Positions 1 to 64,000 of a stretch of 64,000 nt of DNA are shown piece by piece. The notes beneath the pieces were generated by a model. It did not search any database. It saw only the letters and a list, made by a program, of their open reading frames with translations, and was not told the origin of the DNA. The stretch is from the NCBI GenBank assembly GCA_045837725.1, contig JBEWZL010000294.1, positions 248,001 to 312,000 of the forward strand, written 5' to 3'. Each line of letters begins with the position of its first letter. Within the stretch, counting starts at the first letter, position 1. The stretch comes from Vermamoeba vermiformis (taxonomy: Eukaryota). The position numbers and the translations under genes were made by a program.

Positions 1-620
1 TGCTTATTTCCGGTTGTTTCGAGTTGAATATTTTGTGCAGCGAGGAAAGCAGATCTTCGACGCGCAAATAAATTTTTAAATAATAATCTGTATTCTTTAA
101 AAGTGATATTTGTTGATTAAACTGCTCTAATTTTCCTCGTAGCGTTTGAGATGATGCCTTCTTTGCTCTAATATCGTCGCTTAGTTGTTTGATCTCGATC
201 TCCAATTGCTCTAATTCGCTCAAGGATTGCTTTGCTAATTTTTGACCGACGTTTAATTTTTCAGGCAAATTTTGCTCTAATTTTTGAAGCTCCTAATGAT
301 ACAATAATATTTAAAATTAATTTCAGACTGATCAACCACAGGGAAGCATTAAGTTGTTCCCATTAGCGTATTTAATTGTAAAAATATAAGATAAAATTAC
401 CTCGGAAAGGTCATTGCGTTCTTTTTCTAATTGAGTTGCGAGGGTAAGAGATCTGTCACTGACCACGTCAGCAATCTCGACAAAATGTTTATTTAAGAAA
501 GTCTTCACGCTATCTTCGTCCATATTGTTGTGGTTAGACAAAATATAATTAATTCCGTCAGGTTGGCTAGCTGGTAAAGTTGACAAATCAATGAAAATAA
601 GTTTATAGTTCTGAACACTT
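1..620 (-). CDS. Hypothetical spliced gene, coiled-coil C-terminal part, probably running off the window start; 5' end unresolved
   Basis: Minus-strand exon-like frames (...DRSLTLATQLEKERNDLSE|gtaatt; ELQKLEQNLPEKL...ELEQLEIEIKQLSDDIRAKK) bounded by GT/AG sites; no family recognised. Confidence 0.35.
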
Positions 621-1821
621 GCCCAGAACCACGTCAGTATGAAAATACACTACATTAATAAAGGTTACTCAAGGAGGCGGGTATCTATCCTTATATGCGA
701 GGGGTAACAATGTAGTTTAAGGCGATAGAAGAAATTGTAAATGCCTCAGAAGAAGACGTACTTTAAATAGTAAGTACGAATAAGAGCTTTACGTTCCTGA
801 CAGGGCAAAATATATAAAATGAAATACAAGAATGATACATTTTTGATCTGAATTATTTTATTTAATTTGAATTGTCTCAGCAAGTCAATATAGCCCTCAT
901 TTTTTATAGTGCGATTGAATTAAAAATATTAATCGTATTTGAAAATAGCGGAATTTTTGTACGTTCTTCGCGCCTGGTATCTTGTGCAGGAGGATTCGGC
1001 AAAGTGATCGTGTCACCTCTGCGCTCCAAAAACACACGAATATCTGCTTGCAAGAATGTCCTATACAATAACAATATTCGATTAGAATCGTTGGTAGTGC
1101 GAGGGAACTCTTAGAGTGGTTTTTCGTCGCTCGATCTACGTCCTCAGTCTTAGGAGGCAAAAGAGTAGTCTCGTTTTCAGTAACAAAAGTATGGGTAAAT
1201 GGCAACGAACTAAAGCCACACATTCAATATCACTCCAACGACCGCCAATGAATCATTGCCGACTAATATAACCAATGCCACGAGCACTAATGAGTCGCTT
1301 CCTACTGGTTCTGACGCTAACCTGCTACCTTAAGTACGTTAAAATTAAATTTTAATTTTGAAGCCCAAATCTTGCCTTTTTCAGTAATTACCAGAAATGT
1401 TTACTAGTCGCTAATTTAAGGGCTATTTCAGCGCTGAGTAATATTTCTATCTACATTATTATCTATCTACCGTAATAAGATAAAGCTAGACTCCGTCAAG
1501 ACGATCCGCGCAACGCAGAAATTTTTAAATTGACACTGAAGTTGATTGAGGCTCTATGGATCTATTATACCATCTTATTTCGATGCGTCAGTTTCAATTT
1601 GCGAGTTTTCTGAAGAACGTTTGACTGAAATAATAGCCCGCAAGGAATCCAGAAAACTAGTAATTTGACACTTGGATGTTCATCAGAGGCGATCAGTTGT
1701 GATGTCTGCACTCGCTCACACGAGTTCTCTTCAAAATGGATGGCTGACCAATCAGCGACGAGCTCGTTCAGTGAACCAATGCCGTTACGCGACGCCAAAT
1801 CCTTAATTTTTATTCTTTTCA

Positions 1822-3057
1822 GTTTGCCTCAACCAACTACAACAAATGGACGTAGACGATTATATGAACCAAATATACGAAGCTATGGCTAACCATGCCG
1901 AGCGCTACTCGGCTCACCTTAACAAGAAAAGTAAGAAACGTTGCCACGCAGGTCTCCAGTACCGAACTAATGCCTTTTTTAGAGACTGACTTGCAGAGAG
2001 CGATCGACGAACTCAATAACGCGGGGCAACCGAGTAAGCAATCGCTGAAATTAGTACATGACATTTTTGTAACCTCGGATCCGAAATTTATTTTTAGTTC
2101 CTGCGGAGTTGGCTGCAGCTCTTCATAAGGTCGATGAAGATATCGAGGGCAGCAAGACTATGTTCAAGATGGCTGACGATCTCAGGAGCGGAAAGATCAA
2201 ACTGCCGGAGAATGATACTAGTATGCCTGACTTCACATCCGAGTTTGAGTCAAAGCCAAAAAAGACAATGAGCGAGAAACAGTATAGCGATGACTCTCCT
2301 AATGGTAACGTTATATCATTCATTCCCTATTATCTTAACATTTAATTCGGCTAGGTCAGTTGACGCGAGATCTGAATGCGGAGATGGCGAACAGACCTGA
2401 CTTTAAGGTCTTTGTGCCTCAAGTGTTCGGATGGGACTCCTACAAACCTTTCACCGACTTCCATGCATCAGTCACGCAAGATGATCCTACCAAGACCTCC
2501 CCAGGCAAAGTTTTAGGTGTTGGAAGCAGCCGCAATGTTGAAATCGACGTCATGCCGAAGCTCAAGGTCGCCAAGGACTGGCTGAGAAGGTCGCTGTTAA
2601 CTCTCCGACTTCTCATCGCGAGTGGCTGGCGACGGACAGTACGTGTGGCTCGAAGGAAAGCAAGGCCAAGCTCAACAACTTGCTTCTGGAACTGTTCGAA
2701 CTCGAGAAGTCAGTGTCGTTCTACTTCGCTAAGTGTCATCCAACAACTGACAAGCGCCTGAAAATCATTCAAAGCGGCATGATGGCTTCGTTAATAACAC
2801 CGGACACCGTCAGAAAGTCTGTGCAAGAGATCATCATGAATCACTTGCGTTACCAACTCAAGAACTTGTACGCGCTCTACAAGAGGGACTGTCTTCGCAT
2901 ATGGAGCTCGCCGATACCTTACGACGCGCCCGCAGACGATAGCAGCGATGATGAGAGCTCCGCTGAAGAGGAAGATCTCGATCAGATTCCCGTCATGAGC
3001 TGCGTGTTCACGCCATGGGGTCCTAAGTTCCTTCAAGGAGGTCCCAAGCGCAAGTAG
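1822..3057 (+). CDS. Hypothetical multi-exon protein; start unresolved
   Basis: Chain of exons separated by ~50-nt GT-AG introns (CLNQLQQMDVDDY.., TDLQRAIDELNNAGQP, ELAAALHKVDED.., QLTRDLNAEM.., LLLELFELEKS..GPKRK*); stop at 3055-3057. Confidence 0.5.
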
Positions 3058-3228
3058 TATCAGCTATGTCATACCTATTGGCACTCGTACCTCAAATGAT
3101 TTTTATGCTCGCTTTCGGGCTTGAGCATTCATTTTTGGCACGTGCTTTTTGAATGGTAAATTTTCGAGTCGAAATAAACCACTGTTGTTGGTAAACAAAG
3201 AGCACGAACGTTTTAATCGACAATATTT
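3046..3228 (+). repeat. ~180-bp direct repeat, copy 1 (overlaps the stop codon of the upstream gene)
   Basis: aagcgcaagtagtatca..tgtcatacctattggcactcgtacctcaaatg..agagcacgaa..ttttaatc is near-identical at 3046, 6247 and 9395. Confidence 0.95.
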
Positions 3229-3352
3229 CTCGCAACAGTTTCTACTGAACAGGTTTCTTTCTTTTTATTCATCGTAAAAAAACTGAAAACCATTTACCAC
3301 GTCATGTAACAAAAGTTTATTGCTACGAAACACAACAATGAATTATTCAGCC

Positions 3353-6194
3353 ATGGCGACTCCTTTACCGCACCAGGTAAATATTTCGTTTAGTATTTTT
3401 TATTACAAAAATAAATTATAAAGGAGAAAAATTACTATTTAATTAAAACTATCGCCCTTGCCTTAATAAACGCGAAGATGCCATTAATCAATTATTTGGC
3501 GTATTTAGATGATGGATCCCGAAAATGCAGATGCGCGCCAAAATTCAGCGCTGAAAAAGTAAGTTCTGACAGTTAACGCGATTCAATCTCCTCAATAATC
3601 TCAAAGATAAAATTGATAAAAACGTCGCCAATCACAGCCCGGTTTCTATTTTAGTACAAAACGCGTAGTAGCATATTAGCATTTGCTTGAAACTGACGCT
3701 GAAGCCTACAACAGATCCAGCCTGAAGCGCCAAGTACTGCGAGATATAAGCAATCTACAAGAAGGCTTGGAAGGACCGAGGAAGACCAAAAGAGTCAATT
3801 TCATCGTCGAGAAACCTGATCGCCCTTCAACTTTAGCGAAGAATCGTCTGAGAAGAAGTAAGTCTTGATCTAGCCATATTATCCTAATTTACTGCCCTGC
3901 TTGAATATTTTTAATTTACCTTAGAATGCGATCGGCGAGCTAACTTTTGGTTCAGTTCCAACTCGATCAGCCATGCAGCCACTCACCGATAAGGAGAACC
4001 AAATTATAAAAATAATCGACAGTCTCGGCGACGTCAACAAGGTAGCTTACTTTGAATCTCTTCAAGCGATGTTTTGCCAACCGACGCCGATCTTGGCCAA
4101 CTTTCAAGTTGGAGTCACAAAAGACTTCTTAAAATACTTCTGGTCGTTGAAGTGGCCCAAAGAAGATCTTAACGAAGATGAGAGAAGTTACTTGGAGGAC
4201 TTCTCTAAATTTAAAGTCAAGTTCGTTGACGGCGAAGATGCGCCAGCTTTCGATCCGAGCGAACCGACGTTGGTCGTCTTGTGCAACCCTCCACCAAACC
4301 ACGCGTACTTGACGACACGTCTAAATGAGTTTGTGCACATTGACTCGTCCCATCGGTTAATGATCGTTGGCGACGTGTCACTGATGCTCGACCTCGGTTC
4401 ACGGCCCGTGTGGTCTAATATCTCCCTAGTGTACTATCTTGTAACCATGCACGACAAAAGGTAAGATTACAATACCTCTACGCTTGCATTTACTCGACAT
4501 TAACTCGAAGGCAATTAGTAGATCCACATTGTTCAAAGAGCTCACCTCGCACCATCTGGCGCAATCAGCAGGAATTCCGTCATTCGTCTTACAACTCCTG
4601 CACGATAAAGAAGTCCCCGAAGGCGACGATCCCATCTTCTTCTGGAACTTCACAGAAGATAAACGCGTTCTGGCGGTTGCACTTAAGCTGTTCATCTTCC
4701 AACACACCTTGGCGCCTATTAATACTGATTGGACTTACTGGTGCATCAACGCGATAGACCTTGCTCGGTCCTGTGGCTGCTTAGTGGCCGATCCTCGTGT
4801 CACGGCCATTCGGACGCCGAACTCCTCATTCGAGTCTTTGGAATCTACTTTGCAGCTTCAGTACTCGTCTAAAGTTGTTGTCTGGCCAGATATTATGATC
4901 AAAGAGTTTACGAAAGACCACCCGTACGCTGTTAGAGACTTGCAGCCGAAGGACACAGAAGTAGGGTGGTTGTTGCTCGAACAAATCACCGCACAAAACA
5001 TGGCGAAGCATCACAAAGAATCGCAGACACTTGGCGAACGCTTCACCTTCTTGTCAACTTCTTTCATTGCGCACATTAAGCACGAAGTGCCAGCCAAGTA
5101 TGAAATAATGCCGCAAGTCAAGGAAAAAGCCAAGCCAGTGCTGACAATGAAAAAGTTCCTTAATAAGAAAACAGTTAATCGCAAAGATTTTTGGGAGTTC
5201 ACAAAGCACGTGCTGCAGCCTAACCAACCAATGGTGTGTCGAGACAAAGGCTCAACGCCGGATTGGATGGTCAAGCTAGTTGACGGCGACAAGCAGCACC
5301 TGCTCTGTATTCAGCTTAAGACTGGGGAGGAAAATTACACCATCGAGCGCGTACTTGATGAATTGGCGAAGAGTCCAGGAGTGGAAGTTAAAGACAAAGT
5401 GCGTTCATTCTGGTTCTTTCGACGAATGGCATTAACACTGTTTTAGGATTATGCGTACCGCAACGTTGTTTACCAAGAGTCAGGAGAGCACGGTATCAAG
5501 CTGACTTTTGTCTTCGGCGCCATTTCTCATTCGCACGTGAAGAGCTTGTGTGTGAATAGGAAGTACCTAGCCAAAGGCAGCAGCAATCATTTTGGTGCGT
5601 TGCGCATCACGCACGAGTCGTACAAGACAGTTCCGGAAAATGTCGAAATTATCGTTCTTCTCGAAGCAGGACTTATCAATTTGCTCGGCGTGGACAACTA
5701 CGCTTTCATAAAGGCGTACGATGCAAATGCAGTGCGCGAAAATCGAGGTCAGTGATTTTGAAAGTAATAATACCTTAGTAGTACTGACACTTCCACCAGT
5801 AATTAAAGCACTCGAATCCGATTTCTCGGCTCACGATGAAAATCACCCAGACCATTCAGCAGAGGACGTGCAAAAGATGCTGCAAAGTATCTTGGAACAA
5901 AAGGCACGAAATTATCGCGACAAGTACGACATCAAATTGACTTTGACTGTGACGCCAAAGAGTGCGAGCCCCGAACATGTGATGGCAGACGAGGCACCCT
6001 ATTCTCCAATCACAACGAGTGAAGCTGAGAACAATGAGCCACTAGCCATAGTCAGCGCGCAGACAAATCAGCAAAGCCGCGTTCGTCCACGCGAAAACGA
6101 CGAAGAAAATGACGCTGAGCCTGTGCAAAAGAAACAGAAGACTGAAGGGGCTGTCAGCGCTGATGACCAAGAGAAGAAGGCCAATGATGAATAG
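3353..6194 (+). CDS. Crinkler/CR-effector-like protein (degenerate NTPase-like region + PD-(D/E)xK REase-like domain), tandem copy A
   Basis: Spliced model starting MATPLPHQ|; motifs SAGIPSFV (GxP-like), GSTPDWMVKLVDGDKQHLLCIQLKTG (PD..QxK) and VPENVEIIVLLEAGLINLLGVDN. Confidence 0.55.
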
Positions 6195-6246
6195 AATTTG
6201 CGCGGCTACCACACGGCACTTATGATTCGTGCGTACCGTCATTACT

Positions 6247-6430
6247 AAGCGCAAGTAGTATCATCTATGTCATACCTATTGGCACTCGTACCTCAAATGA
6301 TTTTTATGCTCGCTTTCGGGCTTGAGCATTCATTTTTGGCACGTGCTTTTTGAATGGTAAATTTTCGAGTCAAAATAAAACCACTGTTGTTGGTAAACAA
6401 AGAGCACGAAACTTTTAATCAACGATATTT
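6247..6430 (+). repeat. ~180-bp direct repeat, copy 2
   Basis: Near-identical to 3046-3228. Confidence 0.95.
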
Positions 6431-6540
6431 ATTCTGAGGATACTTCTTGCACAGTTTCTACCGAACAGTAAAAACGTATATCGTCATGTAACAAAAGTTT
6501 ATTGCTATGCAGCGCAAAATACAATGAAGATTATTTAGCC

Positions 6541-9342
6541 ATGGCGACTCCGTTACCGCAACAGGTAAATTATTATTTTAGTAAATTAGAAAAATTTCTT
6601 AATTACTTGAAGCTATCGCCCTTGCCTCAATAAACGCGAAAATGCCATTAATCAATTATTTGGCGTATTTAGATGATGGATCCCGAAAATGCAGATGCGC
6701 GCCAAAATTCAGCGCTGAAAAAGTAAGTTCTGACAGTTAACGCGATTCAATCTCCGCAATAATCTCGAAGATAAATTAATAAAAAAACCAATCATAGCTC
6801 GAGTTCTATTTTTAGTACAAAACCCGTACGCGCTATTGCTTGAAACTGACGCCCACAACAGATCCTGCCTGAAGCGCCAAGTACTGCGAGATATAAACAA
6901 TCTACAAGAAGGCTTGGAAGGACCGAGGAAGACCAAAAGAGTCAATTTCATCGTCGAGAAACCTGATCGCCCTTCAACTTTAGCGAAGAATCGTCTGAGA
7001 AGAAGTAAGTAGGCAATAACTTGGGACAATATGGCTAGATCAGGATGTTTATCGACTTTGAATATTAAGTTACCTTAGAATGCGATCGGCGAGCTAACTT
7101 TTGGTTCAGTTCCAACTCGATCAGCCATGCAGCCACTCACCGATAAGGAGAACCAAATTATAAGAATAATTGACGGTCTTGGCGACGTCAACAAAGCAGC
7201 TTACTTTGAATCTCTTCAAGCGATGTTTTGCCAACCGACGCCGATCTTGGCCAACTTTCAAGTTGGAGTCACAAAAGACTTCTTAAAATACTTCTGGTCG
7301 TTGAAGTGGCCCAAAGAAGATCTTAACGAAGATGAGAGAAGTTACTTGGAGGACTTCTCTAAATTTAAAGTCGAATTCGTGGAAGGAGCAGATGCTCCAG
7401 CTTTCGATCCGAACGAACCAACGCTGGTCGTCTTGTGCAACCCTCCACCAAACCACGCGTACTTGACCACACGTCTAAATGAGTTTGTGCACAATGACTC
7501 GTCCCATCGGTTAATGATCGTTGGCGACGTGTCACTAATGCTCGACCTCCGTTCACAGCCCGTGTGGTCTAATATCTCCCTAGTGTACTATCTTGTAACC
7601 ATGCACGACAAAAGGTAAGATTACAATACCTCTACGCTTGCATTTTCTCGACATTAACTCAACGGCAATTAGTAGATCCACATTGTTCAAAGAGCTCACC
7701 TCGCACCATCTGGCGCAATCAGCAGGAATTCCGTCATTCGTCTTACACCTCCTGCACGATAAAGAAGTCCCCGAAGGCAACGATCCCATCTTCTTCTGGA
7801 ACTTCACAGAAGATAAACGCGTTCTGGCGGTTGCACTTAAGCTGTTCATCTTCCAACACACCTTGGCGCCTATTAATACTGATTGGACTTACTGGTGCAT
7901 CAACGCGATAGACCTTGCTCGGTCCTGTGGCTGCTTAGTGGCCGATCCTCGTGTCACGGCCATTCGGACGCCGAACTCCTCATTCGAGTCTCTGGAATCT
8001 ACTTTACAGCTTCAGTACTCGTCTAAAGTTGTTGTTTGGCCAGATATTATGATCGAAAAGTTTACTCGACACGCGTACGCGTTTAGAGACTTGCAGCCGA
8101 AGGACACAGAAGTAGGGTGGTTGTTGCTCGAACAAATCACCGCACAAAACATGGCGAAGCATCACAAAGAATCGCAGACACTTGGCGAACGCTTCACCTT
8201 CTTGACAATTTCTTTCATCGCGCACATTAAGCACGAAGTGCCAGCCAAGTATGAAATAATGCCGCAAGTCAAGGAAAAAGCCAAGCCAGTGTCAATGAAA
8301 GCGTTCCTTGATGTGAAAACGGTTAATCGCAAAGATTTTTGGCAGTTCACCAAGGACGTGCTGCAGCCTAACCAACCAATGGTGTGTCGAGACAAAGGCT
8401 CAACGCCGGATTGGATGGTCAAGCTAGTTGACGGCGACAAGCAGCACCTGCTCTGTATTCAGCTTAAGACTGGAGAGGAAAATTACACCATCGAGCGCGT
8501 ACTTGATGAATTGGCGAAGAGTCCAGGAGTGGAAGTTAAAGGCAAAGTGCGTTCATTCTCGTTCTTTCGACGAATGGCATTAACACTGTTTTAGGATTAT
8601 GCGTACCGCAACGTTGTTTACCAAGAGTCAGGAGAGCACGGTATCAAGCTGACTTTTGTCTTCGGCGCCATTTCTCATTCGCACATGAAGAGCTTCTGTG
8701 TGAATAATAAGTTCCTAGCCAAAGGCAGCAGCAGTCATTTTGGTGTGTTGCGCATCACACACGAGTCGTGCAAGAAAGTACCGGAAAATGTGGAAATTAT
8801 CGTTCTTCTCGAAGCAGGACTTATCAATTTGCTCGGCGTGGACAACTACGCTTTCATAAAGGCGTACGATGCAAATGAAGTGCGCGAAAATCGAGGTCAG
8901 TGATTTTGAAAGTAATAATACCTTAGTAGTACTGACACTTCCACCAGTAATTAAAGCACTCGAATCCGATTTCTCGGCTCACGATGAAAATCACCCAGAC
9001 CATTCAGCAGAGGACGTGCAAAAGATGCTGCAAAGTATCTTGGAACAAAAGGCACGAAATTATCGCGACAAGTACGACATCAAGTTGAATTTGACCGTGA
9101 CGCCAAAGAGTGCGAGCCCCGAACACGTGATGGCAGACGAGGCACCCTATTCTCCAATCACAACGAGTGAAGCTGAGAGCAATGAGCCGCTAGCCATGGT
9201 CAGCGCGCAGACAAATCAGCAAAGCCGCGTTCGTCCACGCGAAAACGACGAAGAAAGTGGCGCTGAGCCTGTGCAAAAGAAACAAAAGACTGAAGGTGCT
9301 GTCAGCGCTGATGACCAAGAGAAGAAGGCCAATGATGAATAG
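6541..9342 (+). CDS. Crinkler/CR-effector-like protein, tandem copy B
   Basis: Near-identical paralog of 3353-6194 with the same exon structure and the same PD..IQLK motif. Confidence 0.55.
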
Positions 9343-9394
9343 AATTTGCGTGGCTACCACACGGCACTTATGATACGTGCGTACCGTCGTTACT

Positions 9395-9577
9395 AAGCGC
9401 AAGTAGTATCATCAATGTCATACCTATTGGCACTCGTACCTCAAATGATTTTTATGCTCGCTTTCGGGCTTGAGCATTCATTTTTGGCACGTGCTTTTTG
9501 AATGGCAAATTTTCGAGTTGAAATAAAACCACTGTTGTTGGTAAACAAAGAGCACGAATGTTTTAATCGACAATATA
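9395..9577 (+). repeat. ~180-bp direct repeat, copy 3
   Basis: Near-identical to copies 1 and 2; similarity to the duplicated unit stops here. Confidence 0.95.
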
Positions 9578-9606
9578 TTTATTTTGTATTATATAATCAA
9601 TTTATA

Positions 9607-10426
9607 ATGGTGTCGCTTGCGTATCAATGCGATTTCATCAATCAAGATGTTCGTAGATTCAAAGTGACGCGAGAAGAACACTTCTTTACGAGATTTGATT
9701 TATTTTTAGCTATTACAATAATATTGTCTATAACCTACGAGGTAAGATTAGCTTATTTTGCGCAGCTGACGTCAGATAAAATAAAAATTAAATATATATT
9801 TTAAAAATATGAAAAATAGCTAGAGAAATAAGCTAATCATAATTATACAGCTAATATTTTTTGAAATGGAATACCACACAATTTTGGAGAAGACATGGCT
9901 GTGGATCTGCATTGCAGTTTCATTGCTACGATTTATTTTCAGGTTATACACCGTAAAACAAGGTAAATATTTTTCCATTATTTTTAATAATTTTTAACGA
10001 TTTTTTAGAGTCCTTAGAAGTCGTACGAGACATGGGCGTACAATTGACTACAAAATATTTCAGCGGGCTCGAAAAACACAAATTTATCGAAAAAGAGAAG
10101 ATTAGAACAGTAATAGTGAACGAAGGCATCAAATTCGGTGATATTAAATTCTATTTGGCTTTCGTTATTCGAAGTAGCGACGAAATGATAATAGCGTTTG
10201 AAGTACGTCAAATCTGGTCAACTTTTCTCAGCTCTATTTAACCATAATACTATAGAATTTGATGCCCAAGCTGAGGGTGCTGAGTGATGTCTATCAAGGC
10301 GCACGTAAGTCATATTCGATAATATACCATAGTCCAGGACCTCACACCATTCGTTGGTCAGGCTACATTTTGTTCGGTGAAGAGGATGAAAACAGACGAA
10401 AGATTGAGACCAGAAAACTATTGTAA
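9607..10426 (+). CDS. PIGH: GPI-GlcNAc transferase complex subunit PIG-H (Gpi15)
   Basis: Two hydrophobic segments followed by ESLEVVRDMGVQLTTKYFSG..FIEKEKIRTVIVNEGI..YLAFVI and NLMPKLRVLSDVYQG; five exons, stop 10424-10426. Confidence 0.8.
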
Positions 10427-10599
10427 ATATATTTAATATGGTCACGTGTTATGTAAAGTGATGATTATTGTCTGTGCAAGAACCTGATGGATATTTTTTT
10501 GAAGCCGGTTATTTTTCTATTAAAAAGTTTTATTCCACAAAGCTAAGCCAAATATATCACAAAGAATACAATCAAAAACAACGAGCGAGCTGTTTAGTC

Positions 10600-12640
10600 T
10601 TATTTAGGTCTATCAAAGCTATCAGATTTCTTCGCGGCTGCTTCCTTGTAATGACTCTCCAAGATAATTTGCAATGTCTTTAAGCGCGTGAATCTTCGCT
10701 TGCCACGGATAAACGGTGCTGTCAGCGCGGCACGTTCTGCGTTGACCACTAAATAAATGTTATGTTAGTAACGAGCTACTAGAATATGAATTATATTGAC
10801 GTACTCTTAGACAATAAGAAGTCCTTGAAGGTCTCGTCTTTCTTGAAAATTGGTGGATCCGGCAATGCAGGACCGAACTGCGGAACTCCTTCACGAACAG
10901 CCAACGCAACACTAATAACATTTAATCACGTGCTTATATCCTATTATAGTAATATTGTACTTACCGATATCTATCATCACCCACGGGCTGCACGACAATA
11001 AACACGTGCAAAAAGTCGCCGGAAATTGTTGGCGGGACAAATACTCCATCGCCCTCCAGGAACACCACGCACGTCAAGTCATTACCTAAAAAGGAAATTT
11101 TGTTAATACGACGTGACAGCAGGCGACACCTCCGTACCAATGAATCGTTTTCTCGGCAAGATCTGTTGACTGGGCTCGTCTTCAATGAATGAAAGTGGCA
11201 TGTACGTGCTGACGTGGAACATGATCTCAAAGTCCACCCAGTGCGTGTAAATCGAGTGCGTGCCGTTGTAGTCGTTCACGGTGTCGAGTTCTCCCGCGTA
11301 GTTCTGGAAGCCCTTCAACTCCACTTTCTCGCCCAAGAATTGCAAAAATTCTTCAAACTTGGGACTGCCGGTGGCTGTCAATAAGTTAGCAAAATGACAC
11401 TTTGACACGCGTGTTTGTTGACACGTGTCACAACTCGTTTAGTTCGCCCTTCTGAAGGCAAAAATATTTCTTGGTGCCGTTCACTGAACGAGTGACACGT
11501 GTCAAACAGAGTGTCTTGCACTTACGATTTCCGAGAATTTCTTCTTCGCTGGTCTGACCACCCTTCATGTAGACCATGCCAATCTTGTGACAAATGATCT
11601 TTTTGAACTGATTCTTCTGCGACCGTTCATAATCGAGCAGGTCCTTTGTAATTGTCTTGTCTTTCACCACTTGCAACTTGGATGTGGCAAAGTACTTGTT
11701 TTCTGCTTGCAAAATCTTGATGACCTTCTTAGGGTTTGCAATAATTTTAACCATTTGCAGCTCATCGACTCGAATCTACGAGAATACGCGTTAGACGATT
11801 ACCAAATAAGGCAATGGCTTACGTTAAAAGTGAAATCTCCCTGTCTCATACGGGCAATACCATATAAGGTCGTGTCATCCTTCTCGATCAAACTGATTAA
11901 AATAGGCTCACCTAAACGCAAATATTATTAGTGACTAATACTATCTTTAAATTAACACCGGATCTGGATCCGTACCAGGATAAAAGTCCAGTTCTAGAGT
12001 GCCCACAATATTGATCTGATCGAGCGGGTCTTTGTCCTTGAAGAAATTGTCTTTGTAATGGAAGCTCGTGCTCTCCGTGTCTTCAATGAACAAAATAGGC
12101 AAATGTTCGGGCTGTGGATTGTGGCCCAGTTCAGCGTAAAATAACGACGTTGCCACGGTGATTTCATCTACATTATTATGGTTTAGTATTAGTACCCGAG
12201 ACCCTTATATAAGTTAAATATAGTACCTTCACCAGGGCGTTCTTGAGGCGGGGCTGGAATTTCAAAAATAGTCAACATGTCAAGAATGTCAATCTTGCCA
12301 AAATCTTGTTGGAAAGGCTGGTATTTTTCCGCATCAGGTCGTCTGTATCGCAGCTGATGTCCAAATTAGGCAATCGTCCGGTTATAGAGGTACTTTAACT
12401 TACTCTTGACTGCGGGACATAATCCCCGGATGTAATTTGACTTTTAAAGCCGAACACGTTGATCGAGTCCACACCACGGATGTCTAAATAAGGAAATCCC
12501 ATTAGAATAGTTGCAATATATTGCGCTCTTTAGAATTAAATTCTAACTCTACGAAACTATCGCTAGCAATATTGGGTTAGATACGTCGACGTTTGTGGCG
12601 GATGTGCGAGAAGTTCTCAACCTCAAACTCAAAAGCTGAA
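10600..12640 (-). CDS. Rap/Ran GTPase-activating protein (Rap_GAP domain); possibly the 3' part of the upstream ankyrin gene
   Basis: KIGMVYMKGGQTSEEEILGN, FEEFLQFLGEKVELKGF, FEIMFHVST, RKRFIGND, VPQFGP, VNAERAA; stop at 10600-10602. Confidence 0.9.
11418..11505. repeat. Inverted repeat / MITE-like hairpin inside an enlarged Rap-GAP intron (11375-11525)
   Basis: Arms ttgacacgtgtcacaactcgtttagt and actgaacgagtgacacgtgtcaa are near-perfect reverse complements. Confidence 0.6.
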
Positions 12641-12850
12641 CATATCATTATTATTATGTATTACTAGTGTCGATATTATTCTAAGTATTACTAGCCAACT
12701 ACTTGAAAAAATATGCGTGTTAAATGGATGCTGAAAAAATTTCTGGCGCGAAAATTTTGTTCTAGATCAGCTACTCTGGATTGAGCCTTATGCATTCATA
12801 TTAAGAGGTCGATACTGTTCTCACCGCGCACAAAGTGTCGTCGACATGTC

Positions 12851-14876
12851 CTACGTACTAGTATCAGGATCAATCAAATCAGTTAAATTACGTTGCGGCG
12901 AGCGGCGTCTCAACAGCGAGGGGCGCGTAGGAATGACAACATTGCTCGGGGCTGAGTGGCGAATGATATCATCGCTGGCGTCGTTCTGACTCGCTGAATT
13001 GATCAGTCGCGGCTTGACACGTGATGCCAACTCGCTGGCACTCTTCGCGTTGCTGACAGGCGGTGCCTTGTGCGTGTCACGCTCTCGCACCGTGCCTGAT
13101 TCAGAGGTCGTGGGACTGCCCGTGTAGCGCGTTGTGTTCGGCGAAGAAGACACACCGCCAGTAGTCGCCGAGACTGACCAATCAACGCTCTCGCTGCTCG
13201 ATGTGTCGTCCGTGCCTGAAGGCATCATCTCGAACAACTTGCGCAGCTCGACGCGTGCTGAAAACGGTTTTTTGACCGAGGAACGTGTCGCCATGCGTCG
13301 TGATGCCATTGAGGCTGCTAGTGGCTTCAAACCTAAATAAGGAAGTTTGTTATATCGATCGTGCAATTCTATTGCCTATTTTTGGTAATTTTACCTTCCA
13401 AAAATTCGACAATATCGTGGTGATTGTTGGCCAAGGCCTCGTCGTAAGATGAACCTGAAAGTAAAATTAAGAACATGTTCTGTTTCCAAATAAGGAAATA
13501 TTGATGGTGCACGTACCATAGGGTCCTTTGAGATCGATATCGGCGTTGAAATTAATTAACAGCTGGACAATTCTTTTTTTGCCCGCACGTGCTGCCATAT
13601 GTAACGCGGTCTCTTGGTAGCTAAAAATAGACCATTAATATGACCTCTATATTACAGTATTGCTAATGTAGTTCGTACTTGTTGGTCTCATTAACTTTGG
13701 CGCCATTTTGTAATAAAAACAGTACGTTGCCTTCACCGGCACGCAATGCAGCATTGTGCAGCGGAGTTTGTCCGTGTTCGTTCTTAATATTTACATTGCA
13801 CTTTCTCTTGACCTAACAACGCAATTGAATGGTTAATTTGGCGAATATTACCATAAAAGGAAATATTGAGGGTGTAATTACCATTAAATGCAGTACGAAC
13901 ATGAGCATGTCCGAGCACGGCAAACACATTAAATAATGCAAAGGCGTCGAGCCTGAATTATTCTAAGAAATATTAAATATTAATAATCATTATCATAGGA
14001 AAAATACGGTTTGTAATCTTTACCTGTGCATCCACAGGCGCGCCTTCAACAATTAATTTTTCGCAAATTTCCAAATTTCCTCGTGCACCTATTGGTCAAA
14101 TTAAGATTATTAAGCATTCTTCGACCGGTGGAAAATTATTCAGCATTTTTCAACGGCCGTAAATCTTGATTTAATCTCGAGTGACAGATCCGATTACAAA
14201 TTCGAATTGTCATTTACGAGTATTGATTATTAGTTATTTATTATACAGCGTAATTATGCTTTTATTAAGGAACAATTATTACGATAAAAAAATTTAATCA
14301 GAATCAAATCTTTATTGGTTATTGAATCGAATTACGAAAATTTGATTGCATTAATTATCGCTTAAATATTCTTAGAAAAGTAAAACATTACCTGCACAGT
14401 GTAACGGTGTCCAGCCGTTTTTGTCTTTCGAGATCAAGGACCCTCCTTTACTGAGCAGAAAATTGAGAGAATCTTTTGAAATTAGCCGTCAATAATATGG
14501 AATATATCGGGGAATAATAGGAGTAAATTATTGAGATGATTATCTTTGTAATTTCCGGATTTCAAATTGCGGCTGATCTTCTTTAATTAATTAAACTCAC
14601 CTGCTTGATTCTCAAATGCTGCTATATGTAATGCTGTTTGTCCAAAATTATCTATCTCATTGAGTTCTGAAATATTATACGCTAACAGCCGTTTCATCTC
14701 ATCAACAGATCCCATTCTCGCTGCTTCGTGCAACGGATACAGTTGCGTGCTTGCAACTTGGACCTATTAATATTAATTATAAGCCGTGTATTGCCACAAG
14801 ACTTGGAATTCCTTACTTGAGCCGCAACGGGCCTTGACGGTCGACGTGGTGTTAATCCTTCAATTACGACCGACAT
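12851..14876 (-). CDS. Ankyrin-repeat protein with Ser/Arg-rich linker (possibly fused to the Rap-GAP)
   Basis: Exons encode YPLHEAARMG, GQTALHIAA, GWTPLHCA, GSTPLHYL, GQTPLHNAA, ETALHMAARAG. Confidence 0.85.
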
Positions 14877-15083
14877 TGCCTTATTAATAGTTGTTCATAT
14901 GTCTTCTTATTCTATTATACAACACTAGTGAGAAGAAAGGCGCAACAGAAAATGTCTAAAAAGTTGCTGCCCACTCGGCAGAAGAATTTTCGCGCCCAGG
15001 AAATTAAGGAAGCTATTGCTTTGATCACGTATAATAATGAACACTATGAAGCAGCATCCTAGTAGATAATATTGAATGCAACA

Positions 15084-18000
15084 ATGAGCGAAAAGAAGCA
15101 GGCTTCTATTCAATCATTTTTGAAGCCTGTAAAATCGTCGATCGACCTGCCCATCCACACCCCTAGTGCTCCTGAACTTAAATTAATTAATAGAATTGTA
15201 AATAAAAATGCCAAGTCTCATATCTGGTGCGGAGATTCTTCAGATGTCGAAGGTAAGATCCAGAATATTCAGAATAAATTCTGCGCAATAATTAACCACT
15301 CAAAACAAATAGAAATTATGGATTTTATATTTGGGCGGGCTGAGAAAAATAATGATCCATTGGTAACCCAATTTCTGAAGCGGATGTCAGTGGAACTTGG
15401 TCAATGCGTAGATTGGTATGGCTTCTAAAATTCTCAATATTCCTAACTAATATCTACAATATAGCCTCGATCAATATTATGCCTATATTTCTCGAATACA
15501 AAGCTCTTCGTTGATGGACAGTCAAGCTGGTGATACCTCGTTACTCGTGGATCGACTACAACACTGGAATATTGAACGATTAACAACGGGATTTAAATTA
15601 ATAGAAGAGTGCGAGGGCGATGCACGATTGAATTATATTGAAGACATGCTTGTTCCGAATTGGCAAATAGTCTGTCTCGAGACATTAAAAGATATAAATT
15701 ATCTGCAAGCTCCTCCAATACAAAAGGCATTTACAAAGGTATATTAGCACCTCTATTATGATTTTTAATTAATATCAATGGTTAATTCTTCATTATTTAG
15801 ACGTTTGTTAACATTTTGGCCACGCATAATGTCACCGTATCACACAATGCACCAGGCTTGTATTACTTATTATTCCACCACGAACTAGATTTGAGGTACC
15901 GGCTACACCATATTGTTATAGTTATCTAATGAATATAATAGGGAGTGGGCTTTTTCTACAGTGGACAACTTCAACATTGACACGGGTTCAAATATTTTTG
16001 AGAAATTGTTACCAGTCCTGCGAAATATATTAGGTAATACACACTATACTTAGCGTATAATATTCACGATGTATAACGAATTGCGCAGGATTTTTAAAGA
16101 AAGAGGAAGATCTAACCTTGCTGGGCGTTACGAAAGCCAATAACGTATTACTAGAAGGTATGTTAGATATATTCATAGTTTCTAGGTGCTAATATATATT
16201 ATTACATAGGCCTATGCATTATAATAACAAAATTAGCGTCAGAATTAGTAACTGTATTCTTATGCTCGTTTCCTGGAATTTTACAGACGATTATTGCATT
16301 GTCCTTAAGCTTGCCAGACCTAAAATTGGCAATATTAACGACATTAGAATACGTATTGCAAATCGATGATGTTTGGAACGACCAAGATCCGAAATTTATC
16401 TCCGATTGGTTAATGACAATTAAGCCCAGCGGACTCAATCAAGAAACGCGAACAAAAATGTTTAATATCTTTAAACGAATGTTAGAAACCGTTGATATTG
16501 ACGGTAAGTCGGTCCTAGTCACGTAACATAAATTTATTTCCTTTTTTAGACAAGCAACTTGTTCCGTTTCAACGATCTCTCTTGGATTATTTGCAACGAA
16601 TGTCGAATAATCAAGCTAACGATATCATAATCTCAACGATATTAAAAGAGTAAGTCAATTCAACAAAATATTTACAGTCCGTTAATACTATTTTTAGCTA
16701 TGGCAACAACGCTGACGTTGCCATCGCATTATGCAACACGTGGTCATTATTAGCATTGAATATGGCAAGTCAAAAGAATGAAGGTGCAATATCGTTGTGT
16801 CAAAAGGCATTAGAATACGATACATTGAAAGCGATGAATTTTATCGACGCCGTGTTCAAGCACCAACATCCGAGGTAATTTCCTTATATGGTAATATACG
16901 ATCTAACATTCGCTAGAATTCAACACGAGTGGGCATTGCCGCTATGGCGCGCGATATTGCATACTCAACACGAGCTACCAGCAAGCATTAATGACGCGAT
17001 AATCCTGTCGGTCGGAGCACTAGTTTTGGTCGATTTGAACGATCACAAACTCAAAGTTGAGAAGATTTGCACGACTCTACGAGAAGTATTCGTCGGCTTC
17101 GAGGTATTTTTGAAGAGACTCGTGGTGAACATTCATTTGTTGGAAGGATTTGTCAGCGAGACTACCTTGCCCTCTGTCATGTTTTACTTGTTGTCGAGCT
17201 CTCACAAAGAAATTCATACTCATTCCTTAGAGCTATACAAAAAGTAGGTGCCATTGACATATCAATCGATATAAGGTGGTTTACTAAATATGGTTATCTT
17301 AGGTGGAGTCATTCGAACACATTGCACGACTGCATTTCCTACGCGTTAGACAATCACAAAAAAGAATTCTTGGAAAGTGTTCAAGGTGCACTAGCTGAAG
17401 TGCTCAAGTACTATTTGCACGGTTACAAGAGTTCTGTGTCAAAAATATTGTTCACATTGGCCGGCATTGTGATTCATCTTAACCCCGAAGAAAGTGACCT
17501 CGATCAATTGACACTCACGTTAACATGGGATTTATTGGCTACATTTATGATATGCTTTCAGGTACGTCGTTGTTATTGAAGGTCTTCCGTTAATTTCCTT
17601 TTTAGGAAATGAAATTCGGCGATGATGCAAACGCGCTCGTGTCGAGATTTTTCAAACTGTTTGAAGCAACACTAGAAACCATCTCGAAATTTCCAGACTC
17701 GCAGATCTTCAGCGACGTCATTCAGAAGCCTATTTGGCAACAATACGTTGAATTCTTTTCGGACATTCCCGATGACTTTAAGGGACTCTGGACCAAGCAG
17801 CTGCAAATGATAGCCTCATGTATGTATCTCCCAATCAATATTTCCATTCACTAACGATTAAACAGTCCTTCGGCTATATGACGAAGACAGTCTCGACAGT
17901 ATTATTGCGTACTGTCAAACATACTTGGCCGGCTTTAGGAAGTATTGGGAAGAGCTGTTAGAAAAGACGAGCACTAAGACATCGTTGAGTGCCGTGTTGG

Positions 18001-21000
18001 ATAACTTGCCGACAGCCAGTCAATTGAACATTGATTTGAACGAGAGTCAGGGCTCCACGAGTGACTTGCCGCCAGTGAAGCTCGAACAAGAGCAGCACGT
18101 GACTGAAATCGACGATTATGACCTGTTTGATGACATTACGGAGGAGCCTTTGCAAGCCCCTAATAGAGTAGTCAGTAAGTATTGTGCACTAATTAGAATC
18201 ACACTGGCCTCGTACTCATTGACTTGACAGAAAATGCGCTGCAAACAATGATGGACAATCAAAAAATGACCAAAGAGATGCACACAAAGAAAGAAGCGTT
18301 TGACAAACATCATAACAAGCCTTCTCCATTTGCGAACTTGTTTGAGATGAAACCATTGCGGTCCAAAAAATCCAAGCCTATTTCCATCAGTTTGCCGTTC
18401 AAACAGCCGCAACAACAAGCTGCAGCGCACCACGCACATCACGTGCCTGCGAATAATCATCAGCCACAACCAACGGGCCAACAACAAGGTCAAACAGCTG
18501 TTCGTCCCAGACCTCGATTTCCGACTCGTCGCGGTGGTCCTTCGTTGATTGACAAGCTGAAAAAAGAAGTCGCAAAGATTTCAGTGAAAAATGCTGCCGT
18601 TGACATGCCACGAGTACCGCCCCGAAGTTATTCTCCGCCAATCAGATCGGTTTACTCGCACACCAGGGTAACTTATACAACCTCGCATTACTCTATATAA
18701 ATACTAATACAATATGATAGAGCATTGCTGAGCCTGAAAGAGAAAGGCGTCAAACAGTGGTGCTCGACAAAGGCAAAGACGAACGAATTGCATTCCGCGA
18801 AAAACAACGCGAATCGGCCAAGCGAAGAGCACTGTTCTTTCCTTCTTTGCAACAATTTCATCAACAGATACTTAAATGGGACTATAAGAAACTCGATCAA
18901 CAGACCAACGTAAGAAACTGAAACTACCCTAAAATCAATACTAATATATTGATCTTAGACTACCTCATTGACGACAGTCCCTGACAACTTTGAGGACATT
19001 GACGAGTACAAAGAGGTGTTTTATCCGTTGTTAGTCGAAGAATTCAAAGCACTGCTGGAGCGCGGCAAACGAGAAGAAAACGGTACGATATTTCCTTATT
19101 TGGTAATAATCTTCTTCGGGTTCTAATAGATTGTAGATGCAAATATACCGTGCAAATTCAAGTGTTTGAGACGTACATTGGGCGATTACTTTGCGGAAGT
19201 TATTTTGACGGATCTGCCTCCAAATCACAACTACAACATGTTCTCGGAAAGTGACATGGTCCTAATCTCACAAGAAGATGTACGTCCATCATCATTACAT
19301 AGTGCGTTACTAATTTATGTTTTAGCCTACGGATGAAAATTTGAAAAGCTATGTGCTCGGAATAATCGAAAAAATGACGTTTTTGGACAAGTCAATTTTA
19401 GTCAAAACAACCAAGGGTGATTTATCCGCGTGGATTCGTGAAGGCGGCTCGTATTATCTAAAAAAGGCAAGTCTGATTCACCAGTATAATTCCGCTCATT
19501 TTAACCGGTTAAATTAGATGGAACACATTAGCACTATTAACCGTGAATATCAAAGTCTTGCCGCGGTAGAAAATCTTCGTTTACGACAACAAATTTTATC
19601 ACCAGCAGCTCACAATTATAAACTCACACTCGACAAACCGTTCAAGTCACAACTGGCTCGCATGTACAACACTTCACAGCTCGCGGCCATCGATGTAAGC
19701 AATACTTATTCGACTATTTGAATGACCTTATACTCACAATGCCGGCTGTTACTAGGCGTCGGTGTCGAATGAAGGATTTGTTTTGATTCAAGGTCCACCG
19801 GGCACGGGCAAGACGAAGACTATCGAAGGTATTTTGTCCGTGTTGTTGATGAACAAAGCACGGGATGACGATGCCAACACGAACATTGACGAGCTCAAGT
19901 CACCGCACATTAGTGAAAAGATCTTAGTCGTTGCGCCCTCCAATGCAGCAGTGGACGAATTGGCAGCGAGACTGACCACTAAAGGGCTCATATTGTTGAA
20001 CGAACACGACATCGACCTCGTCAAAAGTAACAAATTTTCACTCGAGACCAAGAGCACATTTAGATTCACGTTCGATGAGTCGATTCAATGCTACAGGTAG
20101 GTACCGGGACTTGCCTTTTATGGTAATAACTGGTGTCAGGTACTTTCCAAATACGGTGCGAGTCGGCCCTGCACAAAAGAACATGCCTGAACATTTGCAG
20201 CGAATCAGCATTGAGAACTTAATTAACGCAAAGCTGACCGAACAAGCTCGACACGAAGGTACGACAGATCATTTTACCAAATTAGGAAATACTCTAACAG
20301 TAAGCAGAGTTCAAAGAGCTCGAGCGAATGAGCAACTCGCTGGACTCAAATGCACCAAGGCCGCCAATGTCAAGAGCAGTGTACAACCAAGAAAAGAAGA
20401 AAAGTCGTGCTGAGGAGTTGGAAGAGAAGTCAAAGCAGCGAAAATCCATTGAAATTTCGATTCTGAGCAAAGCCACTATTGTCTGCACTACTCTCAGCAG
20501 CAGCGGTCACGAATTATTTTCAAAACTTACGCACGGATTTGACACGGTCATTATTGATGAGGCTGCACAGGTACGTATTACGCTACCATTGCCTTTTTTG
20601 GAAATAACCAACATGTGACTTCTATTAGGCCGTTGAATTGTCCACATTGATTCCCTTGCGGTACAATTGCAAACGATGTATAATGGTTGGAGATCCAAAT
20701 GTAAGGCAACTTAGGTTAGCTGTGAGAATTTTATTGATTTATTTCCTTTTTTAGCAATTACCGGCGACAGTATTGAGCAAGACCGCAGCCAGCTTCAAAT
20801 ACGAGCAAAGTTTGTTCCAACGATTCGTAAACAACGGATACAAGCCCGTGTTGTTGACGGTGCAGTATCGCATGCATCCTGCCATCAGGAAATTTCCTGG
20901 AAAACACTTTTACAACGACGAGCTGCGCGACGGAATCACTGAACAGGATCGCGAGTGTGAATTTCACGGAAATCCATGTTTCAAACCCACGTGCTTCTTC

Positions 21001-22697
21001 GACATCAAACAGAGCGTGCAGTCCCAAAAAGCTGGTACGTAGCCCATATTACCGTATTTGGCAATACCCTAACACCTCCCTTCAGGATCCACCTCACTTC
21101 GCAACACAATGGAGGCTCAATTTATTGCCAAGTTAATTGAAAAACTCATCGAGATGTATCCGACCATCGACGTAAGTACAGCAATGCAGTCCATTACCAA
21201 ATATAGTAATAACACTTGCTTGTGCAGTTCGAGAATCAGATCGGCGTGCTCAGTCCGTACAAGCAACAGTTGGACGAGCTGCGCACTCAAATCAACAGAC
21301 AACTCTCGAAGAACAATGCCGTGGACGAGACAGTCATCAAGTCCATTGAAATCAACACTGTCGATGGGTTTCAAGGCCGCGAGAAAAATATCATCATTTT
21401 CTCGTGCGTGAGAGCTGCTGGTAAGAAATTGCCTAATTTGGCAATCGGAGCTTTGGATACTGATGTAATATCATTTCCTCTTTAGGTAGTGGCAACTCGA
21501 TTGGTTTCTTATCGGATGTTCGTCGTATGAACGTCGCATTGACACGTGCCAAAATGTCACTCTGGGTGGTCGGCAATTCTGTTTCACTGAAAAACAACTC
21601 TCACTGGCGAGATTTCTTGCACTACATGCGCCAAACCGATTCTAATATCCTTTTAAACAATAGCAATCCATAATATATCAGACCTCTTATTATTACTTTT
21701 CCTTAACTAACGTCCACTGCTCGAAGTTGACAATATGAGCTCGTTTTTCAAGAGCATTGAAGAGGCCAAGTCTGATGAGCCCAGCGCGGAGAAAGAGAAC
21801 AAAACGAGAGGGACCAAACGGAAGTTAATTGACGAGACTAGGATCACGTTTAATACCAACACCGATGACAATGCTGACATTGATTTGAATGAAGATAATA
21901 ATACGAATACTATTACTAATAATAACAATAATAATACTAATGAATCGAGTGGCGATGACAGTTATTACCAGTGGAAAAGAAAGCGGCGGAAGATTGACAA
22001 TGACACGCGTCAAAGTGTCAATTCAGAGCCTTTGTTCGATCTGAACAGCGACAACGCCACTGACATTCCGTACGACACTGCAAATGACACGTTGAATGTG
22101 CCATCAGATGACATCGCGCGGCTGACAGTAACGCCGCCTGTAGAACGAAAGAAATCTCCCGCGAGATCTGACGGAGATCACGTGACTAGCGGTGGTGGAG
22201 AACGATCGATCAGACGAATTGACTTCGCAGCGCTGAGAAAGGAAAAAGAGCGCGAGGCACGTGCAGCTGCCAAACTCAAAACTAGCGGTGAACAGCCCAG
22301 ACCAGCGTCTTTAAGAGGAAGTAGCGGAGGTACTTCCTTAAAAGGAAATAATGACGAACAAGTGCCACGGCAGACAATCGTGCGTGAATTCAAAAGACCC
22401 GGAATAGCTAGATCTGGTTCCGGCTCAGGAATGACACGTGTCACTTCACCACCTCCGCCGACATATCACCAGCCGAGCTCCAGTCCCAAGAAGAAAAAAC
22501 AATTGCAAACACTCACCACGGACAATTTCTTCGACACCACGCCCTCAGTGTTTGTGCCCAAAAAGCCACCCACAACGAACCCGCCAAAAGACCCTGCGCC
22601 GAGTAAAGTTGCGGCCCCGAAACGTCCAGCAGCGCCAGCCCCAAAGAAAAATAGCGGCAATGTTTTGGACAGCATTTTGAGCTCCATGACGAAGTAA
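15084..22697 (+). CDS. SEN1: Sen1/senataxin-like SF1 RNA/DNA helicase
   Basis: LIQGPPGTGKT, VVAPSNAAVDE, FDTVIIDEAAQ, VGDPNQLPATV, QYRMHP, NTVDGFQGREK, RRMNVALTRAK; long helical N-terminal region with HIWC; many short introns. Confidence 0.88.
21645..21717 (+). other. U12-type (minor spliceosome) AT-AC intron in SEN1
   Basis: 5' ATATCCTTTT, branch TTCCTTAAC at 21699-21707, 3' AC 10 nt later; removal joins ..RQTDS-M-LEVDNMSS in frame with the 21735 ORF. Confidence 0.88.
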
Positions 22698-22867
22698 GTT
22701 TCAAAATGCAGATCTGTAAATAAACCTTGTACAAATGGCATTGTAAGACGACTACGTGATATGAATATCTATTTATTATGAATATCTCACTGACAGAACA
22801 GGTCTGTATCATACAAACTTATAAATCTCGTGATAAATCTCGGCATTAAATTCTGAGAATTCCTGAT

Positions 22868-23685
22868 TTAGAGCTGTACAGATAATAATGAGCCAAGGGA
22901 CCGTAACTTAAGCTACAATAATATTACTTACGTTTTCTAAATCAATAACAGTCGCAGGCGGCTCTACCTCGCTGTCCGAGTTGTATTCGGGCAGTTTGTC
23001 GAGGTTTCTGTTTGGCTGTTGCAAGTTTGACGCGGGCTAAAAACTATGTTAATACACACGCTCAATAGTTAAGAACATTATTACTCACCTCCCAAGAGCT
23101 GTTCTCTTCAGAACTGAGCTCTGCGTTCTCAAACTGGATGTCGTACTCGGTCGTGGTTTCAGCGCCAACAATGACTTTTTAAGCGTTAATACTTTCTATA
23201 TAATAAGCGCACTTCAGGTTACTTACAGTTACTAGGAACTTGCTTAGCTTTAACCAAATTCTTGACTTCCTCAGCTCCGAAACGATGCACAATGTCTGCC
23301 TTGTCGTTTTGATAGTCGCGTAACTCGACTAAAACAAGGTCATCCTGACAATAATATGAATAACATGTCTTGAATATAATTTTTGAGGCCTTACCTTGCG
23401 CACGTATTCCTTGCGCTGCATTTTTCCGCGTACCTTGCAGATGCGACTTTTGCCGTCGAGGAATAGGACTGAAAAGCAAGAATTAGTTATGAAATCACCA
23501 AGCTGTTCCTATTTTTAATTATCAATCGTACCATTAAAGCGTCCAGCTCCAAGTGCGGCTGTAACTCTTGCGTATTCTTGATCTTCGCTCTTTTCAAATT
23601 CTTTACCACGGATTAAATCAATGTCATTACGGCGAGCGCGTTTTCTTCGATTTCTTCCACCTGATCCTTTATTCTTTGAAGACAT
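22868..23685 (-). CDS. EIF1A: Translation initiation factor eIF1A-like protein (divergent)
   Basis: MSSKNKGSGGRNRRK, DQEYARVTAALGAGRF, RICKVRGK, DLVLVELRDYQNDKADIV; acidic tail ending IDLENL*. Confidence 0.8.
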
Positions 23686-24225
23686 TTTGTTACTTGGTTC
23701 GACTTTTTGTTGCAGATTTGGTTGTTGAGTTCGGTATTCCCCATGCAAAGTAGAAACGGGTATCACTGCAGTGATCGAAGTTATGTTGAGTGTTGTTATG
23801 TTGCGCGAAGCTAACAAATTGACAAAAATCGGCGAAAATGGCGTTTTATGTTGTTCAGGACGCGTTTTGGTCACATCTGTTCTGATTTTTTTCGCTGAGA
23901 TTAGCAGGTCCTAAAACGAGAATCTTGCAATGCCCAAGTGAGTACATTGCTAGCGGACTGCCTCAGGCCCGGAAGCTCAATTATCCAGGTAAAGAATTTG
24001 CGATCTGTTTATTTTTTTGTCAATTAATTTCTTATTAGGCGCAATATGAAATATATAAATTCGACGTTCGTTTTATATGAGTTCCTCCTTGCACTTAATC
24101 ACCACTAGAAGAATTTTCCGAGTCCTGATGATCGTCACCTGACATTTTCATCTCCACAGCACGAGAACACCACACGTAACAGTAACATATTAGAACATAT
24201 TTAAGTAGTATATTTGGTTCGTAAA

Positions 24226-27200
24226 ATGTCATTTAGAGAAGCGTTGGAAGCAAACGATCTCGAGAAATTAAAAACTTTGGTGCAAGCCCTCGGTAAAAAT
24301 GAGCTGAAGAGCGCATTACTTGGTCAAAATATAGTGCCTAATTCAAATGAAATCACCATCGATGTTCAAGGTGGATCTGAGTCGTTATTCAACAAAGTAC
24401 GTAAAATTTAAGCGGCTTATTTTGAAGCTCAATTAATGTCAAATTTTTATTATAATAATATTAATGATTAATTAACAAACCTTAATTACTTTAGATTCTG
24501 CGATCCAACCCCGAATTTGCTTACAAAATATTATTTTTATTTTCACCAACGGACAGAAAAGAAATTTACCCTGATTTCGCTTGGAAGGACGTATTTAGTA
24601 AGTTCTTATGTAATATGTGAAATAATAGTCGTTAGCAATAATTTGGATCAGCTTTCGTACAACAGAAGAACAATCTGACGGCAGACAACAAGTTCAAATC
24701 GCACTTGACCGCCAAACAATTCGCAGAAAAAATACGACGAATATTTCCGGAGATTAAAAGCGAAGAGCTGGATTGCAATTCTTTTACAAACTTGAAGCAT
24801 TATCGAGCTGCGTTAACACTTGGCATGCCTTATACTCGTAAGTATATATAATCTATGACTATAAATGCTAATATCTTGCTCGTTCAGATGATTTTTTTAT
24901 CGGATCTCTCAAAACAAAGGTTTTCTCGAGTAACAATATCAACGACTTGCTACAATGGCTGATCCGCCACAAATATATGACGCGCAGTCCATTTACAGTG
25001 TCAGACCTTGCCCATCAATTGATTCACGGCAATAAGTACATCACCCGTACGATTTTAAAAGAATTTCCAAACTGCATTGAAGGTACATCCGGATCCAGAA
25101 AAAAAAATAATTAAAACTAACCTAGTTTATATTGATAGAAATTGATGATAAGGGCAATAATGTGCTGTACTACTGTGCAAAATCCTTAGAACGGTTCAGA
25201 TCCGTCCTTCGTCTGCTTGAAATTATTAGAAACACATTGTCATCGCAGAAATTAGTTGAAATGCTCGCTCATAAGTACGTAATTATCAATATAATAGTAT
25301 TATCCATTATATAATCTTATGGTTGCACTTGGGATCCGGATCTGGTCCAACCAAAAAACTCAAATGATACACCTTCAAATTTACGTTATTTTTAAATTAA
25401 TGTAATATCTGTGCTTATATATAATATTCATAGGTGCCAAGATGATCGATCTCCAGTACTTTTGTTAAGCCGTCATGCCACGAAACAATTTCAAAGTGTT
25501 CCCGTTGAATTTATTCGCGCGTACGGTGCAATCTTACACAGCAACAATACGAAAGACATTGCAACTATGGCGCAATACATTCTTGACTATGGCAAGGACA
25601 AGGCGCTGGAACTGTTGCTTCATTTGCAGTTAGGAATTAGTCCGCGGGAACTTCCGGAGTTCAAAGGCATTTTGCCACCGATGCAAAGAGATGCAAAGAC
25701 TGGTTTATTTTTCTTCGAATTTCCAAAAACAGAAATTGACAAGAAAAAACAAGCAGTTGAAGATGAGGGAGATAATGAAAGTCTTTTGGGTGGTCTGTTG
25801 AAGACTGTTGTCGATTTGTCCCGGCAATTATTTACATCCCATAAGTACGTCAATATTCTCCTCTTATATGCTGTTATAATTATAATATTTTTTCAGGCCT
25901 GATCCGGATGTCGGATTGGATGCAGATCAACCGGCATACATTCTGGACTTGCCCGACGAACTGTTACTACTGGTATCCCTATACTTACCACCTGTCGATG
26001 CGTTTGACTATTTAACGAGCTGCAAACGATTGGCGAAGTGCCTGCAAAGTGACCGGCACGAGCACTACTGGCGTGATTATTGTCAACGACATTTTTTCCC
26101 GCGCAAATTGACAGGCTCGTGGAAGAAACAATTCTTGGGCGAAACTCGGTACGTTTTATTTCCAAATAAGGAAATCGTAATTCTTTCACGACAATTACCT
26201 TTTGCATCAAAAATCTATTGTTTTGTTTCTAATAATTTTTATTTGCAGTGGAGTAGTTAACTGGCGCACGAACAAGTGTCGCAAATTGACCGTGCCGGAG
26301 CTAGGTCCGACAAGTCAACCTCTGTTGATGGACGAGAACTGGCTGTATTTATCAGAGAATTATTCCGCTCCTCGGCTGTGGAACTGTCACTCGCAAAGAA
26401 TTGAATTCCGCGGCACATCACCAGCACATTTGCAGCCTGCAGCCATGCTGAGCAGTTACAATCACAATGAAATTCCGCCGGTCATTGTTTACGAGGGCTG
26501 GCAGCCGCGGAATTACAAAGTAATGCGCGGAGAAACTGTCGCGGAGTTACCCAACTTAACGGACGTTTACAAAACTCGTCCTTTTTCTTACCGAGGATTT
26601 TCGGTCATGCCGATCGATCACCGCGTAGTGCTCTCTGAAAGTAAGAACAATTATTTCACAGCACTTATATGACATTAGCTTACGATAATAATGTTTGTTT
26701 AAAAATTACAAGTCACCTGCAATTAATTACAGATGAAGACTGAATGACACTTTGACACTTTTTGACATTTCCTTTTATAGAATCCATGCTGTATGACGTC
26801 GAACAAGACCGCGTGTTAAATCAATTGGCCGAAGAGCCGCCAACAGAATCGGCGCACGCGTACAATCCGTTCAACAAGACCATCCTGCGCACTACTCCGG
26901 ACGGAGTGGAGATCTACAGCTTGGACTATAAATTGTTGCAAAGCATCGACCACCCAACCTGGTACTCTCCCCCTGTAAAAGTGCTGCAAATGATCGATGA
27001 ATACACTTTCCTATTCGTCGTGCAAGGCAATCTCTTCACGAGCTCTATTTACGACATTAGAAATGGCAAATCAGTTTTGTCCGTTGACAACATGTTCAGG
27101 GTAAGTGTTGGTTACCAAATATGGAAATTTTGATGTTGGTTATTACAACATTTTCCTAATGTGCTGCACTTCATTAACTTGGCATACAATTTAGTTTCAC

Positions 27201-27395
27201 GACGCAGTGGTCCAATCACCGCACAGACTCGTATTCAGATCGGCAAGAGCACCGCTCATGGCCTCATGGAACTTGCGGACCAGACAAATTGAGTGGGTTG
27301 AGTGCACGGAGCAGTATCCGAAGTGCATCAACTCGCGGTACTTGGTCAGCGTCTTTGCAGGCCAGGTGGAGATTAGAGACTATTGCACCAACTAG
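24226..27395 (+). CDS. F-box protein with ankyrin-like N-terminal region and beta-rich (propeller-like) C-terminus
   Basis: F-box ILDLPDELLLLVSLYLPPVDAFDYLTSCKRL..YWRDYC; DDKGNNVLYYCA ankyrin-like motif; continuity of the N and C parts inferred from splice sites. Confidence 0.6.
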
Positions 27396-27516
27396 ATCTA
27401 CGAGTAACGCACATTGTAATTAAACGAATAGTTTTGTCTGAATGCGACACTAATGAACGGTCAACTATGTACATTGGTTTATTTTTGTTTTTGCTTTGGC
27501 ACATCCCCAACTGTTT

Positions 27517-30088
27517 TTAATCGACATCGTGCAGCGAATTCGGATCAAAATCACTATGATCGTGCTGACTATTATTCTGAGCGTTATTGCCATTGTTGTC
27601 ATTAACATTCATCGTGATATTGACCGAATAAGGACCATGAGGCTGCTGCTGTCCGGAGCTAAAATTGAACATAGGGCCACTGTTGCTCGTTGGCCCGAAA
27701 TGGTAAGAGGTGCCTGGCAGTAGTGTTTCGAATTGGTAGCGGGTCATATTGGGATTGAACGGCTGATCAAAATTGAACTGAAATCCGCCTTGATCATTTG
27801 TTCGCGGGCCTTGAGACTGTTGCACCAGCTGTGGATTGGGAGCGAATGAGAATGGTGGACTGGAGTGGACTATACAACATAAAATTAGTTGCTGATCGGT
27901 TGATCGGATCAGATCCGACGTACCTTCATGGTCATCCTCTCCATCATCAAAATACTCGTCGTCATCAACATCGTCGTCACTATCCTCTTCATCGTGCTCG
28001 TGTTGATGCAGGTAATTAGACATGATCGCATTGGTCAAATTGGCCATCAAAAATCGTTGGAGCCGCTCTCGCCGTTCAGGTGTCTGTTGCTCCGAATCGC
28101 TTGAAATTTCCTCGACTTCGTGATCTTCCTCGTCACTATTGGATAGCCAAATATGGTTAGTATTGCCTAATTAGGAAAGTCATACGTGTAGCGCAAACAT
28201 ACCCGCTCTCGTCATCAGACCACACGAGTGGTGGCACGTCCACAGGTTTGTTGATGTCCACTTCATAGTCCTCGTTGTACTCCTCTTGGTCTCGGTCCAC
28301 GCGCCGTCTCTTGCGGCCAGGAGCGCTCGAGGACGAGCTGTGCAAGTGGTGCGAGACCGTGGGACTAGCGCCGCCTCGCATGAACGGTGACTCTTGGCGC
28401 AGTGAAGACGAAGCACTGCTCGGCTGACTCGTGCGCTGAGGGATCGGATGGTTGCTGAGATGTTCTACGAGTGCGTTGTGGAACGCGTTGACCAAGTGAT
28501 CGTGCTCAGTCATCTCTTCGTCTTCGTCCTCATCCTCGCTCAACTCGTCGTACTCGCCGTCACTGTCCTCGTCTGTACTGAATCCATGTTCCGCGTGATG
28601 AGCACAGCACGTGGGCCTTGAGCCGTGAACAGGACACGTGAGATTTCGTGGCGGGAAAATTTGTCTGAAGCCCAATTCTTCTTCGTCATCGCTCTCCTCT
28701 TCGGAGGTCAGCTCCGGCAAATCTTCTTCGTCATTCCCCTCGACAGGTCTCGTTCGCGATGAATTTCTTGGTCCCTCGTCTTCATCGTCACTTTCAATCA
28801 AAATGGGCATGTCCTCGTCAGATCCACCGACTTCGATGGTGTTGCTATTATTGCCCTCACTACTGTTACGGTTTCTAACGTTGTGTCTGTGAGCCAAGAG
28901 CGCATTTAAAAGACTCGGATTATTGAAGATTTGTTGGGCAGCGGAATTATTGGTTGGATTTTGCGGAGGTTCATCGTCATCAATATCTTCAACCAGGGCC
29001 GGCATATCATCTTCATCGTTATTATTATTATTGCCACTGTTATTTTTATTGTCCTTATTTGGTCTGTTCTTGGGTGACTTGCTCTTATTGCCGTTCCAAA
29101 TATCATTAAATTTTTTGTCGTCACGTTTTCCATCACCATCACCATTGTTATTTCCATCGCCCATTAATGCAGGCAAAATATCGTTGAATTCATTTCTGTT
29201 TGATTTTTTGAATTTATCGTCCACGTAGCCATCGTCAAGTTTGCGTCGTTTGTTCGGCGAAGCGGATTCGTTAATCTCGGCCTCATCTTCGTGCTGAGAC
29301 TCGTCTCGGCGTCTAATTACACCTTTGCGTTCAATAGGCACCAACTTGTTCTTTGCAGCTGCGATGAGGAGCACTGGATCCATCGCATTAGCGCGGTCGT
29401 TGATGATAAAATCATCCTCGAAGAAATCCATCATCATCTCGTCACCCGATTCAGCGCTCTCATCGTAATTCTCGTCGTGGTTGTGACCTACACGCGGTAA
29501 TCCGTCGCTGTATTCTTCGTCTTCACCGTTATTTGCAGGCTCATCGTCATCTTCTTCGCCATAAGGACTAAGAAAATTTTTAAAATTTTAGTAAGCTCTT
29601 AAATTTGATTATATGGTGGGGCATATGTTTAATATAATACTGTTAACTTACTCAAAAATAGTTGGACCCTCTTCGTACTCATAATTCTCCATGTCAGATT
29701 CGTCAGCTGAATCCTCATCGTCTTCACCTTCCTCGTCATCATCGTCGTCACCCTCTTCTTCATTATTACCGGTTGCTTCACCTGTACTTTGAATGCCTTG
29801 TTGTGCTTGCAATCTTCCTATAAGATTCAGAAGGAAATCTGCTCCTTCGTCCGAACGCGAGGATTGAGCGCCTAATTATTTTTAAATATTAATATAAGTA
29901 ATATCATAAAGATTGAAGAATTTTAGAAAATAAAGAAACTGTCAGAATAAGCTAATAATTTTCTACGAATAGATCTGACCCGAGAAAAATGTTATTATTG
30001 TGCTCTCCCTTTTAGTTTACATACCATATATAAATAAATAGAGAAATACTAAAAGTATTCTCGAAACTTGTAGAGATCCGGATTTCAT
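27517..30088 (-). CDS. Acidic, Asn-rich low-complexity hypothetical protein
   Basis: ORFs 28157-29437 and 27517-28050 plus upstream exons; D/E runs; candidate first exon at 30088 splices in phase. Confidence 0.65.
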
Positions 30089-30505
30089 AGTTTTGTTGTA
30101 TCCGCTGTCCTTCTTATTCTTCCTCAATATTATGTAGCAATACAACTAACACAATATTGTTATTATTAAGTATTGTGGTGCTTGTCTTTTGCGGAACAAC
30201 TGAATTGAATTTTTTGCGCGGGGATCAGGTTTGTAACTTTTTTTCTGAAGTTCAGAACAATTGCTGTTTAACAAAAGATGGAGATATTCCTCTTGTGAAT
30301 ATGAACGACAGGATCTTAGATTGTTTATGTTTTTAAGTTGTTCCTTCGAATCTCGCTGAATTTTTGGTTTCCAATAGGAACGGTGTTTACTAAACTGGAA
30401 AAAACGTTGAAAATAACGCTATTAAATACTCCGCCGCACTGAATATAAATAGCGATGGTAGCATAAGTTAATAATCAATAACAACAGCACACAACAAAAG
30501 AAATA

Positions 30506-31270
30506 ATGCAAGCCCGACCAAGAAACCTCCCTCGCCGCCAAGCTACTCCCGCTAAACTATTACCTGGCTACGTTCGTCCCTCTCAAGTTGCCCGACAAAG
30601 ACCAGCTACTGTGACTGTCATTCGTAAATCCAACAAGCGCCGCCAGGTCGTCCGAAATACAAATCCAGTTCCTCGCCGCCACTATTCGGAAAGGACCGTT
30701 CATATAATGCACGAAGCTGGTGTACTGCGCTCATTCGAGCGCCCCGAAGGCGACGTATTTGCCAACAACTGCGTATCCGAGACTCGTTCGAGGATCTGCG
30801 GAGAAATTCACAATAGGCTGAAATGGCGGGCCTCTCGCAAGTGTTCGGTCAATATGTGGGTAAGAATTGATACTCATATGAAAGCGGAGTGAATTTTGAA
30901 CTAATATTTTTAGATCACCAAACCGATCTTCGCCAATTTGATTTTCCGCAAGTGTGGTGAAGACCACTTTCGTTGGACAATTACCAAAACCAAACATAAA
31001 CGTGGGGTGGTGACTCCATCCAAAACGATTGTCCGCATAGCTCTCTCAAGCCGTGAATTTATCAACATCTTCGGTTTTGGTTCAGATGTAAAGCGGGACA
31101 CTGACGAAAACAAGCGTATGTACGTTGCAAAAATATTCAACGAAGAAGATGACGTTGTGCGCATCAGCTACTGTTTGACCAGTGGATCACTGCGCATTCG
31201 CTTTGGCTTCAAATTTTTTCAGCTTTGTATCGATTCTGTAACTGGTTTAATGGATTATTTGGAGATGTAA
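30506..31270 (+). CDS. Orphan protein (~236 aa) with Arg/Pro-rich N-terminal arm and beta-rich body
   Basis: ORFs 30506 and 30938 are joined in frame by a phase-0 intron at 30860-30913 (gtaaga..ctaat..tag). Confidence 0.7.
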
Positions 31271-31483
31271 TTTTCCTAATTATATATTACTTTAAAAATT
31301 AAAGTTTTTAAGCGAGTGATGTTGGATGTAATCAGCGCTTGGTGACCCAAAATAAAAAAAGTTGTTAAATCGAGACGTTTTAATTTTTATGAATAGTTGC
31401 CTATGCCACAAATCAAGTTTACTCTTTAGTTTCGTTAAAAATATTACACATGTAAAGAAAAAAATTTTTTCGCACCAGATCTC

Positions 31484-32580
31484 ATGCCAATCCGTATGGA
31501 GGAGGTCACATGGCAAGACCGCGCTGATCGGCGCACTATTAAAGTTGACTATGACAAAAAACAAGAACATACCAAGGACATGGAACCAATACCAGTAGAA
31601 GAAGCAGATTTGTTTGAGACGATCACCCGAAGGTAAAGTATTGCAATTATACGGAATTTTATTACGGAGCAGGATATTACAGATATCATTTAGATTCGTG
31701 TATAGCAATAATTGACGCGTAAATTTAATAATTATAAATATAATTTCTAATCGATTAAATTTTAATAGTACTCAGTTCAAAGACCAGTACGGAGATACAG
31801 TAATTAGATACGAAACGGACAATGCCGTCAAAAAAGAACTGCGAAATTCGTTGTGGAAAACTACGAGCACTTTGGTAAAGAACGGGGTTAAGACATCCCT
31901 TAAAAATACCACAAGCCTCCACGGCGGCAAGTGGTGCCGATACAAGAAGAACTCTCCGATCTTTTTGTCACGCGATGGCCAGTCTATCCTTAACTTTGCC
32001 AAACGCTCAAGGTTTCCGTCGTTTTTTCACAATGCACTAAATCGACAAGTGTTTGACCTGGTGGACTGGTGGCTGCAGCGCATCAACAATGAATTGTATG
32101 AGAGCTATTGTAAGATCGAAGTTGGAGAGCGGCTTGTTTGCAAGTCGTACTTGATGTGCGTGATTAACTTCGAACTGAGCGGTCCGCACTATGATAAAAT
32201 GGCACGTAATTACATTTGAAGACGCATAATAAGTAATAACTGACGTATTATAGGACGAAATTGAAGGACTCTGCTGTGTAATTCCTTTTGGATCTCCAGA
32301 TCGCTCATGGACAGGAGGAGATCTAGTGTTCCGTGACCTCAAGCTACGATTCCCAATGAAACCAGGAGATATAATTTTCTTTCGATCTCGAGAGCTATTG
32401 CACGAGAATTTGCCCGCCGAAGGTGAACGACGGTCTCTCGTGCTCACAACAGATCATAACTCATTTAAATCACCTGGACAGCAAGTGCAACGAATTTATA
32501 AACATTCTCCTCATCTGAATATTAATGTCGATGATGACTGGGATGAAGTGGATGAGGACGATATGGATTTGGAATTTTAA
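31484..32580 (+). CDS. TET/JBP-family 2-oxoglutarate/Fe(II) dioxygenase (~302 aa, 3 exons)
   Basis: Exons 31484-31632, 31769-32201, 32254-32580 (909 nt); motifs HGGKWCRY, INF..PHYDKMD (HxDxxD), CVIPFG..WTGGDLVF, PGDIIFFRSRELLHEN, GERRSLV. Confidence 0.82.
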
Positions 32581-32637
32581 TTTTTAATAACGTTTATTTA
32601 TTTTCAAAAAATATACAAATAATAGATTGAAACTACA

Positions 32638-34726
32638 CTATCGAAATAAAGTGCCATTTTCGTCAAAATACTCACGATCTTCATTTTCTTCGTCAAATCT
32701 GAAAGAATCAAAAACACTTTGAATATTAGTCTCTGTCTGCACGTAATTATCTTCCATTATCGTGTACTCCTCTGCTATTGCTTGGTTATTTTCTACTAAC
32801 GGTACTTCATTTTCAACAATTTCTTCGTATTGATCTGCGCTCTTTTTGGCAATTCTCTTTGGCTGTTTGGGGCCAAACCTTCCTCGCACTTGTTGTGCTG
32901 ATCTATTTGAACGTTTGGATTTTGTTTGTCTTCGTTTTGCCGGAGCTCTTTTTCGTGGTTTTGCTGCAACGCTAGATCTCCGTTTTTTTGGTTTGTTCTG
33001 TCTGGTTATCTTTCGATTAAGCAGGTTATTTAGTTCAACCATTAAATCAAGCTCAATAGCTAACTTATATCTTGCGTAAAAGTTCAACATTAATTGTTCG
33101 GTGAGGTACAGATCGCCCAAACCTCCTCCATGATTTGTGGCCCGACTTTCAATGGCTCTATGTAATCGATTCGCATACTCAAATCCTTGTTGAGAATATT
33201 TGCCAATTGAGCCCACCACATTCACAAGATCTACAACGTGGCAGAATAATACATGTAGGTACGGAGTTAAAAATGATTTGAAAGTAAGAGGCCACCATTT
33301 TTTCATTGTTGATATTGCTTCACTAAGAATATGTACTTGAGTGTAGGTCAGATCTTGTTGTAAGGAAATTAATCGGTAGATCACTGACCAACTATTTAGA
33401 ATTAAGATGACTCGATTCCTTTTGGTAGAACTAACCCAACTACTAATTCTATCAATAGCTACCGTATTTGGAGTTGTTGAATTTAATTGTGAAATTAATG
33501 ATTCGTCGTCAGATGCAAGATCTTCCGCCAATATTTCTCTGACTCCATTACCATTAATTGCAGCCGTTAAACTATCCTTATCTCTTCTAATTGTCCCATA
33601 TTTATATTCTTTGAATTTATCGGCTATTTCGTCGATTTTGGTTGGGATGAGATCTAAAATTGTTCCAATTACGATTCTTTCAGTCACTCTCATGCCCATG
33701 TGCAAACAACAAAATATCCAATCCGTAGACGCAATGTCCAATCCAGGAATTGTTTCTCTGGCTATGACGCCGTCGTTGTTTTCAATTTGAATATCGCAAG
33801 ATCTCTTGTTACAATACGGGCAAAATTCTAGTTCTGAATTATCACACCATTGTAAGCCACTACATTTCCATAATGAAACAAAATCAGACCCCATTTTGAT
33901 TTTTAAGTTGTAGGATTTTTGTTCATCCGTCTCTTTCGCTCGAAAATTCATAGTTTTCAGTTGGCACAGTTTTCGTAGCGTATTATTTGCAGTGGTGCGT
34001 GCCTCTTTTTCCGAGCATTGGAGAATAGATAGAGGAAAAGTACTGAATCCAGATTGCGCAGGTAGCTTCAAATTCAGCGGAACAATTCCGATAAGCACTT
34101 CATTAGTTCCATTATTAGGTCGACCGTCAAGACTAAACTTAAATTCAATGTCGTTAGGGATAGGGCTATCAGGGAAGGCAGAACAATGGATGCGACAAAT
34201 CATCTGCAAAACTTTCTCTTCTTCGACAGTACATGAAAAATACTTTTCATCGGAAGTTAGCGCCAACTCTGTAATTAGCTCCTCGTTAACCTCTCTTCTC
34301 ATGTTACGAATTGCGTCAATTGATGGCAACGCCAATTTTAATCCACCAATTGCTCTGATCATTCGATAAGCTTTATCGGGTAACATTCCCTCTAGTTTGG
34401 CTAACAGGATCTATGGTATGATTAGCGCGATATAATAACGTGAGTAGAAAATGACTTACTCGGCGCAACCGTCTCACATCCCGCCGCTTTCGAAAAACCG
34501 GCATTTTTGTTAATTTGTGGGCAATAATTTGCTTTCTTAGCCTTGCTTTCATTATCTTAACAAATTCTAGAGCACTTTTCTCAAGACAGATAGCAATCTG
34601 CTCATCTGTGACAGCGTGCGCTTCTTTAATTGAATTTATCATGTCCGTAATTATTGGCGTTAATCTTGTATTTCGGTAACTCTCTGTTAATAGGTCACCT
34701 ATGTTTTTTGTGTTGTGGTTCACCAT
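32638..34726 (-). CDS. RAG1/Transib-like DDE transposase (~679 aa, intron 34411-34459)
   Basis: SLDGR (D1), GSDFV (D2), FCPYC, CCLH, INGNGVREIL and TPYLHVLFCHVVDLVNVVGSIGKYSQQGFEYANR, collinear with the RAG1 core (..[33 protein letters not shown]); basic C-terminal tail. Confidence 0.85.
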
Positions 34727-35846
34727 GTTGATCAAATCGTATTAATTAATTATCAAAAAATAAAAATTATTACAAAAACAATCCCTTTTAGAGGATATCC
34801 AAATTCGAACAATTACGCTAAATAAAATTTTATTACCAGTATTAGTATTGACTTTACATTTACGGGATCAGCGGAGGAATAAACGTTACTTCATTACTAA
34901 TTCGGCAAGCTTATAATGAAATCTCTACAAGGTAATTATACAAATAGGGCAACGGTGGAGTATGTATCGCTACCATTATACTAATGCAGAATTATCGGTT
35001 GTGACTTTACTAATGCGAATGAAATCCCAATAGAACCAACCAGTCGACCAATCGCAGGGTTTTTTCGGAACAACTAAAACCGTTTGTATTGCGGGTGTTT
35101 TTAAGTTCCCAACAGAATAGATTGAGCTCATTCTTCTCGTTCGAATATTCTATAAACAACACCGAATGCGGGAATAACACAAGACGAGTAGCTACTCAAG
35201 TGATTCTCAGAACTTCAGACCAGAAGATCTAAAACTTAACATTGCGTCTTGCAAATGACGGAAGAAATGCCACAAAGCTTATTAGTGTGGCTAAAATTAC
35301 GAGATCAAACTGAAAAAATAAGACAGACAAAATACAAAGCGTTTCTTGCAGCAGATCCCTTGGCCTTTCGGGTATTTGCTCAGAAGATCCAACGACAGCA
35401 CCAATCGCATTCAGTATTAAAATATGTTTTTAAAAATACGTACGAGAAATATCAACCAAATGGCTCCTCTGAAAAAGCAGACGACAACTCGAATCCTGCA
35501 GTGGCAACTATGCGACAGTAGCAGATAAATATTCTGAAAAGGGCTCTAAATATATCAATTAACACTCCCTATATTATTTATATTTATTACATGTAAATAC
35601 GCGATTATTGTAAATAAAGTTCATGACTTCAATGAATTGAAAGGCTCACACGTCGATTCCCGCACTTATTCTATATTTGCATCAGGAATATTACTCCTGG
35701 TAGCACGTTAAATAATAAACTTACGGAAATGCGAAATCCATTTCAGAATTCCGTGTCAGCATTATTTTGGATCCAACAAGTGGATCACCACGAATCAAAA
35801 ACCGGCCACGGACTCATATCTTTCTAGCAAAAGTAACATTATAATA

Positions 35847-37370
<1,524 letters not shown>

Positions 37371-37402
37371 TAAACCAAAGACAATGCAACGGCTCGCACA
37401 GC

Positions 37403-38772
37403 TCATTTGAAGTCATCTAAATCATTTCCATCGTCATCGGGATCGAGACGCCTCGTTGGACGATGAGAAGAGTCTTGTTTCTTGAACTTCTTCGCGCTGC
37501 TCTTTTGATCGCTGGATGTAGCTTTGTCACTCTTCTTCGGCTTGTTAGATTGGGTTGACTTGCTCTTTTTAGTCTCCCCCGATGATTGGCTCTTCTGTTT
37601 TACAGGCGAGATGCTTCTAGAAGACGGAGTTTTGAAGTCGTCATCGTCTTCAATCTTGATGGGGAACTTGTCCTTGCTGGAGAAACTTGAAGATGACTTT
37701 AGCGAAGATGTCGTGGATGCCAACACTGCGTCTGAGGAGTGGTCGCTCTTTTTAACCTCGGCCGATGCGTCCAAGCTTTGCAACGAACTTAACGAACCAG
37801 ATCTGCTGCTCGCGGAAAAGTAGTCTGAGAGGGTCTTAGGCTTCTTCCGTGTGACCCAATCATCTACGCTACTGCTATATATGCTCGTGTTGGATCGCTT
37901 GATAGGGCTAGTATCCAAAACAGGAGATTTCTGCTCCTTCTGCTCCGGAATCTGGCGCGTGTCGATCTGCATCTTTTCTTCGTCAGAGCTATCCACTACT
38001 TCAATCAAATCTTCGTCTAAGGGCAGATTTATCTCCATTTTGGGCAGTGGCTTTGATACCTCGGGTACTGGCTCGTGCTTCACCTGCGAGCTCATGATCT
38101 CCAGTTCTTCGTCCGGCACAAAATTGGATCTGATGTAACCGTTAGACTGTATCTAATATTAATGAATTTGTTACGATATACACTTACTGTTGCGTGTCTT
38201 GAAAGAATGATTGTGTCAAGGCAAATGGCGATGAATCAAGCAAGCCATAGTCTCCGTTGTTCGAATGATCTGATGCGTAGTCATCGTCGCTGCTGGAGGA
38301 CGAGTTCTCTTCGTGCTCTTGGTCCACATCGCTGTTCTCTCGTGCAATGCGCGATTCTGACTCATGGGCGGTGTTATTATTGGTCGCGACAGGTATACTT
38401 AATATCAATAAGGCGGATTAGGCGTGGGTCCTTGCAAACTGTATTTAAGAGGACTTACGGAGTATTTAGCTCTTCGGTGCTAATGTGATACCTGAGCTGG
38501 CCAGGCTTACTTAAGACTCTCACCAGTAAGAGCCGAAGATCTTCATCTGAAAATTTACCGTCAATCCTGTCGCGTAAAATCTGGGTAAATTTAATCTTCT
38601 CGGGCATATTTTTGTCTTCTTCAGTAGTTGCTTGCTTCGAATTGTTGTTATTTTCTGATTTTTCTGTCAGATCAACAACTACCGCGCCTTTCTTTTCGCT
38701 GGTCGCTTTACTTGGCTTAGGCACATTGGTATTATTTCCTTTTTCCTTTCTATCATTTTTGCGTCGCTTCAT
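37403..38772 (-). CDS. Hypothetical Ser/Lys/acidic low-complexity protein; start uncertain
   Basis: Three minus-strand ORF segments (38455-, 38184-, 37403-) linked by GT-AG introns; VVVDLT and IEVVDSSDEE SIM-like motifs. Confidence 0.55.
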
Positions 38773-39579
38773 TATCCACCCAGCATTGTCTGGCGCTTCT
38801 TCGGCTCGCGGTGTTTGAATGAGATTCCTTGCAACGGTCACTTTGCTCATCGAGTTCGTGCACCAAACAACAGCTGTGGAACAGTCTTTCACGCGATTTA
38901 TTCAATACACACGAGAGAAAAGCTGGCGAGAGCATAAAGACGTTCATTACTGTTTCCCGGAAATCGGCAAGCAAGATGGGATCAATCCGCAACGAAATTG
39001 GCTTGCATATTTTTAATTAATTCTATCATTGGTAAACTTCATACTAGATTGATCCAACGTACGAGAACGGCCTGGTAAGAATTATTTTGAGCGTTGTGCT
39101 CTAATCCTCGTCCTCGCGCTCCCAACTTCACCCAAGCTGTCCTAAATGGAACCTGTGCCAGTTTGGACCTCCTCCTCTGGGATATGAATATTCATTATTG
39201 AGGCCTTAATACTATTATCCATGGCGTGGTCTAGCGGTTGGACTATTTTTGGTGACGCGTGCCCAACGCATTCAGTTTTGAACGTCTTAGCTATCAGTTG
39301 GTTAATCCCTGCATATTGTCTCTGCATGGGTCATGATGTGGAAGCAGAATTAAATAAGATGCCGCGTGAACCACAGAATCTTTTGGGGTCAAAAACAAAT
39401 GTCTACTTTTCGTTTTCGGCCGTAATGTTATTAATTTTTAGTTACCTTAGCAATGCAACAATAAGAATGCATATGTGATTTGTAATCGATATGGACGTTA
39501 TGCAAAGAGGTAAATAGCAAAGCCGGCAGATTTGACGTTTCGGAGACCACATTTTCAATAACTCTGCAAACTCCAATTT

Positions 39580-42500
39580 CAATGGCTAATTATTTTATTA
39601 GTATTAATAGGCTTGATATCGGTCATATTTATCGTTCGAGTTGCTGAAGGTAAGATCTGTCAAACGGTCTGAATTGCAATTTACATTTTTTTCGAGTTCC
39701 CAAAATTTTCAGTCTCTTTGCGATTTTAATTTCCTAATTGCATAATTATGATGCATCTTATGACGCGGTTAGCATTGACTTTCAGAAGCGAAAATTCATA
39801 ATTTTTAAGGCAAGACTGACGTTTGTCTTTCAGGTTGTTACCTGTCAACTAGCACGATTAATACGCGGCTAAAAGATGTCGCGTTGACAGTGGCGAACGA
39901 CGAAATATTTATTGCTGGCGGATCCAGTGTTAATTCAGTTTCTCCGGTTGTAAACATATTTACTCCCCGAGACAGCTCCTGGGAACAGATCCAGCTTCCC
40001 ACAGCAAGAAAATCAATAGTCGCGGCATCGTTAGGCTCGACGGTCTTATTTGCCGGAGGATTAGACCAACAAAACCAACAATACAATTCCGTGGACATTT
40101 TTGACTTCCGTGCGCGTCGATGGGTGACACTGGACTTTGACACGCGTCACGTGATCAAGGGCGCCGTTATTGCACAATCCCAAGCATTTTTGTATACCGA
40201 ACAAGACGAGCTTGTCATTGTGAACCCGACTTCGAACTCAACTTCGACATTATCACACGCCGGACGATTTATCGATGCAGTGAGCAACGCGACGCATATC
40301 TTTTTCTTGGTCTACCAGGGCAACATTCCAAATGTAGAAATTTTCAACATTGACGCCGGAACATGGACTTCAGTGCCATCATCAGCGCCATTCACCGAAA
40401 TTGACAGAATCTTCCACGTGTCAAATTTGATCGTGCTAGTTGGTCGGCAACAAGGTCACGCGATGTCGCCTCGAACGACTTTTCAGCGAACTTTCACGTT
40501 CTCAAACGACGCCAGTGATGCGGCTAAGGTCGTCAATGTTGGCACGGACTTGTTCTTTTTGACACGCGACTCTGTGACAGTTGCCACCATGCCTCAAGTG
40601 TCAACGGCGACCTACAACATCAACCGCACTGCCGTCGTCGAGAGCAATCTCGTAGTGCACAACAACATTGTTTATTTCACGGGCCTCGGAGACAGCTCCA
40701 ATAGTGCAACGGAACTTTTCCGCTTCGAGTTGAACCAGCTGTTCCAACGCGTTGATATTCGGACCTTTCTAACCACACCAACTGATGCCGAATGGGGCTT
40801 TTTGTTTTGGCTCCAGCCCGCCATCGGAACCATCGCGACACTGAACCTACGACTAAGACGTATTGACGTCTTCCATACGAACCTGAGAGATCACTCCGAG
40901 GCTATCGGAGTGCGAGTCAACTCGGACTACGTCATCGTGGCAAGTGATCCGCATCACCTCGGCGAAGGAGCTTCAAGTGAATACGACGTGTTCAACTTCA
41001 ACACGCAGAGGGTGACGACAAGAAGAATGCCCAACGCCTTTGCCGCGACCTCTGGAGTTTCTGCAGGCAACTATGCAGTGTTCACAACAGCCTCCAACTT
41101 TTTGCACGTGTACGAAGCCGGGGGCATTTGGTTCCGCCTATTCTCCGCACAACCTACGCAATTTGCAGCTTTAATCGAAGACAACATTATCATGGTGCAC
41201 GCGAGCATGATCGAGACGTACGACCTCCACACGCGAGAGATACGCAAGTACAACGTTACACGCCCTTCAGGTGACAAGAGCACGTCGAAGTACTTCGCTA
41301 CGCTGTTCCGCGTGTTCATTTGTGACAGAACGGCCACTGGCGGCACTGCGATCGCTACTTATCGTCATACACGCCGTGGCGTCGTTTATCACCAAATCGA
41401 CTATCCTATAGAAAGTATCGTGGAGGTGCGTGGATTTGTCATATTCAATGTGATTACGCCCTCGCACCCGCAAAAGATGTTCGTATATTACTTCGAAGAT
41501 GACAATGGCTCGCACGATATGCGTGAAATTCCACTGCCCGTCAACGAGGCCAGCCCATACGACAAACGGCCAGTGATGTACGCGAGCACGGGAGAGTTTC
41601 TATATTTGGTGCGACCATTCAGGGTCGATGTCTTGGACGTCACTGATTGGACTGTAACACGCGTGCCCTCGATGGTGATTGGCCAGCCCCTTCAAGTCCT
41701 ACTGCTCGGCAGCAAACTCGCCATACATCACAGCCTGAATGACGTACAGCATCTTTTGGTCTACGAGCGATCAACGCAAGAGACGCAATCGATCGAGTTC
41801 AGAGGCTTGGGAGGAACTCCTTTCGTGTTTGCCACTGAAGACAATTTCATCTACACGCTCAACTCCTGGCTATTTCAGGTGATGCCGTTCACTAGCATTA
41901 CCTTTGCTCTTCGAGACAGCACAGAGTTCCTTGGCCAGACCGCATTATTCGCAGCTCGAGCGATTTCGGCTGTGGGTGACCTTAGCACTACTTGGCGACA
42001 CAACTCGCAGCTAATTAACAACGCTGGCACGACACTCCGCCTCCAAAATGTCACGGAAGACATGGCTGGCGAGTACTCCGTTGAAGTGAGAGATCAGTGC
42101 GGTCATCGTGCTGTCAGTTCAGCTCGTCTTAATGTCAATGGCAAACCGGTCTTTACAGCCCCTTTGCAGTACTCTACAATTTTATGTCACGAACCTACAG
42201 CCATTGAAGTGAACGTCACAGGTGCGCGTGTGTCTTACACCTGGACAATCAACGGCATCGATCATGACGGGCCCGAGACCAGTGTCATCGTCCACGAAGA
42301 CAAGATTGAATGTAACTCCGAAAGCACACTCTGCGTGACGGCTACTAACCCCGCTGGCTCGTCTTCAAGCTGTGCTCAAGTTCGTGTCCTACCAATCGAG
42401 TCTGTCTTTAAAGGCCCCGCGCCAGTGACCGAACAACAGAACTGGTTCGCAGGCAGTGAAGCTACTTTACATGTCTCGGTGCTCGACGATCACTGCACGA

Positions 42501-42829
42501 GTCACGAGTGGTTCATGGAAGGCACTTCATTGGGTCGCTTTTATTCCGCAGAGAGTACGCTCAATGTCAATGTGACACGTGACATTGAGCAGTCGAAGAT
42601 CTTTGTGCGCACGTACTGTGGCAGTGGCGTTATTGCGTCACACGCGTTCAGTTTCAATCAAGTGTCAGTTCTTAGTGTCAAAGAGCTCGCTGTCATCATC
42701 GTGGCAGCATCGGTCGTATTCATTGCGGCCATCATCATCGTCATTGTTGTGGCCAAGAAAAAGAATAGCACTGCTTACAAAAAATTGGGCAAATACGAAC
42801 TTCAAACACTCAGCGCAGAACTACTTTAA
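39580..42829 (+). CDS. Type I membrane protein: Kelch/beta-propeller repeats + Ig-like domains + TM helix + short tail
   Basis: Hydrophobic leader exon (WLIILLVLIGLISVIFIVRVAE|); FIAGG and VLFAGG..VDIFD..W Kelch motifs; TWRHN..TLRLQNVTEDMAGEYSVEV Ig motif; TM LAVIIVAASVVFIAAIIIVIVVA; exact start unresolved. Confidence 0.8.
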
Positions 42830-42994
42830 ACAGATGTAAATGGTTTCAATGGTCCTTTGGTCATTTGGAACTACCTTCAATGTACATAGCACTTGTTAAT
42901 AATTAAATTTACCCTCTCATTCGTTAAATTAAAACAAAGCAGTTTTTTTAGTTTTTGAATTGATTTTATTTATGTACAAGATTAATAAGGATCC

Positions 42995-43926
42995 TTAAGC
43001 CAAGTCGAAAAACAAGAACTCAGCAGGTCCCTTGCCAGTGCTAACAATCTCAATGGGTCCTTCAGCTTCTTTAATGAACGCACCGTCGCCTTCTTTCAGC
43101 TCCTCACCATTGATCTGCAACGAGGAGTCTTTTCTCGTTTGAATGAGGTGAAGGTAGCCAGCGCGTTTCTTAGGCAAAGTGTAGGTGATGGTGTTGCCCT
43201 TCTCTAAAATTGAGGCAAAAACTTTCGCGTCTTGGTTGATCTTGATGGATTCGTTTTCGCTCTGAAGAATTGGTTAGATACAGTCCATCATACAATTATA
43301 TTATACTTACGTTAGGTGAGACGATCAAGCGCAGTTTGTTCTTCTTTTCTTCGTCGCTGAAATGCTTGGTCGCGTAACCAGGCTTCAAGTTAGATTCGCT
43401 CGGGGAGACCCAGATCTGGATGAAATGCACCCAGTCAGTGTCGGAGCCATTGAACTCGGAGTGAGTTAAGCCGCTGCCAGCACTAGTGAATTGAACATCG
43501 CCTCTGTTGATCAGTTCTCGGTGACCCAAGCTGTCTTCATGAGCCAAAGTACCAGAGACCACGTAAGAAAAGATTTCAAAATTTTTGTGAGGATGAGTGC
43601 CAAATCCTTTCTTGGCTTTAATGATAAGTGTTAGAATTGGATGGATCAGACCAAATACAAATATTCGAAAAATGTCAATATCAATAATTTCCGCGATCAT
43701 GCTATGAAATCAATAGCATTTAATTGGTGTATTATAAATAATTATTTTAAATCAAGAAAATATCTTGCGTACCTTTCACGCGATCTTCATTAATGACTCT
43801 CAAGCTTCTCCAGTTAGTGTAGTTGTGATCGTAGTAGTCAGCGAACGAGAAGGTATGATAAGTATCGAGCCAGCCGTGATTAGCGTGGCCTCGTTCTTCA
43901 GATTTGCGAACAACAATCTTAGCCAT
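42995..43926 (-). CDS. Pirin-family cupin (YhhW/quercetin 2,3-dioxygenase-like)
   Basis: [66 protein letters not shown]. Confidence 0.92.
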
Positions 43927-45153
43927 CTGTTCTGTTGATTCTTTAATAATTGGTGTGGTGTTGTACTCGAAATATAAGCTGTAAATAATCTGATTTACTG
44001 CGCAAGATCTTTTTAAGCTTTTGGATTGAAATCTTCTGTTTGTATCCGCCGAAGATTCCAGATGTAGAAGGTACTGTCCCAGCAAAATGACCAACTTAAA
44101 AGCAATCTAGAATATGCATGTGGCTCATAGCGCTTATTCCGACATCATTATTCTTGTTTGTCAGGCAATGTTCTTTCTCATACATCCCAAATAGATTCTA
44201 TTCTGTCGAATCTAGCCATTATCTATACATAAATTATCATTTAATATTATAGATGAAATATTAGCGCCGCAACTGTCGTCTTCGTTGGCATTGTAGTACG
44301 AAAAATGATTTTTTACATTTTCACTGAACTCCTTGAGTACCACCACGCCTGAGGGTACAAGAATGGCACCCGTGTAGACGCACTATAGACGCTTTATTGT
44401 TGCAATGACAGTGACGGTATCCCGTACGACTGCAAGGAAGAGCCGTTTTCATTGAAACGTTTGCAGATGGAGCTGAAAAAAGCGTTGACTGGTTAAACTT
44501 TAACTACAATTGGCTTCATAATATCAACCACAACTCAAAATTTTCAGCTTTGTAATGGACTTCGAAAGGTAATATTTTTATTCTTATTTCCGCTGGATCG
44601 TGGAGAAAAAAAATTTTTGTTATTGATATTATTGGCAATATTTAGTTTTAATATCGTAGAAATATTTACATATTTTTCTGCCCCAGCTACTATTTAAATT
44701 AATTTTTATCTTCTCTTCCGAACTCGATTTGAAGATTAATGATTAATTCTAATAGCGTCGTGTCGCTGAACTACACTCTTGATGCTAGCTCACCAATCAG
44801 CGCCTTGCCTCACGAAATTTCGCTTGGACCGCGTACTGGAAAGAAAACAGTTCAATTCGCTCCTTGCCGGAGAAACATTTTGCTCCATACACAACAGCTC
44901 GACTAGAGGAGAGACGTCAAAGACGCATAAGAAATAGAATGGACTATAAGTCGGATCAGGAAGACAGTAAGTTCAAGCTCCGAACAACGTGCACAGAATG
45001 AAGTTCTCATTCGACGAATAGATTACTAATTACACGATCAACCTTTTAATGGAGCTCATCTTGTTAATACAGTTGATTTAGCAAAATAATTATTTTAATC
45101 TCGGAGACCATGTTAATGTTTAATCTAAAGGCTTCCTTTCGGATCTCGATGAA

Positions 45154-45600
45154 ATGCTCTCTGACGACGAGGAAGAGATGCAACCCGTGGCCACTCCTGT
45201 AGGCGATGCTCATGAGGAAGTAGAGCCCACAAATAACAAGGATCCAGCCTACAACCACAATAATGCTATCGAAGCACTTAACACTGAGTTGCTTGTCAGG
45301 CTAGTGCAACTAAAGGAAGAAGAGCGTCGACGACGAGAAGAGCGCCACTACCAGAAAGAGCAGCGGCGTATACAAAAAGAGCAGCGTCGTCTGCAAGAAG
45401 AGGAGCGTTGTATACAAGAAGAGGAGCGTCGTCTACAAGAAGAGGAGCGTCTTCTACAAGAAGATCAATGTAGTCTGCTAGAAGACCAGGATTTTATAGA
45501 AGAGCAGCATCGCCAACCAGAGGCGCAGAGTCAGCAACGACTCTACGCGGCCATGGCACTGGTGGGCATCGCACTCGTGTTTGCCATGCTGGTGAAGTAG
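45154..45600 (+). CDS. Coiled-coil protein with C-terminal hydrophobic anchor (probably the last exon of a longer gene)
   Basis: 21-nt tandem repeats encoding (L/I)QEEERR; terminal LYAAMALVGIALVFAMLVK*. Confidence 0.5.
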   Translation: MLSDDEEEMQPVATPVGDAHEEVEPTNNKDPAYNHNNAIEALNTELLVRLVQLKEEERRRREERHYQKEQRRIQKEQRRLQEEERCIQEEERRLQEEERLLQEDQCSLLEDQDFIEEQHRQPEAQSQQRLYAAMALVGIALVFAMLVK

Positions 45601-45786
45601 TAGTTGCACAAGGTCTACCCGTTGATTGTAAATATTAATACGTCTGTATGTCCATATGGTTGAAACATCTTTGGTGTGTTCAAATCACTCATCGATATTA
45701 CGGAGCTGGAATTTGGAGATCTCTTTAAATCAAATTCGTTCGTGAAAACTTTGTCATTGTAATCTTGTTCATAAACGCAACAAGAC

Positions 45787-47838
<2,052 letters not shown>

Positions 47839-47938
47839 AGGGTATATCACTGGGCTTTGTGCTATATAAACACTTACATTCACAATTTTCGCGTAAACTT
47901 TACAAATATACTACAGTCAGTTCTTCAGCGTTTGACGT

Positions 47939-49973
47939 TTACAGGAGCGACCATAACGCCACTAGTACATGAAATGCGCGGCAAAGGTATTGGGCTGATT
48001 GCGCGCTAGAAGCAACGAAACTCGTTGGTGATCCTTCGGGTCTGGTACTAGTTGGTTCTGTTGATGATTGCGGCGAAGAGCCTGGTTCATCTGTCACTGG
48101 AGGAGTTATTGGAGGACTTGCTGCCGCTGCCTTTGTCGTAACCACTAGGTCAAACGATGAGTTTAGGTTCATGCTGCCGGTTTAAGGGTACGAGTGCAGG
48201 ATTGATTTGTTTAGCTTACCCGAAGCGCTAATCGTGGTGTTAGGATTAGCCTGATTGAGATCGTATTGGAAGTCATCTTGTTGATTGGCCACGAAGTTCC
48301 TGATGACATCTGCTGAGGACTTTTCGGTGTTGTCAGGGGCTGGTCTTGATCAGCTATTGCGACAGAACACAGAAATCTACTTACGCGTTGTCACGCTCAA
48401 TTCGACTTCGAGCTCAGTCTGGTCTACTTGAGCCACTAATCTCTTGTTCACTGAAGCCGACTGAGTGACGTTGACAAGAATGACACGGTTTGGATCTACG
48501 TTTGTGGCAAAAATGAATGCCAGACGAGCTTGTTCTGCAAATTGTGCGATATTGACGGTGCCAGTGACAGTAAAGCCAAACACAATGCTGAGCTCTAGCA
48601 ATCAAACGTGTGGTCAGTTTCAACATCGATGCAGCTAGTAAAGGTACGTACGAGTAGGACATGCAAGTGCTGGTTCATTCGCAAATTGCAGAGTGTCGTT
48701 TTGAAAATGCCAAGTGTAGAGATCACTCGTGACGTTCAACAGCACTTGTCCAGGGTTGAGAGGATAGCGACGTGTTCTGCCAGGCAGGAATACCACGACA
48801 GGAGCAGTGTTGATCGGTTCCAAGTTGTTTCGCAACGGATTATCGATGAGCAACACACTCGTCTCGTTGCTCATGTATCCGAACTGTGCGACGTTGTTCT
48901 CATCAATGCACTCGAGAATCGGAGAGATGTTGAAGGTCACATTTGAGGGTGCAGATGCTACAAAGATAAGTTAAGAATGTGCGATGAAACTATCATTGGT
49001 AACAACTTACGCAACAGTGTGCAGTTGCCAGGAGCTCCGTTGCCAATGTATTTGAGAGGACACGTGCAAGTGTAGCCGCCAGTTCTAAGTACAGAACATG
49101 ATGCGAGTGGGTCACAAGGAGGATAATCGATACATATATTGCCCGCTGTGAATTATAAAAGGTTAGTTTTTTTAAGTTTAAAATTGTTATTCATGTGCAA
49201 TTGCAGAGAAGATTTACTTGAAATCGAATATATCCATTAACTCGAATCGCTCGCTTACTTAAACACTGAATACCATTCCAAGTGGTATTTTTAGGGCAAC
49301 AAGTCGCATCCAGTCCGGTGTCAATACAATTTTCCGTGGTTGAGTTGCAAGGGCTGGGAGTGCACGGATTAACCTTGTAGCGCAGGTCGTCGAATACAAA
49401 TTGACATCCTGATAAGGTAATGCTCTTTACATTCGCAGTTGCGCTTCTGTAACGGAAGACATGATAATAATTTGTCGAGTTGGTTGGTGGTGCCACATTA
49501 AATTGCATGCAAGTTACTGTGCTGCCAGCTGAATTTTTTAGTGTAAATTGAGGCTCTCCGCCACCGCAGTTCTGATTGTGGCTGATCTTCAACGAAAATT
49601 GTCTGATCGGCGCCGCGAAAGTGATCAGGGCTGTATTTAGGTTCGATTGAAATGAGACATAAAAATCTTGCTTATTCCAAGAGGTGAATTCATCAGCGCC
49701 CAGAACAGTAATCCATTTGTTGATAATGAGGACGACTAGCTGACCATCATTTACTCCGAAGATCGTCACTTCCATTGATGATGCTGGCGTAATACGGAAC
49801 GACTCTAATGATGCACTCGCCCATACATGAGCAATTCCTAAATTATCAAAAGTGATGATATCTAGCGGTGCGCGGACTTCAATACCGGAATCAAATCCAG
49901 TAGTTGAGCACACTTGACTGAAAGCGGGCGAAATAAATAAAAATATACAAAGCAGAAGGAGGTTTGGTGCCAT
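47939..49973 (-). CDS. Secreted EGF-like-domain surface protein, paralog 1 (hydrophobic C-terminus, GPI-like)
   Basis: Signal peptide MAPNLLLLCIFLFISPAFS; Cys-rich EGF-like exons; PILECIDENNVAQFGY domain; Pro/Ser/Thr stalk. Confidence 0.75.
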
Positions 49974-50152
49974 CTCTATGAGAGAATTACGTAATAATTT
50001 TATTTCGTTGTGTTGTTGCTTGACGTGATGACAGCAGTCCAAAACACAGATCCTTTTCTGTCGTTGCTTCGTTCGGGCAAGATTGAACTTATAACCAACT
50101 TCCTCCATCCGATCTTATGTTAACAACTGACCGCTCAAGAAGAAAAAAAGAG

Positions 50153-52139
50153 TCATGTCCCCAGCCCAAAAACAAGCAACAAGCTTCCAAAGGTAACGTG
50201 TTCCAACATTGACGCCCTCGAAGCAACGAAGTCCCTCGGAGATGCAGCAGGACCACTCTCGGGTTCTTCTGCGATAGGTGCCTCAGTTGAAGGGGGACTC
50301 ATCGGAGGTGCTAATGGGGCTGCTTTCGTTGTCACAACTTACAAGCTGAGGTTAGTTTTGTCATACCAAGGTGTCGAACATAACGGCAGGACGTACCTGA
50401 AGTACTGATTGTGGCGTTTGGATTAGCTTGGTCAAGATCGTATTGCAAGTCATCTTGTTGATTGGCCACGAAGTTCCTGATCACATCTGCTGAGGACTTT
50501 TCGGTGTTGTCGGGGGCTGAAGAGTGGTTAGAATTAACGCCGTTAGAGATGAGATTTACGTACGTGGTGTCACGCTCAATTCGACCTCGAGCTCAGTCTG
50601 GTCTGATTGGGCCACTAATCTCTTGTTCACTGAAGCCGACTGAGTGACGTTGACAAGAATGACACGATTTGGATCGACATTAGTTGCAAAAATGAATGCC
50701 AGACGCACTTGTTGACCAAACTGCGCGAAGTCGACTGTGCCCGTAATAGCAAAGTGAAGTATTATGTTAATCTCTGAATCATCGGGTTAATTGCTGCGTA
50801 TTGGTTAGAGTGAAACATACGAATCGGGCACGCAAGCGCTGGTTCATTCGTGAAATTCAGTTGGTTACTTCCCAGCTGCCACATGTATTCTGCACTGCTG
50901 ACATTCAACAGCACTTGGCCAGGGTTGAGAGGATAGCGACGTGTTCTGCCAGGCAGGAATACCACGATAGGAGCAGTGTTGATCGGTTCCAAGTTGTTTC
51001 TCAACGGATCATCAATGAGCAACACACTCGTCTCGTTGCTCATGTATCCGAACTGTGCGACGTTGTTCTCATCAATGCACTCGAGAATGGGAACAATGTT
51101 GAAGGTCACATTTGATGGTACGGATGCTACAAAGATAAAATTACATTGTGCAACCAACAACAAAACTATTGGTAACAACTTACGCAACAGTGTGCAGTTG
51201 CCAGGTGCTCCGTTGCCAATGTATTTGAGAGGACACGTGCAAGTGTATCCTCCAGTTCTTAGAGGATCGCATGTTGCAAGCTGATCGCAAGGCGAGTCAT
51301 CGATACAAGGATTGCCGGCTAAAATCGCTATAAGTTAGCTCAGTTTTTAAAGTGCAATTGTTAAAAAGAATTAAATCAGTAAGCGAATCATATTCGCTTA
51401 TATTCATCAATTACGATGCCTTACTTATGCATTTAACGCCATTCCAGGTGGTATTCTTTGGACAACAGACTGCATCCAGTCCGGTGTCGAAGCACGTTTC
51501 GGTTAAATTGCAAGGGCTGGGAGTACAAGGCTCGGTCTTAAAGCTCAAGTTGTCCATTACAAACGCACACCCTGCTAAAACGATGCCATATACGACGGGA
51601 CATGAGTTTCTGTAACGGAGGATGAAGTATTGATTGGTTGATCCTTGCGCTGGTGCCGCATTTAAAGGACTGGCTCCAATATTTCCCCCAGTCTTGTTTA
51701 AGAAAGCGATATAAGGTGTCCATCCTAATGCAATACAACCGTTATCGTGAGCCAGCATCATCGAAAATTGTCTGATCGGCTGAGCGAAAGTTATGGTTCC
51801 AACGTTTCGCCAAGCATAGTAGCCCATGTAATTGTCTGCTTTGTTCCAATTCGTACTCCAATCGCTGCTGAGAGGTGTTACTCCGGGCATAACATTGACG
51901 TAGTTCGCTCCATCATTGACTCCGGTCAGCGTGACTTCCATTGATGTTGCAGGTGTGATGCGAAGAGCTGTGCCGTATTGACTGGTCCACGGTACAGAGC
52001 TTCCGAGATTATCGAAAGTGATCGTGTCGAGAGGTGCAGTTACTTCAGTCCCCCAGTCAAAAGCATATTGAAAATTGTTGCACGACTGGCAACTGGCCGC
52101 TGTGATGAATAGAAAAATTGATAATAATACTGCGATCAT
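50153..52139 (-). CDS. Secreted EGF-like-domain surface protein, paralog 2
   Basis: Same exon architecture; signal peptide MIAVLLSIFLFITAASC. Confidence 0.75.
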
Positions 52140-52634
52140 TGTGTAACGTTGATAAAATAATTTTAAATGCGGGAAGATTCTGTTCCAAATTTGTCAGTCG
52201 CGCGACAAACGATTCCATGGTATAATAATTAATCGTCCCTACGAATATATAAAGAGAAGATTATTAATGTTAAGATGTGTGTTAGTTTACTGCAGATTAA
52301 GCCTTTGTTCGATGAAGGTAAGAAAAAGCTTGGAGCAGAAGTTTATCCGGCAAAGTTTCTTCTTTGCCAGAGAATCAAGTGTACGATAATGGGTAACTAA
52401 TTTTTGTATTTCAGCAGCTTTAATCTCTTCAAGAAGACGTTGACTTGAGAAATTTCGGACCGTACATTCGGCAAGGTTAAATCGTTTGGAAAGTCATCCC
52501 TATGCGCTCCTTTGGACTAATGATGCCTCGAGGTTTTTTGGTGATTTTTTTGTAATTTTCTGCTTTTTTGTAGGTCTGGAATCTTCGGACGAGAGATCTT
52601 CGATCTGTCTTCTTTCGTGAAGCCATTTTAGGTG

Positions 52635-55600
52635 TTAGTTCTCAGTCATCTTATTGCCATCCACAACATTCGTGTTATTCTTCACTTCAAGAAGGCCGAC
52701 GCTGCTTGATCTCCTCAACGTAGCAGCAGAAGACGATCGCACGAGTTGAGGTTTGTTGTCGTTTGTCATCACCACTGTGGTGTCTTCATTCACATCGTTG
52801 TTGCGGAGATACAACGCATGCTCGATCGTGTTGCGAACGACAAAGCGAACAATGGTGATTTGTTTAGTTTGTCCTTGTCTGAATGCACGACCAATGGCTT
52901 GTGATTCGATTGCTTGTGCTTCTTTCTTTGAGCCTGTCACGGGATCTGGCACAACGCACGATTAGATTTTAGTCGATGGATCATAGTCACTGTTGCTTAC
53001 CCATGAGAATGACATGCGTTGCTTCAACCAGGTTCGTTCCCGAAGCAGCGTTCTTGAGCGACAGCATGATCACTTTGACATCTTCGTCTTTCTTGAAGTT
53101 GGTCAGCGCTTTCGTTCTCTTCCAAACGTTTCTGCGTAAAGGTTAACGAGAAGCTTAAATGCATTGGTGTTTAAGACTTACCCTTCAACGAACACGTTCG
53201 CGATGTTGTGGTCAGTCAGCACTTGTGAAACACCGCTCAACGTATCATCGTACTAAACTCGTTGTTAAGTTAGAGTATTGAATGGCGATAACTTACTTGA
53301 GAGAAAAATATGACGCGACTGTCTGGCTTGCGAATGAACAACTTCTTTAAATAGCTTATCATGTGCGCCATTTTGCTGCCATGCTGCAACGTAAGTTTTG
53401 CAGTTTCCGTGGAAGTCAGCTGCCAAAAGATTAGTCGATTGAATTGTTGAAAGTATTAAGAGTACTTGTACCTTTTTGTCTCTTTTTGCAAAGGGCGTGG
53501 CATTCCTTGCTAGTTCGAGTACTTTTTTTACTGTTTCCAGTTTTTGACGTTGTTGCGTGTAATACTGCTGTTTGTTTGGAGGTGCATTAGCACCCCTTGC
53601 AATTTCTTCGGTGTAATATTCAACCGAAATCTAATTGAAATAAATTAGATATCATTCAAGAAAATAAATTGATCGCAAACCTCTGCATCTTGGAGCAGCT
53701 CTTCCAGTCTCTCGTCTAGTGTTTGCTCGTGGAGAAGTGTGCCGCACATTTCAGCTTTGCCAACTAATTTAAACAATTAAAATCGTTACAGCAAATTACT
53801 GAAGCTTACCATCGTAATCATTATCGCTGTATAAAGCTCTCTCAATCTCATCGAATTCAACCATTGCCAAGTCTTCTACGTAATCTGGAATTTTGTATTC
53901 GCCTTGCACAGAGGCCTAGCAGACAGGCTTAGATATATATATGGTAGTGCTAGCTATATACCTTTGTGTGTCGCCAATACAACTCTCTCAGGATTAGGTC
54001 TGTTGTTATCGCACTGGCTGACAGTCAGTACAAGTACCGATTAAAATTACTGCGCTTACTCTTGCCAATACAAATTATGTGGCGCTGGTTGCACACCTAA
54101 GAATTGTTTCACAGGCTTCATGTGGCTGCCATTAATGGTGTTAAAATTTCATTCAATATCCAAATAATGACTTACTAGTCTGTCGGGAATGGCGTGCCAG
54201 TGACGTACCACGCAAAGCGTGTGAACAGTGATTTGAAGTGGCGAATGTATTGATCGTCGTTGATGTACTCGTGACCTTCGTCCAACACTAGTCGGTGCCA
54301 GTAGAACTGTTCGAGGACAGGTACTTTCTTTCGCAGCGACGCAAAGCTCTTTGATTTGTATTCCATCCACTTGAGGCGCTGATCACGATAGTTCAGATTC
54401 GACAACAATTGGTACGAGGCAATCACAACGTCGTAGTCGAGCAGATCTTCGTACGTGTACTTCTTGAGCTGCACAATCGTCGCTATAACTGCAACTTTCA
54501 AATCTGTGACCTTTGCAATTTCATCGCTCCACTGCTTCGCGAGATGATTTGGACACAGGACTAGGGTCAAGTATTAATATCACCAAGTAGGGGGCTATTG
54601 ATCGGGATTTACCTAACGTCGCTCGTGTCGCAAACAGCTTGTCGTGTTCGGGCAGTTTTTTCGGTGGGGGCACAGACAACATTAGTCCAATCACTGCCAC
54701 GCACGATTAGTCAATACAACCTTAGCATAATATTGCGCTTGAACGAACCTTCCATGGTCTTGCCAAGGCCCATCTCATCAGCTAAAATTGCTCCTCTTGG
54801 CACGACGATATCGAACACGTCGTCGAGGTCAGTGCTGGACTTGTTGTAAATTTTGAGTTCGGGCGTGATCATGAAACTAGTTCCGGGCCAAGTGTATGCT
54901 TTGAAGTACGGAATACCTAACAAGATATTTAGCCCTCGTCGTTTGATATGACAGCACTATGTACCTTCAGTATTCAGTTCGACAGACTTCATCCACGAGA
55001 TTGCATCGAGTTGATATTTGTACAGTTTGATCTCGTCCTTGAATCCCTCGGGCTGTTGCTGAGCTGTGAACGAACGCTTTAAATAAAGTAATCGTTAGTG
55101 GCTAGGTCAATAACAAATCAAGTGCAACTAACTCTTGGAATTGAAGTCTCATTCGTTGAGCTCACAGCGTTGATCGTTTTCGATAATTCAGATTCCAAAA
55201 TTTTGTGAATCGTGCTCAGTCCTGCAATTTTTTGGTTCGTTGCTGCTAAATGCTCGAGCCTGATAAAAATTAGTTTTTGTTACTCATTTTGCAATACAAG
55301 AGAATTACCTCGCAATGTTGATCTCCATATCAACGAGCCAATAAAATAAGTCTTCATCACTATTACGAACATAGACGTCATCGCGGAGTTCCCGAAGTTG
55401 TTGCAATTCTTCGAAGCTAATTCTGCGAATTTGATAAGACCATAGACTTGGATCAGCATTGATTTCACTCCAATCCGCGAGTTCCCCATTTTGGTCGACG
55501 TAACAAATGACTTCTCTGTGCTCGGTGAGCAGCGTCGTTATTTTGCAATGAGGCAAGATATCAACTATCGCCGGATTTCCTCCGGGACAACGCTTCATAA

Positions 55601-56247
55601 ACACTGTTCGGTATTTTTTTGCGACTTCATGTTGTTCATTGACCCACATTCGGTCGAAATCTTTCTTCCCGACCGGATCTGACACTTCGTCGCGATAATC
55701 TAATTTAAATTATTTTAGTTCAATAATCAAGCATTATTAACGGCTATATTTTGTTACCAAAGTGGTGCTCAGCGAAGTACGCATAACAATTTTCATAGAG
55801 GAAGATAGATCCAGCCGAATGCCAGCCTAGCGTTTGATCACGTGACAATCTACTCCATTGCCGACAAGTAGAGGCAATAGCAGCCAAATCTCTTCGGTAA
55901 AAACACGAAAATATCTGGAGCAACAGTTCATCTGGCAAAAATTGCTCTTCTTCTTCACTAACTTCTCGTTGCATATTAATGGCATTATTAGCTATCAATT
56001 TTTGTAATGCAATCGCCTTGAGTTCTTCTTTGGTTAATTTTACAGGAATAATTTGGGTCTCATCCGTTTCATCGTTTGAGTTATCTTCGTCATCTTTTGC
56101 GTTTTTCTTTTGATCTCTTTTTGTTGTATTTTTGCCATTATTTGACGATTTTTTGGTGACCTTCTGCTTTTTTGTTGGACGGGGCTCTTCCAAAGATAAT
56201 TCTTCCTCGATCTGCGTGATTTTCCTTTTTCTAGTTGCACGAGACAT
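52635..56247 (-). CDS. F-box + SNF2 (Rad5/16-like) helicase
   Basis: F-box LPDELLLQIFSCF..CRQW; ILADEMGLGKT, LVLDEGH, VTGTP, VIFFSQ, SGTNL, QAIGRAFRQGQ. Confidence 0.85.
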
Positions 56248-56514
56248 GGTGTTCCTGTTCAATTTTACGTCGTAGTATTTTTGGCGCGTGGAGTTCACTT
56301 GCGTTTCTTGATTAATTCAAGGAATTATTCCAACAACAAAAGCGATCTGACATGTCAAACGATCAGGTATTTTTCAGTATTAACGCGAGGGCGTTATTAT
56401 TATTTTAACAGGGCATATTAACGGATACGAAGGAAAGATTGAACTTCACTTGTCTAAATGTTAGCAGGAACGCCCAGGAAAATTTAACTTTATTTGTATC
56501 GGTTTCCAACAAGA

Positions 56515-58472
56515 TTACAGCAGCGATAAAAGTACTAACATTAACGCACAGCAGAGATGGGTTAATGAGTTCGCGTTGGAAGCAATGAAGCTCGGCTCTG
56601 AGCTTGGAACGTTCGTATTCGTTGGTGCTTGTGGTGGTGGTGCAGCTTGTGTCGATACCACTAACATGATTCGTTCGTAAGTTACAAAGTTTGAGTGACA
56701 GAATTGAAAGTACGTACATGACGCGCTGATGGTTTGGTTCGGATAGGCTTGGTACAGTTCGTAAAGGAAGTCATCTTGCTTTGGATCGAATTGGCGAATG
56801 ACTTCAGCGGAGGACGGTTGAGATGCGTTCTCAGCTGAATATTGAAGTGAGTTCGTGTCATCCACTGACAACAAACACTTACGTGGAGCGACACTCAACT
56901 CGATTTCAAGTTGAGTTACGTCTTGTTGTGCAGCTGAACGTTTGTTTCCTAAAGTGGTTTCGTTCACATTGACAATAGCTACACGGCTGGCTACAACATT
57001 TGTCACAGTAATGAACGACAGTCGAGTTTGTTCAGCGAACTGGGTTGGGTTAACTGAACCGGAGACAGAGAACTGGAACAAAATGCTGATGTCTGCCAAC
57101 AAGTACGTTAGTTTTGAGCCTATCATTTCCGCTAATACGTACGAGTAGGACAGACACGTGAAGTCTCAATGGCAAATGAGAGGTTATGGTTCTCCAATCG
57201 CCAAACATAATGATCACTCGTGACATTCAACAGCACTTGACCGGGGTTGAGAGGATAGCGTCGTGATCTGCCGTACGAAAAGATCATGACAGGAGCAGTG
57301 TTGATCGGTTCCAAGTTGTTTCTCAACGGATCATCAATGAGCAAAGTACTTCTCTCCAAGCTATTGTATCCGAATTGTGCGACGTTGTTCTCATCGATGC
57401 ACTCGAGAATCGGAGAGATGTTGTAGGTTACATTCGAGGGTGCGGACTCTAAATTGACAAAGTCAGCGCCGTTCAAGGTGCGGTTGAACTCGCGTAATCT
57501 TACCGAGAAGAGTGCAGTTGCCAGGAGTTCCTATTCCAATATATTTGGGAGGGCAAGTGCACTTGAAGCCACCTGTTCTCAGAGGAGAGCACGTTGCTAA
57601 AGGATCGCATGGATTATCTGTGTCCAGGCAAGCATTGCCGGCTGAAAAAGATTTTATAAGTTTTCTGTTTTTTAAATGCCATTTCGCAAAAGTTATCAAC
57701 GGAAGATCTTTGAAGTTAGTAATAGGTCGATACCACGCTACTTACTCATGCATCTAACACCATTCCACGTGGTATTCTTTGGACAACAGACTGCATCCAG
57801 TCCGGTGTCAATGCAGTTTTCGGTCGTCACGTTGCATAGGTTGGGAGAACACGGTTCGGTCTTCAAGCTCAGATTATCCATTACAAACGCACATCCTCCT
57901 AAAACGATGCCGTAGACGATGGGACATGAGTTTCTGTAACGGAGGATGAAGTATTGATTGACTGATCCTTGTGCCGGTGTAGCGTCTAAAGGACTGGCTC
58001 CAATTACACCACCAGTACTGTTTAAGAGACCTATATAGGGTGTCCATCCTAATGCAATGCAAGCATTATCGTGAGCCAGCATCATCGAAAATTGCCTGAT
58101 CGGCTGAGCGAAAGTTATCGTGCCAACGTTACGCCAAGCATAGTAGCCCATGTAGTTGTCTGTTTTGTTCCAATTCGTACTCCAATCGCTGCTGAGGGGT
58201 GTTAGCCCGGGCATAACACGAACGTAGTTCGCTCCATCATTGACTCCGGTCAGCGTGACTTCCATTGATGTTGCAGGTGTGATGCGAAGAGCTGTGCCGT
58301 ATTGACTGGTCCACGGTACAGAGCTTCCGAGATTATCGAAGGTGATCGTGTCGAGAGGTGCAGTTATTTCAGTCCCCCAGTCAAAAGCATATTGAAAATT
58401 GTCGCATGTCTGGCAACTGGCGACTGTGATGAATAGGAAAATCGACGCTAATGCTGTGATTTTTGGTGTCAT
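56515..58472 (-). CDS. Secreted EGF-like-domain surface protein, paralog 3
   Basis: Same architecture; CLDTDNPCDPLATC..GGFKCTCPPKYIG EGF motif. Confidence 0.75.
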
Positions 58473-58543
58473 GTTGGTGTTTATGAATTGAATGTTTCAC
58501 TGCTCGTTCGAAGCGCTTTTGTGCGTTGCTGACATGTGACGCA

Positions 58544-58671
58544 AATCACGTGTTCGTGTTATATTCTTGTGCGACTTTAACTCTTAAATATCGTCCCTGG
58601 TTTGGTGACAGATGACACCAACAATCACGTGTTCCGTTTATATTCCGGAGCAACTTTAACTCTTCAGTATC
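58544..58671. repeat. Two ~49-bp direct repeats containing CACGTG, upstream of paralog 3
   Basis: aatcacgtgttc..ttatattc..gc.actttaactctt at 58544 and 58623. Confidence 0.7.
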
Positions 58672-58773
58672 TGGCCAACGAACGGTTTAGGGTTAAAAAG
58701 AGCAGACACATATTATCGCGAAGAGATAGTGAGATAATTCATTAGCGAAAACTAAACACATTTAAGGCTTACC

Positions 58774-58860
58774 TCAATACTTGCCAATCACTTCAGTGGT
58801 CGTTTCAGGTGTTCGTGCTCTGTTAAGCGGAACCAAGTTATTCCTTAATGGGTTGACCGA
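58774..58860 (-). pseudogene. Possible remnant of a fourth surface-protein paralog
   Basis: NPLRNNLVPLN resembles DPLRNNLEPIN of the paralogs, but flanking homology is lost. Confidence 0.35.
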
Positions 58861-59471
58861 GTATTGCACGGTTGTCGTAGTAATTGCGCGAAGACATCGA
58901 GAAATGGGATGTTCGGTGCTGGCTCTAAGGGAATACGGTAAATACCATAGATATATAAATATGGTTACATCTATCCAGATTTGATCTATTTTTAGTGTTT
59001 TCAAAATCTAATGCAACGACAATGCGAGCTGCGCTTAGTTGGTTGCAATAATTCTGACGGCTGCACCAAACTGTCACCCAAATCGTAATGTGCACATCTC
59101 TCGCCACACGATCGCAATACGTTGATGCTGCAACCTGGGTCGATTTGTATTTACGGGTGATAAGTTTTCAGATTCTGCCTACCATTTAACCTTTTGCGGA
59201 TGTTTATATTGAAGTAATTTTCCCTTAATGCCAGATGGCTCCGCTGCTAATTTTTGGAAAATTAACTAATAATGAAGGCATTTATGTTGCCGCGTATTGT
59301 TGTTGTTGTGTCGAGGTTTGAATGATTAATAAAATAAACGGAAAGATTTCGAAGGAGTTTTCTGCGGTTGCTCAACCGGCTTTCCCTTGTTTAAATGAAA
59401 ATTTGATTCAATAGCCAAAGAGAGTCTCTATTAGGTCGATATAACAATATTAAGACCTGTTCTATTGAACT

Positions 59472-62400
59472 ATGGCCGATTTTTTTAAGAAGATCGGTCA
59501 GAAGATCGAGACGACATTGAACAGCCCTGAAAAGGATAAAGAGGTAAATATTTGATGTACAGTGTCAGCGTTCTTCGGAGAGCTGAAAAAGATTTTCGAT
59601 TGAAATAATAAATGCTGACGTTTGCAATATAAAAATCAGAAAAATGATAAACCAGCGCCAGAGACCCCCGAAAAATCAGACAGTGCTGACGGCGAAAAAA
59701 AGGTAATTAATTGATAATATTAAAGCAGTAAAAATTTTTCCGTCATCTGGCACTACACGCGGTGATAGAAGAAAATATTATTTCTAATATATAAGCATAT
59801 AAGCATTTATTTAATGGACTTTATTTTAGACACGAATCAATTTGCAATCCGCTTCACGCGAAGATCTGATCGCGTTCATTCGAAAACAAAATGAGCACGT
59901 CAAGAAGATAGAAGCGCTCGCTAAGACGGCCAAGAGTTCCAAACAAGAAGCAGATAATTTTAAGTCTGAGGCTGATGAGCTACGAAATCAAATTGCTCAA
60001 CAAAAGAAAGGTACGTTGGATCTCGCGTATTTGAAATTAACTTGAATTATTAAATAAAATCACTAGATTTTGCTATGATGCTCGAGGAGCGAGAGGGTGC
60101 TCAGAAAGGACTTGAAGATTTAATTCGAACTCAATCGCAAGATCTACAAAAAATGACCTCCGAATATGAATCACTCAAAGAAAAATTACAGCAAGCCGAG
60201 GCTAGTGGTGCTAAAAGCAGCGATAATACTGGCGAGAGTCAGGTTGACAATTCTAAGCTGGAAGAACTTCAAAAACAAATCGAGCAATTGAATACTGATA
60301 AGCAAATCGCTGAAGCAGCTTTACAACGAATTGAATCGCAGCACACTGAAGAGTTGCAACGTCTTCAAGCCAAGCTAACTGATTTGGAGACTTTATTAAA
60401 CATATCAAAAGAGGAGAATCTGGATCTACAGACAAAATTGACCGAAGTTGAAAATGGCGCGAAAGCGGAATCTGGCGCCGCCACGGAACAGCTGGAAAAG
60501 CAATTAAAAGAAGCCAATGAGCAGATTATAAAGCTCAAAGAAGAAGTTTCAAGCAAAGATAATGCGCTGGCGACCAAGATCCAAGAAATGAGCCAAGAGT
60601 ATCAAAGCAAAGTTGAAGAAATTCAAGCGTCTCTGTCCCAAAAAGACGAACAAATCTTGCAAATCAAACAAGAGAGTGAAACACGTGTCAAAGAGCTAGA
60701 GCAAAGTCATGAAGTGGCATTGAAACAAATGACGGAACAACTCGAGGCCAAGACGAATGAAATTTCACAGTTACAAGACAGTATCAATCAAGCTAAAGAA
60801 CAAGCCGCACAACAAGGTGATCTTCAGGCAAAGAATTTGTTAGTTGAAAAAGAGAAACAGGCATTGGAAGCGCAATTACGTGAGTTGCAGTCTAAACTAT
60901 CAAAGCTTAACAAGCAATTAGAGGCCAGATTGAACGACGAAGAACGATCCAAAGAAGAGCTCAAAACTCAACTGACAGCCAGCCAACAACACGTCAACGA
61001 CCTTGCTGAACAATTGCAACACGTCAAAGCTAGTTTAGGTGACAGCGAGAAGGCGAGTCAAGATGTCATTGCATTGACGACTGAAAACAACGAGTTGAAC
61101 CAGAAGCTCGAAGAAGTGAACAAGGAAGTTGAAACTTTGACAGCAGACAAGACTGAATTGTCGCAACAGCTTGAAGAGGCTAACAAACAAGTCGAGACCT
61201 TGACTAGCGACAAGACTGAGCTGAGTCAGAAAGTCAAAGAATTGAGCACACAAGTCGAGTCATTGACCGCTAATAACGCTGAATTGTCACAGAAGCTCGA
61301 AGATGTCAACGCGCAAGTCCTGTCTTTGACAACTGAGAAGAGTGATTTGGTTCAAAAGCACGAAGAGCTCAGCAAACAACTCGAATCTTTTGCGAGCGAA
61401 AAAAGTGCGTTGGTTCAGCAAGTTGAAGAGGCCAGCAAACAAAACGAACAATTGGCCGCAGAAAAGACCGACTTGGCTCAAAAATTCGAGGAAGTTAGTA
61501 GTCGCATTGAGACATTAAACAATGAAAATGAGAAGTTGAAACAAGAGTCCGAGAGCCTCAAGTTGGAGATCACTAATTTGTTCGATCAAGTGGCGCGTGC
61601 CGAATCCTCGGTGTCAAATGATAAAGAAGAATTGGCACGTCAGTTGCAGCAATTGACGCAAGAGAAATCAGACCTCGTCAACGCCAACACGCAATTGACC
61701 GCACAGTTAGAACAGGCTTTGAGAGACGTAGAGCAGGCCAATCTGTTGAAGGCTCAGACGGAACAGACCATTGTGGGTGTGCGAAATCAAACGGAAGAAG
61801 TTGTCAGGCAATTACACGCAGAGTTGGCGGAGGTCAAATCGCAAAAGGATATCACGACCGAAGAGCTCGAAAAATTACAGACATTGCAGGTTGAAGTATT
61901 AGAAAAGACTAGAAAAGGTGAGTTATGGAACATTATTTATTTGGCAGTCCTAACATGTGAAGCAGATCTGTCAGAGGCTGAAATTAGGATCGACCAATTG
62001 TCCGACGAAAGGGACGACCTTACAGCCAGAGTCAGTGAGCTAGAGAAGGCAATTGAACAAGGTGCAGCGGACAATAAGTTACTGCAAGACAAGATCGATA
62101 ATTTCCCGCAAGTGCTTGAGCAAACCATTCAACAGACACGTGACAATATTGCCAAAGAGTTCGAGCCGAGCTTGAAGGACTTGGAAAATATCTTGAAGAC
62201 CAAAGAACAGACTATCATCAGTCTGTTAGGAAAGGTTGAACACGTTGATTCACAGCGTGAGGAGGTCAGTGCAAAGTGCAAACAATTTGATTTTTTTCGT
62301 GGTCTGACGTTTGGGTAGATTTTGGAGAGCAGAAACAAGCTCGAAGAAAAGTTCAGTCAAGAAAAGTCAACGCTCGAAGAACAGATCAAGAAGCTGCAAG

Positions 62401-64000
62401 AAGAGTTGGCGGACAAGAGCAACACTTCTAACGAGGCTGAACGTGCTGTGGACGAGGAGAAGACACGTCTTGAAGGTGTGATTGACAAGTTGAACAAGGA
62501 TATTGCCGAGGCCAAGCAGCGTGAAGAAGCCATTCAGAGCGAGTTGAATACTCTTCGCACTGAATTGGAGTCCTCGAAACAACATCACGAGAGCGATAAG
62601 ATCAAATTCAGAGAACGAGAAGAAGAGCTTTCGGTACGTACACGTGATACTAGTGCGAGTGCCTTATCTAATCTTCCACAGAAACGCGCGAGTGACTTGC
62701 AAGATCGCGTCGCTAAGGACGAAGAAGTGTTGAGCGGACTCACTCAATCTTTGCGCGAATTGAACACAGACAACAACCAGCTGAAGGAAATGTTCGCGGA
62801 GTACGTGCTTGCATAACTTACCAAATATAATGTGTAATTAACGGCCGGCCATTGCTTGTAGAGTTCAACAAAAGCTATCGGTCAAAGAAAGAGAGCTCGA
62901 AGAATTCAAAGAAATTCACGCGAGCAAGTCTAACGAGGAGCACTTAAGACTCGAAGAGAAATTGACCGAGAAACTTGAGCGCGTGTCACAATTGACGAAA
63001 GAGAACGCTACTTTGGAGTCTAAAGTCGCGTCACTCGAGTCCGCTCTAACTGAACGTAATGAGCAGATCAGCAAGGTGTCCAGCGACAAACAACAAATCA
63101 GCGAGCAATTGGAAAAGTTGCTCGAAGAAAAGTCTCAACTTGGTAAGTGCTCGTTATTTCCTATTTGGCAATGAACTAAAGAACGACAGAACAAGACGTT
63201 GCTGCAGCAAAAGAAGATTCTCAGAGTATCAACAAAGAGTTGGCGCAATTGAGGGCTGAAAATGAACGACAGCAACAACATTCTTCGGATTTGAAGTCCT
63301 CGCTGAGCGGTCAATACGAGCAACAGATTGAAACACTGCAAAAGGCATTGGACAAGGCTGGTGAACAACAGCGTGCACAAGAAGAGGAGCTCTTGGCTCT
63401 CAAAGAGGAAATTCACGACAAGAAACAACGCGTCAAACAATTGAGTGACGAAAACACCTCGTTGAAGAGCACTGTTGAGCAACAGAGAGAAGAGTTGGCC
63501 AAACAAGCTCAGTCCCCGCAACAACCTAGCCAACCGTCAGACGAGTCTACTAACGAAGTCAAGGCTGGTACGTAGAGTCGTCATGCTATTGAAGACAATT
63601 GTGCTCATTGAAGCTTCAGATGACGCGTTGCAACAACGAGCTTCGGAGATGGAGAAGTTGATCGAAGTCAAAGAAGATTTGATTCGTGAACAGGGCGAGA
63701 AGTTGAAGCAAATGCAAGATGTAAGGACTACAAACACCACGGTAGTTGAAGCTGATTCTTTCTGAAAATAGGAATTGAATGAGCGCAATGACCGAGTGGC
63801 CACGCTCGAGACTTCAGTTGCAGAACAGGCAGAACAACTGAAGAACATTCAACAGCAGCTCGAGCAGTCCAAGAACCAAGTCGATGAGTTGAAACAAATC
63901 GCTGAATCGGCACAAAGTCAAGTGCAACAGAGCAGCGACGAGAAGTCGAGTGTGGACGTGACTCATCAGAACGAGATCAAGCAGTACCAAGACAAGATCA
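59472..64000 (+). CDS. Long coiled-coil protein, golgin (GCC185/GCC2)-like; truncated by the window end
   Basis: Continuous heptad E/K/Q/L-rich exons; N-terminal LQSASREDLIAFIRKQ resembles the GCC185 N-terminal motif; about seven internal 21-aa repeats near 61075-61515. Confidence 0.7.

Follow-up and report, generated by a model that had tools for sequence, protein, structure and literature searches.

The window (the whole 64-kb stretch of DNA that was analysed) carries on its minus strand a two-exon gene for a RAG1/Transib-like transposase, and its stop codon faces that of a plus-strand gene for a 2-oxoglutarate/Fe(II) (2OG-Fe(II)) dioxygenase, probably of the TET/JBP-like type. The features of both genes are given below, with residue numbers (D87, D168, E403, and so on) that refer to the 582-aa ORF at 32638..34386 and not to the spliced 679-aa protein.

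34726..32638, minus strand: transposase gene, two exons, spliced coding sequence of 2040 nt (679 aa)
34460..34726, minus strand: transposase exon 1, 89 codons, ATG at 34726
34411..34459, minus strand: transposase intron, 49 nt, GTAAGT...CTAAT...TAG, phase 0
32638..34410, minus strand: transposase exon 2, RAG1/Transib-like core (ORF residues 1-455) and disordered tail
34126..34128, minus strand: D87 (SLDGR), predicted first catalytic Asp; D in 23 of 23 relatives covering the column
33883..33885, minus strand: D168 (GSDFV), predicted second catalytic Asp; D in 27 of 27 relatives covering the column
33811..33822, minus strand: C189-P-Y-C192 (CPYC), ZnC2-type ligands; C in 30 of 30 relatives at both columns
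33700..33711, minus strand: C226-C-L-H229 (CCLH), followed by R233; start of helix 227-243
33238..33255, minus strand: H378-VLFC-H383 (HVLFCH), ZnH2-type ligands; H in 32 of 32 relatives at both columns
33178..33180, minus strand: E403 (QQGFE), predicted catalytic Glu; E in 31 of 31 relatives covering the column
32641..33009, minus strand: C-terminal tail of the transposase, ORF residues 460-582, predicted to be disordered
32638-32640, minus strand: transposase stop codon
32578..32637: 60 bp separating the stop codons of the convergent genes
31484..32577, plus strand: convergent 2OG-Fe(II) dioxygenase gene, exons 31484-31632, 31769-32201, and 32254-32577

With its 2089 nt, the span 32638-34726 is not divisible by 3, and it forms one gene because the 49-nt intron links exon 1, in phase 0, with the long ORF. 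The ATG at 34726 is the first one, since an in-frame stop sits just upstream. A preliminary description of this DNA had claimed an intact RAG1-core-like gene at 32638..34726, with catalytic residues spaced by 81 and 235 aa and with C2/H2 zinc ligands and an acidic triad in the order found in RAG1. The gene, the codons, both spacings, and the order of the motifs were all confirmed, and the ligands and triad proved invariant among the relatives that cover them. The accompanying statement that there are no stops or frameshifts is correct for the spliced message, but not for the raw DNA, given the 49-nt intron. Neither this intron nor the dioxygenase neighbour had been mentioned in that description.

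Exon 1 encodes the part of the protein that lies N-terminal to the portion superposing on RAG1 from residue 476 on. It has no match in Pfam, its C-terminal end is basic (..FRKRRDVRRLRR), and it may occupy the place of the RAG1 nonamer-binding domain. The tail at the other end of the protein has pLDDT values <50 at residues 460-571 of an AlphaFold model and comprises a Lys/Arg-rich stretch followed by an acidic end; its sequence contains no Cys/His motifs, and it may have a role in nuclear targeting.

The core of this superfamily is RNase H-like, with one catalytic Asp on the first strand, a second Asp after the fourth strand, and a Glu on a helix; >200 aa separate the second Asp from the Glu in the Transib/RAG1 superfamily. 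In the model, the first strand of the RNase H-like core (residues 79-91) bears D87, D168 comes directly after the strand formed by residues 156-167, and E403 is on the helix spanning residues 400-416. When a profile of 32 relatives was aligned with RAG1, D168 fell on the Asp of “GYDEK”, C189/C192 on “CTLC”, and CCLH on “DALHC”, whilst both phmmer and the profile placed H378/H383 on “YLHKTLAH” and E403 on the Glu of “SEGNE”. H383 is located 20 residues before E403, and the H-x4-H-x19-E spacing in the profile alignment equals that of RAG1. The CCLH motif is family-invariant, with L228, H229, and R233 found in all 32 relatives and C226 in 31 of the 32; an NGNG motif occupies residues 278-281. A sub-profile of residues 1-170 (5 sequences) found no RAG1 or HzTransib match in the PDB, the sole hit being an unrelated chain at E 0.41, so that it is the topology of the fold and the invariance of the column that support the presumed equivalence of D87 with the first RAG1 Asp. 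Judged by its residues, the transposase is predicted to be catalytically competent.

An exhaustive HMMER search among 1.84 billion representatives recovered 144 relatives at E ≤ 0.001, three of them with E < 1e-30, whilst a word-indexed homologue search of similar-length proteins yielded no transposase relative at E ≤ 0.001. The nearest protein relatives, P0001-P0003, come from short contigs and are 30-39% identical to the query. A search of metagenomes with an alignment of four sequences found a single related locus (L001), which is 1082 nt long, shares 55-61% identity with the query, and is thus the closest relative, yet contains an in-frame stop; the same search detected no relatives in viral contigs or prokaryote genomes. 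The named relatives are from Naegleria gruberi and N. lovaniensis (Naegleria proteins P0028, P0297, and P0040), and the Atlas neighbours of the transposase are from Cnidaria, Arthropoda, and Mucoromycota, so that the relatives are patchily spread across taxa; Naegleria is of another eukaryotic supergroup than the host of the window. The query by itself gave weak signals, with 15.9 bits against the Pfam RAG1 model (cut-off 25, E 0.0035) and E 0.077 against the PDB by phmmer. The profile of 32 relatives, in contrast, matched RAG1 at E 6.7e-16 and was co-linear with it over 324 profile positions. It also matched the lancelet BbRAG1L at E 7.3e-11 and HzTransib at E 1.1e-10, in the latter case with profile positions 11-436 aligned to chain residues 7-439.

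The AlphaFold model has a pLDDT of 81.3, and most of residues 1-455 exceed 90. All the top Foldseek matches are RAG1, RAG1L, or HzTransib (E 4.7e-14 to 3e-8), followed by Hermes at 4.7e-5. Using VIA-align, residues 1-451 of the model were superposed on residues 476-1005 of mouse RAG1 (Z 23.7, 406 residues aligned, rmsd 3.3); the corresponding values for HzTransib were Z 23.7, 401 residues, and rmsd 3.8, and BbRAG1L scored Z 22.0. The next family is the P element at Z 14.5, and Hermes scored 8.6. A search of 48,161 chains that was independent of Foldseek returned the same order, with RAG1 and HzTransib at Z 22-24 over ~400 residues. Across the RAG1 and HzTransib superpositions, 401-410 residues aligned at an rmsd of 3.3-3.8. 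The core of these enzymes is made up of dimerisation/DNA-binding, pre-RNase H, RNase H, ZnC2, ZnH2, and C-terminal domains, and the match extends over the whole of it. The RNase H core, without which the preliminary description would have regarded its claim as wrong, is present, as the catalytic cores of retroviral integrases align with the model from residue 79-80 on (Z 5-5.8).

We consider it highly probable that the transposase belongs to the RAG1/Transib superfamily. According to a recent study, all CMCT-clade transposases have C(2)C and H(3-4)H motifs in common (Kojima, 2025; PMC12730594), and the motifs alone therefore do not place the gene in Transib proper: C-x2-C/H-x4-H is necessary, and insufficient, for Transib/RAG1 membership. 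The gene might thus belong to another CMCT lineage (EnSpm/CACTA, Mirage, Chapaev, Plavaka, ESTA, Lanisha, or an unnamed one) and not to Transib/RAG1L proper, with RAG1 and HzTransib ranking top only because the other lineages are without a solved transposase structure. A precedent for such a reading is found in the Tet-carrying ESTA elements of rust fungi, which, in the same study, were recognised via HHpred matches to RAG1 (Kojima, 2025; PMC12730594). Set against it are the strength and co-linearity of the profile match to RAG1, the superposition of ~400 of the 455 core residues, and the shared H-x4-H-x19-E spacing. Furthermore, RAG1 was the only Pfam family matched by the query at E ≤ 10, and it was the sole recurrent one among the 48 relatives scanned, being found in 8, two of which reach the cut-off (30.1 and 25.1 bits); at E ≤ 0.01, none of these 48 had a match to a further transposase family. 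On balance, we view placement in another CMCT lineage as unlikely, and retain RAG1/Transib.

The start of the convergent gene at 31484 is the first in-frame ATG, and its 5′ end lies outside the RNA coverage; the spliced protein has ~300 aa. Its two introns are of 136 nt (GT..AG) and 52 nt (GC..AG); the joints 31630->31767 and 32200->32253 are seen in contigs of dataset X4, and the frame stays open only with the 52-nt skip. H-Y-D ends exon 2, and “LLHENL” and “ERRSLV” are located in exon 3, which together provide the iron triad (H-x-D...H) and 2-oxoglutarate-binding Arg of 2OG-Fe(II) enzymes, a combination that indicates the superfamily and not the family. The Pfam matches of exon 3 are all below cut-off, namely 2OG-FeII_Oxy_3 at E 0.0064, TauD at 0.01, and Tet_JBP at 0.022 (14.4 bits against a cut-off of 34.9). 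In the PDB, exon 3 found a TauD/TfdA-like chain at E 0.064, aligned over PGD..LH..GERR. Tet_JBP was present in 21 of the 30 nearest Atlas clusters of exon 2, which is a weak indication with a recognition value below the trusted level. Exon 2 had no homologue in a search of longer proteins and nothing meaningful in the PDB by phmmer, and the dioxygenase had no sequence match to the Naegleria Tet structure. A structure model of exon 2 alone (pLDDT 32.9) was discarded. The neighbour is probably a TET/JBP-like 2OG-Fe(II) dioxygenase, an enzyme that would oxidise DNA bases, although its assignment to this family is weak and tentative.

The host nuclear genome is amoebozoan-type. The nearest named relatives of the IMPDH encoded in the window are Tubulinea amoebae, and other genes of the window likewise point to an amoebozoan, in agreement with the non-animal host surmised earlier. 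Of 43 ORFs of the window that were scanned with Pfam, none matched the RAG2 family, and a Kelch ORF at 39.8-42.8 kb, 5 kb from the transposase, matched generic Kelch models only. Bacterial promoter, bacterial terminator, and Rfam scans of the region returned nothing relevant.

Our searches for element ends were negative. No terminal inverted repeats were found: the flanks at 29-31 kb and 34.7-37 kb shared, at best, an inverted match of 30 nt with 73% identity (E 0.72). A 16-mer end scan peaked at 13 of 16 matches, and no flanking duplication went with them; none of the candidate end pairs in that scan had a 5-bp target duplication above chance. CA..TG termini with 2-5 bp or TA duplications were likewise not seen around both genes, a search that has little power with one copy. 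CACWRTG heptamers are not enriched (25 found versus 32 expected), and none lies at a plausible right end. Candidate empty-site junctions at 30099/30105 and 35202 (loose ends and opposite-strand joints) were rejected, as the loose letters mismatch the opposite flank. The 64-kb window contains no second copy of the transposase or the dioxygenase. With no terminal inverted repeats (TIRs), target-site duplications (TSDs), or extra copies in the flanks and window, the “recent activity” suggested in the preliminary description is without support. That neither an RSS-like heptamer nor a 5-bp duplication was found would also suit one of the other CMCT lineages.

Contigs of X4 are without at least 10 canonical introns across the region and X4 is therefore taken as cDNA; it is not recorded as RNA, and the assignment comes solely from these intron-free contigs. 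The transposase intron joint 34410->34460 (CT..AC on the plus strand) is found in an X4 contig of depth 19.1, with 218 letters on its shorter side, and X4 contigs cover 33049-33844 with 0-6 differences per contig. The transposase gene is intact, spliced, and transcribed. Amongst the coding differences listed between the gene and X4, 5 of 6 are synonymous and one is nonsynonymous; for these listed differences, the chance of at least 5 of 6 being synonymous without constraint is 0.002-0.008. The RNA-seq raw-read runs X20-X22, which carry the species label of the best-matching DNA run, place 0 reads on 30304-34911, and flanking bins reach a depth of up to ~4. Their reads are mostly 95-99% alike, 74-80% of them run on into unlike sequence, and they come from a diverged strain or from paralogues, so that these runs speak neither for expression nor for its absence.

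These observations bear on whether the gene is still part of an element. It could instead be a domesticated, single-copy transposase without ends that has acquired a host role, for instance in the programmed cleavage of DNA or in binding to it, in which case the adjacent dioxygenase would be a host gene with no connection to it, or else a partner that was co-opted. The failure to find TIRs, TSDs, and RSS-like heptamers, the single copy in the 64-kb window, the intact ORF with its normally spliced intron and ordinary transcript depth beside host genes, the retention of the full catalytic set, and the synonymous excess all agree with such a role. The last of these fits a domesticated gene equally well, and a lineage of active master copies would be expected to show it too. 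Transib-type ends are short (38 bp, with few conserved positions) and unrecognisable from one copy. The pattern of relatives, which are either 30-39% identical (P0001-P0003) or 55-61% identical and interrupted by a stop (L001), is more typical of mobile elements. We lean, if only by a little, towards a gene that is element-borne rather than domesticated, and consider domestication to be a rather unlikely alternative. It is also conceivable that the locus is an immobile relic that has lost its ends, with a frame that is open only as the loss is recent, and with incidental transcription. The lack of detectable ends, the stop in L001, and the GC content of the gene (0.38, slightly below the window mean of 0.42) point in that direction. 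We regard this as improbable given the 2040-nt frame, the correctly spliced intron, the preservation of every invariant residue, and the excess of synonymous differences.

Our preferred interpretation, to which we assign as a whole a probability of roughly 0.6, is that of a RAG1/Transib-type transposase gene which most likely belongs to a cut-and-paste element. That this element also carries the convergent TET/JBP-like dioxygenase gene is part of the proposal, but has a probability below even. The patchy spread of relatives and the in-frame stop in the closest of them are element-like traits. Such an element would be either still mobile or recently immobilised, and may include the dioxygenase gene 60 bp away. 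By analogy with the RAG1 and HzTransib structures, a transposase dimer would bind both element ends, the basic exon 1 and the Lys/Arg-rich tail serving in end binding and nuclear import. D87, D168, and E403, with two metal ions in each subunit, would nick one strand at the element end, and the freed 3′-OH would attack the opposite strand, so that the flanking DNA is left with a hairpin; after excision, the ends would be inserted elsewhere. Zinc held by C189, C192, H378, and H383 would brace the active-site module. The pairing would match the Tet-carrying DNA transposons of fungi (Kojima, 2025; PMC12730594), for which it is proposed that the dioxygenase works against methylation-based silencing. 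Adjacency in a compact genome is no proof of pairing, and the idea that the transposase, together with its TET/JBP-like dioxygenase neighbour, makes up a single functional two-gene unit in an amoebozoan is put forward tentatively, as something we would not yet expect to be borne out.

RAG1, the recombinase of antibody genes, descends from Transib-type transposases, and well-preserved non-animal members of the family help to map the age and spread of the RAG1/Transib enzyme, to which this gene adds Amoebozoa. Transib-like and RAG1L genes are, however, already known from bacteria, fungi, plants, ctenophores, a pelagophyte alga, and a chytrid (Tao, 2022; PMC9435367), and the value that had been ascribed to the present gene for the origin of the RAG/Transib superfamily was thus overstated. 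The transposase gene itself adds a member to a known non-animal family; its pairing with a dioxygenase is the part worth following. With its intact catalytic set, confirmed intron, and transcription, the gene is a candidate for nick-hairpin tests of a protist enzyme. Should the two-gene unit be real, it would provide the first example outside the fungi of a Tet-carrying cut-and-paste element that is intact and expressed, and the first Tet-carrying element with a transposase of RAG1/Transib type. The capture of Tet genes by DNA transposons would then extend from fungi to amoebae and to the RAG1/Transib lineage, offering a route for Tet genes into scattered protist lineages. The architecture, a transposase joined by a convergent accessory gene, would resemble that of RAG1-RAG2, an enzyme that demethylates DNA taking the place of RAG2. 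If, on the other hand, the gene turned out to be single-copy and syntenic across amoebae, a RAG1-like nuclease would have been domesticated for a second time, independently of the first.

Compared with known systems, the transposase shares with Transib the DDE triad, the C2/H2 zinc ligands, and the long D-to-E spacing, and is of similar size (~680 aa versus ~700 aa for Transib transposases). Its D-to-E distance of 235 aa falls between those of Transib (206-214) and RAG1 (253) (Kapitonov & Jurka, 2005; PMC1131882). The whole-core fold is like that of HzTransib from Helicoverpa zea (PDB ID codes 6pqn, 6pqr, 6pqx, and 6pqy), with 401 of 480 residues aligned, although identity in the superposition is only 12-16%. 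Unlike Transib, which has CACAATG-type heptamer ends and a 5-bp duplication, neither of which was found here, the gene resides in an amoebozoan host beside a dioxygenase gene.

The RAG1 core (mouse and zebrafish, e.g., 5zdz and 3jbw) is the best profile match of the family, in an alignment that spans the second Asp, CxxC, LH, H-x4-H, and Glu, and the RAG1/RAG1L cores (including lancelet RAG1L, 6b40) superpose on the model with Z 22-23.7. In contrast to RAG1, the amoeba protein is without the RING/N-terminal region and without the Cys/His C-terminal tail. It also has 37 aa between CxxC and the “LH” stretch, as opposed to 66 in the zebrafish RAG1 chain, and the RAG2-binding insert is therefore probably missing. 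Whereas RAG1 and RAGL have a RAG2-like beta-propeller partner, the convergent neighbour here is a dioxygenase.

The non-animal RAGL/Transib genes (AanRAGL, the chytrid RAG1L, and Subgroups I and II; Tao, 2022) are similar in having unicellular, non-animal hosts and a patchy spread, but they have asymmetric TIRs and a 5-bp TSD, none of which is defined at the amoeba gene. The main text of that paper names no amoebozoans or heteroloboseans (Tao, 2022; PMC9435367). Among the open-access matches listed, no paper on Amoebozoa has Transib in its title or abstract, and none describes a Transib-like element of Naegleria.

The gene pair has a parallel in fungi. Tet genes are found inside CMCT-clade and other DNA transposons of fungi (Kojima, 2025; PMC12730594), and ESTA, EnSpm, and Plavaka elements combine, as here, a TET/JBP-like gene with an adjacent transposase of CMCT type that has the C(2)C and H(4)H motifs. 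Those elements differ in their fungal hosts and in their TA or 2-5 bp duplications, whereas a shared element in the amoeba host is putative. The amoeba transposase is, at the same time, much nearer to RAG1/Transib than the weak similarity described for ESTA, EnSpm, and Plavaka.

The gene was confirmed as a well-preserved, transcribed transposase gene of the RAG1/Transib superfamily in an amoebozoan. A 120-aa ORF lies upstream of, and in a different frame from, the 582-aa ORF by which residues are numbered here. It carries a GTAAGT donor immediately 3′ of codon 89, and excising 49 nt unites both frames in phase 0 into a CDS of 2040 nt (679 aa). The residues named in the preliminary description were all found where it had placed them.

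Features of the transposase gene, from the sequence and, for residues and motifs, its translation
ATG at 34726, minus strand: 120-aa ORF, upstream and in a different frame
34459..34411, minus strand: 49-nt intron (GTAAGT donor, CTAAT branch-like motif, TAG acceptor)
32638..34386, minus strand: 582-aa ORF
34126-34128, minus strand: D87
33883-33885, minus strand: D168
33178-33180, minus strand: E403
Residues 189-192: CPYC
Residues 226-229: CCLH
Residues 278-281: NGNG
Residues 378-383: HVLFCH

Evidence of transcription came from assembled contigs of one sequencing run (X4). Although X4 is not on record as RNA, its contigs lack introns at ≥10 canonical GT..AG or CT..AC sites between 28 and 39.5 kb, in each case matching the strand of the gene at that position, and we therefore regard them as cDNA. 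One contig joint, 34410→34460 (CT..AC on the plus strand, a skip of 49, depth 19.1), is the predicted transposase intron. Within the gene, other contigs match 33049-33435 without a difference and span 33382-33844 with six; 32608-32991 is covered by no X4 contig. There are at least six CDS differences from X4, of which, among those listed, five are synonymous and one is Ala to Gly, with 44 further differences across the whole stretch. Taking 22-28% of random changes as synonymous, the probability of at least 5 of 6 is 0.002-0.008 but, since the differences listed are part of the total, this amounts to no more than a hint of purifying selection. That the gene is a dead relic is improbable. Three RNA raw-read runs (X20-X22, carrying the species name of the best DNA match) placed 0 reads on 30304-34911. 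Their flank reads are mostly 95-99% alike and 74-80% continue into unlike sequence, so that these runs represent diverged sequence and their zero is uninformative. Divergent from the transposase, and ~520 bp upstream of its start, a 90-aa ORF that matches no family (35249-35521, plus strand) has the region's highest X4 contig depth (73) and is covered by X20-X22 reads.

On its own, the query sequence resembles RAG1 only weakly: Pfam RAG1 gave E 0.0035 (15.9 bits, cut-off 25) and phmmer against PDB gave E 0.077, both spanning residues 366-413 around E403. A word-indexed homologue search found no relatives; an exhaustive HMMER search, covering 1.84 billion representatives, yielded 144 at E≤0.001 (22 of them at ≤1e-10 and three at ≤1e-30), headed by a protein at 1.2e-84 and 38% identity (P0001). 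The relatives with a species name, from Naegleria gruberi and N. lovaniensis, are hypothetical proteins, and neighbours in the Atlas protein-cluster collection comprise RAG1 clusters together with unnamed ones of cnidarian, arthropod, and Mucoromycota origin. In a Pfam scan of 48 of the longer relatives, RAG1 was the sole transposase family, matching eight, each time in one shared C-terminal region, and attaining the cut-off in two (30.1 and 25.1 bits). One distant relative (P0081, 915 aa) has an Ulp1-type protease domain at its C-terminus (Peptidase_C48, E 7e-16), an accessory domain that occurs in other DNA transposon families. A search of sequence collections with the locus matched solely a 1082-nt metagenome contig (L001, 55-61% identity), the closest relative from that search, which at 19-1080 has one in-frame stop in 354 codons at 1.48x coverage, either as a decaying copy or through read error.

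We then aligned the query with 31 of the 144 relatives, picked for long matched stretches covering much of the core. Against PDB, the profile of this alignment matched zebrafish and mouse RAG1 (E 6.7e-16 to 1.3e-11), lancelet RAG1L (7.3e-11), and HzTransib (1.1e-10, profile 11-436 against chain 7-439); the first match outside the family was a dynein light chain (0.064). It aligns D168 with the Asp of RAG1 'GYDEK', C189/C192 with 'CTLC', L228/H229 with 'DALHC', H378/H383 with 'YLHKTLAH', and E403 with 'SEGNE'. Among the sequences covering each column, the catalytic residues are invariant (D87 in 23/23, D168 in 27/27, E403 in 31/31), as are the zinc residues (C189 and C192 in 30/30, H378 and H383 in 32/32). 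A sub-profile of residues 1-170 matched neither RAG1 nor Transib, and D87 is therefore equated with the first Asp of RAG1 on the grounds of topology and invariance.

An AlphaFold2 model built with the alignment had a mean pLDDT of 81.3 and a pTM of 0.77, with residues 1-455 mostly >90 and a disordered tail (460-571). Foldseek against PDB placed RAG1, RAG1L, and HzTransib chains first (E 4.7e-14 to 3.3e-8), then Hermes (4.7e-5), and a Foldseek-independent search of 48,161 chains left the order of families unchanged.

Superposition of the predicted model (VIA-align)
HzTransib 6pqx_A: Z 23.7, aligned 401/480, rmsd 3.8
Mouse RAG1 5zdz_C: Z 23.7, aligned 406, rmsd 3.3, model 1-451 against RAG1 476-1005
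BbRAG1L: Z 22.0, aligned 405, rmsd 3.3
P element transposase: Z 14.5
Hermes: Z 8.6

The latter search also gave the Tn5 and retroviral integrase catalytic cores (Z 5-6), aligned from residue 79-80, the first RNase H-like core strand, which bears D87. In the model, strand 79-91 (D87) is followed by two further strands, a helix, strand 156-167 and then D168, and later by helix 400-416 (E403). This is the order of elements in a DDE RNase H-like core. The RNase H core on which the preliminary description depended is thus present in the strand and helix order of the model. Its RAG1-like family, fold, and catalytic residues are borne out by the profile matches, superposition, and invariant residues, and the enzyme is putatively competent.

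The same description's non-animal host also held: gene content and IMPDH relatives point to an amoebozoan genome, probably of Tubulinea. Introns in the window are short and spliced, and Pfam assigns some of its ORFs to Pirin, IMPDH, SNF2, F-box, EGF, and Kelch/Ig. The IMPDH exon (46529-46951, plus strand; prokaryotic type, about 480 aa) is 73% identical to the representative of its best cluster, which includes a Vermamoeba vermiformis protein; Pyxidicula, Arcella, Flabellula, and Mastigamoeba account for other named relatives. Among eukaryotes, the closest named relatives of the exon are Tubulinea amoebae, with many archaeal and bacterial proteins scoring nearly equally. Elsewhere, a tandem duplication at 3046-9576 has a unit of ~3.2 kb (3046-6428 versus 6247-9576, 92.7% identity), each copy with three ORFs of 157-320 aa and no Pfam match. 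Diverged dispersed repeats at 48217-58476 (50893-52151 versus 57215-58476, 82%; 48217-49086 versus 50394-51259, 83%) include one ORF that matches EGF_3 weakly and possibly represent a small gene family.

A convergent three-exon plus-strand gene runs to 32577, which leaves 60 bp between it and the stop of the transposase. Both of its introns are supported by X4 joints, 31630→31767 (GT..AG once shifted by 2) and 32200→32253; the latter is a 52-nt GC..AG intron (32202-32253, plus strand), seen in an X4 contig, and the frame stays open only with this skip, a nearby GT donor leading to a stop. Counted from the first ATG at 31484, the product is ~300 aa. H-Y-D closing exon 2 and, in exon 3, 'LLHENL...ERRSLV' are the iron triad and 2-oxoglutarate-binding Arg of 2OG-Fe(II) dioxygenases. 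Exon 3 gave sub-threshold Pfam matches (2OG-FeII_Oxy_3 E 0.0064, TauD 0.01, Tet_JBP 0.022) and aligns with a TauD/TfdA-like chain over that chain's C-terminal motif. Exon 2, an independent piece, found Tet_JBP in 21/30 of its nearest Atlas clusters (score 0.96), at a recognition value below the tool's trust level; modelled alone, its structure was useless. A homologue search with the dioxygenase found none, and its exons had no sequence match among solved Tet structures. The neighbour is very probably a 2OG dioxygenase, with TET/JBP specifically modestly favoured.

We favour, at a probability of about 0.5-0.55, a transposase gene that is element-borne and mobile, or recently so; the patchy spread and many fragments among its relatives fit a mobile-element family. 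Between the flanks of the two-gene block, the best inverted repeat was 30 nt at 73%, and among all pairs of 16-mer ends scanned, no more than 13/16 positions matched, without flanking duplications. CACWRTG heptamers were not enriched (25 seen, 32 expected), with none at any plausible right end, and neither gene has a second copy within the 64-kb window. The lack of ends, the one local copy, and the synonymous excess fit domestication by the host equally well, a possibility to which we assign clearly less weight. A near-palindromic 13-mer (TCTGAAGTTCAGA / TCAGAACTTCAGA) flanks the block on both sides (30244-30256 and 35207-35219), adjoining points where X20-X22 reads reverse onto the other strand (30099→30158 and 35202→35241). 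It was rejected as a TIR pair, being too short and too distant from any plausible end, and is perhaps part of a promoter. To read the locus as an intact RAG1-like element that carries a Tet gene outside fungi, or as a co-opted pair of genes, is tentative and rather doubtful.

The evolutionary novelty originally claimed was overstated, as RAG1L in non-animals, from a pelagophyte and a chytrid, had already been published (Tao et al., 2022, PMC9435367). The same study describes a Transib subgroup without the RAG2-binding α11-α12 insert. The CxxC-to-LH distance is 37 aa in the amoeba transposase against 66 in the zebrafish RAG1 chain, which suggests that this insert is absent here. No RAG2-like gene was found by Pfam among the window ORFs. 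A 1006-codon open frame 5 kb from the transposase (39809-42826, plus strand) has Kelch repeats and a weak Ig_3 match; its matches are ordinary Kelch, with the RAG2 family absent, and it is probably unrelated to the transposase finding.

Kojima (2025, PMC12730594) keeps alive an unnamed or ESTA-like lineage of the CMCT clade, rather than Transib proper: C(2)C and H(3-4)H are common to all CMCT transposases, in fungi, Tet genes were captured by 11 transposon lineages, and ESTA elements were identified via RAG1 similarity. Against this stand the strong co-linear profile match to RAG1/Transib, Pfam matches to RAG1 only, and the near-complete superposition of the predicted model on RAG1/HzTransib, and we consider such a lineage unlikely. 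In the open-access literature, our searches turned up no paper on elements of Transib type in Amoebozoa or Heterolobosea, or on Tet genes that such elements carry, although the supplements of Tao et al. may list such hosts; one broad screen gives just 35 Transib transposases in total (bioRxiv 10.1101/2021.09.26.461848). Kapitonov and Jurka (2005, PMC1131882) define Transib by a ~700-aa transposase bearing a DDE triad, by RSS-like TIRs, and by 5-bp TSDs, and give second-Asp-to-Glu distances of 206-214 aa for Transib and 253 for RAG1, against 235 aa in the amoeba transposase.
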